This document shows positions 1 to 38,183 of a stretch of 38,183 nt of DNA, one piece after another. The DNA is from Candidatus Poribacteria bacterium (GTDB lineage: Bacteria; Poribacteria; WGA-4E; WGA-3G), in assembly GCA_965242965.1 (NCBI GenBank), contig CBDETU010000001.1, forward strand, positions 1 to 38,183. Direction: 5' to 3'. The position numbers and the translations under genes were made by a program. Numbering within the stretch: the first letter of the stretch is position 1; each line of letters starts with the position of its first letter. The notes below the pieces were generated by a model. That model was not told the DNA's origin. It made no database searches and saw nothing but the letters and a program-made list of their open reading frames with translations.

Positions 1-969
1 GCGTGCTGCTTCGGTAGGCGAGTGTAGGTTGGGCAATCGTGGGAATGAGTTTAAGCGGGGTGCCGGTCTGGGTGTATTGGCAGGGTTGGCTACGATTTCA
101 ACGCTGCAGTCTCGCAGTAGTTCTGGGGTGAGCGTTGGCAGGATGTCACAGAGGATTGGGATAATCTCTTTGAAAAGCACGCCTGTCTGGAGGTAGTGTT
201 TGACGTCGCGGTGCAGTTCGGGTGCGCGGTGGATAACTTCGCTGAGTAGATTTCGGATGTTCCAGGCGCGTTGCAAGAGATGGGGCAGGAGCGGGAAACA
301 GCATCGTGCGCGTGGTGCGAAATGATAGTGAGCGGCATCGACGTAGTGACACATCGTCTTGATAGGCCAATCGAGAATGATAGAGAGTGCGCGGAAGAAG
401 GGTGGCGAGGGGTAGGTAGAGCGTCTCCATCTGCCGATATTCTTTCCGTAGCAATTTCCGACGATGGTTTCGAGTTCGCGTCGGAGTCGTGATTCGGCGA
501 TACCGCAAGTTTGCATGCGTTCGGTGAGTGCTTTTCCGAAGGCTGTCTGTGCGGTATAGAGTCGGTAGGGCTGGTAGGAAATGTCGGCGTGTTCGCGTTC
601 TGCGGCTTGCAGGCGTGTCACGATTTCGTCATCGGTCCAACTTGTTCGGCTGTTCAGGACTTCTCGGAGTCGCCGTGCGAGGGCGGCATGTCCGATTGCG
701 TAAAGTCCTGCAACGTCCAAGTCTGCTTTTCGGTAGTTGCAGGGTTCGCAGACGAGCTGTAAGTTGCTTAAATGTTCGCTGCCGCCGCGGGCGCGGGGCA
801 CAATGTGGTCTACTGCTAAAAACGCTTCTGTTGTGCCGCAGAGATTACAGCGCGGTCCTTCCAGGGCGAGCAGGTATTTTTTATCGACGGCTAAATCGCG
901 TCTGGATGCGGTTCTTTTGTGTGTAGACTTGCGCGCGGGCAAGCTCTTTTCATAGTGAAAGGTTCTCAT
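1..969 (-). CDS. HNH endonuclease fused to XRE-like HTH domains, 5' part (runs off position 1)
   Basis: Manually translated minus frame with no stop from ATG 969 to position 1; absent from the ORF track. Contains CNLCG..LAVDHIVPRARGGSEHLSNLQLVCEPCNYRK (Zn-binding HNH), then FGKALTERMQTCGIAESRLRRELE..NIGRWRRSTYPSPPFFRALSIILDW (XRE-like). Confidence 0.85.
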   Translation of the reverse strand, partial: MRTFHYEKSLPARKSTHKRTASRRDLAVDKKYLLALEGPRCNLCGTTEAFLAVDHIVPRARGGSEHLSNLQLVCEPCNYRKADLDVAGLYAIGHAALARRLREVLNSRTSWTDDEIVTRLQAAEREHADISYQPYRLYTAQTAFGKALTERMQTCGIAESRLRRELETIVGNCYGKNIGRWRRSTYPSPPFFRALSIILDWPIKTMCHYVDAAHYHFAPRARCCFPLLPHLLQRAWNIRNLLSEVIHRAPELHRDVKHYLQTGVLFKEIIPILCDILPTLTPELLRDCSVEIVANPANTPRPAPRLNSFPRLPNLHSPTEAAR

Positions 970-1124
970 GAGCGTGATGGTGGTGCGCGCGCGAGTCAAC
1001 ACGCGCGCGCACCGGCTTAAGTCTCTCATATCCGTGAAAAATTGTCAAGACGCGTTTTGGCGCGTTTTGGCATATTTTCAGTCGAGTGGGTGTGCAAGAT
1101 TGCACACCCATCTGCGGCGCGGGC

Positions 1125-1490
1125 TTAGGCTGGCGGTGGCGGCGGCTCTGCTTCGTCATGAAGGAGCCGATTTAATGCGCCGCCGTCACCGCCACCTGCT
1201 GGTGAGTCAGCCAGCCGATGCTTTCTGCGTGCGGCTTTGTAATCCCAGGCGGTGTAGTCCTTCGTAAACGTCGGCGTGGAAATCGTCTTGTCCCGGAGGC
1301 CGATAAGAATCGTGTCGGAAAGATCTCGGCATCCATCGATACCGTGATAAATGAGCTTCTCTTCCCAACTGTAGACCCACTGGTGTCCGACTCCGTTCCG
1401 TTTGGCGATGTCCCGAATGGAATCGCGAAAGGGAGCGGCCAGGGCATTCGTGACTGAGCGTAGGGTTTCAACTTCAATTATTTTTGGCAT
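1125..1490 (-). CDS. small HTH DNA-binding protein
   Basis: SIRDIAKRNGVGHQWVYSW helix-turn-helix pattern; GGAG RBS before ATG 1490. Confidence 0.65.
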   Translation of the reverse strand: MPKIIEVETLRSVTNALAAPFRDSIRDIAKRNGVGHQWVYSWEEKLIYHGIDGCRDLSDTILIGLRDKTISTPTFTKDYTAWDYKAARRKHRLADSPAGGGDGGALNRLLHDEAEPPPPPA

Positions 1491-1513
1491 TGTTCTTCTC
1501 CGTGTCCGCGGTA

Positions 1514-1597
1514 TGTCTTAAAACGTTCGCATCGCGCATGCCGAAGACCGCTGTCTATCAGGGCTTCGTTTTTGCGAAACTTTCGATTATTAAGACA
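1514..1597. repeat. TGTCTTAA...TTAAGACA-bounded element, copy 1 (84 bp, divergent interior)
   Basis: 8-bp terminal inverted repeats; 1501-1521 matches the reverse complement of 3138-3158 at 20/21 nt. Confidence 0.7.
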
Positions 1598-1646
1598 GGT
1601 TTAAACAGGTAAAGTTGGGCGCGGTTTTCAACCGCGCCCGGTGTGC

Positions 1647-1976
1647 TTAATCGCCGAACCGTTGGCGGATGCGTGCGAGCATCTCTTGCCAGGTTGGCAC
1701 GTTGCGGGTGGTTGTCGGTTCGCTTGGCAGTCGGAGCGATGGGTAGATATTCTCACCGCACCGCGGGCAGCGTGTTCTGCCGTGCGTATGTAGGAAGGAC
1801 GGGCTTTCACATGAAAATTCCGTCTGGCAGTCGTGGCACCAGCAGACTTCATTAGCGAGTGCGGATTGCACGCCGAACCGCCGTTTGAGTTCGAGGGCGA
1901 TTGCGTATTTATCGCTGTCAATCGCGTTTTCGGCGAGTCCTTCCAGTTGTGCGCGTGTCATGTCGCGAAGTTTCAT
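1647..1976 (-). CDS. zinc-ribbon protein
   Basis: CHDC...CPRCG cysteine pairs; AGGAG RBS. Confidence 0.7.
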   Translation of the reverse strand: MKLRDMTRAQLEGLAENAIDSDKYAIALELKRRFGVQSALANEVCWCHDCQTEFSCESPSFLHTHGRTRCPRCGENIYPSLRLPSEPTTTRNVPTWQEMLARIRQRFGD

Positions 1977-2022
1977 GACTTCTTCTCCTTTCCCGATATT
2001 CTGCGAATTCTTGCGAATGGGT

Positions 2023-2045
2023 GGGCGAGGGACGGTCCCTCGCCT
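2023..2045. repeat. REP-like GC-rich palindrome
   Basis: GGGCGAGGGACGGTCCCTCGCCT; same hairpin as 3171-3193, in opposite orientation. Confidence 0.7.
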
Positions 2046-2073
2046 TCAACAGCCGCGTTGCTGCGGCTGTCTC

Positions 2074-2277
2074 TTAATACATCTCGTAGCTGGTATGAAT
2101 CCGGAGCTCGTGTCCGTCATAAACCTCGCCACCGAGTTCGTCGCGCGTTGGCATGTCAAGACACTCTACCGATTTGACGCGTCGTAGCCGAATCATTTCA
2201 AGATCGGGTAGGACGATGATGACGTTGGCATCGTCTGGCACATCCTTCAGTGCCTCTTTCAACATGTTGGCTTTCAT
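2074..2277 (-). CDS. hypothetical protein
   Basis: 67-aa ORF co-oriented with neighbours; N-terminus LKEALKDVPDDANVII resembles small phage proteins. Confidence 0.55.
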   Translation of the reverse strand: MKANMLKEALKDVPDDANVIIVLPDLEMIRLRRVKSVECLDMPTRDELGGEVYDGHELRIHTSYEMY

Positions 2278-2324
2278 CGTGTTAGCCGGGCGCGTTGCCG
2301 CGCCCGGTCTCCAGTCGGTGAGGG

Positions 2325-2882
2325 TTAGCGTCTTTCAGCTAGCACCTCTTCGAGGGTTTTGTCGGCTGGAACGCGTATCCGGACGAGTCCGGTGGCGAGC
2401 GTAAACACTTCGTGGACTGTCTCCCCATCGCGGGGGCAACAGTCACAAGTGCCTGCATGGCATGCAGGATTTATCTGTGCGCCGATGGGATTGTAATCGT
2501 CATCGACACTGAAATCCCAAGCGTCCTCGGCTGGCTCTTCGGTGAGCGTCTGATAGAACGCCTCCGCTGTGGGATAGGCGGGCGGCGGTGGACAGACCTT
2601 CGCCAGCAGTTCCGCACGCCGTTCGTCGTCAATGTTCATCGCCGCGAGCCGCGCGATTGCGGTGTCTCGGCTCGGGGCTTTCGCGAATGTCGTCCGAGTC
2701 GGTCCGTCGCCGAGGGCGAGGATGTTGGACGCGTTATCGACGAGGAGCCAGTCTTGCGGGTGGAGCTCTTCAGGCACGGCATAGGCGAAAACATATTCGG
2801 CGCGTCGCCATGCATATCCCCGTGTGCGGAATTCTTCGTTCATCTCATCGCGCGTGGGCGCGACGAACTGTTGCGTAGTCAT
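2325..2882 (-). CDS. hypothetical protein, first gene behind a strong promoter
   Basis: AGGAG RBS favours ATG 2882 (MTTQQ); acidic, Cys-containing C-terminus. Confidence 0.65.
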   Translation of the reverse strand: MTTQQFVAPTRDEMNEEFRTRGYAWRRAEYVFAYAVPEELHPQDWLLVDNASNILALGDGPTRTTFAKAPSRDTAIARLAAMNIDDERRAELLAKVCPPPPAYPTAEAFYQTLTEEPAEDAWDFSVDDDYNPIGAQINPACHAGTCDCCPRDGETVHEVFTLATGLVRIRVPADKTLEEVLAERR

Positions 2883-3001
2883 GATTAGCATCTCCTGCGG
2901 GCTTGAATGCCCTGTGGATTTTGGATTGCATCCCGATACGTTCGGCTACTATTGCTGTAGCAGGGGGTAGGGCAGCAACCCTACCCACGATGCTGATATT
3001 A

Positions 3002-3030
3002 ATTATACCACATTTTAAAGCAAAAGTCAA
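3002..3030 (-). promoter_or_regulatory. sigma70-type promoter with extended -10
   Basis: Minus strand TTGACT-17 bp-TATAAT with TG at the extended -10 position. Confidence 0.85.
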
Positions 3031-3044
3031 ATTAATTCGACCTT

Positions 3045-3145
3045 TGTCTTAAATGCCGTCAGGCTCGGCTGAACGCCGGCATGTTTCCAAAACGCCGAGT
3101 CTAAGCGTATCTCGGTAAAAGGCAGGCGATTTTTTTATTAAGACA
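3045..3145. repeat. TGTCTTAA...TTAAGACA-bounded element, copy 2 (101 bp)
   Basis: Reverse complement aligns along its length with 26844-26942, including the core CGCTTAGACTCGGCGTTT and ATGCCGGCGT. Confidence 0.85.
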
Positions 3146-3162
3146 TGCCGCGGACACGAAAT

Positions 3163-3196
3163 AAAAAAAAGGGCGAGGGACCGTCCCTCGCCCTAC
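3163..3196 (-). terminator. intrinsic terminator formed by a GTAG-type REP-like hairpin
   Basis: Minus strand GTAGGGCGAGGGA-CGG-TCCCTCGCCC followed by T8, just after the scaffold stop codon. Confidence 0.85.
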
Positions 3197-3208
3197 GGTA
3201 GATGCTGG

Positions 3209-3730
3209 CTAGCGCAATCCGCCGAACATGTTGCTCATGCGTTGGGTAGCTTCGGACATGGAGCGTGCGGATTTTTGATTGCCCTGCGCTGTCTGTCCGG
3301 ACCCGCCGCCCTCCACTTGGAGATTGCGCGGTGGTTCGCTTTTCTGGCTGGCTTCGATGCCGGCGATAGCGGCGGATTTGACGGCATCGATGATCATCGC
3401 GGTATCTGCCTTGATGATGCCTTCGATGAAGGATTGTGCTTGCGCGCGGGTGCCTTCGGGCAAGAGTTCGTTGAAGGTTTCCATGTTGTCGCGCATGCTG
3501 TCCTTGAATTCTAACTTGGCGAGTGCGATCTGCTCCGGTGTCATCTCATCATCTTCGCCGGTGGCGGGCTCACCCCGTAGGTTGAGCATATCGGTGAGAA
3601 ACTGCGTATTGGAGCGTTCGTCGGTAGTTTGCGTTTGCGTGCCTGTGCCTGTGCCCGTGCCTGTTTGGCCCGGGTCTGGCGTTTGCCCGGTTTGCTGTGC
3701 GCCCGGGTCCGCGGTCATTTGTTCTTGCAT
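3209..3730 (-). CDS. probable capsid scaffolding protein
   Basis: Directly downstream of portal; low-complexity T/G/Q N-terminus, acidic helical core, short helical C-terminal tail; GGAGG RBS. Confidence 0.6.
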   Translation of the reverse strand: MQEQMTADPGAQQTGQTPDPGQTGTGTGTGTQTQTTDERSNTQFLTDMLNLRGEPATGEDDEMTPEQIALAKLEFKDSMRDNMETFNELLPEGTRAQAQSFIEGIIKADTAMIIDAVKSAAIAGIEASQKSEPPRNLQVEGGGSGQTAQGNQKSARSMSEATQRMSNMFGGLR

Positions 3731-3759
3731 TAAAGCCTCCTGTGTTTGAATTATCGTTT

Positions 3760-5331
3760 TTATCGTTCGGCTCGGAGTGCGGCTTCTTGCCCGGCCAAGA
3801 CTTCCTCGTCTAATGGCGGCATGCCTTGCGGAACGCCGGGTGTGAGGAGATCATCGACTTGCAAGCCGAATCCCCTGTCCAGCCCGAGGAACTCGATAAA
3901 GCGTTCGGGCGAGAGTTGATAGCCGCTGGCTTGTAAGAATTGCACTACCTGAAGTCTGCCGGCGAGTGTATTCGGAATGGAGGTAGAATCTGGCATCACC
4001 AGCTGGTATCCAATTTTCCGTGCGTCTTCCGGGAAACTTTCAGGCAGATCTAGCCCGCCGCGCCAGAAATGCGGTGCGAGGGGCCGGTCTGCAAATTGTT
4101 GAATGAGTGTGAGTTTGATTCTTGCGCGAATCAAGCGGCTCTCATTCATAGAGGTGACGTTATCCGAAACCTGATTAATCGCTGCTTGTTGCAGTGTGTT
4201 TGCGAGTCGTCCGCTGGCGTTACTTGAAGGAGATTCCCCGATAAATACGGGTGAGAGCGAGGGCATCATACCATCCATCACTTCGGCCAGCATTTGGACG
4301 AATTGAAACAGCGCGACGGGGATGTCTTCCGGGGGCAGGTGCTGGATATCGCTCATCTCTTTTCCCTCTTCGAGTTCGATGACGATACCGTGTTCTGCGA
4401 GGATGCGTTCCCTATCGAGTGTGCCGTAGGTTGTCAAAAACCGTCCGACGGAGGTGTTTCGATTAATGAGGATGAGATTCGCGAGGAGCTCATCGTAGAG
4501 TTTTTGTTGCGGCCACATGAACGTCCCATATCCATAGCCCCAAAAATCGTGAGCCTTCCCGTCGCCGAGGAGATTCAGAAAATTCCGCCAAAGCACGAAG
4601 GGATAGGAGGGCCACCAGTAGGGGCTTTCTTGGACGCGGCTAATCTCATCGTTTACCAACGTTGCGAGCACGAGCGGCGTGCGGCACTTTTTGATGTTGA
4701 TACCGCAGTCGTCGGCTTGTTCTTTATCGAGCCACATTTCATCGACGCAGTAGCTAGCGCGTTCCCAATCCGAATCTCGGTGAGTCGGCAATTTATAGCG
4801 TCGTTTGATGTCGCGCCCGAGGTGCCAATTTCGGTGAACGACATAACTTGCATCCGAGAAGTCAGCGTTTGCACATTTTGGGTCTGGTGCAAAAGTCAGT
4901 GGATCGATGGCTTCGCCAGTCACTACCTGTCGTTTGAAATCGTAACGGACTTTGCTAATGGCGTTGCCGCAGACGAGATTATGCGTGACGAGGGTGCGGA
5001 GCCTGTCGCCCTCGTGGTCTACTTCGTCCATCATGTCCATCCAGTTCTGAAGATCTTGGACGAGCATGATATCTTCATCGAGGGAGGCGCGCTTATCGGG
5101 TTTCACTTCGATGCGCGGCATTTGTTCGAGGAAGGCGGGCAGCAAGCGATGAATGCCCTTTTTGATTTTCGGATCGAGGGAGGCGGCGACAAGCGGTCTG
5201 AGGTTACCGATGCGAATATTGCCGCTGGCATACACCTCATTTGCGTAGATGGCGAGTTCGCGTCGCATGCGATTATGCGCTTCTTCGCTTGCCGAGAATG
5301 CGTCGTCGCGTAGTTCTGTAAGTTTCGACAT
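3760..5331 (-). CDS. portal protein (P22-like)
   Basis: About 523 aa from MSKLTEL; motifs LVCGNAISKVRYD, IDPLTFAPDP..DASYVVHR, YPFV, GYGYGTFMWPQQ, ASGRLANTLQQAA; downstream of terL. Confidence 0.85.
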   Translation of the reverse strand: MSKLTELRDDAFSASEEAHNRMRRELAIYANEVYASGNIRIGNLRPLVAASLDPKIKKGIHRLLPAFLEQMPRIEVKPDKRASLDEDIMLVQDLQNWMDMMDEVDHEGDRLRTLVTHNLVCGNAISKVRYDFKRQVVTGEAIDPLTFAPDPKCANADFSDASYVVHRNWHLGRDIKRRYKLPTHRDSDWERASYCVDEMWLDKEQADDCGINIKKCRTPLVLATLVNDEISRVQESPYWWPSYPFVLWRNFLNLLGDGKAHDFWGYGYGTFMWPQQKLYDELLANLILINRNTSVGRFLTTYGTLDRERILAEHGIVIELEEGKEMSDIQHLPPEDIPVALFQFVQMLAEVMDGMMPSLSPVFIGESPSSNASGRLANTLQQAAINQVSDNVTSMNESRLIRARIKLTLIQQFADRPLAPHFWRGGLDLPESFPEDARKIGYQLVMPDSTSIPNTLAGRLQVVQFLQASGYQLSPERFIEFLGLDRGFGLQVDDLLTPGVPQGMPPLDEEVLAGQEAALRAER

Positions 5332-5341
5332 CGTGACGTTC

Positions 5342-5668
5342 CTATCGGCGTTCGCGTATCCGTCGGCGTTCTTCAACGAAGTCCGGTCCGAATGGGCAGG
5401 GCGGCAGCCGTTCGCCAATTACTGAAATCTCGGACAGGAATTCGTAGACGACCTGCTTATCCAAGTCTTGTTCGTGCGGATAGAGTTTCGCGTAAGGCAG
5501 TTCGCATAAGCGTTCGAGTCCACGAACATATACTTCGGGAAACCAGAGGCCGCTGTGACCGGGTTGGCGTTTCCCGTTTGATAGATGGTGTTTCATGTAG
5601 GCGACCCAGCGTTCGTGTTCGGCGTTTGCGAGCTGTTCTAGGAGTGCCTCTTTCTCTTTCTCGTTCAT
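5342..5668 (-). CDS. RyR-repeat-like small protein
   Basis: LANAEHERW...LPYAKLYPHEQDLD matches the RyR-domain pattern LA..EHERW...L.PY..L...E...D. Confidence 0.65.
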   Translation of the reverse strand: MNEKEKEALLEQLANAEHERWVAYMKHHLSNGKRQPGHSGLWFPEVYVRGLERLCELPYAKLYPHEQDLDKQVVYEFLSEISVIGERLPPCPFGPDFVEERRRIRERR

Positions 5669-6024
5669 ATTTTCTCCAGAAGTGCTTCAAAGTCTGCTTC
5701 GGAGAGCGATTCTGCGGTTGCAGCCTTGAGCAGTTTGAAAAGTTTCGGTGGCACGACGAAGGCATGCACGAGGGTTGCGACACCGATGTTCTCGATGCGT
5801 TCGCCAATGGTGCGCATGACGTGATGCGCTTTTTTGGAGTGCGCCACCTTTTCATTAAAAATGCAGAGGAGTTTCTCCGTCGGTTGCAGCTGCCGAGCGT
5901 CTTTCACGACAGCATTGACAAACTTTCGCGGGTTCGTTCCGCCGCTATAGAAATGCACGGGTCCGCTTCCATGTTCTTCAAGGAAATCGAGATGCCGGTC
6001 AAAATCGGTAGTATAGAGATGCAT
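5665..6024 (-). CDS. hypothetical protein, paralog of 6028-6498
   Basis: Aligns by eye with the upstream neighbour (LDFLE..FY; FV..V; AFV....LFK.L); GGAG RBS. Confidence 0.7.
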   Translation of the reverse strand: MHLYTTDFDRHLDFLEEHGSGPVHFYSGGTNPRKFVNAVVKDARQLQPTEKLLCIFNEKVAHSKKAHHVMRTIGERIENIGVATLVHAFVVPPKLFKLLKAATAESLSEADFEALLEKI

Positions 6025-6027
6025 CGG

Positions 6028-6498
6028 TTACTCCGTTGCGGCGAAGTCCCTGTAGAGGGATTCGAGTGCTGCTTTCTCCGGTGCGGCGAATTCCCTTGAG
6101 ATGGCTTGGAGTGCCGCGAGGGTAGGGGGTTCTCGCCGTTTGGGAAATTCATCGTCTTGCGTGCGTTCCGGATAGTGCGCGACGATGGCTTCAAGATTCT
6201 TAAACAGGTTCGATGTTATCACAAACGCGCGGGCGACATTCACGATGCCCAATGCCTCGGCGCGCGCTTGGATCTGCTGTCCGATATCGAGCAGCAGCGA
6301 TGGAATAGGTATCGCCTCTTCATCAAAAAACAGGATGAGTTCCTGCGGCGGGAACAGCCCCCACAGTGTATCGATGACGGTATCGACAAAGGTGGAGATG
6401 CGCGTCTCGAAACGATAGAATAGTATTTTCCCATCGTTATGTTCGAGAAAGTCAAGGACTTTCCGCAGGTTGATAGCATCGTGCAGGGGGATATGCAT
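6028..6498 (-). CDS. hypothetical protein, paralog of 5665-6024
   Basis: Start overlaps the stop of the Tad1-like gene (TGATG); aligns with the downstream neighbour. Confidence 0.7.
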   Translation of the reverse strand: MHIPLHDAINLRKVLDFLEHNDGKILFYRFETRISTFVDTVIDTLWGLFPPQELILFFDEEAIPIPSLLLDIGQQIQARAEALGIVNVARAFVITSNLFKNLEAIVAHYPERTQDDEFPKRREPPTLAALQAISREFAAPEKAALESLYRDFAATE

Positions 6499-6827
6499 CA
6501 GTCTCCCTCGTGTGTGCCTTCCGTTTTCGCTGCAACCCGCCGGGCGGTGCGATTTTCAAGCTCTTCCAGCGCGCGCCGCAGATGCCCAATCGCCGACGCG
6601 TTTTCATCGCATGCGAACTTGCCGTCCTGATAGAACTGGATGCGCCCCATCGCCGCGGCGATGACAGTTTCGACAAAAGCCCCGTTCGGTTCTTGCCGTT
6701 CGTCGCTGTGGATGCGGCCGAGGGGGCCGTTCTGCCATGAGATGGTAATGCCTCTGCCGGAGGTTACCCCGCCTGCGGGATTTCCATTTTCGTCGGTATA
6801 GTGCTCTTCAAAAAAATCTTGTTTCAT
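6498..6827 (-). CDS. tad1: Tad1-family (Thoeris anti-defence sponge) homolog
   Basis: ISWQNG..NGAFVETVIAAAMGRIQFYQDGKFACDENASAIGHLRRALEELENRTARRVAAKTEGT follows the Tad1 pattern I.FQ.G..G....L......RL..FQ.G.F...EN..A..H...AL.....R...R......GT. Confidence 0.75.
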   Translation of the reverse strand: MKQDFFEEHYTDENGNPAGGVTSGRGITISWQNGPLGRIHSDERQEPNGAFVETVIAAAMGRIQFYQDGKFACDENASAIGHLRRALEELENRTARRVAAKTEGTHEGD

Positions 6828-8573
6828 TTAAACTTCCACCTTAAATTCTTCGGCTCGTTGTCGTCGGCGTTGTTGTGTTTCGCGCCGAACGACTTCCAGT
6901 TGATTGACTCGTAGTTGACACGCACCTTCGAGTGCATCCGGTCCGTCGATGAAATCGGCTGTCGGGAATTGTGACAGCTGTTTCATAAATTCGCCGGGTA
7001 GCCCTTCCCGGAAGGCGAGCCAGCCGTTACTAATCGCCGGCTCAAGCGCGGCAATGCGTTCGATTTTGTTGTGGTAACGCGTGAGGAATTCTAGTGGCAC
7101 TGTAGCCTTGCGCTGTTCGCGCAGTGAAGTGAATGTCAGGTTGACATATTCCTTAATGGCCCCGGTCTTGTCAATGAAATCCTCAACGCCAAAGCGAAAG
7201 CGCGGACGTTCGCACCGCACCAGCCCGCTCTGGACATTTTCTAGTATATCAAATGCACTTTTAATTTGCAATGATAATTTGACTCTGTCCAACCATGCAG
7301 AATAGACGTAGCCTTGACAGCCGGCGAGTGACTCTCGGTTGACGGTGCGCCCACCCGGCATGGGCACCCAGACGACACAAACTACGGCGGCGAATGCATT
7401 ATCTACCGAATCCTTCCCGCCTGCCCAATCGAGCAGGAGGGATGCGCCGGCCATCTCTCGCCATTTGATCAGTCTGTTATCGCTTCTTTGAAACCCTTCG
7501 TCTGTCACCTGAAAGGTAATCGCGTTGTCCATGTCGAAAATGGCTTTGCTCGGGTCGCGGGTTTCGTTTTGCAATTCGCGCAACACCGCCCAGTAGCCGA
7601 CATCACAAATCTCCTTGCGGACATCAAGATAGGTTATCATTTCAGGCCAAAGCTCTTTTACGCCCGCGGTCATTTCTTTCTCGTGCTGCTGATAAAAGGC
7701 ATCGGCTCTTGAAACGCGTTCGGTATCGGGACGGGACATGTCTGTCAGGAGCTGTTCCCATTCTTTCCAGAGCGGCTCGGCGGTAGGGTGCCATAAATCA
7801 GCAGGCTCTTCGATCGCCCGGTAGAGTTTCGTCATCCAGCCTGGGCGGCTGCGGAGGAGCGAGGCGGTAGATTCCTCGTGTTTAATGGTGTCGATGTTGA
7901 GGAAATTCGTGCTGCCGTCTAAAGCACCTGCTCGCAGAAAATCGGTGTCGAACCAGTCCTGGTCCTTCTTACGGACATCGGGATTCAGCACCTTTTCTGC
8001 GTCATCTAAATCGTCCGAAATGATGAGACTTGGGCGGTGTTCGCGACTCAGACTGCCGCGAATCTGTCCCCCGCGCCCTTTCGGTTCGAGTTGCACGCCG
8101 TTGGCGGTGACGAGCGACTTGACACCCCAGTGCTTTTTTCCCGTCAGATCGCCGAAGTAGGCGCGGAGTTTCTCATTGCTTTCCAGTTCGGCTTGGATAC
8201 TCTTGACGCGCGATTCTGCCATCTGATACGATTTCGAGACGATGATGATAAAGCGTTCCGGGGTGTAACCCATCGCCTCATCGTAGTCAACATAACAGAT
8301 ACGATGCAACGGTAACATCACGGCCATCAGCGTTGATTTCGCGGAACCGCGCGGGGCGAGGATGTTGACTTTGCTGCCGCGGGTACCGTGGGGTAGGGCG
8401 TGGAACAGCTCGTAATGGTGGCGCGCGAACTCGATGGGCACATAGTGCGGCAAAAAGAATTTCGTAAACAGCGGGAGGTTCCAGTAGGCTTTTGCTTTAA
8501 TCAACTGTTTCGCTTTCGCCGGGTTCGACTTGCTGAGCGTCAGGTAAGTCTGATACGTCGCCGATATCGTCAT
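6828..8573 (-). CDS. terL: terminase large subunit
   Basis: Walker A APRGSAKST, Walker B LIISDDLDD, C-terminal nuclease motif DFIDGPDALEG. Start uncertain (8573 or 8639). Confidence 0.93.
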   Translation of the reverse strand: MTISATYQTYLTLSKSNPAKAKQLIKAKAYWNLPLFTKFFLPHYVPIEFARHHYELFHALPHGTRGSKVNILAPRGSAKSTLMAVMLPLHRICYVDYDEAMGYTPERFIIIVSKSYQMAESRVKSIQAELESNEKLRAYFGDLTGKKHWGVKSLVTANGVQLEPKGRGGQIRGSLSREHRPSLIISDDLDDAEKVLNPDVRKKDQDWFDTDFLRAGALDGSTNFLNIDTIKHEESTASLLRSRPGWMTKLYRAIEEPADLWHPTAEPLWKEWEQLLTDMSRPDTERVSRADAFYQQHEKEMTAGVKELWPEMITYLDVRKEICDVGYWAVLRELQNETRDPSKAIFDMDNAITFQVTDEGFQRSDNRLIKWREMAGASLLLDWAGGKDSVDNAFAAVVCVVWVPMPGGRTVNRESLAGCQGYVYSAWLDRVKLSLQIKSAFDILENVQSGLVRCERPRFRFGVEDFIDKTGAIKEYVNLTFTSLREQRKATVPLEFLTRYHNKIERIAALEPAISNGWLAFREGLPGEFMKQLSQFPTADFIDGPDALEGACQLRVNQLEVVRRETQQRRRQRAEEFKVEV

Positions 8574-9051
8574 CGTCTTCACTTTCGTGAGATACGCGGA
8601 TGCGTGTGCCGGGGAGTAGTCCATGGAGTTTGGCTTCATATTCGTCTTCCTGTCGTTCCGTCTGGATGAGCGCAACAAAGTATTTCGACGCGGCCGCGTC
8701 GTCAGGATGCGTCTGAAGGTGACTTTCAACTCTGTCCATTTCATCGCCTAACCTGTCGAGCCGCAGGGCGCGCCGCCGGTCTTGCGTTTCTTTCAATTGT
8801 CCACTTTGCGCTGCACGTCCGCGTTCAAATGCTTCCCGAAAACGCGGTTCGCAGCGTGCATCGTTCGGGTGGCAGTTCCGCAGGCGACCGCGGAGCGTCT
8901 GGCGATTTTCACGTGTATCGGGCACGCCGAGTTCGCGCAGGAGTTTTGTTATCGCGCGCTTGACACCTGTTCTGTCTGTGCCGAACTGGACAAGCCATGC
9001 AACAAACGTGAAACGATGTCCTTCTTGAACGTTGGGAAATGTTCGGTCCAT
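8497..9051 (-). CDS. probable terminase small subunit
   Basis: 184 aa, helical, acidic tail, immediately upstream of and overlapping terL. Confidence 0.6.
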   Translation of the reverse strand: MDRTFPNVQEGHRFTFVAWLVQFGTDRTGVKRAITKLLRELGVPDTRENRQTLRGRLRNCHPNDARCEPRFREAFERGRAAQSGQLKETQDRRRALRLDRLGDEMDRVESHLQTHPDDAAASKYFVALIQTERQEDEYEAKLHGLLPGTRIRVSHESEDDDDIGDVSDLPDAQQVEPGESETVD

Positions 9052-9055
9052 TGCA

Positions 9056-11176
9056 TTACGGCTGTTCCTGTTGTTGCTTCGCGCGTTCGCCGACGCGGGC
9101 GGGGTAACCGAGCGTCCATTTATGCTTGCGCATTAAGTCGGCGGCACGGTTCATGCTCGGTGCATCGATGCGATATGATTTTCCCCGAATCGTGACTTCA
9201 TGGACGAATCCATCAAGCAGCCAATCGCGTCCCGCTGGCGAATTGATAAATTGCTGATATGCCTTGCCGGTGCCCCATGTGGCGGTGATGGCGAGAACAT
9301 TCAAAACGTCGACGAATTGAATGTCCGGAAGTCCACCACTTCGCAGCAAATAAAGTGCCTCATCAAGCAACGGGATACTCAAGCCGCTTGCGATGGCCTT
9401 CGGGAGAACCTGTTGCAATTTGGCGGTTGGCGAGCCTCGCTTCCATGTCTCGGCGCGTCCAAAGCGTTGTGCGAACTCGGCAGATTCTACGAGCATGGCT
9501 GCGGTATCCTCACCGAACAATGTAATGAGGCGGTTCGGATCTTGGCCACGAATCCGCTTCAATACTGATGTCAACCCTGCCGGGAGTGCCTTGCGCGCCG
9601 CCATATCGTAAATCCGCCCAAGTAGTGCCGGTTCGAGAGCCTCCCAACCATCGGGACCGAGAATAGTTTTGAGGTTGCTCAATTCGGCAGTAGTGATTTT
9701 GCTCTTCTCTTTTAAGAGCTCATCGATGATATTCCCCGGTCGCTCTTGTGACTTCCGCAGGAATGTTGCGGCGACACCTTCATCCAGTTGAATCGTATCA
9801 AGATAGTCTTTTTTGGCAAGACGCACGGTATCGATGAAGTTATCAGGGAACGCTTCGGGATTCAGTGAAATCTGTTCCTCTAACAGCTGATAGAAATCCT
9901 CTGTTAGGGCGTGGTAGAGCCGCGATGCCACCGTGCCTGAGCCTATCGCCGTCATCTCTTTATTTGCGATGGCGAGGTTGATACTATCACGATAGCTCGT
10001 GCGGAGCTGGTCAAAATCGCGCAGCGTCAAATCCTGACGTTGCAATTTTTCAAAGACTTCTTCCAACAAGGCGGTGGCTTTGACGACATCGGGTTTCGGG
10101 AGCAGTTTCGAGGTGCTAGCCTGCAATGCTTTCACTTCGGCGCGCGTATGGGGGAGTAGCTCCATATCGGGAATGCGGACTAACGGCTGATCGAGCGTTT
10201 CACCGATCTTTCCAAACCGTTCTCGAAACTCGCCGCGGAGCCCGAGCTGCCAGTCACTATAATTTTCCAAGGCGCGCGTGCCAGCAATCTCCGGTAGTCG
10301 CACATCGCCCAGTTCGGCGACGTTGGCGGCGGCATCTTCTACGGCCTGCGTGCGTTTCTCCAAAATGGCTTGCTTGGAAGTCTCAAACCGCGCCTCTGCA
10401 CCGGCGATGCCTTCAAACCGTTGCCAGCCCTCGATAGCGGCGGCGCGTTCCACATCCGAAAGGACTGCGACGGGCGTTTCGTCCTTGCCTGCGCCGAACT
10501 GCTCGGAGGCTTCTTCAGGACGCATCGTCGTCGTGATGTCCTGTCCCGTAGTCTCGTCACGCCCAATGGGGACTTCCACTTCGGGATTATAGCCGGCTTT
10601 GTGTTTCTCCATCCAGCCTGCTGTCCCTTTGAGTGCACCGCCAAGTGCCTCGCCGGGGAGGTTCGTCGGATCCGCGAGTTCGGCAGCGCGTTTTGTTGTT
10701 TGCAAGATGCGATGATACTTCGCCGTGCGATTGCTCATCTTCAAGGCGGTGGCACTTCCCCCCGACAGCAGCGGCAGCAGATCGGAAAGGATTGCAAACG
10801 GATCTTCGTGTAGTGTCTTTTTGAATCCTGCCTCAGAACCATAGCGTCCTTTGTAGTCTTCCATAACTGCAGCGATGAGGGGATAGTCGCGTAGGTTGAG
10901 GGTATCTTCTCCGTCAGCTTCAGTGAGATCCTTTGTCAATGCACCGATGTCTTTCGCAAGGGCCACGGCGATGCTCGGCAGTTGTGGAATGCCCTTGACA
11001 GTATCCCACAACCCCTTGCCAAATGAGCGGTAAAGGGTGCCGCTTAAGGGACTGATGCCGCTCAACGCCTCTTTCCAGCTGAGTTCTGTTGCTTCTGCTG
11101 GCTCTTCGGTTGACGCTTCGGTTGACGCTGGCGCGGCGGATGGTTTCTTTTCCCAATTATCCTTCAGATTCGGCAT
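9056..11176 (-). CDS. probable internal virion / DNA ejection protein (large)
   Basis: About 706 aa from MPNLKD with GAGG RBS; helical and Ala/Gly/Leu-rich; third gene of a trio following the adaptor, as for P22 gp7/gp20/gp16. Confidence 0.55.
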   Translation of the reverse strand: MPNLKDNWEKKPSAAPASTEASTEEPAEATELSWKEALSGISPLSGTLYRSFGKGLWDTVKGIPQLPSIAVALAKDIGALTKDLTEADGEDTLNLRDYPLIAAVMEDYKGRYGSEAGFKKTLHEDPFAILSDLLPLLSGGSATALKMSNRTAKYHRILQTTKRAAELADPTNLPGEALGGALKGTAGWMEKHKAGYNPEVEVPIGRDETTGQDITTTMRPEEASEQFGAGKDETPVAVLSDVERAAAIEGWQRFEGIAGAEARFETSKQAILEKRTQAVEDAAANVAELGDVRLPEIAGTRALENYSDWQLGLRGEFRERFGKIGETLDQPLVRIPDMELLPHTRAEVKALQASTSKLLPKPDVVKATALLEEVFEKLQRQDLTLRDFDQLRTSYRDSINLAIANKEMTAIGSGTVASRLYHALTEDFYQLLEEQISLNPEAFPDNFIDTVRLAKKDYLDTIQLDEGVAATFLRKSQERPGNIIDELLKEKSKITTAELSNLKTILGPDGWEALEPALLGRIYDMAARKALPAGLTSVLKRIRGQDPNRLITLFGEDTAAMLVESAEFAQRFGRAETWKRGSPTAKLQQVLPKAIASGLSIPLLDEALYLLRSGGLPDIQFVDVLNVLAITATWGTGKAYQQFINSPAGRDWLLDGFVHEVTIRGKSYRIDAPSMNRAADLMRKHKWTLGYPARVGERAKQQQEQP

Positions 11177-12770
11177 CGGTTTCTTCCTCGTCTTCGGTTT
11201 CTTCCGCGTCTTCGGTTTCCTCCTCGTCTTCGGGGTAGACTTCATCAAGAAGAGTCTCGCGTTCCGCGTCCGACAAGGCATCACCAAAGATGTCACGAAG
11301 ATCTTGGCGTTGCGCCTCGCGGGTATCCCCTGTCGACTTGGCTTCTTGCATCATCGCCACTAATGCCGAGCGCGTCGTCGTCTTACCATCGGTGGCGGTG
11401 TATGTCGGTTCTGCCTCGGAGTCTTCGCCGGGCTCTTCGCCGGACTCTTCGCCAGGCTCTTCGGCTGACGCTGATGCTGTATCATCGCCTGTCGCATCGG
11501 GCATTTCGGAACTGAGTAAAATCTTATCCCACCCCTGTGCGTCGAGTACCTGCTCAGCAAGTTCGGGCGAAGATTGTCCGCTGTAATATGCGTGCTGGCT
11601 GCTCCGCAACGATAATAGGTTTCCGTCAATCGAACCTTCGTTGATATCCTCGTCTTTGAAAATCGCGGGGAGCATGCCCTGCACCCGCGCAAATTCTGAT
11701 TCATTGACGGCAGCACCAGAGATCTGCTTCAGAAACTCAACGAGGTGGCGCGTGATACGCGTCTGAACCTCGGTGGCTTTCTTGCGCTGCTCTGGCGTGA
11801 GCTTGTCAAGCCCGGAAACACTGAGCGTCCAACTTTGCAACAGCGAATTAAAGTCTTTTTTGTTCATCGCCTCTACGGCGACAGAGAACAACCGCCCTGT
11901 CTCGACACCGAGCTCTTTCAACTCACGAAGCCCGGTACGGATATCCACCAGTTCCCGCGCCGCGGTGAGACGCAGCCCCGCCAACTTGGAGGTATCTAAG
12001 TCGTTGAACTTATCGCCAAACAGCCGGAATGCGCCCGCTTGATTGTTGGCAGCGTATTCCGTCGCGATGGCTTGATAGAATCGCTCCGCTTCTTTATCCG
12101 TCAGGGCGAGCCGATTGCCGAGCCGCAACGTCACGCTCCGCACGGCGGCATCGGGTATGCTTTCGAGTGCCTGCTGTGCGGTTTGACTATTCGTGAGGGG
12201 CGCGCTACTGGCTCGGCGCGTTGTAAGTGCCTCTAGCGTTTCGAGTTTACGTTCGAGTTTCTGTGTCTCATCGAGGGGTAGCGTATCAATGATGTTCCAC
12301 AATCCTTCTACGGTAGTGGCCAGTTCGGGGTTCGCGGCGCGGAACGCCTCGGTATCCTGGTCTAATTTGGCTTGCGCGGCAGCAAGCATGCGTTCATTTT
12401 GTGCCTTCGCTTCTTCTAACGCAAGTTCCTGCTTGCCTTTCATCTCCTGAAGTGTCGTCTGGCGCGTTGTCTCTTGTTCTTCGCGCTCGGAGGCTTGTGT
12501 GCCTTTTAATTCTTGCAAGCCGCGCTCATGTGCTTGCTCCTGACCGGCGAGTGCCTCTTGTTGGGCGAGCCGTTCTTTATCGAGTTGCAACATGGCGGCA
12601 TCTTTCAATGCGCCGAGTTCGAGCTTGCGGTTTTCGAGCGCAAGCATGGCTTCATGGCGCGCGCGTTCGTCTTTCGCTTGCCGAACGGCGAGCTTCGCAC
12701 CGCTGACACCGCGCAGGGCGGCCATCAAGCCTTTTGCTGCACCCCGTAGGGCATACATTCCGTTTGACAT
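11157..12770 (-). CDS. probable DNA ejection protein, coiled-coil with acidic tail
   Basis: Start MSNGMY with GGAG RBS; Q/E/A coiled coil; ISGAAVNESEFAR motif resembling podophage ejection proteins. Confidence 0.6.
   Translation of the reverse strand: MSNGMYALRGAAKGLMAALRGVSGAKLAVRQAKDERARHEAMLALENRKLELGALKDAAMLQLDKERLAQQEALAGQEQAHERGLQELKGTQASEREEQETTRQTTLQEMKGKQELALEEAKAQNERMLAAAQAKLDQDTEAFRAANPELATTVEGLWNIIDTLPLDETQKLERKLETLEALTTRRASSAPLTNSQTAQQALESIPDAAVRSVTLRLGNRLALTDKEAERFYQAIATEYAANNQAGAFRLFGDKFNDLDTSKLAGLRLTAARELVDIRTGLRELKELGVETGRLFSVAVEAMNKKDFNSLLQSWTLSVSGLDKLTPEQRKKATEVQTRITRHLVEFLKQISGAAVNESEFARVQGMLPAIFKDEDINEGSIDGNLLSLRSSQHAYYSGQSSPELAEQVLDAQGWDKILLSSEMPDATGDDTASASAEEPGEESGEEPGEDSEAEPTYTATDGKTTTRSALVAMMQEAKSTGDTREAQRQDLRDIFGDALSDAERETLLDEVYPEDEEETEDAEETEDEEETDAESEG
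11176..11233. repeat. 18-bp tandem repeat x3 (coding)
   Basis: TCGGTTTCTTCCTCGTCT and two near-identical units encoding EDEEET/EDAEET. Confidence 0.85.
11422..11464. repeat. 12-bp tandem repeat x3.5 (coding)
   Basis: TCTTCGCCGGGC / TCTTCGCCGGAC / TCTTCGCCAGGC encoding EEPGEESGEEPGED. Confidence 0.8.
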
Positions 12771-12792
12771 GTCTCCGTCCTTCTCGCATGCA

Positions 12793-13395
12793 TTAAGCCG
12801 CAAGTGTCTTTAAGGACAGCTCTTCGGGCAGCCGCCCGGGCGTAGTTTTGCCCATTTCTTCATAGAACTCGAAAATCTGGCGCATTGTTCCAAGCGCGCT
12901 TTCAACATCGACATCGGTATCGGGACTCTCGCCTAATTCGGAGAGGGTTAATAGATTCTGAACGGTGGCCCCGAGGTCTTCGTAAAATGAGTCATCCGTA
13001 GTCAGGAGGCTCGCCATTTGGAATGACTGGAGATGGGCAGCAGGCAGCGCGGCTTGCGCACCTTGCTGCGCGGCGATGAAGGGCTCTTGCTGCGCGCGCG
13101 CTACAATCTGCGCACCCGCTGGCGAACTGCCAAGCCCCCGCGCCGCGACATTCCCGGCAACGCGATTCACGACAGGCTCCGCACCGCGCATGATGGCTTC
13201 GCGCTCGGTAGTATCAAAGATGCCGCGCGCCTGACGCGACAGCATCTTCCGGAAGTTCTTCTGGTCTTCCAGAACTTCCAACTGGATCTGTTTCGCTTTA
13301 TCGGGAAATAACGTCTCGTAAACTGTCCCCACCGCCGTGGCGATGTAGGGTATCGCCTGCGGATTCGCAGCTAACCATGCAAAAGGACCGGCCAT
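12793..13395 (-). CDS. probable small ejection (pilot-like) protein
   Basis: Hydrophobic Ala-rich N-terminus, VAARGLGSS motif, Q/A-rich; follows the adaptor. Confidence 0.55.
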   Translation of the reverse strand: MAGPFAWLAANPQAIPYIATAVGTVYETLFPDKAKQIQLEVLEDQKNFRKMLSRQARGIFDTTEREAIMRGAEPVVNRVAGNVAARGLGSSPAGAQIVARAQQEPFIAAQQGAQAALPAAHLQSFQMASLLTTDDSFYEDLGATVQNLLTLSELGESPDTDVDVESALGTMRQIFEFYEEMGKTTPGRLPEELSLKTLAA

Positions 13396-13473
13396 ATCAG
13401 TTTTCCTCTCTGCTGTATACCCCTTGACTCCCCCTTCGGAAGGCGTTCTAGGGGCATTGTGGCGTTCCGAATT

Positions 13474-14457
13474 TTAATAGGTCCCGCGGCTGAACACGTG
13501 TTGGGTGGACTCTGGCGCAACATCTACTGAACCACCACGCCGCACCTGCACATGTTGCTGCCACGCAGAAATATTCTGTTTAATCCGACGACGGACATGC
13601 GGTATCGCTGTCCTGTAGGTGCTCTCGTAATCGCGGTTTTGCACCTCCGTCTCGCGGTCTGAAAATCCAAGCTCACTCCCGCGCGCCCAATACAGACACC
13701 GATGCATCAAGCAGGTCTCGAGCTCAACGTCTAATTCCAGCTCATCGTTTTCTCTGTCTAAATCTAACTGCTGGAACTGGCGATGCAGGCGCGAGTAATA
13801 AATCCAGATAGATTCTATCCCCGGCGCATCGGTGCGGTTGGGCGCAGGGGCAAGCATGAGCGTCTTCGCCGCGGACTCCGGTGATAAAATCCGAATCACA
13901 TCGCCTTCTTTAAACTGTGTCCGGGTGCCACCGATGAGCTCGCCATAGCCGATTTCTAGCCACCCCTCCTCGGCATTCCGGGTGACGTTGTTAATTGTCG
14001 TCTGACTCTGCTCATCGGAGAGGTTGAGTATCCTGTCACCGGCTTTCACGGTGGCATAGGCGGTATCGACGCGGCACTCGTTGGAAGAATTGGAGACGAC
14101 GGTATCGACGGCTTTCTCGATGGCGGAGTTCCCCCAAATGTCGAAATTCCACGGTGAATTCGAGGAGACCCAACTTGCAAGTGTCTCAATCCCCGGCAAG
14201 GTCGCGGGGTGCAGTGGATACCACTTGACATCGTTAAAAGCGACCGCATGCATGGTGACGAAGGACTTCGGTAAACCGTACTGATATTGCCCTTCGACGG
14301 CCACGAGGAAGTCTTTGATATCAACAGAACGCGAGCGTGAGGAGATCTCGCGCAACGCCTCATTCACCTGAATGAGCAGGTTGGCTTGCGTATGGTAATC
14401 CCCGTGCGGGTCACCGAGTTTCACTTGGAGTTGGGCGATGAGTTCTCGGCAGTTCAT
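13474..14457 (-). CDS. head-tail adaptor protein
   Basis: Start MNCRELIAQLQVKLGD with GAGGA RBS; L...VNEALREI, EGQYQYGLP..F, L.LAPAP and IYY motifs of podophage adaptors, with a beta-rich insertion. Confidence 0.7.
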   Translation of the reverse strand: MNCRELIAQLQVKLGDPHGDYHTQANLLIQVNEALREISSRSRSVDIKDFLVAVEGQYQYGLPKSFVTMHAVAFNDVKWYPLHPATLPGIETLASWVSSNSPWNFDIWGNSAIEKAVDTVVSNSSNECRVDTAYATVKAGDRILNLSDEQSQTTINNVTRNAEEGWLEIGYGELIGGTRTQFKEGDVIRILSPESAAKTLMLAPAPNRTDAPGIESIWIYYSRLHRQFQQLDLDRENDELELDVELETCLMHRCLYWARGSELGFSDRETEVQNRDYESTYRTAIPHVRRRIKQNISAWQQHVQVRRGGSVDVAPESTQHVFSRGTY

Positions 14458-14459
14458 GT

Positions 14460-15542
14460 CTATTCCTCTATCCAGATATATTTGGGCAAATTCACCGCGG
14501 GGAACACTTCGTCGAGCAGGGCGTAGAGCAACGGATCGCCCTTTATCACCGTCTCTTGGCGCCACCTACCATGCTCGTCGTCTCTGTTAAAATCGTCAAA
14601 CCACTCTCCCGCACCCATCGCCCAGTATTCCCTTTCGTTCTTCATGGCGTGCAAGTTGATGTCGTTATAATATCCTTCGCCTTTGAGTGCTTTCTGATAG
14701 GCAAGCGTATACGCCGTCGTCAAACGCTTCCCAAAATCGGGAAAGAGGTGCGGATTATCGTCAAACGTATAATCTATGGCGTGCGCCATCTCATGCACTA
14801 CTATGCCGCTATCCAGTGATTCTTGGCGCAGCGTTGCATCGAGGTGATAGACAACGCCGCCCGCCGCGAGGTGCCTCGAAACGCCGCCGGTGTTTGAACG
14901 CGTATAAAATCCCGCGAACCGACTGAACGAACTTAGCTCGCCCGGCATGGTTACATCGTCGCCTTCGGCACCCACCAGCACGTAGTAAAATCCGTGTTCG
15001 GGCGACATCGCTTGACGTAGTTCGGGCATCTCCGAGGTCATCATCAAAAGAATCTCGCGCGCCGCATATATGAATTCATCGCGTGCGCCGACAAGGGAGG
15101 TGCGATCGGAGGGGGCAAGGATGGCGATACCACCCGCATCGATGTATTTATCGTAGAACAGCCGGTTCGTCACCTGCAAATCGCAGAACGGCTGGAAGAG
15201 GCCGGCGGCTCGCGGTTCGAGCTGCGTTACCACCAGTTCGCCGGTTTCGGAATCGAGGTGTTGGCCGCTCTTGTGCAGGAGCACGAAATCCTTGATGTGG
15301 TCCATTTTCTGTTCCCAGTTACCCCACAGTGCGTCCTGAATTTCCACCGGCACGGGTGAGATAACCATGTCGCTGCCGGTACCGGCTTTCACCTTGTCGC
15401 TAAGCCAGTAGCCGGCATCGGCATCGGGTGCCGGGTTAGGGACAGGATGGACGATGAGTTCTGTGAGCATGCCGCGTTCGCCGTCAAAACACCCGGCGGT
15501 GAGGACGATGAACGCGAGCAGGTAAAACGTGAATCTTTTCAT
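14460..15542 (-). CDS. lipoprotein zinc metallopeptidase (gluzincin, anthrax lethal factor catalytic-domain-like)
   Basis: Signal peptide with lipobox-like LTAGC; VVHEMAHAID; downstream NEREYWA third-ligand motif; DPLLYALLDEVF terminal helix. Confidence 0.8.
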   Translation of the reverse strand: MKRFTFYLLAFIVLTAGCFDGERGMLTELIVHPVPNPAPDADAGYWLSDKVKAGTGSDMVISPVPVEIQDALWGNWEQKMDHIKDFVLLHKSGQHLDSETGELVVTQLEPRAAGLFQPFCDLQVTNRLFYDKYIDAGGIAILAPSDRTSLVGARDEFIYAAREILLMMTSEMPELRQAMSPEHGFYYVLVGAEGDDVTMPGELSSFSRFAGFYTRSNTGGVSRHLAAGGVVYHLDATLRQESLDSGIVVHEMAHAIDYTFDDNPHLFPDFGKRLTTAYTLAYQKALKGEGYYNDINLHAMKNEREYWAMGAGEWFDDFNRDDEHGRWRQETVIKGDPLLYALLDEVFPAVNLPKYIWIEE

Positions 15543-16444
15543 GAGTGTTCCTCTTGTGCCGACGGTAATGTCGGCAGATAGAATTTTCCATGCATGAGTG
15601 TGCCACTGTCTTGTCCCTGTTTGAGTGTCACGTTGAATCTGTCTTGCATGGAGCGGATGTTGAAGTTAAAAACGTGTGCAAGCAGCATTGCGCACACTTC
15701 ATCATCACCAATGTAAGGGGCGTGCTGTTGCATCCACTGTACGCACGTTGGCAGCTTCGTATGGAACCACTTTGCGGGATAGCACCACATAATACCGAGC
15801 GGCTTCGCGTGCTTTCCTGTGAGTGTCAAATGAGACGCGCCGACGCGTTCCAAAAGCATCTCGATGGAAATGCCACCTTGCTCTGTTGCTTCTAGAAATG
15901 TTCTTAACCAGTTCCATTCAAACCGGTCAACGCGCAGATAGTGCAGTTCTTCTGCGGGTTCCTGATGCAATGTTTCAAAGAGCGAATGATGGTCTTGTCG
16001 GAAAGACATATCGGCATCCCAGACAACAATCCAGTCATATTCGGCGAGGCGCGTATCCCAATACGAACACATCTTCTTGCTGAGGCGAGCCCATCCATTG
16101 CCGAGCCGGTCTGGCAGTGGTGGGGCGTGAAACCACAGCACGTCTTGCTCGACATCGATGTGGTTCGCGTCGAAGACATCGGTGAGGCGTTTATATAACA
16201 CATCCTCGACATAGAATTTGATGGATACGCCCTGTGCCGCCGCATCGGTATATTGCAGGCAGCTCCACCGGGAATAGATGGCGGCGCGGACAAACGCATC
16301 GATGACTTCTTCCGGATAGTGCACATCGACAAAGAGCGGAATCAGCGCGAGGATACGTTCCGATGGGGCAACTGTCGTCGCGCGGACCGGAGGCAGTTGC
16401 TCTATGGGCAACTCCATGAGTGGTTGATAGATTGCATCAAGCAT
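15539..16444 (-). CDS. GT-A fold glycosyltransferase-like protein
   Basis: K......LAEYDWIVVWDADM (DxD) and later GDDEV motif as in GT8/GT34-like enzymes; paralog of 23829-24836. Confidence 0.6.
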   Translation of the reverse strand: MLDAIYQPLMELPIEQLPPVRATTVAPSERILALIPLFVDVHYPEEVIDAFVRAAIYSRWSCLQYTDAAAQGVSIKFYVEDVLYKRLTDVFDANHIDVEQDVLWFHAPPLPDRLGNGWARLSKKMCSYWDTRLAEYDWIVVWDADMSFRQDHHSLFETLHQEPAEELHYLRVDRFEWNWLRTFLEATEQGGISIEMLLERVGASHLTLTGKHAKPLGIMWCYPAKWFHTKLPTCVQWMQQHAPYIGDDEVCAMLLAHVFNFNIRSMQDRFNVTLKQGQDSGTLMHGKFYLPTLPSAQEEHS

Positions 16445-16446
16445 GG

Positions 16447-16830
16447 CTATGAACCAATTGTAACTGTTCCATCATAGGTGGTATTCGCGGCGATAGTTGG
16501 CGCGCGACCATAGATGGAACCTGTAAGTAGTTCGTGTGCGCCGACAGGCTCTGGCGCGCGTCCCTGCACCCGAACGATTGTTTGCTGTGGCCTGTTTGGG
16601 AAGAGCGTCGCCGATAACGATGTCGGCGCGTTGGGATCTCCTCCACTTGCCTTTGTGAGCGTGTAGGAAAATTCTGTCTCCGCGGGTCGGCCAACCGAGT
16701 ATTTGAAAATAACCGACCACTGTTCGCCTGAGTTTGCCTCGACGCGCTCATATTCAGATTCTACCGTCATCGTAGGTAGAACGTCATCCACGCTGACGAA
16801 TAAGGTAAATATATCGCTTGCTGTTGCCAT
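16447..16830 (-). CDS. beta-rich (Ig-like) putative virion protein
   Basis: Thr/Val-rich alternating strands; similar to the C-terminal domain of 17274-17687. Confidence 0.55.
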   Translation of the reverse strand: MATASDIFTLFVSVDDVLPTMTVESEYERVEANSGEQWSVIFKYSVGRPAETEFSYTLTKASGGDPNAPTSLSATLFPNRPQQTIVRVQGRAPEPVGAHELLTGSIYGRAPTIAANTTYDGTVTIGS

Positions 16831-16845
16831 CTTTTATTTCCTTTA

Positions 16846-17271
16846 TTAGGATACGAACTCCATTTCGTGCACGCGTGCGGGTACATCCCCTTCAGGTTCT
16901 TGATAGATACCGCCGGCGATGCCGCGGAGCGATTCGCCGTGGAGCTCCAGCTCAATAATTTGAAAAGCGTTTGCTAGTATCGATATGAGGCTTTCTTCAA
17001 GATTGTGATTGAAAGGAAAGCAGTACCGATGTTCCTCGATGGGCACGGGGGTGTCGAAAACTTCTAATTCCATCACCGTCCGGTCTGTCCATTTCGAGAT
17101 GTCGGGTAATTTTGTCGGCGGGCCTAGCCGATATTCTCCCAACATGATTGCGTAACGCACGCCCTCTTCCGCTTCGTTCTCAACGTAGATAACTTTGTAT
17201 TTTTCGATGAGTTTATCAAGCGTTTTTGAGGGCAACGTTGGATTAAGTAACAGATAAAATGCGGGTTCCAT
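16846..17271 (-). CDS. hypothetical protein
   Basis: Tightly packed between neighbours; ATG directly follows the upstream stop. Confidence 0.6.
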   Translation of the reverse strand: MEPAFYLLLNPTLPSKTLDKLIEKYKVIYVENEAEEGVRYAIMLGEYRLGPPTKLPDISKWTDRTVMELEVFDTPVPIEEHRYCFPFNHNLEESLISILANAFQIIELELHGESLRGIAGGIYQEPEGDVPARVHEMEFVS

Positions 17272-17273
17272 TA

Positions 17274-17687
17274 TCAATCCGGTTGATAAATTGTCAATGC
17301 ACCGTAATAGGTATGATCCATCATCACGTTCGGTGCGGTTAACGTGACGATACCGAATTGTGCTTCGCCGGTGTCGGGTTCAGGTGTATTCGGCGTAATC
17401 TCCCATGTCGGGATGTTCGTCGTCAATGCATTTTGCAATTGCTCGGCATCCGTTTCGTTAATGAACCACTTCAGTTCAAACCGCGTCGATTGCGGTATCC
17501 CGCTGCGATAGATGAACGGCACATCTTTTCGTTCGCCGGCGAGAAGGGTGAGCGGTTCCTGAATATCGATTTGCGGTGGCACCACAGCGGGTTTGGGCGG
17601 TTGCAGAATGAACATGGATGCGATGCGGTTTCGAGATTTTACCAGTAATTTGCGCGTCGCTTCATCTAGCCGATTGACGAGTGCCAT
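17274..17687 (-). CDS. beta-rich (Ig-like) putative virion protein
   Basis: GGAG RBS supports start MALVNRL at 17687; similar to 16447-16830. Confidence 0.6.
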   Translation of the reverse strand: MALVNRLDEATRKLLVKSRNRIASMFILQPPKPAVVPPQIDIQEPLTLLAGERKDVPFIYRSGIPQSTRFELKWFINETDAEQLQNALTTNIPTWEITPNTPEPDTGEAQFGIVTLTAPNVMMDHTYYGALTIYQPD

Positions 17688-17688
17688 G

Positions 17689-17889
17689 TTAGTCTCCGTT
17701 GCCGCGTCGGCTGCCGCCGGATCCGCTGCCCTGCTGATCCGGCGGCGTGTAACTTTCCACGACAATCGTAAAACTGTCGCTGGAGGTTGCCATTAGCCCA
17801 AACCGCAAGACCTGGGTGCCGCGCCGCACACGGGAACGGATGCGTGCCTGTTTTCCAAAAGAGAGTCGGTTCCGCCGCTGGAATTTCAT
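17689..17889 (-). CDS. small basic hypothetical protein
   Basis: 66 aa, fills the gap between two genes with 1-nt spacers on each side. Confidence 0.5.
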   Translation of the reverse strand: MKFQRRNRLSFGKQARIRSRVRRGTQVLRFGLMATSSDSFTIVVESYTPPDQQGSGSGGSRRGNGD

Positions 17890-17890
17890 G

Positions 17891-18778
17891 TTAAACGATA
17901 CGCTGTCCGGGCTGCGCGAAGGGGTGCCTGTCGTGCGGGAGGCGGTAGCTCTGCGCGCGGTTGTTTACCTGTAATTCTGCCCAGATGAGCTCATCGTCGG
18001 CAGCGTTAGGGGTGGCATAGTTACCGAGGACACATTTTGCGATGACCGCGGCGGCCTCATCTGCCGTCGTGTCGGCGGCGGTAAATCCTTTCACCATTCC
18101 TGCGCCGGCTTGCACGAGTCCCTCGCCTGTCACCGGTGCATCCTCGCTGACATCCAGTTTGACAAAGCCGAGTCCGGTCTGTTGCACCCAGCCATACGCC
18201 AGTCCATCCGTGATGTTATCGTCTGTAACATCCACCTGCGCGAAACCGCGCACGTTGTCTGCCAATCCATCACCCAAAAAAACCGCACCGGGAAAGGCGA
18301 GACGGTATCGGGTCGTTGCTACGACTAATGCGGTTTGCCAGTTCCCATCGGTGACGAATCCAACCTGCGGGGTGGCAGTGCTATCTCTGTAAGTCAGCAC
18401 CTGCACCACGATGGTGTCATTATCAATCCGGTCGAGGACGGTGAAGTTTTGTCCTTCGCCTGCCCCGGCGACAATCCCGCCGATGGCGCCGCGCACATCT
18501 CGCTCGGCGTTGCTTTGCACATTAAACTCGCCCGTTGCAATGAGCCGGTTTGTATCTGCAGCCGATGCGGTGGTAATTGCCGTGGCAGCTGTGCCCGCTG
18601 CGCTGCTAATATCGGCGTGTTCTGCATCGCGGACCACCTCGCCGATCTGCACGGCCTCGCGGAACTCAACGTAGGACCAGGTGTTTCCGATGGAGTCGGT
18701 GGCGAGTTCGCCGAGTCGTTGTTGTTGGACGGTGTGCAGTTGTCGTCCTTCTTCAAAGTCGATTAAAACGTCTGCCAT
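17891..18778 (-). CDS. capsid decoration/cement-like protein
   Basis: LGELATDSIGNTWSYV and YGWVQQTG motifs, Ala/Thr/Gly-rich, downstream of the capsid gene. Confidence 0.65.
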   Translation of the reverse strand: MADVLIDFEEGRQLHTVQQQRLGELATDSIGNTWSYVEFREAVQIGEVVRDAEHADISSAAGTAATAITTASAADTNRLIATGEFNVQSNAERDVRGAIGGIVAGAGEGQNFTVLDRIDNDTIVVQVLTYRDSTATPQVGFVTDGNWQTALVVATTRYRLAFPGAVFLGDGLADNVRGFAQVDVTDDNITDGLAYGWVQQTGLGFVKLDVSEDAPVTGEGLVQAGAGMVKGFTAADTTADEAAAVIAKCVLGNYATPNAADDELIWAELQVNNRAQSYRLPHDRHPFAQPGQRIV

Positions 18779-18781
18779 GTG

Positions 18782-19252
18782 TTAAACCTCCCCTCTATAC
18801 CATGGTTGTGCGGCTTGCTTGAGTTCGTCCTGGTCTGGCCAGGAGCCGGTGAATCGGTAGGCGCGGTCATCGATATAGACCTTGGCTGCGGGTTTGACGT
18901 TCGGGAACGCGATTCGTTCGATGAGTCGTCCCTTTTCGAGGAGCGGCTGCCAGAGTTCGTTGTCGATGGGTGCTACCCATGCGTCTTTGGCAGGGTTTCC
19001 GCGAAAGTGTTCGTCATGGAGTGCGAGCCATGTCTTCATGGCGGCTCGTCCTTCCGGTTGCGCGCTTCTTGCGCTGAAGATGGCGCACCGGTAGGTTTCG
19101 AGGTAGCTGTAGAGCATGGGTATCGCGCCGGGCACGGGTGCATCGGGGATAACATCGATGCCTTTCCAACCGGAGCGGTAGCTATGAAGAACGCCGTCGA
19201 AATCAAAGCAGAGATCGCAGAAGACGGTGGCGGTTTCTTGTTGCTTGCGCAT
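18782..19252 (-). CDS. HAD-superfamily phosphatase
   Basis: Motif I FDFDGVLH, motif II IFSAR, motifs III/IV KPAAKVYIDDRA. Confidence 0.85.
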   Translation of the reverse strand: MRKQQETATVFCDLCFDFDGVLHSYRSGWKGIDVIPDAPVPGAIPMLYSYLETYRCAIFSARSAQPEGRAAMKTWLALHDEHFRGNPAKDAWVAPIDNELWQPLLEKGRLIERIAFPNVKPAAKVYIDDRAYRFTGSWPDQDELKQAAQPWYRGEV

Positions 19253-19264
19253 GTCTCTGTCCTA

Positions 19265-20515
19265 TTATGCTGCGGGTCCCACCCTCATGATGCGGATATT
19301 CTTCCAGCGGTAGGCTCCGACATGCGACCAGGTTACTTGTGCCCGGTCTCCGATGGCGCCGGCGTGGTCTGGGAGAATGTCCCAGCCTCGTGGATAGAGT
19401 GGCATCCGGTCATTTCGTCCCATGCGGATTGCGCTTGGCACGATATTTTCCTCGAGGGTGTTATTGTTCATGATGCCCATGATCTGGCGTTGCATGTTAG
19501 ACGGCACCCAGTAAGCCATCTGGAATCCTGCGCCGCGGCGTTGATTATCGGAGAGTTCCGGTCTGCCGACGTGGAGCATGTAGACTTCGTCGCTGGGCGC
19601 GTGGTCATCGATATAAAAGAAGGCGTTGTAGTACTGGATGCAGGTGATGCCCAAGCGGAGCATGTCCCAGCCGATGAGAATGGAGCCGAGGACATCAGTG
19701 CCGGCATTTACAAATTCGGATGCGAAGGAATCCCAGTTGCGTGGATGCACGGGTGCAATCCAGACCCCGCCGACACCTTGCATGTGTTGCAAGGGTTGGC
19801 TGACAATCGCTCTGCTGAGCGTCGCATTCTCAGCATCCCAGACTTGCGGGACATTGACATAGCGGCGGTATTTGTCTCCACCTGAAATCTTATCCAGCTG
19901 GTTGGGTGGATTTTCATACCAGGGATGCACGCCTTCTTGCCATTCGCCGAGTTCGTCGGGGGCGAGGCCGTTCCAGCTGTTTTCAAAATCCATGAGCTGT
20001 TTCAGGGATTCGGGGCGGCGTGCTTCGGGACCGCGGACAGATTCGGGGAGTGCGCGTCCCCAGAGGTCAGCGGATTTCACCATGCCAATCAGGTCTCCTG
20101 CATCGGAGTAGCGTTCCTGTGCGATAGAAAAGAGCGTATCGCGGTCGCGGGCTGCGACGCTGGACATGCTAAATTCTTGTTCCATCACCTGCTCGATTGT
20201 GAACCCAATATTCTGAACGAGTTCAGTTTCGGCAACGGCGACATCGGCTTGATAGAACGCCCAGTCGGTGTAGTTCTTGACGACGCCGCGTTCGACTCCG
20301 TACATGCGCGCCTGATCGAACCCGCCGTAGTGTCGCCCGGTGCCGAGTTCGGTGCCGGTGACGATGGCGATGCCGTCGCCGGCGGGCCCGGATATCATCC
20401 TCGCCATGCTGTCGAGGATTTGACAGGTAGGCGATTGATTGTAGAGATTGTCGCGGAGGTAGGGTTCCCAGAGGTGTTCCCTGACGGCCGCGGTCATTTC
20501 ATTGTGGATTGACAT
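19265..20515 (-). CDS. major capsid protein (HK97 fold)
   Basis: 416 aa; LRDNLYNQSP..L, G..YGGFD, W..YQADVAV...E...N.G pattern of podophage capsid proteins; the only capsid-sized candidate, followed by decoration and adaptor genes. Confidence 0.75.
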   Translation of the reverse strand: MSIHNEMTAAVREHLWEPYLRDNLYNQSPTCQILDSMARMISGPAGDGIAIVTGTELGTGRHYGGFDQARMYGVERGVVKNYTDWAFYQADVAVAETELVQNIGFTIEQVMEQEFSMSSVAARDRDTLFSIAQERYSDAGDLIGMVKSADLWGRALPESVRGPEARRPESLKQLMDFENSWNGLAPDELGEWQEGVHPWYENPPNQLDKISGGDKYRRYVNVPQVWDAENATLSRAIVSQPLQHMQGVGGVWIAPVHPRNWDSFASEFVNAGTDVLGSILIGWDMLRLGITCIQYYNAFFYIDDHAPSDEVYMLHVGRPELSDNQRRGAGFQMAYWVPSNMQRQIMGIMNNNTLEENIVPSAIRMGRNDRMPLYPRGWDILPDHAGAIGDRAQVTWSHVGAYRWKNIRIMRVGPAA

Positions 20516-20520
20516 GAGTT

Positions 20521-20886
20521 CTAGTTCCTCAACGAATCTTTTCCTTTGATTGTTACGTAGACGGTAGGCCGGGTGCGCCCGGAGGCTGGCGGCGGTGCTG
20601 GATTCGTATATTCAACGACAATCCTATCGCCGCGGCTGATAGGCACTTCCAGGTCTGGCGCGAGATAGATATCGGTTTCGCCACTCGGGTCTTCTTCGAG
20701 CAGGACGGTGGCGTAGTTATCACCGTGTTGGCTCTCAAAGACGACCTGGATTCTTTCAGTCCCTACGTCGGCAGTGTTGGGCGCGGGGTCTAAGCGAATC
20801 ATCGCGGCGTACCAGCTGCCCGCGGTTGGCACACTCCATTCCAAATCGACTTCGCCAGTGAAAGTTCCATACGCTGTTTGAATCAT
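20521..20886 (-). CDS. hypothetical beta-rich protein, probably virion-associated
   Basis: 121 aa, GGAG RBS, directly upstream of the capsid gene. Confidence 0.6.
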   Translation of the reverse strand: MIQTAYGTFTGEVDLEWSVPTAGSWYAAMIRLDPAPNTADVGTERIQVVFESQHGDNYATVLLEEDPSGETDIYLAPDLEVPISRGDRIVVEYTNPAPPPASGRTRPTVYVTIKGKDSLRN

Positions 20887-21018
20887 AAGACTCCATGGGC
20901 GCGTGCCGATGATAAACCGGCGCGCGCCACTTTGGTGCGATTAAAGTTAACCCTGTAGTTGCATTAAACAACAAAACAAGTTTCAATCTCGCCCTCGAGC
21001 GGCTTTTCGTAGATTGTA

Positions 21019-21492
21019 TCAATTTCCCGTTTTTTTGTCAAGATAAAAAAATTCATCTTGCGCGGGGAGTGCCCATGCGCCGAGTAGCAGCCCTTCCTCT
21101 TGATGCAATTGCAAGAGGAGGGTCTCGAGGTCTCCGTCACCGCCCTGCGCGAGCAATTCCCACAGCCTGTCAAAGACGTAGACGTTGGTGAGCATGGCTT
21201 GCGGCGATGGTAAACTGGCGAAGGTTTCAAACGGCATCCCGAACAGCCCGGTCTGCCAGGCAATTTCGTAGGTGCCGGGCAGGCTCTCGTAGAGTGCCGT
21301 GCTCGGGATTTTGTCGAGCGCGATAATGAAGGGTGCCCAGCCGAAACGGCCCTGCACGATATCGGCGGTGGCTTTGACGGCGTGAAGGGCGGTATGCCGG
21401 AACGTTACGTCTTCAGAAATGATGACGAGATTCCCGGCGGGTTCATCTATGAGTGGGCGTTCGATAAAGAAGGCTTGCATGTAGCTTGACAT
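21019..21492 (-). CDS. hypothetical protein (possible degenerate GT25-like)
   Basis: Last gene of the glycosyltransferase run; LVIISED and YVF...WELL weakly recall GT25 motifs; AGGAG RBS. Confidence 0.55.
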   Translation of the reverse strand: MSSYMQAFFIERPLIDEPAGNLVIISEDVTFRHTALHAVKATADIVQGRFGWAPFIIALDKIPSTALYESLPGTYEIAWQTGLFGMPFETFASLPSPQAMLTNVYVFDRLWELLAQGGDGDLETLLLQLHQEEGLLLGAWALPAQDEFFYLDKKTGN

Positions 21493-21494
21493 GA

Positions 21495-22490
21495 TTAGCG
21501 ACCGCTCCTGACGATAGCGTGGAACTGTTCTAACACGGCGGCATAAGAAAAGTGCCGCAGCGCGTAATCTAGCACCTCTTTGTTCCGATAGAGCTGTAGG
21601 GCATCGCCGGTGCAGGTCTCGAGCAGCGCATCGGCGAGTTCCTGAATAGTTTGAAATTGATGCACCGGTCTTTCAGTGTTAATGGGGTGCGTCAGCCCCC
21701 AGAGTGTTGCACCGCCGAGGGCGGCTTCTTGCTGATTTTGACAACAGGTATCATGGAACGCCACGTGCACGTGATGCATGCAGGTGTTCGCGTAAAACGC
21801 GACGGTAGCTTGCGGGACATCGCCGAGGAAGATGTCCGTCACTTCGCGCAGTTCGGCTTCGAGTTTGTGGCGATGGAGTTGCGCGGGCTCGGATGTGCTG
21901 TCCCCCCAGGTCTGCGCTGAACCCATATAGACGGTTTCGATGTCCGTCCCTTTGAGCCGATGATAAAGTTCGCCGAGTGCGTTCGTCTGTTTCTGCCAGC
22001 TGATATGACTGGCGGCGTAGATTCGCTTCTGTTTCGGGACAGGGTAAAACACGTGTTCGGGAACGGCATCGCATAAGAGCTGCGAGTTCGGGATACCGGC
22101 GGCTTGGAACAGGCGGCGGAGATAGGTGCAGTTATGCGTTATCCAGTTCGCCGCGGTGACGAGTTTCTGTCTGCGCTTTGCGGGCCAGAGATAGAGTTCC
22201 TGTTCTGAACCGCAGACGAGGATGTTCCGGAACATTCTGTCTAAGAAGGCATCGAGGCGCGCGTCGAGCTCCTCGGCATTGGCATGCCCGAACCACAAGG
22301 GTTCGACGATGACAAAATCGGTTGCTACCGTCTCGAGGTCTGCGGTGCGGTGCACATGATACGCTTGTGAAAGCATCTGTTCCATGCGGGCGTATTTCAC
22401 GCCGAGTCCCCCGCTCGGATTGCGCGGACCGGGGGGCAGTTCGAGTGCGTATCGTGCAGCTTTGTCGGGAACGAGGAGTGTTAATTCCAT
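21495..22490 (-). CDS. GT-B fold glycosyltransferase (GT4-like)
   Basis: N-terminal SGG; FYP, WQK; FLGDVPQATVAFYANTCMHHVHVAFHDTCCQNQQEAALGG fits the GT4 acidic-x7-E donor-binding motif; FSY..V terminal helix. Confidence 0.75.
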   Translation of the reverse strand: MELTLLVPDKAARYALELPPGPRNPSGGLGVKYARMEQMLSQAYHVHRTADLETVATDFVIVEPLWFGHANAEELDARLDAFLDRMFRNILVCGSEQELYLWPAKRRQKLVTAANWITHNCTYLRRLFQAAGIPNSQLLCDAVPEHVFYPVPKQKRIYAASHISWQKQTNALGELYHRLKGTDIETVYMGSAQTWGDSTSEPAQLHRHKLEAELREVTDIFLGDVPQATVAFYANTCMHHVHVAFHDTCCQNQQEAALGGATLWGLTHPINTERPVHQFQTIQELADALLETCTGDALQLYRNKEVLDYALRHFSYAAVLEQFHAIVRSGR

Positions 22491-22494
22491 CTTT

Positions 22495-23259
22495 TTATGT
22501 CTCGTGCAATCCAATTAAATCGCTGCGGATACCGTCGGTGTAGGCGGACAGCTCGAGGACCCAGCGGTTTCCATAGATAGGGCTTAACCCATCCGAGCGC
22601 GGATGGTTGTCTACGACGGAGTAGAGGTTCGGTGGCCGCCAGTCGGCATAAAGCCCGGCGACGGCGCATTCGGTGTTCAGCAGCGGTTCGTGTGCCATAT
22701 AGGCTAAGAGCAGGTTCGCGCCTTTTGGCGAAAACACTATCGCCCAGTCGGAGGCACCCATTGCGCCGATATAAGCATTATCGAGCGGTGAGACATGCAG
22801 CTGCCGCGGCACATCCCATGTCTTTCCGAGTTCGTATTTGTCATCGTAGAAGAGATCATCGCGGGTATGCCAAGCGAGCAGTAAGATATCGGGATTGACG
22901 TTTGCAACGAGCCGATTCAGTTGTTGACAGGGAACGCGCAGCGCGTAGTCATCGAGCCATGCCGCGGCGTGTTCCTTTCCCTCGCCGATTGTTCGCCACA
23001 TCCGCATGCAACTCCATGAGCAGATGAGATGTCCGTAGCCGATGTTGGGCTGCGGCGTTTTCTGGTGAAACCCGAAGAATTCGGGAAATCCGTCTGCGCT
23101 GGCGGCTTCGCAGATTGCGCCGACATCGGGATAATCGTCTTTGTCGCGCGCGACATGGAGCTGTATCTCATCGGGCTGCACGCCTTGTGCGGCCATCGCA
23201 CCGAGCCAGAGGAACTTTCTATCCGGACGCGAGTTGCGATTCACATAGTGATGCATCAT
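22495..23259 (-). CDS. GT25-like glycosyltransferase
   Basis: YVNRNSRPDR, VARD, GHLICSWSCMRMWRTI, AAAWLDD parallel the GT25 motifs YINL..R.DR, AVDG, GE.GC..SH..W..I, ILEDD. Confidence 0.7.
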   Translation of the reverse strand: MMHHYVNRNSRPDRKFLWLGAMAAQGVQPDEIQLHVARDKDDYPDVGAICEAASADGFPEFFGFHQKTPQPNIGYGHLICSWSCMRMWRTIGEGKEHAAAWLDDYALRVPCQQLNRLVANVNPDILLLAWHTRDDLFYDDKYELGKTWDVPRQLHVSPLDNAYIGAMGASDWAIVFSPKGANLLLAYMAHEPLLNTECAVAGLYADWRPPNLYSVVDNHPRSDGLSPIYGNRWVLELSAYTDGIRSDLIGLHET

Positions 23260-23851
23260 CTGAGAGCTCCCAGCCGAACCGCTTAGTGCATTCAGCTAAC
23301 ACTATCGCCGCGGCTTCCGCAACGGTTGTTTCTGTCGTGTCAATCGCAAGCACATGGGGTGCATGCTTGACTCGCTCGCGAAAATAGTCCATCGCTCGAT
23401 AGGCAGCACCGCCGGGGACATAGTTTTCTTTGACAATCGGATACGAACCGCCCTTGCGGTTGGCAATCCGGTCGGGTATCAACTCGACATTGCAGAGCGT
23501 GATGACATGCAAATCCACCGTGAACTCGAAATCCGCACCGCGGTAACTCGGTTCGAGCGGCAGACAGGGATTATCGAGGATGCACACCTCGCCGGCTTCC
23601 ACCACCGGGGAAATCAAATGAAACCACTGCTGGCGATGTAAGATATGACGGAGAGACTGCCGCGCCACCGCATCGATATGCCACGCATCCCGATACCGAA
23701 ACAGCAGGTCGCGCAAATGATTAATGCCAAACCTATCATCGTGCGGCACCCATTGCGTTGGCAACACAGATGCAAGGTGTTCGGATACGGCGCGACTCAC
23801 CGAGCTCTTTCCGGTGCCAGACAGGCCATCAAACGCGAGGATCGTAGCCAT
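23219..23851 (-). CDS. P-loop kinase, thymidylate/NMP-kinase-like
   Basis: ILAFDGLSGTGKSS Walker A; VCILDN at the DR-motif position; lid RIANRK; IDT near the C-terminus; GGAG RBS before 23851. Confidence 0.8.
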   Translation of the reverse strand: MATILAFDGLSGTGKSSVSRAVSEHLASVLPTQWVPHDDRFGINHLRDLLFRYRDAWHIDAVARQSLRHILHRQQWFHLISPVVEAGEVCILDNPCLPLEPSYRGADFEFTVDLHVITLCNVELIPDRIANRKGGSYPIVKENYVPGGAAYRAMDYFRERVKHAPHVLAIDTTETTVAEAAAIVLAECTKRFGWELSDDASLCESQLASG

Positions 23852-24836
23852 GTGCTTTTCTCCATGTCTGCATAAAGTCCATCGCCGCGGCTGCGCTCGT
23901 TCGTCGCGCGAAGGCAGGCACATGAACCAGGTCTTCAAAATATGTCATCCCTGCATCAGAAATTCTTTCCCGCTTTGCCCATTGTAATTCCCGCGCCAGA
24001 ATTGCAAGAACCACCTCATCATTAGGTGTTATTTGACACAGCGATTTAACTAACGCCGACGATTCTTCCCACAATGGCTGCGAGAGTCCATACAGAAAGC
24101 CATGCACGTGTTCAACACCCTCACGCTGCCAATAGCACAGCTCTTCCTCGGCATCTGTCCCTAGCAGGTTTGCTAATGCCTCAAAAAAACCGGGACGCGC
24201 ATGCCGAAAGACACGGCTCATCGCGGTCTGGCGGGGTGTGCCCATCAACAGTTTGGGGCGGCGCAACAGATATTCCTGTTCCTGCCACTCCGACAACAGC
24301 ATCTTACAGGGCTGCCGGGATGCAGTTTGACGTAACCATGCGGAGGCATCGATATGAAGACGACGCTGAAATTTCGCGAGGCCGGGTGCAGCCCACATAT
24401 CAAATTTGATATTCCACCCATCTCGCATATCTTGATAGGACGGTAACGTCACGACATGCGATTCAGGAAAATCGCAATGCTCAGCAAATTCCCGAAAGCC
24501 CTGTAATCCATTTTCGGAAACACCGATGAAGATGGGAACGCCCTCTTGACGGACATCCCAAAAATGCAACATCTGCCGTGTTAAGAAAAGTGCAGCCTTG
24601 CAATAGCCCTCAAACCTTGCAAGCCCATAGTCCGCACCTTCCGCAAAGGCAATAGAGAGACAGAAGGCTAATTCCTCATGGAATGGATAGTCCATCAGCG
24701 GCGCGAGAGATTCTGTTAACAGCGGCATTTCCAAATGGTAGGGACGTGTCCAGTTCGGATAGCTGTCGCACCACTCGGTGTGCTTCGCGTGGATCCAACG
24801 CCCACCTTGTTCAAGCACGTGAGACTCTATATTCAT
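23829..24836 (-). CDS. GT-A fold glycosyltransferase-like protein
   Basis: Start MNIESH with GAGGAGG RBS; K......GLAKFQRRLHIDAS and NDEVV motifs; paralog of 15539-16444. Confidence 0.55.
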   Translation of the reverse strand: MNIESHVLEQGGRWIHAKHTEWCDSYPNWTRPYHLEMPLLTESLAPLMDYPFHEELAFCLSIAFAEGADYGLARFEGYCKAALFLTRQMLHFWDVRQEGVPIFIGVSENGLQGFREFAEHCDFPESHVVTLPSYQDMRDGWNIKFDMWAAPGLAKFQRRLHIDASAWLRQTASRQPCKMLLSEWQEQEYLLRRPKLLMGTPRQTAMSRVFRHARPGFFEALANLLGTDAEEELCYWQREGVEHVHGFLYGLSQPLWEESSALVKSLCQITPNDEVVLAILARELQWAKRERISDAGMTYFEDLVHVPAFARRTSAAAAMDFMQTWRKAHGYDPRV

Positions 24837-24852
24837 CTCGGGGCCTCCTCGT

Positions 24853-25389
24853 TTATTGCGCCGAAGACTCGCAACCCAACTCTTTCGCCAGTTCCCCCGC
24901 GCAGCCCTGCTGCGTCTCATCTAGTGCCGGCGAATCTGCAGACGGTCGCGCACTGTCAAGGCGTTTTATCTCGCGGTCAAAACGCAGTAAGGCTTCCTCG
25001 GCCATATACTCGGCAGTCTGCGCATTCCGCACTTCTGTTGAGCACTGGTGGAAGTTCGTCTCTGCCTCGATACGTTTCGCTCGCGCTTGACTTCTCTGCC
25101 GTAGGAAATAGTCGCGCCCAAGCAGTGGCTCGCGGTGATACGAACGCGCCATAAACTCCGGGTATTGCATATCCATCACGCCCAACGCATGTGCCCGAAG
25201 ATTCCGCACCTCGGCAATACAGTCAATCACCTCGATGGGCGGATTCCCGACAAACACAACCTCTTCATCACCGGCATCGTTCTGGCGGATGGCGGCAGTA
25301 AAGTGCTGCGGCACATCAAATCCCGGACGCGGCACCTCGAAGGTGCGGATTAAATCGACACATTGTGCCGAATATGTATCATGATGCAT
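24853..25389 (-). CDS. hypothetical protein with C-terminal coiled coil
   Basis: 178 aa, GGGAG RBS, first gene after the putative origin. Confidence 0.65.
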   Translation of the reverse strand: MHHDTYSAQCVDLIRTFEVPRPGFDVPQHFTAAIRQNDAGDEEVVFVGNPPIEVIDCIAEVRNLRAHALGVMDMQYPEFMARSYHREPLLGRDYFLRQRSQARAKRIEAETNFHQCSTEVRNAQTAEYMAEEALLRFDREIKRLDSARPSADSPALDETQQGCAGELAKELGCESSAQ

Positions 25390-25587
25390 CGTTTCCTCCC
25401 TGCATTTTAACCTATACGTCTCTTCTTCGGGCCCTCATCCCAGACGGGCCGGGAGATGGAACGGAAAAGAGAATTTAAATCGGACCGCGGGGCCCTAGAT
25501 AATTGCTAGTACTAAGACTGTTACGTGTCAACGGCTCGTCACGGTGCCCTATACCCCATCGCCTCGTGCGCGCTTTTTTGTGGGGGA

Positions 25588-25650
25588 GGGCCCTCACCGA
25601 ACTGGGGTGGGCTCTCACCGAACTGCGGTGGGCACTATCAGGACTGCCGA
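25588..25650. repeat. 21-bp tandem iteron-like repeats (putative origin)
   Basis: GGGCCCTCACCGAACTGGGGT, GGGCTCTCACCGAACTGCGGT and degenerate GGGCACTATCAGGACTGCCGA, immediately after the rep stop; AT-rich patch at about 25465-25525. Confidence 0.7.
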
Positions 25651-25652
25651 AT

Positions 25653-26588
25653 TCAGGCGATTCCGAACTGCGCTCGCGACATCGAGGCGACTATTACGGC
25701 TCTCTCGAAATCCCGATGAATCGCGCCCGGCATTCGGTGCCTGTCGCAATCCCGTATCGGTTTCCACCGCCCTCCTTTCTTCTGGTCGATCTCGTGGGTG
25801 GCGATGTTTATCCGATACTGCTCGTTGAAACTGTATCGCCAGTCGCCTTTCGCTCGCATCTCGCGCCGTTGTTCCGCCGGTCTGCGCTTGACGGCGCGCT
25901 TTTCAGGCGGCTTGGGATAGAGCTGGAACACGGAGATCTCGTGCGATTTTGATAACCGCTCTAGCATCCCCGCCTCACGCAACTCGGTGATGAGCTCACA
26001 CACCGTCTGCTTGCCAAACCGTGTTAACTTGGATAACGTCTCCATCGTGCAAGGATTCGTCATCCCTGTCTTCCAATCGGAAAAGCGTTTCAGCACCACC
26101 CATAACAGGCAGGCTTTCCAGCTAATCTCGCCGGCGAACATCCGCTCGAACGGGCCGCCGTTCCCGCGCGGCACCGCAAACTTCAGCGGTAAGCCGTCCT
26201 TATCGCGCGGGATATCTGCTTCATCGCACCGATGGTGTGTCAACTCGTAAATGGTGCCTTTCTGTCCGACGTTGACTATCCGCACGAGGGTGTCTTTCAA
26301 TCGAGTGACAGACTGCCGCAGGTATCGCGTAGAGATACCGAGCAGTTCGGCGAACTTCCGGCGCGATGTCCAATGCGTCCGCCCGTTCTGCCAATTGCTC
26401 CGGTAGTTCAGTGTCAATGCGATAACCGCATCGACGGGCTTCAATTCGTGTTCCATCGTCAAGAGTGTCAACGCGCTACCCATGCCGAACGGCACCTGCA
26501 TCGTTGTCTCTTGATACTCAATATGCGGCTTATATGCCACCGATCCAACGGGGCGACCGCGCCGATTCTTCCGCTTTCGACGGTTCAT
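25653..26588 (-). CDS. putative replication initiator with two tandem winged-HTH domains
   Basis: Internal duplication: LTLNYRSNWQNGRTHWTSRRKFAELLGISTRYLRQSVTRL vs VVLKRFSDWKTGMTNPCTMETLSKLTRFGKQTVCELITELREAGML; AAGGGAG RBS before MNRRK; adjacent iteron-like repeats. Confidence 0.7.
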   Translation of the reverse strand: MNRRKRKNRRGRPVGSVAYKPHIEYQETTMQVPFGMGSALTLLTMEHELKPVDAVIALTLNYRSNWQNGRTHWTSRRKFAELLGISTRYLRQSVTRLKDTLVRIVNVGQKGTIYELTHHRCDEADIPRDKDGLPLKFAVPRGNGGPFERMFAGEISWKACLLWVVLKRFSDWKTGMTNPCTMETLSKLTRFGKQTVCELITELREAGMLERLSKSHEISVFQLYPKPPEKRAVKRRPAEQRREMRAKGDWRYSFNEQYRINIATHEIDQKKGGRWKPIRDCDRHRMPGAIHRDFERAVIVASMSRAQFGIA

Positions 26589-26660
26589 TCTAATCTCTCC
26601 CTTCACCGCGAAACTCAATGACCGCGAGGGGTTTTCAGGGCTTCGCAATGAATTTTTAAT

Positions 26661-26689
26661 TTGACTTTTGGGAGGATTTATGGTATACT
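26661..26689 (+). promoter_or_regulatory. sigma70-type promoter, antisense to the rep leader
   Basis: TTGACT-17 bp-TATACT with extended -10 TG. Confidence 0.8.
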
Positions 26690-26695
26690 ATTCTT

Positions 26696-26780
26696 AGTTT
26701 ATGAAGAGTAGGATTGACTACCATTAATCCTCATTGGGCCTCATTGGGATGCGCGCAGTTAACGCTGCGCGTTTCCTTTT
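26696..26780 (+). ncRNA. putative counter-transcribed antisense RNA (~85 nt)
   Basis: Lies between the plus-strand promoter and a terminator; hairpin 1 AGGATTGA-CTACCA-TTAATCCT (26710-26731); hairpin 2 GCGCGCAG-TTAACG-CTGCGCGT followed by TTCCTTTT. Confidence 0.65.
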
Positions 26781-26792
26781 GCAATTGGTATT

Positions 26793-26821
26793 ATTTTACC
26801 TGATTTGCAATAAAAACGCAA
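26793..26821 (-). promoter_or_regulatory. sigma70-type promoter for rep
   Basis: Minus strand TTGCGT-17 bp-TAAAAT, about 200 nt upstream of the rep start. Confidence 0.65.
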
Positions 26822-26843
26822 GTTAAAAAAGCGCGCCGCGGCA

Positions 26844-26942
26844 TGTCTTAATAAAAATATGTCGTCATTTTCGCAAGATCCGCTTAGACTCGGCGTTTGT
26901 CGATATGCCGGCGTATCGGCTGATGTGACGGAGTTTAAGACA
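26844..26942. repeat. TGTCTTAA...TTAAGACA-bounded element, copy 3 (99 bp)
   Basis: Inverted homolog of 3045-3145; preceded by the shared flank CCGCGGCA. Confidence 0.85.
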
Positions 26943-26970
26943 GATTTATACCGGATAAATGATCTGGTAT

Positions 26971-26995
26971 GGCGAGGGACAGGCCCTCGCCCTAC
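26971..26995. repeat. REP-like palindrome with GTAG foot
   Basis: GGCGAGGGACAGGCCCTCGCCCTAC, variant of 3171-3196 in the same orientation. Confidence 0.7.
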
Positions 26996-27088
26996 GATTT
27001 GCGGTTCATTCGCCAGAGCGTCAGCAGATTGCCGAGTATTAGCCCGATGGTCATGCCGTTAAAAAATGATGTCCAATCCATTGATGAC

Positions 27089-28246
27089 CTAATTGGCTGT
27101 CACGGTCACGAGAAAACTCGTCACCGCAGAGCCGGCTTCGTTTGTCGCGACGAGACGGATGTTGCTATTACCAGCATTCACGGCTGTCAACGCGAGAGTG
27201 CTTGTCTCTGTCAACCGAACCGTCACAACCGAGGTCTGCTCACTCTGCACGGTATATGTCAACCGCTCGCCAGTAAAGACGTTGCTATAATCAACACTCT
27301 GCACGACTCCCCGCGCCAGCGAGACATTTTCCAAATGGGCGGCGACGCTCGGCACTTGCAATACCCGAATCCGAATCCCGCGCCCGACTTCGCGGGCCGT
27401 AAAGGTGCGAGTGGTATTCGCCGCGAGCAGTTCATCGGCACCTGCGGCGATCTTGATGAGGCTCGGATTCTGCGCGGCGGCGACGAAAGCGGTTGACGGG
27501 CCGCCCGTTCCCAGCCCGATACGATGGATATAGGACATCTGCGTTGTCATGAGCGGTGCATAAAAACGCGGGGTTGCACCCTGCCGTGTTGTCAAGCGCA
27601 GATTCTTCCGATGACTGACGAAGGTGAACCCGGGCTTTTCGCCGAGGGAGACCTGGGCGGAATCCCGAACGAAGGCGATATCGGCACCCAGGTCCTGCAT
27701 CCGTTTGGCTTCCCATCGGGACATGACATCGATGATCTTCTTGGCGCGTCTATCACAGGCGATGAGCCAGGGGGAGACCACTTCTGAAACCGCAATCTGA
27801 TACACCAAGAAATCAGTGACACCAAAGTTGCTAATCTGCGAATCGACTTGCGCGGGTAGCTGGGAAGACAGGCTCGCATAGCCGAGTTGGACCTCGCGTT
27901 TCAGCATCGCCATGTATCGCAATTCGCGCTGTGCGGTATCGCCGGTGGGGATGGCGATACCGAGGGCGGCGTGCGTTATTGCGTTTGCGTTGGGGTAGTG
28001 GGACAGGATAGCAATCTTCGCCGAAATCATCGGAAAGTAGTCGTCCACGGATTCGCGGACGTAGACAGGCAGGTAGAGTTGCGCGTTGGAGAGATGAATC
28101 GCGCGCGTGGGCGGATACGTATAATCATACGCCGGGTCCTGCGGTGTCGTAATCCAGTCCCAAATATCGAAATGCGGTGTCTGCGCGCCGATGGGGAGTG
28201 CAATTGCAACCCCTGCCAGCATGAGCAGACAGAAAATCCTTTTCAT
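27089..28246 (-). CDS. secreted protein with C-terminal Ig/cadherin-like domain
   Basis: AGGAGG RBS; signal peptide MKRIFCLLMLAGVAIALPIGA; C-terminal VFTGERLTYTVQS..VVTV..LALTAVNAG..IRLVATNEAGSAVTSFLVTV. Confidence 0.75.
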   Translation of the reverse strand: MKRIFCLLMLAGVAIALPIGAQTPHFDIWDWITTPQDPAYDYTYPPTRAIHLSNAQLYLPVYVRESVDDYFPMISAKIAILSHYPNANAITHAALGIAIPTGDTAQRELRYMAMLKREVQLGYASLSSQLPAQVDSQISNFGVTDFLVYQIAVSEVVSPWLIACDRRAKKIIDVMSRWEAKRMQDLGADIAFVRDSAQVSLGEKPGFTFVSHRKNLRLTTRQGATPRFYAPLMTTQMSYIHRIGLGTGGPSTAFVAAAQNPSLIKIAAGADELLAANTTRTFTAREVGRGIRIRVLQVPSVAAHLENVSLARGVVQSVDYSNVFTGERLTYTVQSEQTSVVTVRLTETSTLALTAVNAGNSNIRLVATNEAGSAVTSFLVTVTAN

Positions 28247-28256
28247 GAGAGTCCTC

Positions 28257-31200
28257 CTAATTTGCAGTTTTAGCATAATAAAAACCACTTACATAAATTC
28301 TAACCGCGCCCGCAGCAGCCGTAGGCTTCACAATTGCGAGCGAGAATCTATTTCCACTATTCGTATGACAGACAGCTGTAATATTCGCGGGATTAGTCTC
28401 AGTGGAAAATATCTGACTAACGTGAACATCGCCATTGGCATACGGCAAATTCCAATAGATGAATTCTGAATTCCAAGCCCCCGACCGATTTGCATTCCCT
28501 ATAAAACTAATGAACACCATATCACCGATGCGGAAAACACGCTGCCAACTAATAGTTACCGTCAATCCGCCACTTATCTTCGTCGGTGTCCAGGGAATAT
28601 GAATGATGTTCGGATCATCCGGCGTATTCCGAATCCCCTTCAGTGTTGACGTTGCGAAATTGAGCACGCCTGTGGCGGAGGCCGAGGTTCGCACGAGGAC
28701 AACCTTTCCGGTATTCTTTGCGATGGGGATGACAACGGAGCCGGCGTAATCGAGTGTTGTTGCGACATCGGTGGGCGGATAGGAAGAGGAGCCGAACTTT
28801 GCATCGGTGAGCAGATAATAGCGATTTGTGACGGTAGCTTCATCGTCGCCGGTGGCGATGAAGTAGAGGCTTGCGGTTCCGTTGCGCGAGCCAACGCCGC
28901 TGCCCTCGAACGTCATGGTGTAGTGCGTGTATCCGAGTTGGCTGCTGGAGCCGAGCGATGCGAAATTGACGGCTTTCTCGGTGACGGTTGCATCGTTTTG
29001 TGGTGCGGTAGACTGGAAATTCGTTAAGGTCAGGCTGACGGATGCGACATGATTGATGGGGCTGCCGCCTACCTCGAGGTCATCGAGTTTTTGTGCGATT
29101 TCCTGCACGGTGTCATCAGTGGTAGTCAAGTTTCCGTCAAAGCCGGATGCGTGGACATAAACATTATCGGCGGCGGTGCCCACCTTGATACGTCCTACTG
29201 CTGTGCCATCATAAAAGCCGGTTGACGAGATGCGCGTGAACAGGACAGCGACGTTCGTCACGCCTGGGGGGATCATCCCCCGCAGGTTGACAGATTTCGG
29301 TGCTTGATCTACGGAGATGGCAGAGCCGCCGGTTAACCGAGTGCCGCTTGCGGAATCACGTCGAATCTGCACGTAGACATCCATCGAGCCTGTCTGCCTG
29401 CCCGTGACAGTCGCCATCAATTGCACTTCGAGCGGTCTTGAGGTTGCTTCGTTCAGCAATGCTGTCGGGAGCGTTATGAGTGTTTCGTGTGCGGCGGTGC
29501 CTTGATTCGTAAACGAGATGGAGACCTCGTGCATTTCCTCGAGGTCCAGTGCATCGCGAAACGCCTTTTCTTGCACATCGGTATCGGCGAGCAATTTACT
29601 GGCCGTGAGGGTATCATCGGGGAGTGATACGTTTCGAGTTGTGCCGGTGCCGGAGACGTTAATGGGTGCAGTGCCTGTAATGTTCGTGAGTCCGCTGACA
29701 GGTGCGCTGGTATCTCCGCCGGCGAGATGCACGAGGTCGCGCACCTGTTGGGCGGCGTATGGGGATAACCTGAAGAGATTCACGGGAACATCGACATGGA
29801 TTGTCTTTCCCGGTGAATGCCGGTACTCAAAGCCACCTTGCGTTCCGATGAGGGTCAGGTTATCGAGTAAGATGCGATTTCCCACACTGCCGGCGTTGGA
29901 TTCGGTCGGCGTTCCAAATGAAATGCCGTAGCCTGCTAAGCTGGTGCCACTTGCAGATCTCAGGATAATCGTCCGTCCTGTCCGCAGAATTCCCGTGGGT
30001 TCGATTTGGTTTGTGTAGGTGAGCGCGGCTGCCTGTGTCAGTGTTGGCGCGCCTGTCGTCACTGCCAAACGCATCTGGGGATGCGATGTAACTACCTCGG
30101 GGTCAAAATGATAACCGCCCTTGATTCTGCCTTCCTCGTTAATGACAACCTGTCCCGGCTGGACCCTATCGGCGAATTGCAACTTTGCATCCGTGATGCC
30201 ATCATCCTTGACAAAGACCTTTCCATCAGCAATGGTGATGCTTTCGCCAGCTGTCAATGGCTGTTCGTTTGAAAGCGTGATGCGATATGTCCATGTGCCG
30301 AGTTCGGCTGCTACGGTGCTGTCCTGATTGACGATGTCAATCTGATACGCCCGCACTGCATGGGGGATGTCCTTCGTGATGGTGACAGCCGTGTAATTCG
30401 CGCCCGTATTTTCTGCGATGCCGGTGTAGGTTTGCGTAAAGTAATTGTGTCCCGGTGGCGCATCGTCATCGACATCCAGCTGGATGTCAATTGCCGCGTC
30501 GCCAGCGTTATCCTTTGCGCGCCATTCGCCTCGAAGGATGAGATGCACGTTTGCATCGTAATCTTCTGCATCGTCTAGCACGGTGCTATCGAGCGTAATC
30601 CAATCGGAGCGAGTTTCGCTGGGTGGGATCTCCGTTGTCGGCGCTGCGCGTTGATTCGCTTTGAATGCCAGTGTTCCGTGTTGCGATGCGGCGACGAACG
30701 GTTTATTGGCGATGAAGTTAGGTGATGCCGAGTTATCCTCGTCCCAGTCAGGTGCGGGTGCTATGGGGACTCCGTCAAGATACGCGTAAGGGAATTTGCG
30801 CTGTGCTGTTGTCACCGTAATGTTTGCGGTAGGTGCTGTGATGCGAGCGAAATAACTATATTGTCCCGGTATGCCCGTGTAAGCGTGCCAGGTGTCGGTG
30901 TCGGTTGTCAAATGCGAGAGATCCTTTTCATAACCGCTGCCGATGGCATAGATGCCGACGAGTTCGGGTAGCTTGGATGTCAGCACCCTGACGAGTAGCG
31001 TCTGTCCGGCAGTAATTGTTTCAGACGTATTCCAACCGCCGGGTGGGAATGAGGTGATTTGATTATAGCGGGTGCCGCTGCCCTGGTAGGTAACCAGGTC
31101 TGGCACAGTTACCCATTGGAACGGCTGGAGGGAGGCGGTGTTTGGGAATCCGGTGAGGTCTTTGGGTTTATTTCGGATGAAGTTGAGCGCGGTGGTATCC

Positions 31201-33188
31201 GTCTGATTCCAGTCAGGCTGTGTCACCGAATTGACAGCGTTTGCAGCATTCGGCACCAACGCATTCACACCACCCGGTGGCACCACCCGATAGGCAGATG
31301 TCACACTCACAAGTGAATGCGCCGCCAAATTATCATCGTGCGGCGTAATTGAACCCGTCGCCAAAAAGGGGAACAACGGCGTGGAAAGTCCATCGGCATC
31401 GACATCTGTTCCCTGCACTTCGTAGTAAAAGAAGATGGTTGTCTGATTCGTCAAATCCGCAGTGATGAGAGTCGTTCCCGCTTGTCCGTCAACAGGAATC
31501 GCCTGTTTGGGCGGTCCACTTCCCACATTCAAAAGCAAGCGCGCCGATGGGGAGACATCGACAGGGCCCGTGAATGTCACCTTTGGCCGGATGATGTTGC
31601 CGGTGTTAAAGGGGCCACGGCTCAACAGTTCAATCTTTTCAATTTCAGGTGCAGAGATATCCTGTTTCTCAAAGCTCGGATAGATGAAAATCGTATCATT
31701 CACCGAAGCCTGTCCTGCCTCGATGACATAGAAATAGCCGTCAAGGAAGGTTATGCCCCGTGGCTCACTGTTGTCAGAAGCCAAGTTAAACTCGCGGTCT
31801 GCCACTGTTACGCCGGCAGTTGTCCGCACCAGCACCTTATTATCGGTATCATCGACGACATAGAGATTACCGCCTTGCACCTGAACACCCCGTGGCTGAA
31901 CCGTTGATGCAAAATTTACCCGATTCGACTGCGGTTGGAGAGACGCGTTCAAAGGCATCACTCCATCAAACACACCACCTGTAAAGCGGGCCGTCAACCA
32001 GTAGCCTGTTCCGCCATCCCACGAAATGCCCCGCGCTGCCTCAATTTGTCGAGGGAAGTTCGAGGATTCATAATTACCCGATGAGGAGTAAAGTCCGACT
32101 CCATTATTCGTATCGCGTCCCTGCGTGCCTGCAATCACAACATATTTATCTGTCGTGTCGTTCCACGTGAAACCCGTTGTGCCGAGAGGATTGAAAGCAG
32201 AATCCGTTTCCATGACGATGCCTGCAGCATCATCTACCACCCCGACTTTGTCCCACGAGAACACACGCCCCGTGTTGCTTTGGATAGCCACGATGTCGTC
32301 ATCGCCATTGACACTCAACCCTTCCAGATTCTGATAAACGGTGCTGAACGAAGCCTTCCGCAGCACAATAAACGGGACGCGCAACGTGGAAGAACCATCC
32401 GAGTTCGTGGCGATGATGTCAACGAACTTCACCTCCTCCGTGTCAGGTGTGCCACTGATGATACCATTGACAAGTGCTAGCCCGCTCGGCAAGTCATTTG
32501 GCGCATCACCAATGCTGAACGTAGCAGAACCCAACACCAAGCTATTCAAAGCAAGAGATGAGTAAGCACTGCCCACGCGCAACCACTGCCGCGACACGCG
32601 ATGCCAGTGCGGCGGTTCGGGGATAGAGAGTCCCCATGTCTCGACAAGCTCGCGGAGCTTCGCCTCGAAACCGGGAATCTCGCTGAGTGTTGGCCAGCGC
32701 GAGGCGAAATCGGGAATATCCCGAAGATCTGCCCAAGCCACGGTGAGTCCTGTAATATCCACCGCGGTGATAGGTAACCTGTCATTTCCGGTGAGCGCGG
32801 TTAAAAGCGCGACAAGTTCTGTGCCGGTGAGCGGCGTAGGGGTTGTCGTCGAGCCGAGTGGAATGGTGAGCCATGCATCGGTGGCGCGGATCCGCAGCCG
32901 CAGCCATGCATCGTTGGATTGATGAGTTGCATGCCAGCTTGCACCATCCGAAGACCATTCGGCGAGTAAGCCGAGAGCCTCGACGACGGTTTTGACCGAG
33001 GGGCCGGTGGCAGTTCCGTCATTGGCGGCCATAACCTTGTCCCACCATGTGAGGGCGGCGTTGGCAGTATTTGGGGCGATGGTATTATCCACGCCGAGGA
33101 TAGGTTGCGCGTGAAGATCTTGCTGTTGGGCGGTTGCAACCTGTGCGATGCACAAGCAGATGGCGATGAGAGCGATTAACGATTTCAT
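28257..33188 (-). CDS. giant tail fibre/adhesin-like protein (1643 aa)
   Basis: Fibre-type motifs (QPDWNQTD..FIRNKP, APDWDED..FIANKP, ASGFDGNLTTTDDTVQEIAQKLDDL), putative-Ig LPSGLAL..GIISGTP, beta-propeller-like PRG..LYVVD repeats, N-terminal signal-peptide-like segment; GGAGG RBS. Confidence 0.8.
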   Translation of the reverse strand: MKSLIALIAICLCIAQVATAQQQDLHAQPILGVDNTIAPNTANAALTWWDKVMAANDGTATGPSVKTVVEALGLLAEWSSDGASWHATHQSNDAWLRLRIRATDAWLTIPLGSTTTPTPLTGTELVALLTALTGNDRLPITAVDITGLTVAWADLRDIPDFASRWPTLSEIPGFEAKLRELVETWGLSIPEPPHWHRVSRQWLRVGSAYSSLALNSLVLGSATFSIGDAPNDLPSGLALVNGIISGTPDTEEVKFVDIIATNSDGSSTLRVPFIVLRKASFSTVYQNLEGLSVNGDDDIVAIQSNTGRVFSWDKVGVVDDAAGIVMETDSAFNPLGTTGFTWNDTTDKYVVIAGTQGRDTNNGVGLYSSSGNYESSNFPRQIEAARGISWDGGTGYWLTARFTGGVFDGVMPLNASLQPQSNRVNFASTVQPRGVQVQGGNLYVVDDTDNKVLVRTTAGVTVADREFNLASDNSEPRGITFLDGYFYVIEAGQASVNDTIFIYPSFEKQDISAPEIEKIELLSRGPFNTGNIIRPKVTFTGPVDVSPSARLLLNVGSGPPKQAIPVDGQAGTTLITADLTNQTTIFFYYEVQGTDVDADGLSTPLFPFLATGSITPHDDNLAAHSLVSVTSAYRVVPPGGVNALVPNAANAVNSVTQPDWNQTDTTALNFIRNKPKDLTGFPNTASLQPFQWVTVPDLVTYQGSGTRYNQITSFPPGGWNTSETITAGQTLLVRVLTSKLPELVGIYAIGSGYEKDLSHLTTDTDTWHAYTGIPGQYSYFARITAPTANITVTTAQRKFPYAYLDGVPIAPAPDWDEDNSASPNFIANKPFVAASQHGTLAFKANQRAAPTTEIPPSETRSDWITLDSTVLDDAEDYDANVHLILRGEWRAKDNAGDAAIDIQLDVDDDAPPGHNYFTQTYTGIAENTGANYTAVTITKDIPHAVRAYQIDIVNQDSTVAAELGTWTYRITLSNEQPLTAGESITIADGKVFVKDDGITDAKLQFADRVQPGQVVINEEGRIKGGYHFDPEVVTSHPQMRLAVTTGAPTLTQAAALTYTNQIEPTGILRTGRTIILRSASGTSLAGYGISFGTPTESNAGSVGNRILLDNLTLIGTQGGFEYRHSPGKTIHVDVPVNLFRLSPYAAQQVRDLVHLAGGDTSAPVSGLTNITGTAPINVSGTGTTRNVSLPDDTLTASKLLADTDVQEKAFRDALDLEEMHEVSISFTNQGTAAHETLITLPTALLNEATSRPLEVQLMATVTGRQTGSMDVYVQIRRDSASGTRLTGGSAISVDQAPKSVNLRGMIPPGVTNVAVLFTRISSTGFYDGTAVGRIKVGTAADNVYVHASGFDGNLTTTDDTVQEIAQKLDDLEVGGSPINHVASVSLTLTNFQSTAPQNDATVTEKAVNFASLGSSSQLGYTHYTMTFEGSGVGSRNGTASLYFIATGDDEATVTNRYYLLTDAKFGSSSYPPTDVATTLDYAGSVVIPIAKNTGKVVLVRTSASATGVLNFATSTLKGIRNTPDDPNIIHIPWTPTKISGGLTVTISWQRVFRIGDMVFISFIGNANRSGAWNSEFIYWNLPYANGDVHVSQIFSTETNPANITAVCHTNSGNRFSLAIVKPTAAAGAVRIYVSGFYYAKTAN

Positions 33189-33200
33189 GATTTCCTCCGT

Positions 33201-34406
33201 TTATTCAAACACGACACGATACTGTCCTGTTCTGCCGAGTAGGGGCTGACGAACGTATCGGGTGATGTTATTGATAGTGACTTGCTGCCAGTCGTCGATA
33301 GTTTCCTGTGCGCCGCTGAGTGCGACGTTCAGAATGTGTGCTACGGTTTTACCTGCTGGCACGTTAAAATAGTGTTTCGGTGCTGCGGGCGTTGTGGTGG
33401 GGAAGTTCCAGACTGTGCCCAACGTGCCACTATTGGCAGTTCCGACGGGCATATTACTGGCATCGGCGATGCCGTAGTCGGTTGTTTCGGCGGGCGGTTG
33501 CGGGTGATGAATAACAAAAGGCGGCGTGTATCGTGCGTCATCCTGCGTTGGGTCTGCGTTATTTCCGCCTAATATCCCGAGGTCTTGTCTTCCGAGCGTA
33601 TCGCCAGTCTGGTAGGGGTGATGCCATGTCGTTCCGCCGTCGCTGCTGAATTCCCAGCGCGGGCTGTTTTGTTCGGACATCAAGGTGCCGTATAATCGCC
33701 AGACGGTGAGTTCGGGGCTAGTCTCGACGGTATGTTGCGCGCCGTTCCCATCGGTATACGTCATGTTCCGCATAACGCGCGCGAGGGTGCCGCGGCGCAG
33801 TTGCGTTGTTTCGGAAGTATCGCCGTTTTGAATAAGCGCGCCATGGACATCTCGCACCTGTCCGAAATTCTGATAATATGCAATGCCGCGGTTTATGGGG
33901 TGCGCGGCACCTGCGTGGTGGTTATTGAAAACTATCCAGAAGATATTCGCGGAGCCGTGTTCGAGGTAGGACCAGTACACCTCTTCTGAATCCGGGCGCG
34001 AGTATACGAAATATACCTGCGGTGGCGATGTTATCCGCTGCCAGTCTTCCGCGAGCACCCCAGCGTGATAATAGAGTTGATAGAGATAAGACGTTCGGAG
34101 AGCGTCATCGGGGCCGTGCGTGCGGGATGCCTGATAGAGATAGAGTTGTGCGACTCCATCGCGTTTATCCGCATCGTTCGGTGCGGTGGTGCCGGTGCGG
34201 AAAAGTGCTGTCGGTTCAGTGCCGAGTGTGCCTTGGACGAACGAGAGTAGGCGCGCGATGGAGACGCGTTCCACGTCGATTTGACCGGGGGTGACGCGCC
34301 CGGCGGGGATGAAGAGTTCGCCAGTGTCGATGTCGAGTTGGCTGTCAGGCACTTGGCTAATGTCTTCAAAATCGTAATGTTCTATAATTCCGTTTCCGTT
34401 CGGCAT
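33201..34406 (-). CDS. tail fibre-associated protein
   Basis: Between nozzle and giant fibre; TGTTAP motif; WEFSSDGGTTWH resembles WSSDGASWH in the giant fibre. Confidence 0.6.
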   Translation of the reverse strand: MPNGNGIIEHYDFEDISQVPDSQLDIDTGELFIPAGRVTPGQIDVERVSIARLLSFVQGTLGTEPTALFRTGTTAPNDADKRDGVAQLYLYQASRTHGPDDALRTSYLYQLYYHAGVLAEDWQRITSPPQVYFVYSRPDSEEVYWSYLEHGSANIFWIVFNNHHAGAAHPINRGIAYYQNFGQVRDVHGALIQNGDTSETTQLRRGTLARVMRNMTYTDGNGAQHTVETSPELTVWRLYGTLMSEQNSPRWEFSSDGGTTWHHPYQTGDTLGRQDLGILGGNNADPTQDDARYTPPFVIHHPQPPAETTDYGIADASNMPVGTANSGTLGTVWNFPTTTPAAPKHYFNVPAGKTVAHILNVALSGAQETIDDWQQVTINNITRYVRQPLLGRTGQYRVVFE

Positions 34407-34409
34407 TTC

Positions 34410-34640
34410 TTATTCGTCCTCGAGGGCCTTAACACGCGCCGTTAGGAGCTGGAGCGCGTTTGAAAGGTTCGTGTCGATGTTCTGCCACTGTCCTTCTAAG
34501 CGGATGTGCAAGGTGCCGTGCATCAGCACCATGTCGCCTTCGTTTGCAATGTCCGGTAAGGTTTCTACCGGCTTGATGGTGTTCCCTTTTCGGTTATCGA
34601 TGCGAGCGAGATTGGCGGTGACACTCGGGTCTCTTTTCAT
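34410..34640 (-). CDS. small tail-associated protein
   Basis: 76 aa after the nozzle; EGDMV..LHIR..GQW plus C-terminal coiled coil LTARVKALE. Confidence 0.55.
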   Translation of the reverse strand: MKRDPSVTANLARIDNRKGNTIKPVETLPDIANEGDMVLMHGTLHIRLEGQWQNIDTNLSNALQLLTARVKALEDE

Positions 34641-34645
34641 GATGA

Positions 34646-36694
34646 TTAGACAGCTGCGTCCAGTTTCAGGCCGCGCAATATGACTGCGCCGGAGCCTTGA
34701 ATTCGGATGCGGCAGGCAATGCCGCGTCGGTTAATCGGGACCCGGAGTGGGCGGAGTTCGTCCCGCGTGAGCTCCATCACTTTTTGCAAGGCGAGTCTAT
34801 CGTCACTGAAGATTGAGACGAGGACGCGCGCCGGTCCGGTGTCTTCCACCCAGACATGATTACCAGCGGTGATGATTTTATTTCCGAATCGCCAGCCCTT
34901 TAATGTTCGGGTGGCGTTGGCCAGGTCAAATCGTTGTTGCGATGCGAGGATGACAGAGTTTGCGATGCCGGCGATTTCGAGCCATCGGAAATGCTTGAAT
35001 CGTTCCGAGTTCCAGTCAAGGTCCTGCGATTCCCACAGCCATTCGATGGGTTCGTCTCCGTCCGCGATGTCATGCGAGTGTTCCCAGATGAGCTCCTTAA
35101 GGTTTTCCTTTCCGGTAGCGGCGAAGAGTCGTGCGCGATTTTGTTCGGCGAGCGCGAGCTGGTGAATTTGCTGTCCGTCGACTCGAAACCATGCGCCGTT
35201 TTCAAAGTGATAAAAGAGCTGTTGGGCTGTTCCCGTTCTGTCCTGTAATTCTGCGGCGAAGAGGATACCCTGGTCAGGTAGCACCTCGCAGAGTCCGGAT
35301 AGAGCCTGTGCGCCTTCAAAGTCTCGCTCGATTGCATCCGAGACTTTCTGCACCGTGGCTCCGTCGGTGACATAAAACCCCGCTCTTCCTGCGAATCCGA
35401 TAGTATCGGCGAGCGCGCCCATTGCGTGTGAGGAGACAGGCCCGGCGTGTCCAACCCTGTCAACGTCAAAATTAAATTCGCTTTCGCCCGTCAAGCGAAA
35501 GAGTCCACCCGGTCCGCCGAAAAGAAAGACGCCGCGGTGCTCGATGCCCGTTACAGCTGGTCTTCGGATAGTGTTGACTTTCGGGAACGCCCAATGGGTA
35601 GGTGTTCCGAACCGCATATCAGAGTAACGTAGTCCTTCCGGTGTCGGTGCGAAAATCCTGTCCCGATAGAGGGCGATGGTCTTCACGTCTTCGGGTAGTT
35701 TGTCGTTATCAAACTGAAGTTGCACCTGTTCTGGCCAATGTTCGGCAGAGCCCCGCGGTCCGAGCCGTGTCGAGGTGCGCCCGCGTGGCAGATAATCGAT
35801 GCGCCGATACACCAGGTCATCGATGAATAAATCGCCTACCCGTGTTCCGTCAGGGAGTGTTTGTTGCAAGGCAGGGACAGCCTGCGATTGATAGAGAAAC
35901 ACCCCGGTGACTTGTCTGTCATCGGCATGCGCGATGCCCGTTAGATTGACGGTAGCATAGGGCGATCGGATAACGTTGACAAGCAGTTCGTTTCCGTCAG
36001 CGTCCCGAAATGTCCGTAGATTTGCGTTCGCGTCATCAGGTCCGAGGAAGGCGAAGATTTGTGGTGTGCCGGGATTGCTTTCCATGCCGGCAAATGGGGG
36101 TGCGTTGACGGACAGTCGATTTTCAATAAAAGCGTCTTGCGAGTTTGCGAAAACGCGGGCATTCGTCCATCTGAAGACGTAGGCACTTCCCACCTCGAAA
36201 ATTCCGCCGGGTGTTCCCGGGATGTAGGTTGCATTGGCGCGCCAGTTCGGGACATCGAGTCCGAGCGGATATGCATCGACTTGTCGGTTGCGCGCAATCA
36301 CGTCTCGCCGAAGATCCAACCATAACCCCGGTCCTGTTTCTGCTTTGACAATTGCAAAGTCAGCGTATTCGCTGATGAGCGAGAGTTTGCCCTGTAATTG
36401 CTCGGTGGTGTTGACAAGCCTGTCCCTGTCAGGTTCGTCAGCGAATCGAATCCAGAGCTGTCCATTGTCAAGCAAATAGACGAGGTAATCTGTCGCGGCG
36501 GCGATGCCTGTAATCTTTGCGGAATCCCAGCGCGTCTCGACGGTTGCAAAATTAAATCGGGGGACGAGATGTCCGTTTCGGTTTGCGCGTAGATTTTGCA
36601 CGTTGCGCGCGAATTGTGTGCCGCCCTCTACGCGAGAGGGATCGGTGTGCATTCCCGCCGAAAACCGAGTCACTTCCCATTGCAACCGTTGCAT
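34646..36694 (-). CDS. tail nozzle / P22 gp10-like stabilisation protein
   Basis: Start MQRLQW (TAATG coupling, GGAGG RBS); F.AGM...P......A....N.....G.L..R N-terminus; YRDRIF, LRYSD, W.WES, KHFR motifs; beta-rich, about 682 aa. Confidence 0.75.
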   Translation of the reverse strand: MQRLQWEVTRFSAGMHTDPSRVEGGTQFARNVQNLRANRNGHLVPRFNFATVETRWDSAKITGIAAATDYLVYLLDNGQLWIRFADEPDRDRLVNTTEQLQGKLSLISEYADFAIVKAETGPGLWLDLRRDVIARNRQVDAYPLGLDVPNWRANATYIPGTPGGIFEVGSAYVFRWTNARVFANSQDAFIENRLSVNAPPFAGMESNPGTPQIFAFLGPDDANANLRTFRDADGNELLVNVIRSPYATVNLTGIAHADDRQVTGVFLYQSQAVPALQQTLPDGTRVGDLFIDDLVYRRIDYLPRGRTSTRLGPRGSAEHWPEQVQLQFDNDKLPEDVKTIALYRDRIFAPTPEGLRYSDMRFGTPTHWAFPKVNTIRRPAVTGIEHRGVFLFGGPGGLFRLTGESEFNFDVDRVGHAGPVSSHAMGALADTIGFAGRAGFYVTDGATVQKVSDAIERDFEGAQALSGLCEVLPDQGILFAAELQDRTGTAQQLFYHFENGAWFRVDGQQIHQLALAEQNRARLFAATGKENLKELIWEHSHDIADGDEPIEWLWESQDLDWNSERFKHFRWLEIAGIANSVILASQQRFDLANATRTLKGWRFGNKIITAGNHVWVEDTGPARVLVSIFSDDRLALQKVMELTRDELRPLRVPINRRGIACRIRIQGSGAVILRGLKLDAAV

Positions 36695-36999
36695 TACTTC
36701 CTCCGTTCCTGCCACCATCGCCAGCCGAAATGCACGCCACAGGCATAGCCGAACGTGAGATATTTCATGGCGATGAAATTGGCGATGTCGACGTAGGGCT
36801 TGTCCTTCACGTTCAGATACTCGGATACCTCGTAGGTGAGGAATGCGAGCGTTATCGCCAGTGCGAACAGCGCGGGCGGCACAGACTTGTGAAACACGCC
36901 CCGCGCGAACAGTATCCCGGCGGCGATGCCCTGCGCCCAGTGCATAATCGTGGCGAACGGGTATTCCGAGAAGGTTAAATAGCCCAAAAGACTAGACAT
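36694..36999 (-). CDS. holin candidate
   Basis: 101 aa with two to three hydrophobic segments and basic C-terminus QERRK; overlaps the lysozyme stop. Confidence 0.5.
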   Translation of the reverse strand: MSSLLGYLTFSEYPFATIMHWAQGIAAGILFARGVFHKSVPPALFALAITLAFLTYEVSEYLNVKDKPYVDIANFIAMKYLTFGYACGVHFGWRWWQERRK

Positions 37000-37429
37000 C
37001 GAAAGGCTCTCCCGAATCGGTGATGAGGGCCCGCGCCAGCCGATGGTATCTCTCGCCGGTCTGGCGGGCGGCGCGGCTATCGAGGATTTCGTCGGCGGCG
37101 GTAGACATATCCCCGGCTTTCAACGCGGCGATCGCTTTGTGGAACTTTTTGAAAGTCCCGACACCGAGATTGAAAATGAGATTGACGATGACTTCGCGCT
37201 GCACATCGGTGAACGCCTCGAATCCGTCATCGCCGAAGACTTGGCGTGCATCCCCGATGGCCCTATCAATATCATTCGAGAGCAGCAGGTCTGCCTCCTG
37301 ATCCGAGATGCCGACGGCTTCTAGATTTCTACCTACGCCGATGGTGGTGATGCCCTGCGTATCCTTGTAGGGTGTGAGCCTGACACCTTCATCGCGGCGC
37401 AGCGTTTTGATGAGTCTGTCCCTATCCAT
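36992..37429 (-). CDS. endolysin, GH24 (T4-type) lysozyme
   Basis: DEGVRLTPYKDTQGITTIGVGRNL with E-x8-D-x5-T triad; NLIFNLG; GGAGG RBS before MDRDRL. Confidence 0.95.
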   Translation of the reverse strand: MDRDRLIKTLRRDEGVRLTPYKDTQGITTIGVGRNLEAVGISDQEADLLLSNDIDRAIGDARQVFGDDGFEAFTDVQREVIVNLIFNLGVGTFKKFHKAIAALKAGDMSTAADEILDSRAARQTGERYHRLARALITDSGEPFDV

Positions 37430-37450
37430 GCTTTTCCTCCCGTGTTGTTT

Positions 37451-37479
37451 AAGATAGCACCTTTCGTGATTTTTGTCAA
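37451..37479 (-). promoter_or_regulatory. sigma70-type promoter, proximal to lysis/tail operon
   Basis: Minus strand TTGACA-17 bp-TATCTT with extended -10 TG. Confidence 0.7.
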
Positions 37480-37558
37480 AGATGGCGTTCTGGGTGGCGA
37501 TGCCATCCAGAACGCTGGAGAATGAAAATGTCAAGTTCTCGGTTCTATTGACACGGTT

Positions 37559-37587
37559 ATCTTACACGTGTTTGCAAAAAATGTCAA
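37559..37587 (-). promoter_or_regulatory. sigma70-type promoter, distal to lysis/tail operon
   Basis: Minus strand TTGACA-17 bp-TAAGAT. Confidence 0.7.
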
Positions 37588-37592
37588 GTGTT

Positions 37593-37634
37593 AAAAAAAA
37601 CGCAAGCACGGGCGCGGGGAGCTCGTGCTTGTGT
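37593..37634 (-). terminator. intrinsic terminator after the HNH-HTH gene
   Basis: Stem CAAGCACG/CGTGCTTG with imperfect extension, followed by a T-tract on the minus strand. Confidence 0.7.
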
Positions 37635-37655
37635 AAAAAGCGGAAAGAAGTCCAG

Positions 37656-38183
37656 TTATCCGAGAATTCGCAAGACCTGGTCCAATTCGATTTTCCATCG
37701 GGTTTGATGGCCGTTCATGACGGAGCGTTGTGCGGCTGTCAGCGTAGGCGTTCTCCAGCCGAGGAATTCGCGGATAGCGGGAAACCGGAAGGTCGGGATG
37801 TGTCGTCGGGTTAGCCATTGTCTGGCGGTATCATGATTTTTGAGGTTGCACTGTCGTCCTAATGCGCCGTAGGACTGTCCGTTTTGGCTCAGGGCATATT
37901 TCACCAAGGTCTGCTGCCATGTTTTTGTTTCGTCGCTGATGGTCTGCAGGTGTGGCTTCCAGCAGTCGGGCATGATAGGCGTAGGGACTTCGTAAATATC
38001 CAGGTCCAGGAGAAAGCAGTGGAGTGCCCATGCTTCCAGTGTTATCGGCTTAGTCGATTTCGATGAGAGCATTTTCCAGAAATATGCCAAAGATACTTTT
38101 TTTGTGAGGCAGGCTTGCATCGCGGCCGCGGTCCAGCCTGCGTCCCATCTTTTGATGCTGAGCCAGAGATAAAAGGCTTTCAG
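37656..38183 (-). CDS. 3' part of the HNH-multi-HTH gene (open at the right edge)
   Basis: Frame is open from 38183 (LKAFYLWLSIKRWDAGWTAAAM...); XRE-like YALSQNGQSYGALGRQCNLKNHDTARQWLTRRHIP; in frame with 1-969 if the ends are joined. Confidence 0.8.
   Translation of the reverse strand: MKAFYLWLSIKRWDAGWTAAAMQACLTKKVSLAYFWKMLSSKSTKPITLEAWALHCFLLDLDIYEVPTPIMPDCWKPHLQTISDETKTWQQTLVKYALSQNGQSYGALGRQCNLKNHDTARQWLTRRHIPTFRFPAIREFLGWRTPTLTAAQRSVMNGHQTRWKIELDQVLRILG

Follow-up and report, generated by a model that had tools for sequence, protein, structure and literature searches.

The window analyzed here is the whole stretch of 38,183 b, which makes up one entire contig of a two-contig 5.70-Mb assembly and looks like a circular phage replicon opened inside a gene for an HNH-HTH protein. 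Nearly all the sizeable ORFs of this 38-kb phage were found on the minus strand. The HNH-HTH gene is co-oriented with the other genes and is the final gene of its transcription unit, where one module borders the next. The features of the locus and of the phage around it are given below.

1..1029, minus strand: N-terminal 343 codons of the HNH-HTH gene (N-part; ATG at 1029-1027); the ORF runs off the start of the window
1043..1070, minus strand: tandem 2 x CCAAAACGCG (1070-1051) abutting TTGACA (1048-1043), 13 nt before ATG 1029
1490-1125, minus strand: 121-aa ORF preceding the HNH-HTH gene, with an HTH_23 match under threshold
3760-5418: P22-type portal
6828-8744: large terminase (phrog_38, E 8e-59), distantly Mu-like with 28% identity
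13474-14565: SU10-type adaptor
25653-26648: Rep-like ORF with HTH_36
36992-37534: endolysin ORF (Pfam Phage_lysozyme, E 1.4e-13), with its probable ATG near 37428 after GGGAGG
37479-37451, minus strand: sigma-70-like promoter TTGACA-17-TATCTT with TG, before the endolysin gene
37587-37559, minus strand: sigma-70-like promoter TTGACA-17-TAAGAT, before the endolysin gene
37593..37631, minus strand: terminator-like hairpin following the stop codon (stem CAAGCACG / CGTGCTTG, 13-nt loop, CG, T8)
37656..38183, minus strand: C-terminal 175 codons and TAA stop (37656-37658) of the HNH-HTH gene (C-part), in frame across the presumed circular junction

The earlier note on this DNA had placed the gene directly upstream of the lysis/tail promoters, and this was confirmed, as the stop codon is followed by the terminator-like hairpin and then by the two sigma-70-like promoters. 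The hairpin has an 8-bp stem and was read directly, as its loop is longer than 8 and it was not listed in the consensus scan. The note had also reported no classical CI. In agreement, Pfam found no other Cro/CI-type HTH in the ORFs scanned, which were 33 in one set and 22 in another, with six common to both. The only other HTH matches in these ORFs were HTH_36 in the Rep-like ORF and the sub-threshold HTH_23 in the 121-aa neighbor. Upstream of the gene, the tandem CCAAAACGCG with its TTGACA is a possible promoter or operator of the gene itself; CCAAAACGCG is not enriched in the phage, with 8 matches at up to 1 mismatch compared to 5.1 expected. Pairs of TGTCTTAA occur in three further gaps between genes; they resemble elements associated with promoters and show no link to the HNH-HTH protein. 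No terminal direct repeat of the window was found, and the Rfam and tRNA scans of the window gave nothing.

The start of the gene was provisionally placed at ATG 1029, which gives the longest ORF. Possible alternative starts are GTG 1002, TTG 999, and ATG 969, the last of which is Met21 and was the start used in the earlier note. A clear Shine-Dalgarno sequence was absent at all four positions. In the alignment, the homologues of the protein begin near residues 30-46.

Ten other proteins of this family were found among 1.84 billion representatives, all from ENA/Logan metagenome assemblies. A word-index search with the N-part gave four close relatives at 51-59% identity, P0001 (304 aa), P0002 (304 aa), P0003 (297 aa), and P0004 (476 aa). 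An exhaustive HMMER search of the 1.84 billion representatives with the non-HNH part gave seven proteins, which were P0003, P0004, and the new P0007-P0011; P0007 has 477 aa, P0008 has 504 aa, P0011 has 368 aa, and P0010 is a fragment. The family is colinear throughout, and the number of modules varies: P0002 and P0003 end within the Pro-rich linker after module 2 and P0001 ends slightly earlier, the 368-aa P0011 has three HTH-like stretches, and the 476-504-aa relatives have four. With the C-part as query, the word-index search gave no relatives of greater length, and with the alignment it gave no stand-alone C-part.

The other collections searched yielded no further members. Neither end of the window had a match in the phage collection by megablast, and the non-HNH part had none in phages by tblastn. 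In IMG/VR, the full alignment retrieved 30 loci with HNH-only matches, and nothing was retrieved with the C-part, with the non-HNH alignment, with the degenerate pattern RW[RK]R..YP.P.FF, or with the neighboring 690-aa protein. No related phage genome was found in the searches of the phage collection or IMG/VR. No family member was seen in the GTDB genome contigs or in 175 other genomes of the host phylum. One search of the JGI metagenomes gave nothing. A pattern scan of JGI gave 18 loci; 17 were without a tblastn match, and the remaining one, L050, had a single 25-residue match at E 0.002 and was rejected as chance.

The two ends of the window were then compared as parts of one gene. Both ORF lengths (1029 and 528) are divisible by 3, and joining the ends therefore keeps the reading frame. 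Residues 8-269 of P0004 matched N-part residues 46-306 (53% identity, E 4e-99), and its residues 299-450 matched C-part residues 1-146 (31% identity, E 2e-18). P0007, P0008, and the fragment P0010 aligned with both halves in the same order as P0004. The columns invariant in the C-part alignment include F4, V66, P67, W75, G142, and W143 (C-part numbering). Across the junction, the conserved “LP” of the linker is separated by 10 residues from the helix that opens module 3, compared to 6-12 in the four relatives. From these comparisons we conclude that 1029..1 and 38183..37656 are one 518-aa gene spanning the circular junction, because the window is the whole contig and four metagenomic relatives hold both halves in one chain. 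The whole protein would have a mass of 59.6 kDa and a pI of 9.7. The earlier note had joined the two halves and had stated that their belonging to separate proteins would refute its proposal; the colinear single-chain relatives P0004, P0007, P0008, and P0010 cover both halves, and the frame is continuous. Another possible explanation is an assembly artefact, in which the contig ends are not adjacent and 1-1029 belongs to a different gene from 37656-38183. The join rests on sequence comparison. We consider an artefact extremely improbable, given the continuous frame across 38183/1, the presence of both parts in one chain with the same order and matching spacing in four relatives, and the status of the contig as a separate replicon of the two-contig assembly.

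The predicted organization of the whole protein is as follows, with C-part numbering where indicated.

724..849, minus strand: HNH (His-Me finger) nuclease domain, aa 61-102, with CxxC, DH, N, and CxxCN (Pfam HNH, HNH_5)
556..717, minus strand: family-conserved helical linker, aa 105-158, with helices at 106-111, 115-128, and 133-146; pLDDT 41-64
334..552, minus strand: HTH module 1, aa 160-232, five helices in the model (163-175, 179-190, 194-203, 209-218, 223-229), with the recognition-helix motif NIGRWRR..YP and net charge +5
100..312, minus strand: helical module 2, aa 240-310, presumably an HTH, with five helices packed on module 1 (242-253, 258-268, 270-282, 287-296, 302-307); pLDDT ~88-96
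1..99, minus strand: Pro-rich linker, about aa 311-343, a low-confidence prediction
37965..38183, minus strand: HTH module 3, C-part aa 1-73 (whole-protein 344-416), from the model and PDB search (C-part helices 2-14, 19-25, 32-39, 49-59)
37746..37952, minus strand: HTH module 4, C-part aa 78-146 (whole-protein 421-489), from the model and PDB search (C-part helices 76-100, 105-111, 116-125, 131-141), with the motif ARQWLTRRHIP and net charge +7
37662..37736, minus strand: long C-terminal helix in the model, C-part aa 150-174

The N-terminal domain belongs to the HNH superfamily, with profile scores above the curated Pfam cut-offs. HNH (PF01844) matched aa 61-102 with 40.1 bits (cut-off 21.4, E 4e-10), and HNH_5 (PF14279) matched the same residues with 40.1 bits (cut-off 27.5, E 3.5e-10); Pfam lists HNH, HNH_5, and HNH_4 for the protein. 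Thirty-six PHROG families matched at E <= 0.1, and 23 among the 25 listed are named HNH endonuclease, the other two being one endonuclease VII and one family without known function. The motif was found intact as first described, with C61xxC64, D74-H75-I-V-P, N89, and C94xxC97-N98. We take these residues to be the catalytic D-H, the structural N, the final N/H, and the two CxxC zinc pairs of an HNH site. C61, C64, D74, H75, N89, C94, C97, and K101 were kept in 9/9 family members having the region, and this conservation holds at 25-56% overall identity; N98 is replaced by Q in P0001. The conservation of the zinc and catalytic residues is in favor of an endonuclease, since a mere regulator would not need them. 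In the AlphaFold model, the HNH region had a pLDDT below 50, a confidence at which comparison with the beta-beta-alpha-metal fold is not possible. Pfam found neither HNH_3 nor NUMOD in the HNH-HTH protein at E up to 1, and their absence ruled out membership in the I-HmuI group. A restriction-modification HNH enzyme was also ruled out, as no methyltransferase family, and thus no cognate partner, was present in the two sets of scanned ORFs.

One use of a phage HNH domain is in packaging, where this protein would work with the terminase at pac/cos like HK97 gp74 and the array would replace or assist the small terminase. No small terminase subunit was recognized in the phage, and phrog_4581 (terminase small subunit) matched the HNH part at E 1.6e-4, but this match covers the HNH motif only. 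The gene is also separated from the large terminase gene by ~5.8 kb and seven ORFs and is, therefore, not adjacent to it as expected of a gp74-type packaging HNH. The terminase is a distant relative of the Mu type, and phages of this type use headful packaging and are not known to need an HNH protein. With its 518 aa, the protein is several-fold larger than gp74-type proteins. Phage HNH genes beside cos and terminase genes are widespread according to passages of PMC3592412 and PMC10448857, but a packaging role seems quite unlikely for this gene.

The two halves of the protein were modelled apart, the N-part with a 10-sequence alignment and the C-part with five sequences. The N-part model had a pLDDT of ~72-96 over residues 160-310, and the C-part model had a mean pLDDT of 81.5 and a pTM of 0.78. 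The models show XRE-type HTH folds for modules 1, 3, and 4, and the five-helix lambda-repressor-like fold was found as a whole domain. About three XRE-like HTH domains had been proposed in the earlier note, with structure prediction as the check. The proposal stood in substance, with HTH folds present for these three modules; the count became four, of which three are supported by fold and one, module 2, is presumed. The HTH folds were assigned on the basis of VIA alignments and the uniform family of matches. Foldseek gave no match at E <= 0.001 for the N-part or C-part model, and a PDB sequence search with the non-HNH profile and the C-part gave nothing below E 1.5. Pfam found no HTH family in either half of the protein at E up to 1.

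Three independent lines of evidence identify module 1 as an XRE-type HTH. Besides the fold-level match, the distant homologue P0011 scored above the Pfam cut-offs at the aligned position of module 1, with HTH_3 at 27.5 bits (cut-off 23) and HTH_26 at 24.4 (cut-off 22), and it is the sole protein in the family to pass Pfam HTH cut-offs. In hhalign, an HTH_3 profile built from 31 unrelated loci of the host phylum matched the module-1 alignment over 61 columns (E 4.3e-4, probability 34%), while the reversed and column-shuffled controls gave a probability of 2.3% at most. For modules 3 and 4, the top 50 rows of an unbiased search of 48,161 PDB chains were nearly all XRE-type HTH, judged by titles, and these aligned to C-part residues 1-77 or 76-146; their Z-scores were only 4.6-5.6, a range that possibly reflects a common helical arrangement. 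Module 2 gave no signal in hhalign. A viral 139-aa tandem XRE-like protein aligned with it over 142 columns, which is a weak lead, and its nearest ESM clusters were HTH_3/HTH_26/HTH_31 at 0.78-0.80, which is in the noise range. No significant similarity among the four modules was detected with hhalign (probabilities <= 8%), which leaves no basis in sequence for claiming an origin by internal repeats.

Modules 1 and 4 are both basic, and their motifs, NIGRWRRSTYP and ARQWLTRRHIP, share a W..R..P pattern that we take to be typical of XRE recognition helices. The recognition helix of module 1 is almost invariant across the family. The models suggest two compact double-HTH units, modules 1+2 and modules 3+4 with the terminal helix, joined by the Pro-rich linker, because the N-part model stays confident without a break from module 1 into module 2, and the C-part model has a high pTM over modules 3+4 with the terminal helix. 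Each double unit may be the single-chain counterpart of a repressor dimer.

The fold matches of the array are closest to phage and R-M repressors (P22 c2, TP901-1 CI, SinR, and C proteins). This could point to a nuclease-repressor hybrid or regulator, whose array would bind phage operators such as the downstream promoters or its own tandem CCAAAACGCG. Such a protein would control lysis/tail expression or, putatively, maintenance of the plasmid state, and its HNH domain would exclude superinfecting DNA. In the ORFs scanned, the phage has no XRE-like protein besides the HNH-HTH protein, whose gene lies directly upstream of two promoters. However, the gene is co-oriented and last in its unit, unlike divergently transcribed immunity repressors. 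No operator repeats matching the array were found near the gene, the lack of CCAAAACGCG enrichment offers no operator either, and a purely regulatory role leaves the conserved HNH catalytic residues unexplained. Taken together, we regard this explanation as unlikely.

The explanation we favor, at somewhat better than even confidence, is a sequence-specific HNH endonuclease in which the tandem HTH array serves to read a long site, and that its role is most likely homing-type or competitor-directed. Most likely, it does not belong with the ordinary small HNH proteins of phages but is a rare kind of long-site, homing-type nuclease. The homing-type or competitor-directed role is proposed because the layout is that of free-standing phage homing endonucleases, with a nuclease and separate DNA-binding modules found in one chain. 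The earlier note had left a choice between a long-site nuclease and a nuclease-repressor hybrid; the part that holds is the layout of a long-site nuclease, with a conserved HNH site and a repressor-type HTH array in one protein. We infer DNA cleavage, the length of the site, the use of the modules, and the biological role.

In the mechanism we propose, the cutting part would be the small N-terminal His-Me-finger domain, which would have little specificity alone. The conserved helical linker would serve as the tether. Recognition would fall to the two double-HTH units, 1+2 and 3+4 with the terminal helix, on their flexible Pro-rich linker. The XRE/lambda-cI-like modules would read a long and probably asymmetric DNA site, with each double unit approximating a single-chain repressor dimer, and the array would place the HNH domain so that it nicks or cuts nearby. 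Related genomes without the gene would be cut, and the phage’s own DNA would be spared because it is without the site. Passages of PMC5714182 describe His-Me finger enzymes that have little specificity alone and gain it from added HTH/DNA-binding domains. Phage homing endonucleases are described in parts of PMC3943268 as a nuclease tethered to an extended multi-module binding region, including HTH, that spans up to 30 bp of DNA, and in parts of PMC10448857 as having the nuclease at one end of the gene and the DNA-binding domains at the other.

The varying number of modules among the relatives, which indicates modularity, and the lack of a methyltransferase partner in the scanned ORFs are in favor of a long-site homing-type nuclease. 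On the other hand, the gene does not differ from the other phage genes in GC or GC3, so there is no sign of recent acquisition, and this counts against a selfish element. The conservation of the module 1 helix and the colinear family would be explained by a conserved role in the phage no less well than by a selfish element that evolves fast. Homing is also not inferable from sequence alone, according to a passage of PMC10448857.

The same architecture would suit a host-directed or defence nuclease, which cuts sites in host or rival mobile DNA without homing of its own gene and could act in host takeover, plasmid addiction, or superinfection exclusion. Its support from architecture is identical to that of the homing-type nuclease. 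The HNH domain also gave weak matches to PtuB (E 3.6e-5) and DpdF in PADLOC and to an IscB/Cas9-type HNH in NCBIfam (E 2e-14, at motif level and far under the family cut-off), but all of these cover the HNH motif only. No partner genes of any defence system were found in the scanned ORFs, and the gene has no antitoxin-like or methylase neighbor. We assign a low probability to this explanation.

Returning to the homing-type nuclease, a bolder proposal, which we consider doubtful, is that the protein represents a new homing-endonuclease architecture, in which a single-chain XRE array built from double-HTH units steers an HNH domain, with site length depending on how many units are present. There would be one unit in the ~300-aa relatives and two here. 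In the boldest version, which is part of the same doubtful proposal, the protein would also be the phage-plasmid’s only immunity repressor, so that one polypeptide would silence the adjoining lysis/tail promoters and destroy incoming relatives. If the explanation favored above is right, repressor-type HTH domains, which are normally dimers on short palindromes, would have been fused, four in one chain, to direct a nuclease. This would add another solution for DNA recognition to the set known from phage homing endonucleases (NUMOD, zinc finger, AP2, and single HTH), and a virus of an uncultured bacterium would carry a gene that may be selfish or may serve in competition. If the protein is a regulator instead, it would be an unusual repressor that retains an active-looking nuclease. 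Since the 11-protein family has two to four modules, the relation of module number to site length is measurable.

At the level of titles and abstracts, the literature gave no account of a family of HNH-XRE or HNH-HTH_3 fusions. Among known systems, HK97 gp74-type proteins and zinc-ribbon HNH nicking enzymes are, like this protein, phage HNH proteins with two CxxC zinc sites, according to passages of PMC3592412. They differ in that they are small, are without HTH arrays, and lie beside the terminase, whereas the protein described here has 518 aa and is encoded ~5.8 kb away. The XRE/Cro-CI repressors, such as P22 c2, 434 repressor, SinR, TP901-1 CI, R-M C proteins, and CapH, have one HTH per chain and act as dimers on palindromic operators. 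In contrast, the predicted HNH-HTH protein has four modules in one chain, fused to a nuclease, and the Pfam HTH models that detect XRE/Cro-CI domains do not detect its modules. The phage homing endonucleases I-HmuI, I-TevI, I-Bth0305I, T4 MobA-E, and Seg are alike in having a small N-terminal nuclease, a linker, and a string of DNA-binding modules including HTH, a layout also described in parts of PMC2790892, and in being phage-encoded without a methylase partner. This likeness is one of layout, known here from sequence and models. I-HmuI differs in its HNH_3-type nuclease, compared to Pfam HNH/HNH_5 here. The modules differ as well: those of the known phage homing endonucleases are NUMOD, zinc finger, AP2, or a single HTH, whereas here there would be four lambda-repressor/XRE-type domains in two packed pairs.

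TGTCTTAA occurs six times in the window, where 0.43 copies are expected. All six copies are arranged as inverted pairs with a spacing of 76-93 nt, and each of three intergenic gaps carries one pair:

1514-1521 (+) and 1590-1597 (-), TGTCTTAA pair 1
3045-3052 (+) and 3138-3145 (-), TGTCTTAA pair 2
26844-26851 (+) and 26935-26942 (-), TGTCTTAA pair 3

On the coding strand the three gaps share one order, a GC hairpin (GGGCGAGGG..CCCTCGCCC) followed by TGTCTTAA(T), about 80 nt and then TTAAGACAT. The genes after these gaps are the unit made up of a 121-aa ORF and the HNH nuclease gene, a 188-aa unit and a Rep-like gene. The first TGTCTTAA copy on the coding strand resembles an extended -10 element (TGnCTTAAT), so that each pair may represent two promoters facing each other or two operators.

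Three of the smaller ORFs:

1125-1490 (-), 121-aa ORF directly upstream of the HNH gene
1647-1976 (-), 109-aa ORF with a CxxC...CxxC pattern
25653-26648 (-), 331-aa Rep-like ORF matching Pfam HTH_36 (E 4.7e-7)

Residues 22-42 of the 121-aa ORF match HTH_23 below the threshold (E 0.013), and its tail is acidic and rich in proline. This ORF may encode a small DNA-binding partner or regulator that is co-transcribed with the nuclease. The cysteine pattern of the 109-aa ORF is zinc-ribbon-like, and its match to HypA is weak (E 0.006).

Two larger ORFs belong to the terminase region:

6828-8744 (-), large terminase
9056-11296 (-), 746-aa ORF without a family assignment

Within the 746-aa ORF, a 27-nt repeat is present in three copies at 18-nt spacing (11171-11233), which would encode a short peptide repeat. 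This ORF occupies the expected place of the small terminase subunit. No small subunit was recognised in the window. The large terminase resembles the terminases of Mu-like Pseudomonas phages only distantly, at 28% identity.

Follow-up and report, generated by a model that had tools for sequence, protein, structure and literature searches.

Two described systems are among the closest to the genes analysed here. The first is Tad1, for which residues F82, N92, R109 and R113 of CbTad1 form the pocket for gcADPR and cyclic dinucleotides, while R90 and T97 of CbTad1 (R88 and T95 of CmTad1) belong to the cyclic-trinucleotide pocket and the hexamer contacts (PMC10680739). The second is represented by phage RyR-domain proteins (RyDEP) which, according to a preprint of May 2026, cleave or sequester 2'/3'cADPR signals of Thoeris (PMC13232231). 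H75 and D117 of RyDEP are described there as catalytic dyad, W78 as adenine-stacking residue and H100 as phosphate-coordinating residue. Eight RyDEP homologs are reported there as tested; two of them did not bind and the founder alone cleaves (PMC13232231). Residue conservation is thus no predictor of activity in this group.

Relatives of both systems were found in the window (the whole stretch of 38,183 nucleotides that was analysed). This 38-kb replicon is circular and phage-like, and it makes up the second contig of a bacterial genome about 95% complete. The gene for the large terminase, terL (6828..8744, minus strand; phrog_38, E 8.2e-59), has relatives among terminases of Mu-like Pseudomonas phages (28% identity, E 8e-40, tblastn). 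Portal gene (3760..5331, minus strand, starting with ATG of MSKL) was recognised by PF16510 P22_portal (E 1.2e-10) and phrog_156 (E 1.8e-13). The gap between them is filled by four minus-strand genes, g1 to g4, at 5342-6827. Distances along terL-g1-g2-g3-g4-portal are 0, -1, +3, -4 and +10 nt. The TAA of terL is followed immediately, in the same frame, by ATG of g1; g1 and g2 share TGATG with overlap of 1 nt, g2 and g3 are joined as TAA-CCG-ATG, g3 and g4 overlap by 4 nt in ATGA, and the TAG of g4 is separated by 10 nt from portal ATG at 5331. The sequence-only reading had placed four small genes here, and all of them indeed form one tight block.

Judging from this spacing, the four genes may be translationally coupled. 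They are probably also co-transcribed with terL and portal. For this co-expression, which had been claimed before, the sequence offers consistency only: promoter- and terminator-like sites inside the block did not exceed chance in a pattern search. The strongest terminator-like hairpin of the region (3170..3194, minus strand; 11 pairs, 8 of them G-C, and a T run), identified by pattern match only, lies after an ORF (3209-3730) that is itself 3' of portal, and is likely to end the transcription unit; the number of terminator-like sites in the region shows no excess over shuffles.

The first gene, g1 (6498..6827, minus strand, 109 aa), matches PDB chains named Thoeris anti-defense 1 with E from 1.2e-4 (8kbb) to 4.6e-3, including 7uav at 3.5e-3. 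Residues 23-107 of 109 align with annotated Tad1 of Bacillus phage SBSphiJ7 (38.8% identity, E 2e-9, tblastn), and phrog_2428 is hit with E 1.8e-16. By these similarities g1 is a real Tad1 homolog, as had been proposed. Taking the numbering of Tad1 PDB chains as one below that of PMC10680739, which we infer, Y66, N76, R93 and R97 of g1 align with F82, N92, R109 and R113 of CbTad1, so that the pocket is kept. N76, R93 and R97 are moreover invariant when g1 is aligned with two other sequences, Tad1 of SBSphiJ7 and a homolog from a Vibrio phage. Both cyclic-trinucleotide residues are missing, D74 and G81 standing at the positions of CbTad1 R90 and T97. The same pair is also absent from the Vibrio phage homolog and from the Tad1 homolog of genome G045. 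Since substitutions of this kind at the R/T sites occur in a minority of Tad1 homologs (PMC10680739), they narrow the predicted ligand range of g1 and do not argue against its membership in Tad1. We predict that g1 is a sponge which would bind TIR-made cADPR isomers, gcADPR included, and cyclic dinucleotides in the dimer-interface pocket, and would not bind cyclic trinucleotides. Only one other Tad1 homolog was detected in the phylum, and no relatives of g2-g4 lie alongside it.

The last gene, g4 (5342..5668, minus strand, 108 aa), had been called RyR-like. Profile-profile comparison upholds this assignment, whereas Pfam does not show it: g4 has no Pfam match at E <= 0.1, and a scan of the whole genome with PF02026 (gathering score 27.4 bits) returned nothing in the window. 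A profile of the g4 family (7 sequences) compared by hhalign with canonical RyR domains gave Prob 91.7% and E 7.8e-7; Prob was 90.4% when the comparison was made with a set that has a RyDEP ortholog among its members. An earlier 6-sequence profile reached Prob of 39% and 50%, and 92% after intermediates were added. In 150 column shuffles of the comparison the best score was 22.8, against 38.7 observed; the reversed profile gave Prob 0.18% and unrelated profiles 0.06-0.15%. The comparisons support g4 as a minimal, very divergent RyR/R12-domain protein similar to RyDEP. In all of them H18, W21 and D70 of g4 stand in register with H75, W78 and D117 of RyDEP, and these three residues are invariant in 7/7 sequences of the g4 family. 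The register was checked through gp81 of Baudelaire, a RyDEP-like gene in a NARP1-type operon which passes PF02026. RyDEP H100 aligns with R53 of g4, in a column that is not conserved in the family (R/R/H/N/T/E).

Structure prediction was of little help for g4. Its AF2 model, built from a 2-row alignment, is helical and poor (pLDDT 57.1). VIA-align of the model over 48,161 chains gave generic helical matches with best Z of 6.7, and no RyR chain was among the best 50. Foldseek against PDB retrieved nothing at E <= 0.001; a Bacteroides putative ryanodine receptor chain at rank 8 has E 8 and is no evidence. Sequence searches gave no match for g4 in GenBank phages, for the g4 pair and terL in IMG/VR, for the g4 family in GTDB genome contigs and JGI metagenome contigs, or for g4 alone and its family profile in PDB sequences.

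The host chromosome carries systems that such proteins could meet. A Thoeris locus consists of ThsB_TIR followed by ThsA_Macro (E 4.8e-43), and a CBASS locus has two CD-NTases, one on either side of a patatin-like effector (E 1e-105 to 1e-116); two TIR-TPR proteins are encoded as well. Type I Thoeris was considered for the host and rejected, as neither SIR2_2 nor PADLOC model PDLC00419 gave a match. The signal of Macro-type Thoeris is described as His-ADPR, and no report of His-ADPR binding by Tad1 or RyDEP was found in the literature consulted.

We consider it fairly probable that g1-g4 constitute an accessory counter-defence cassette inserted in the packaging operon of a phage-like replicon. 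Here g1 would act as a sponge, and g4 would bind ADPR-derived Thoeris signals in the manner of RyDEP, by sequestration or hydrolysis; the duplicated pair g2/g3 may act together with them. Two members of the cassette are thus of known kinds (g1 and g4), and the paralogs are candidates. The sequence-only reading had taken all three neighbours of g1 for candidate new inhibitors. A tie to neutralisation of immune signals can be made for g4, but as a divergent relative of phage proteins that act on 2'/3'cADPR (PMC13232231) it is not a wholly new kind. For g2/g3 position was the only argument, and their homologs lie near plasmid replication and HTH genes, not near Tad1, which leaves the anti-defence role of this pair unsupported. 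Further points count against the cassette reading: none of the four proteins is matched by a Pfam, NCBIfam or PADLOC model, the AF2 models of g2 and g4 are both poor, H100 of RyDEP has no conserved counterpart in the g4 family, the Thoeris found in the host is of Macro type, and sponge genes are usually expressed early, whereas the operon here is of late type.

The middle genes g2 (6028..6498, minus strand, 156 aa) and g3 (5665..6024, minus strand, 119 aa) are similar to each other with BLASTP E 6e-13 and 33% identity over 94 residues, in agreement with their earlier description as paralogs. This similarity shows true paralogy; the family to which both belong is very rare and has no known relative. 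Their common domain of about 105 residues is predicted to alternate helices and strands; g3 consists of this core alone, and g2 adds a C-terminal tail of about 45 residues. Only one close homolog of g2 was found among 5.8 billion clusters, and a search of 1.84 billion representatives yielded 5 matches, g2 itself included. No match was obtained for g2 in GenBank phages and IMG/VR, or for g3 in PLSDB plasmids. The pair has a single weak PHROG match (E 0.0038), a best E of 0.25 in the PDB profile search and Atlas scores <= 0.83. The AF2 model of g2 (3-row alignment) is poor, with pLDDT 55.9; VIA-align over 48,161 chains gave a best Z of 6.2, with generic Rossmann-like matches. A relation to TIR-like domains was tried and rejected (hhalign against short TIR domains, Prob 0.41%). 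A 968-aa repeat protein (P0006) retrieved by the search of the 1.84 billion representatives was discarded as spurious, because its 16 repeated matches cover only 19 profile positions.

These observations bear on an alternative to which we give minor, yet real, weight: that counter-defence is exerted by g1 and g4 only, and that g2/g3 are passengers derived from an establishment, replication or regulatory module of a plasmid or phage. Homologs of the g2/g3 family occur in 8/175 other genomes of the phylum, and the loci examined are contigs of 130-145 kb with a Rep3-type plasmid initiator, where genes for DnaB-like helicase, ParA and HTH proteins lie within a few kb. L035 and L038 share one gene arrangement, in which an HTH protein is followed by small ORFs, a g2/3-like gene and a protein of about 850 aa. 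The window itself encodes a replication-initiation-like protein (25653-26648) with 37.5% identity to a plasmid protein located 2 kb from a g2/3-like gene, and neither Tad1 nor g4 homologs were found next to the plasmid homologs of the pair. On the other side, g2 and g3 are flanked at both ends by predicted signal-binding genes with overlapping stops and starts. Furthermore, Pfam, NCBIfam, the PDB profile search, the Atlas comparison and hhalign against TIR revealed neither a DNA-binding nor an enzymatic motif in them.

The closest named relatives of g4 are small RyR-like genes on alphaproteobacterial and actinobacterial plasmids, which score 60-72 bits with the g4 family HMM (6/6 tested) and share 28-35% identity with the g4-family member P0012. 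Nine of 16 plasmid matches were inspected for context. In eight of these nine records a caspase-family gene adjoins the g4 relative, and in seven of the eight there are annotated TIR genes too. This neighbourhood of TIR and caspase is the layout of type IV Thoeris; one example, with the RyR-like gene as third member of the operon, is on plasmid p42a of Rhizobium etli. More distant short RyR-like ORFs adjoin TIR and 8xMP genes in genomes of the host's order. Recurrent pairing with TIR-caspase and TIR-8xMP operons suggests that the RyR-like gene could be Thoeris' own signal-quenching component. Ring nucleases of type III CRISPR systems would be a parallel to such self-quenching. The preprint on type IV Thoeris describes a two-gene operon, and a search of it for mention of a third gene found none; likewise, no built-in quenching component was found in the literature consulted.

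These contexts permit a more specific proposal, which we put forward as speculative and rather doubtful. According to it, g4 belongs to a divergent RyR/R12 branch whose cellular members would be third components of TIR operons (type IV Thoeris and TIR-8xMP), buffering the ADPR-derived signal or turning it off. The phage would have captured one of them, possibly to quench N7-cADPR or another signal outside the range of Tad1; Tad1 would cover 2'/3'cADPR and cyclic dinucleotides, and g2/g3 would represent a new family of inhibitors or sponges.

Presence of the nearest named relatives within TIR-caspase operons could also mean that g4 has a protein partner. It would then mimic an accessory of host Thoeris and act as regulator or decoy on TIR or effector protein, not on the small-molecule signal, which would agree with the lack of conservation at the position of H100. 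We regard this as improbable, since the residues invariant in the g4 family are precisely the ligand-contact and catalytic H, W and D of RyDEP, and since one protein joins a g4-like to a nucleotidyltransferase-like domain, a fusion that fits nucleotide binding.

That the four genes are conserved core packaging factors, or structural accessories such as head-completion proteins or terminase-portal adaptors with incidental similarity to Tad1 and RyR, is very hard to believe despite their location inside the packaging operon without internal promoter- or terminator-like excess and despite the shortened N-terminus of g1: the Tad1 similarity extends over almost all of g1 with its ligand pocket, all four genes are very rare in sequence databases (g2 and g4 have no homologs in phage records), relatives of g4 belong to plasmid TIR-caspase operons and not to virion modules, and Pseudomonas phage Frizzy, which was inspected as the single relative by terL (28% identity), has only 12 nt between terL and portal and thus no g1-g4 there.

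If the counter-defence reading is correct, one short operon would combine two unrelated proteins directed against TIR-made signals with g2/g3. It would also be a case of anti-signalling genes placed within the late packaging operon of a phage whose host lineage is uncultured. Two uncharacterised genes beside two unrelated proteins of this kind would make the locus a compact place to search for new inhibitors.

Compared with known Tad1 proteins (SBSphiJ7; CbTad1, 7UAV; CmTad1, 8KBB), nearly the whole of g1 is homologous, and its C-terminal two-helix region is kept together with the pocket. It differs in total length, 109 aa against 142 aa in SBSphiJ7 Tad1, in an 8-residue insertion ahead of the first long helix and in the position of its gene directly 3' of terL.

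With RyDEP and PF02026, g4 shares profile-level homology that covers about 70 of the domain's 91 positions, with the H-x-x-W and downstream Y..L....D motif in register. Like RyDEP, it is a small stand-alone phage protein, and it adjoins another anti-Thoeris gene. In contrast, g4 stays below every Pfam threshold, has a longer insert in place of the G-W-x-Y-G loop and carries an extra conserved C-terminal motif, L-P-x-C-P-F/Y-G-P. It is situated outside any NARP1 operon, and for g4 the four-helix RyR-repeat fold and the homodimer are putative. The genes of TIR-caspase operons have the length class of g4 and its invariant H, W and D. They are, however, encoded by hosts or plasmids within defence operons and do not possess the C-terminal Cys-Pro motif; four of the six scanned score 18-22 bits on PF02026, where g4 has no score.

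As a whole, the block differs from the anti-defence clusters known in phages and in the leading regions of plasmids in that terL and portal enclose it, which places it in an operon of late type and not in an early region, and in that half of it (g2/g3) belongs to no recognised family. It resembles these clusters in the packing of small, fast-evolving genes of several families, at least two of which are predicted to act against signalling immunity.

The reading of g1 as a Tad1 homolog is well supported. When phmmer was run against PDB sequences, g1 matched five chains named Thoeris anti-defense 1 as well as 7UAV (E 1.2e-4 to 4.6e-3). In tblastn, 177 phage records were retrieved. Vibrio phages ranked highest (47.9% identity, E 2e-18), and the records include genes annotated as Tad1 in SBSphiJ7 (E 2e-9) and SPG24 (E 5e-9). 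According to the available text of PMC10680739, the CbTad1 pocket for gcADPR and 2'3'-cGAMP comprises F82, N92, R109 and R113, while cyclic trinucleotides occupy a site formed by R90/T97 (R88/T95 in CmTad1), which also holds the hexamer together. In ungapped HMMER alignments the pocket residues correspond to Y66, N76, R93 and R97 of g1 and the trinucleotide pair to D74/G81; PDB chain numbering equals that of the paper minus one, an offset inferred from residue identities. The two trinucleotide columns hold R and T in SBSphiJ7 Tad1, A and H in a Vibrio homolog, and P and E in the homolog from the related genome G045. Judged from its sequence, g1 is a new Tad1 member with a predicted narrower ligand range: since the gcADPR pocket has equivalents and the trinucleotide pair is replaced, g1 is predicted to bind cADPR isomers, possibly cyclic dinucleotides, and not cA3. 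Its oligomeric state may also differ from the known Tad1 hexamer.

Among PDB sequences, g1 is matched best by a protein other than Tad1: the C-terminal 60 residues of gp184 (chain 8y6v_I, 230 aa; E 7.3e-6), aligned with window 6498-6680 (g1 residues 48-108). The same residues are matched by phrog_22140 and by Pseudomonas jumbo-phage genes, so the C-terminal helices of Tad1 are also a module of larger phage proteins. The G045 homolog (L056:1492-2211; G045:C1:4059789-4060508), 61% identical to g1, makes up the first 107 residues of an open frame of 239 aa, whose remaining ~130 residues matched no Pfam family.

The claimed RyR-like nature of g4 is borne out by profile-profile comparison, without any Pfam match. 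g4 matched nothing in Pfam, NCBIfam or PADLOC, and a PF02026 scan of the entire genome was negative. Five close relatives were found in metagenomes. A further one occupies the C-terminal part of a protein of 209 aa from the related genome G148 (L039:9897-10526, minus strand, on G148:C2). The N-terminus of this protein is cytidylyltransferase-like (HMM E 4e-12, with Pfam and PDB matches), its closest PDB match being glycerol-3-phosphate cytidylyltransferase. This fusion gene lies among epimerase genes, near a Cas_APE2256 (CARF-type) gene. The canonical RyR alignment was built from six PF02026 matches (five at E 1e-34 or better, one at 1.5e-14); its wider version matches RyR1-3 in PDB (E 1e-77), which confirms the identity of what it models. 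In hhalign, six g4 sequences gave Prob 39% (E 3.2e-4) with the canonical alignment, 92% (E 7.2e-7) when short intermediates were added and 50% (E 1.7e-4) with the set including phage members. Seven g4 sequences gave 91.7% (E 7.8e-7) with canonical RyR only and 90.4% (E 1.4e-6) with the phage-containing set. The register was identical in all comparisons. As controls, the unrelated g2/g3 profile scored 0.15% and 0.06%, the reversed g4 profile 0.18%, and 150 column shuffles had a mean score of 10.6 (sd 2.3, maximum 22.8), the observed score being 38.7.

Mycobacterium phage Baudelaire gp81 passes PF02026 (31.5 bits) and is encoded between phosphoribosyl pyrophosphate transferase and nicotinate ribosyltransferase genes, the NARP1 context described for RyDEP in the available text of PMC13232231. 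In its alignment numbering, H75 and W78 are invariant and D117 nearly so; the same text assigns H75/D117 to the catalytic dyad of RyDEP and W78 to its adenine brace. The g4 equivalents, H18, W21 and D70, are invariant in 7/7 family sequences. The phosphate-coordinating H100 corresponds to R53 of g4, in a column that varies within the family. As far as profiles and residues can tell, these features make g4 a strongly diverged form of the RyR-domain evasion proteins described recently. Six of the eight RyDEP homologs are described there as binding 2'/3'cADPR and the founder alone as cleaving it; by its sequence, g4 may be either a sponge or an enzyme.

The remaining two genes, g2 and g3, are paralogs (E 6e-13) of no recognised family, as originally proposed; every route (Pfam, NCBIfam, PADLOC, structure, PDB profile and profile comparisons) was negative. 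One close homolog of g2 was found among 5.8 billion clusters. A family search of 1.84 billion representatives gave five matches, of which one is g2 and another a repeat protein regarded as spurious, and phage, IMG/VR and plasmid collections gave none. The g2/g3-like loci fetched from other genomes come from contigs 129-145 kb long and have Rep3 initiator, DnaB-like helicase, ParA and HTH proteins nearby. Their recurring order is an HTH protein, small ORFs, the g2/g3-like gene and then a ~850-aa protein without known identity; two of the contigs carry a second, more distant copy ~7 kb off. An alignment of 11 family sequences displays a conserved N-terminal L-D-x-L-E motif, a glycine and several aromatic or aliphatic positions, and an AF2 model of poor quality has helices alternating with strands.

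All four genes are located between terL and portal, as the sequence-only reading stated. Along the minus strand, which holds every long ORF of the window, terL (6828-8744) is followed by g1 (6498-6827, 109 aa), g2 (6028-6498, 156 aa), g3 (5665-6024, 119 aa), g4 (5342-5668, 108 aa) and portal (3760-5331), with junctions of 0, -1, +3, -4 and +10 nt. In Pseudomonas phage Frizzy, among the best terL matches (28% identity) and the one relative inspected, the terL-portal gap is 12 nt. A pattern scan of window 3000-11500 yielded 7 promoter-like sites (4.5 +/- 1.9 in shuffles) and 14 terminator-like sites (11.1 +/- 3.3), neither above chance. Because there is no such excess, no minus-strand promoter-like site was found within 5342-6827 and the strongest hairpin (3194-3170) lies past the ORF downstream of portal, co-transcription from terL through this hairpin is plausible. 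The terL stop TAA directly abuts the g1 start in the same frame (6825-6830), and reading through this one stop would yield a terL-Tad1 fusion; the shared frame is probably due to chance (one in three).

The carrier is a complete contig of 38,183 bp, the second of two in a genome with 94.7% completeness; its GC content is 54.9% vs 54.2% in the chromosome. The ORF running off base 1 (1029 nt) and that entering from base 38183 (528 nt) join in frame, in keeping with a molecule that is circular or circularly permuted. PHROGs matches comprise terL, portal, an endolysin-type lysozyme, an internal virion protein, a structural protein and a replication-initiation-like protein. The last (25653-26648, minus strand) shares 37.5% identity over 296 residues with a protein (L038:6928-7923) of a 129-kb Rep3 plasmid contig from a related genome. 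Together with the ORF spanning the contig ends, this relationship suggests that the element may be a phage-plasmid. A phosphoheptose-isomerase-like protein (18782-19252, minus strand; phrog_1238, E 6.9e-8; phrog_23773, E 2.5e-19) is possibly a sugar-nucleotide auxiliary gene.

That the four genes are conserved core packaging factors is argued against by their rarity among 175 other genomes of the phylum, where g1 was matched in one (a chromosomal 239-aa ORF amid ordinary metabolic genes), the g2/g3 family in eight and the g4 family in one, and by the finding that no matched locus there combines two of the three families. The cassette is not a conserved unit, and an accessory, mosaic block fits these data. 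Its anti-defence reading is partly supported, by g1 as Tad1 and g4 as a RyR-domain variant; g2 and g3 are unexplained candidates for which position between the two is the only argument.

Potential targets are encoded in the host chromosome (G000:C1). A ThsB_TIR gene (E 2.3e-10) overlaps a ThsA_Macro gene (E 4.8e-43) at G000:C1:835761-837319 (L069:1477-3035), a pair that constitutes Macro-type Thoeris; a trypsin-like/TPR protein gene precedes it. A defence island (G000:C1:2443746-2452640; L043:747-9641) encodes SspC, SspD and an HNH protein, followed by two CD-NTases on either side of a patatin-like phospholipase effector, which form a two-cyclase CBASS. There are two TIR-TPR proteins. One of them (G000:C1:4905480-4911512; L005:4975-11007) has a C-terminal region resembling TaqI_C and is encoded between SMC-like AAA ATPase and ADP-ribosylglycohydrolase genes, with a GmrSD gene adjoining. 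The Thoeris pair, the CD-NTase locus and the TIR-TPR proteins indicate that signalling immunity is present in the host. One 8xMP gene was detected and SIR2_2 gave no match; all ten Peptidase_C14 matches fall in open frames of 475-1407 aa, which sets them apart from the short type IV proteins.

Small RyR-like genes were also found next to TIR operons. Four genomes from the order of the host contain short ORFs (L013:1444-1698, L015:1444-1698 and L016:1474-1764, minus strand; L014:1412-1681, plus strand) that score 23-25 bits on PF02026, below cut-off. They overlap or abut an 8xMP (PF24838) membrane-protein gene in all three loci scanned for that neighbour; two loci have TIR genes beside them, and another has a nucleoside deoxyribosyltransferase-like gene. 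These contexts are defence-like. Using P0012, a member of the g4 family, as tblastn query against PLSDB, 16 plasmid records were matched, nine of which were inspected. In eight, a small RyR-like gene (89-135 aa; L044:6971-7246, L046:3962-4270, L047:3962-4240, L048:3968-4252, L049:3962-4255, L052:2471-2740, L053:2471-2770 and L054:2360-2767) adjoins a gene annotated "caspase family protein", immediately downstream in seven and upstream in one; the ninth, from Sphingobium cloacae, has neither caspase nor TIR neighbour. In 7/8 caspase-paired records the neighbours also include one or two genes annotated as TIR, the eighth having a neighbouring 372-nt gene annotated as hypothetical, and a metallophosphoesterase gene is next in four. 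Pfam confirmed ThsB_TIR and Peptidase_C14 in both pairs tested. Such TIR-caspase pairs have the type IV Thoeris layout. The plasmid proteins reach 60-72 bits on the g4-family HMM (6/6) and 18-22 bits, under cut-off, on PF02026 (4/6).

A literature search on RyDEP, the RyR or R12 domain and Thoeris yielded the RyDEP preprint alone; its available text makes no mention of type IV or N7-cADPR, nor does that of the systematic TIR preprint mention RyR, or that of the type IV Thoeris preprint a third, additional or accessory gene. Type IV Thoeris is described there as an operon of two genes, a short TIR and a caspase-like protease, with N7-cADPR as the signal. That small RyR-like genes recur beside TIR operons is the most interesting by-product of this analysis.

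Follow-up and report, generated by a model that had tools for sequence, protein, structure and literature searches.

The window, which is the whole stretch of DNA analyzed here (38,183 nucleotides), represents a complete circular podovirus-like element of 38 kb from Candidatus Poribacteria, a bacterial group known best from sponges. The element carries a P22-like portal, a terminase, and an SU10 adaptor, as identified with Pfam and PHROGs. Near its capsid genes is a cassette set of four glycosyltransferases (GTs) together with a kinase and a partner protein of 157 amino acids. The relevant features are as follows.

23829..24836, minus strand: GT-A-like glycosyltransferase (GT6/GT8-like), 335 aa (Atlas, homologues, alignment A4)
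23219..23851, minus strand: P-loop kinase with a deoxynucleoside/thymidylate kinase fold, 210 aa (phrog_761, E 6e-6)
22495..23259, minus strand: GT25-family glycosyltransferase, 254 aa (profile A3)
21495..22490, minus strand: GT4-like GT-B glycosyltransferase, 331 aa (PF00534 in 14/33 members)
21019..21492, minus strand: GT-B partner ORF, 157 aa (position, predicted fold)
21013..21041, minus strand: sigma-70-like promoter site, 11/12 with extended -10 (consensus match only)
20521..20886, minus strand: probable virion accessory gene, 121 aa (homologues among the head-tail genes of relatives)
19265..20515, minus strand: major capsid protein, 416 aa (Atlas score of 0.98 against major capsid clusters of phages)
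18782..19252, minus strand: HAD-family phosphatase, 156 aa (phrog_23773, E 2.5e-19; phrog_1238, E 7e-8)
16447..17765, minus strand: three small genes, 163, 143, and 127 aa (homologues beside glycan genes)
15539..16444, minus strand: fourth GT, GT-A-like, 301 aa, within the head operon and with a W-D-A-D motif (alignment A4)

An initial annotation had described the first five of these genes as overlapping or abutting reading frames for a GT-A-like enzyme, a P-loop kinase, a GT25-like enzyme, a GT4-like enzyme, and an unknown protein, and our coordinates agree. The 335-aa and 210-aa frames overlap by 23 bp and the 210-aa and 254-aa frames by 41 bp; gaps of 4 bp and 2 bp separate the 254-aa from the 331-aa frame and the 331-aa from the 157-aa frame, respectively. 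A codon model built from the host chromosome called all five cassette ORFs and the fourth GT as genes, and this fourth GT was indeed found in the head operon (16444-15539), where the annotation had placed it. The proposed lack of an evident membrane anchor also held. A hydrophobicity scan was clean for all module genes, with no 19-residue hydrophobic window scoring at least 1.7 in these genes or in any of the 68 members of three GT clusters, and no window ORF has more than one hydrophobic segment. Likewise, none of the 43 window proteins was recognized by Pfam or PHROGs as GtrA/GtrB, a DNA polymerase, or a thymidylate-synthase-like protein, as had been anticipated.

Individually, the window GTs have no match in Pfam, PHROGs, or NCBIfam, and their labels come from family profiles and Atlas. 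Searches of the PDB with single GT sequences gave no matches, and a GT-A profile gave none that was meaningful. The 335-aa enzyme scores 0.94-0.95 in Atlas to viral clusters in which 98% of the members are annotated as GT6 (PF03414) and 20% as GT8. Its homologues are found in glycan arrays (E 5e-13), and none of the 18 scanned has a Pfam GT match. In alignment A4, D-A-S replaces a full DxD motif, and the protein belongs to a superfamily shared with the fourth GT, for which orthologues occur in three other elements (E 1e-46 to 3e-51); BLAST between these two window genes is not significant. The GT25 profile A3 (23 sequences) matches human COLGALT1 (E 2e-7) and Mimivirus R655 (E 4e-5), which are the nearest solved GT25 structures. 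PF01755 is found in 2 of the 23 members, a family-level match given that the window protein on its own is not recognized by Pfam. At this family level, the profile match to GT25 spans the catalytic domain, with an NL..R.DR motif at the N-terminus and an acidic D-D motif. When profiles were compared, neither GT-A nor the partner matched GT25.

GT4-like GT-B enzymes carry a D/E-x7-E motif, which D247...E255 fits in the window protein. This family comprises 123 clusters at 50% identity (E up to 1e-30), and we infer that it is the conserved anchor of the arrays described below and a candidate priming enzyme. The 157-aa ORF is its conserved partner: an ORF of 130-176 aa lies within 60 bp after 16 of 21 full-length GT-B genes. 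The window copy has a weak sequence link to the other partners (E 0.56). AlphaFold predicts an alpha/beta domain (pLDDT 80) with a weak likeness to a cut-down GT-A fold. A structural search (VIA) returned nearly all GT-A-fold entries among its top 50 rows, with a best Z of 5.4, insufficient for a family assignment, and Foldseek returned nothing at E up to 0.001.

A profile of nine array kinases matches dGK, dNK, TMK, and UMP-CMP kinase structures (E 1e-10 to 1e-8). Residues G9, G14, K15, R128, and R132, corresponding to the P-loop and lid arginines, are invariant across the window and array kinases, whose identity to the window protein is just 15-25%. Thymidylate kinases possess a D-R motif in addition to these features. 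This motif is not kept in the window kinase (D-N) or in the consensus (D-x-F). No direct match to the window kinase was found in 175 other genomes, and an array kinase matched only generic dNK/TMK genes of annotated phages (23-25% identity).

The capsid side of the locus departs from the initial annotation, in which the cassette lay directly upstream of the capsid gene. The 121-aa gene (20886-20521) and the promoter-like site intervene; the latter precedes the 121-aa and capsid genes, with a 132-bp gap before the 121-aa gene. Such sites total 9 in our scan compared to 7.6 +/- 2.7 in shuffled sequences, and thus are not above chance. The cassette itself lies downstream of a rep gene and the capsid unit is set apart by the promoter-like site, so expression in the carrier state may occur. 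Adjacency to the capsid is therefore weaker evidence than had been claimed. Identification of the capsid rests on its Atlas score of 0.98; single-sequence AlphaFold prediction gave a pLDDT of 30, and a capsid profile gave no convincing PDB match. In relatives, capsid homologues come after portal and scaffold genes. The window capsid terminates in VGPAA and lacks a serine at that end. Ser or Thr is found within the last three residues of the three g9 capsids, and those of g8 and G089 have no Ser there. A homologue of the HAD phosphatase matches HAD_SAK_2. The three small genes encode proteins without signal peptides, including a 127-aa protein that is 22% Ser+Thr, and their homologues adjoin the fourth GT or GT-B in G122, G089:C3, G051:C3, G035, and G086. 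These small proteins, which travel with glycan genes, are candidate acceptors.

Within the phylum, the GT-B family is represented by 45 matches in 22 of 176 genomes, at 28 loci. Sixteen loci are inside podovirus virion modules, four are on contigs too short to tell, and eight have no virion genes, so 16 of the 24 judgeable loci fall inside virion or lysis operons. The GT-B shares a locus with the capsid in 13 of the 17 genomes that have this capsid, and arrays also occur in podophages outside the reach of the capsid query (G051:C3, G136:C68, G089:C3). In G034 and G051, the array lies between lysozyme and terminase genes in the same orientation. The g8 genomes G032 and G115 keep the capsid module, and GT-B/GT25 were not found in them. 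Four of the eight loci that lack virion genes have a full-length GT-B (G015, G035, G051:C1 of 4.52 Mb, and G089:C1), and three of these four retain phage-cassette neighbors, which fits prophage decay. In G157, a GT25 array is retained where virion genes are missing. Related genomes are non-independent observations.

The cassettes of relatives expand to arrays of 15–80 kb whose content varies widely. They encode NTP-transferases, epimerases, GHMP kinases, an SIS isomerase, and NeuB with a cytidylyltransferase, together with tailoring enzymes that include Stf0 sulfotransferases, O-/C-methyl, FkbM, and acetyl transferases, and de-N-acetylases. Kinases recur next to GT25, GT-B, or sulfotransferase genes in about 10 arrays. 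Natural fusions join the GT-B to a sulfotransferase (P0074, P0126) or to GT25 (P0098); P0027 was rejected as a GT-B/partner fusion on finding that its tail is of low complexity. No flippase, polymerase, Gtr, or lipid-carrier transferase was found among 276 ORFs of relatives that were scanned. Host-type exported genes (LRR/GHL15/dockerin, a DUF481 barrel, a lipoprotein) are interleaved in the arrays, and the elements also bear lipoprotein and outer-membrane genes. Within genus g8, the dS values of the GT-B (0.48), partner (0.35), and capsid (0.43) indicate divergence in step; the GT-B and partner are under purifying selection, and mid-array genes turn over faster. Beyond the phylum, tblastn with two GT-B proteins gave no match in 50,697 annotated phage records, the capsid and kinase had no match in annotated phages, and no related loci were detected in the viral contigs and JGI metagenomes searched, or in genome contigs searched with a GT-B alignment.

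The best explanation, which we judge to be somewhat better than an even prospect, is that soluble enzymes build a cytoplasmic glycan on the phage's own virion proteins. This reading is favored by lineage-wide linkage to virion modules, by the glycan-type tailoring enzymes in relatives, and by the lack of base-modifying or lipid-carrier machinery. The core of the initial annotation, which had likewise proposed virion glycosylation, is thus partly supported and stands as the best reading. Host nucleotide sugars would serve as substrates from which the soluble GTs assemble a short glycan. In the order that we propose, the GT-B, aided by its 157-aa partner, would add the first sugar to a virion protein, and the GT25 and both GT-A enzymes would lengthen the chain. 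The kinase, which occupies the place where relatives have sulfo- and methyltransferases, may phosphorylate the chain or recycle the released nucleoside monophosphate. The capsid, decoration, or fiber protein is the candidate acceptor. Sponge cells phagocytose virions (PMC8245591), and the earlier suggestion of a role in an animal-associated host fits both this behavior and the phylum. Glycosylation would likely mask free virions from sponge phagocytes or adjust their binding to the mesohyl. The genes, their families, linkage, and selection are shown by the data, and the acceptor, order, timing, and benefit are inferred. Observations that run against glycosylated virions are the lack of a serine at the capsid C-terminus, possible carrier-state expression, the 8 of 28 GT-B loci without virion genes, the G032 and G115 genomes, the host-type exported genes, and the failure of the two GT-B proteins to match any phage record.

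A rather unlikely alternative is conversion of the host surface, whereby the soluble GTs would extend or cap the lipid A-Kdo core, or another surface glycan made in the cytoplasm, in carriers of the episome. Host transporters would export the product, and phage receptors or sponge recognition would change. GT25, GT8, and GT4 enzymes are the classic soluble lipooligosaccharide enzymes of bacteria, and surface glycans are also what heptose and nonulosonate pathways serve. Matches to LpxC (E 3e-78) and the WaaA N-domain (E 1e-36) indicate that the host makes a lipid A-Kdo acceptor, so the lack of a membrane anchor is compatible with lipooligosaccharide as the acceptor. The persistence, where virion genes are missing, of the G157 array and of four loci with a full-length GT-B, the position of the cassette after rep and ahead of a separate promoter-like site, and the lipoprotein and outer-membrane genes on the elements also agree with a host target. 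However, 16 of 24 judgeable arrays reside in virion and lysis operons, three of the four full-length orphan loci have phage-cassette neighbors, the fourth GT sits in the head operon next to small proteins without signal peptides, and the terminator-flanked layout of a moron was not seen.

We give little credence to hypermodification of DNA, in which the GT-B and kinase would glycosylate a phage base and the other GTs extend the sugar. The window does combine a GT-B, a thymidylate-kinase-like kinase, and a HAD gene, as do the arabinosylation clusters of RB69/DLP3, and DNA methylase genes occur in or near the arrays of two relatives (PF01555 in G048, PF00145 in G051). Nevertheless, thymidylate-synthase-like, TET/JBP-like, and DNA polymerase genes were not found, within the sensitivity of the profiles, among the 43 window proteins and 276 ORFs of relatives, several of the ORFs being without an assignment. 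Furthermore, element and host share depleted palindromes (GTAC, 0.20 versus 0.16; GATC, 0.25 versus 0.32), and the five 6-mers most depleted in the host occur 4 times in the element compared to 41.7 expected. Depletion of this restriction type is expected for restriction-exposed DNA, with long residence in the host as an alternative cause; no CRISPR spacer against the element was found in the host chromosome. Chains carrying sulfate, methyl groups, or nonulosonates are, to our knowledge, not known from DNA. It is equally improbable that the genes do not form one pathway, such that the kinase performs ordinary nucleotide salvage while the GTs, gathered as cargo where recombination is frequent, target small molecules or host proteins. 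The dNK/TMK fold of the kinase, its 15-25% identity to array kinases with no direct match in 175 genomes, and the variable array content would suit this possibility. It is countered by the overlapping reading frames, the recurrence of kinases beside GT25, GT-B, or sulfotransferase genes, and the missing D-R motif. In addition, kinase and GT-A homologues share contigs of maximal size 30,370 bp, and GT-B and GT-A homologues share contigs of maximal sizes 39,236, 21,843, and 4,002 bp.

In the literature searched, we found nothing on glycan genes in Poribacteria phages. In these papers, mycobacteriophages are the sole tailed phages for which glycosylated particles are shown, and full glycan clusters are confined to giant viruses. 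If virion proteins are the target, particle glycosylation would extend, with a far richer chemistry, to podoviruses whose Gram-negative host is an animal symbiont, and phage persistence in sponges, whose cells eat free virions, would become testable. As a pair, the GT-B and its partner may represent a new soluble protein glycosyltransferase. The six-gene set of the window is the smallest version found and hence the easiest to reconstitute. If the host surface is instead modified, prophages would diversify the coat of a major sponge symbiont. A more expansive picture, which we offer tentatively and consider doubtful as a whole, combines giant-virus-style glycan factories in small Poribacteria podoviruses; a new GT-B/partner protein-glycosylation complex that initiates their glycans; a lineage-variable sulfated, phosphorylated, or nonulosonate-capped coat; and, in two genera, a chromosome-fixed, purifying-selected, gene-transfer-agent-like locus of virion and glycan genes that makes sugar-cloaked particles in sponges.

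Several known systems provide points of comparison. O-antigen conversion by GtrABC employs the GtrA flippase, GtrB, and a multi-pass membrane transferase, and soluble lipooligosaccharide GTs include LgtB/Lic2A (GT25), LgtC (GT8), and WaaG (GT4). The GT families are as in the window and the host makes lipid A-Kdo, but the window has no GtrA, GtrB, or membrane transferase, and its genes are embedded in virion operons. DNA glycosylation linked to TET/JBP proteins is post-replicative and requires a 2OG-Fe(II) dioxygenase and a C5 methylase. Neither was found in the window; relatives have methylases and no TET-like match. In the 5-hydroxycytosine DNA glycosylation clusters of RB69, DLP3, and RL38J1 (PMC13326640), a GT-B is accompanied by a thymidylate-kinase-like gene and by genes for a HAD phosphatase, an NTP-transferase, and an isomerase. 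The window similarly has a GT-B and a thymidylate-kinase-like gene in one cluster as well as a HAD phosphatase, and its relatives have the NTP-transferase and isomerase. In contrast, no thymidylate-synthase-like hydroxylase or phage DNA polymerase was found; GT25 and GT-A enzymes are present, as are sulfotransferases in the arrays of relatives; and palindromes of restriction type are depleted.

The mycobacteriophage system resembles the window in having several phage-encoded soluble GTs. There, the acceptor site of the capsid is C-terminal (PMC12619734). The acceptor residue is a serine, which the window capsid lacks at that position. Capsid and tail-tube glycosylation is the precedent (PMC12363180, PMC12619734), with virion O-glycosylation in Che8, Corndog, and Myrna (PMC12363180, PMC12619734, PMC11256854, PMC4351075). 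The glycosylating GTs of F1 phages are near the genome end (PMC11256854), and those of cluster O lie between portal and protease (PMC4351075), where Corndog also has an O-methyltransferase, akin to the head-operon position of the fourth GT here. As to homology with the Che8 gp110 and Corndog gp38 enzymes, the two GT-B proteins gave no tblastn match among the 50,697 phage records. Our case involves a podovirus-like phage of a Gram-negative host, with a kinase and a GT-B partner, and relatives that bring their own genes for sugar nucleotides, sulfation, and nonulosonates. A parallel in gene content is with the fibril glyco-clusters of Megavirinae (Mimivirus, Moumouvirus, and Tupanvirus; PMC10117803), in which GTs, sugar-nucleotide enzymes, and methyl-, acetyl-, and sulfotransferases are clustered and vary by clade, as in the relatives of the window. 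The GT25 profile of the window family also matches Mimivirus R655. Those are giant eukaryotic viruses with chemically characterized fibril glycans, whereas our elements are tailed phages of small size or loci resembling prophages, and the window cassette consists of GTs and a kinase without sugar-nucleotide genes, the full clusters being present in its relatives.

The glycosyltransferase cassette is a real feature of the element. The initial annotation described five overlapping or abutting ORFs, and this layout was borne out in the window as follows:

23829..24836, minus strand, 335-aa GT-A-like glycosyltransferase (GT)
23219..23851, minus strand, 210-aa kinase
22495..23259, minus strand, 254-aa GT25 enzyme
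21495..22490, minus strand, 331-aa GT-B enzyme
21019..21492, minus strand, 157-aa partner of the GT-B enzyme

The cassette had also been placed directly upstream of the capsid gene, which proved incorrect: a 121-aa gene (20521..20886) and an 11-of-12 promoter-like site intervene. A 178-aa orphan gene and rep lie upstream of the cassette.

Searched singly against family libraries, the GTs of the window returned no matches, and therefore GT families were built from the sequences of relatives. The 254-aa protein belongs to GT25, as its family profile matches COLGALT1 (E 2e-7) and Mimivirus R655 (E 4e-5). The 331-aa protein is a GT4-like GT-B enzyme; PF00534 was detected in 14 of 33 family members, and the family spans 123 clusters with E values up to 1e-30. 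The 335-aa protein and a fourth GT in the head operon (301 aa, 15539..16444) form one GT-A-like group in the alignment, with Atlas scores of 0.94-0.95 to clusters bearing GT6/GT8. Pfam detected no GT domain in the 18 GT-A-like homologues scanned, and the label of these two proteins has weaker support than those of GT25 and GT-B. The D-R motif is typical of thymidylate kinases, and the window kinase lacks it despite having the fold of deoxynucleoside and thymidylate kinases (dNK/TMK). The 157-aa ORF occupies a conserved slot, since an ORF of 130-176 aa lies within 60 bp after 16 of 21 full-length GT-B genes. The structure predicted for it, a confident model (pLDDT 80), shows weak similarity to a truncated GT-A fold (best Z 5.4), and its sequence is linked to other partners at E 0.56 only.

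The window, 38,183 bp long, corresponds to the complete second contig of an assembly totalling 5.70 Mb. Its sequence is circular or circularly permuted, because single contigs from two sequencing runs (4,877 and 8,938 bp) bridge base 38183 to base 1. An HNH-domain ORF reads in frame across the contig ends (1029-1 onward into 38183-37656). The 40 genes called in the window all lie on the minus strand. Family searches recognized a P22-like portal, large terminase, SU10-type adaptor, internal-virion-like protein, lysozyme, holin-like gene, and rep-like HTH protein, and neither an integrase nor a DNA polymerase was found among the window genes. The 416-aa gene (19265..20515) encodes the major capsid protein by Atlas (score 0.98).

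The element's host is the bacterium of the same assembly or a close relative. The window and chromosome have a REP-like repeat in common, both are depleted in the same palindromes, and the chromosome keeps a decayed piece of the element's fourth-GT/lipoprotein/adaptor block. Furthermore, the repeat that borders a spacer-like match at 7674-7711 is almost the same as that of a CRISPR array in the chromosome. The phylum Poribacteria is known chiefly from sponges, and it is the named source of 37 of the 39 loci matched by a terminase alignment that was itself built from phylum mates.

Several other features of the window were observed. Short contigs with CRISPR-repeat-like flanks match 22930-22964, 25666-25702, 7261-7297, and 7674-7711, one site being within the GT25 gene. 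Unlike most of the element, a 399-aa gene together with the C-terminal portion of the 1,643-aa fibre (27089-29129) vary within and between runs through substitutions and short replaced stretches. Two homologous intergenic blocks, at 3004-3153 and 26656-26898, are inverted relative to one another, and both have a promoter-like site with an extended -10 and, close by, a REP-like palindrome. The head operon encodes a lipoprotein with an HEXXH motif (14460-15542) that has five homologues (28-61% identity) in the host chromosome, one of which is flanked by truncated remnants of the genes that adjoin the lipoprotein gene in the phage.

Among the 176 genomes of the phylum, the GT-B profile matched 45 places in 22 genomes, the GT25 profile matched 21 genomes, and the capsid matched 17 genomes; the genomes compared are kin, and these counts are not independent. 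The 45 places represent 28 loci: 16 within podovirus virion modules (six of which, in G018, G082, G084, G103, G124, and G131, were assigned from coordinates adjoining a capsid match), 4 on contigs shorter than 17 kb, and 4 full-length plus 4 truncated, all without virion genes. GT-B shares a locus with the capsid in 13 of the 17 capsid-bearing genomes. No GT-B was found in two others (G032 and G115), and contig ends limit its status in G150 and G134, the latter having the beginning of an array on another contig.

In one genome (G089), a 289-kb contig (C2, 100-240 kb) combines the virion module of this lineage with eight copies of GT-B, a homologue of rep, and a type III-A CRISPR-Cas operon. 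In the 80-kb contig C3 of that genome, the first 10 kb repeat the gene order near the contig's end (L154 and L155), which suggests a terminal or assembly repeat. Several large-terminase genes are present in many Poribacteria chromosomes (L078-L115; up to five such loci per chromosome). They are usually preceded by a 170-210-aa ORF, and no virion genes of this lineage lie within 10 kb of them. These loci are possibly satellites or packaging modules.

In relatives, the cassette expands into arrays ranging from ~15 kb (G011, G034) to ~80 kb (G051, where the array contains insertions and duplications). The arrays often lie between the lysis genes and terminase. In the first 40 stretches, 848 ORFs were called, of which 276 were scanned with Pfam (cluster representatives plus unassigned ORFs of at least 125 aa in element-bearing stretches); later stretches were labelled with our own profiles only. 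These 276 ORFs include genes for sugar supply (NTP-transferases, epimerases, GHMP kinases, SIS isomerase, NeuB, and cytidylyltransferases) and tailoring (Stf0 sulfotransferases, three kinds of methyltransferase, acetyltransferases, and de-N-acetylases). One cluster weakly matched GT29, and DNA methylases occur in or near two relatives' arrays. Natural fusions join GT-B to a sulfotransferase or to GT25, linking these enzymes into one pathway. Directly preceding the array at two loci (L042:16587-18169 in G034; L149 in G134) are genes for a collagen-repeat fibre and a lectin-like protein, which is of note because the closest structures to the GT25 family include collagen galactosyltransferases.

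In genera g8 and g9, virion and glycan genes occur together in chromosomes at these loci:

G011:C1, 3.07-3.11 Mb
G020:C1, 4.71-4.76 Mb
G034:C1, 3.48-3.52 Mb
G051:C1, 4.23-4.33 Mb

The capsid is present in 8 of 10 genomes of genus g8 and 6 of 20 of genus g9. In g8, dN/dS is 0.02-0.07 for capsid genes (8 genomes) and 0.07-0.12 for GT-B genes (6 genomes). The dS of both matches that of flanking host genes, and therefore the g8 locus looks vertically inherited and maintained. The g8 and g9 loci share their flanks, are under purifying selection, and have dS values like those of the host, with no integrase or replication gene recognized. It is possible that they are gene-transfer-agent-like domesticated elements.

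We lean toward the reading that the cassette builds a glycan on virion proteins. Among the 276 scanned ORFs of relatives, Pfam detected no flippase, O-antigen polymerase, or Gtr. A glycan pathway without lipid carrier or exporter requires either an acceptor in the cytoplasm or export by the host. A virion protein would be the simplest acceptor, because phages that differ in their capsids repeatedly have the arrays placed among virion and lysis genes. The capsid, the small Ser/Thr-rich proteins accompanying the fourth GT, and the fibre (19% Ser+Thr) are candidates. The arrays vary in content but end in a constant GT-B/partner pair, which behaves as a priming step on a fixed acceptor might.

The strongest rival acceptor, host lipooligosaccharide, seems unlikely to us, but the same GT families also work there as soluble enzymes, LpxC and WaaA are encoded by the host, and a number of arrays remain intact where virion genes are missing. 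We consider DNA glycosylation quite improbable. The pairing of GT-B with a TMK-like kinase is a signature that the cassette has in common with RB69/DLP3, as described in the available part of PMC13326640. However, a base-hydroxylating enzyme and polymerase are lacking (no thymidylate-synthase-like, TET-like, or DNA polymerase matches among the same 276 ORFs), and restriction-type sites of the host are depleted in the element. There is a similarly slight chance that the cassette genes are unrelated cargo.

Glycosylation of virion proteins by the cassette would likely work as in mycobacteriophages, as far as accessible sections describe that system (PMC12363180, PMC12619734, PMC11256854, PMC4351075). 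Two GT-B proteins searched against 50,697 annotated phage records had no match, and the window capsid has no C-terminal serine. The organization is similar to that of Megavirinae glyco-clusters, as outlined in excerpts of PMC10117803. Phage families with many CAZymes are noted in bioRxiv 10.64898/2026.08.04.742344, the available portion of which contained nothing on this Poribacteria phage lineage, and our literature search found no report on glycan genes of Poribacteria phages. What distinguishes this case is its host, from a phylum that the accessible text of PMC8245591 describes as mainly sponge-dwelling, together with its scale, the GT-B/partner unit, a kinase that recurs, and versions fixed in the chromosome.
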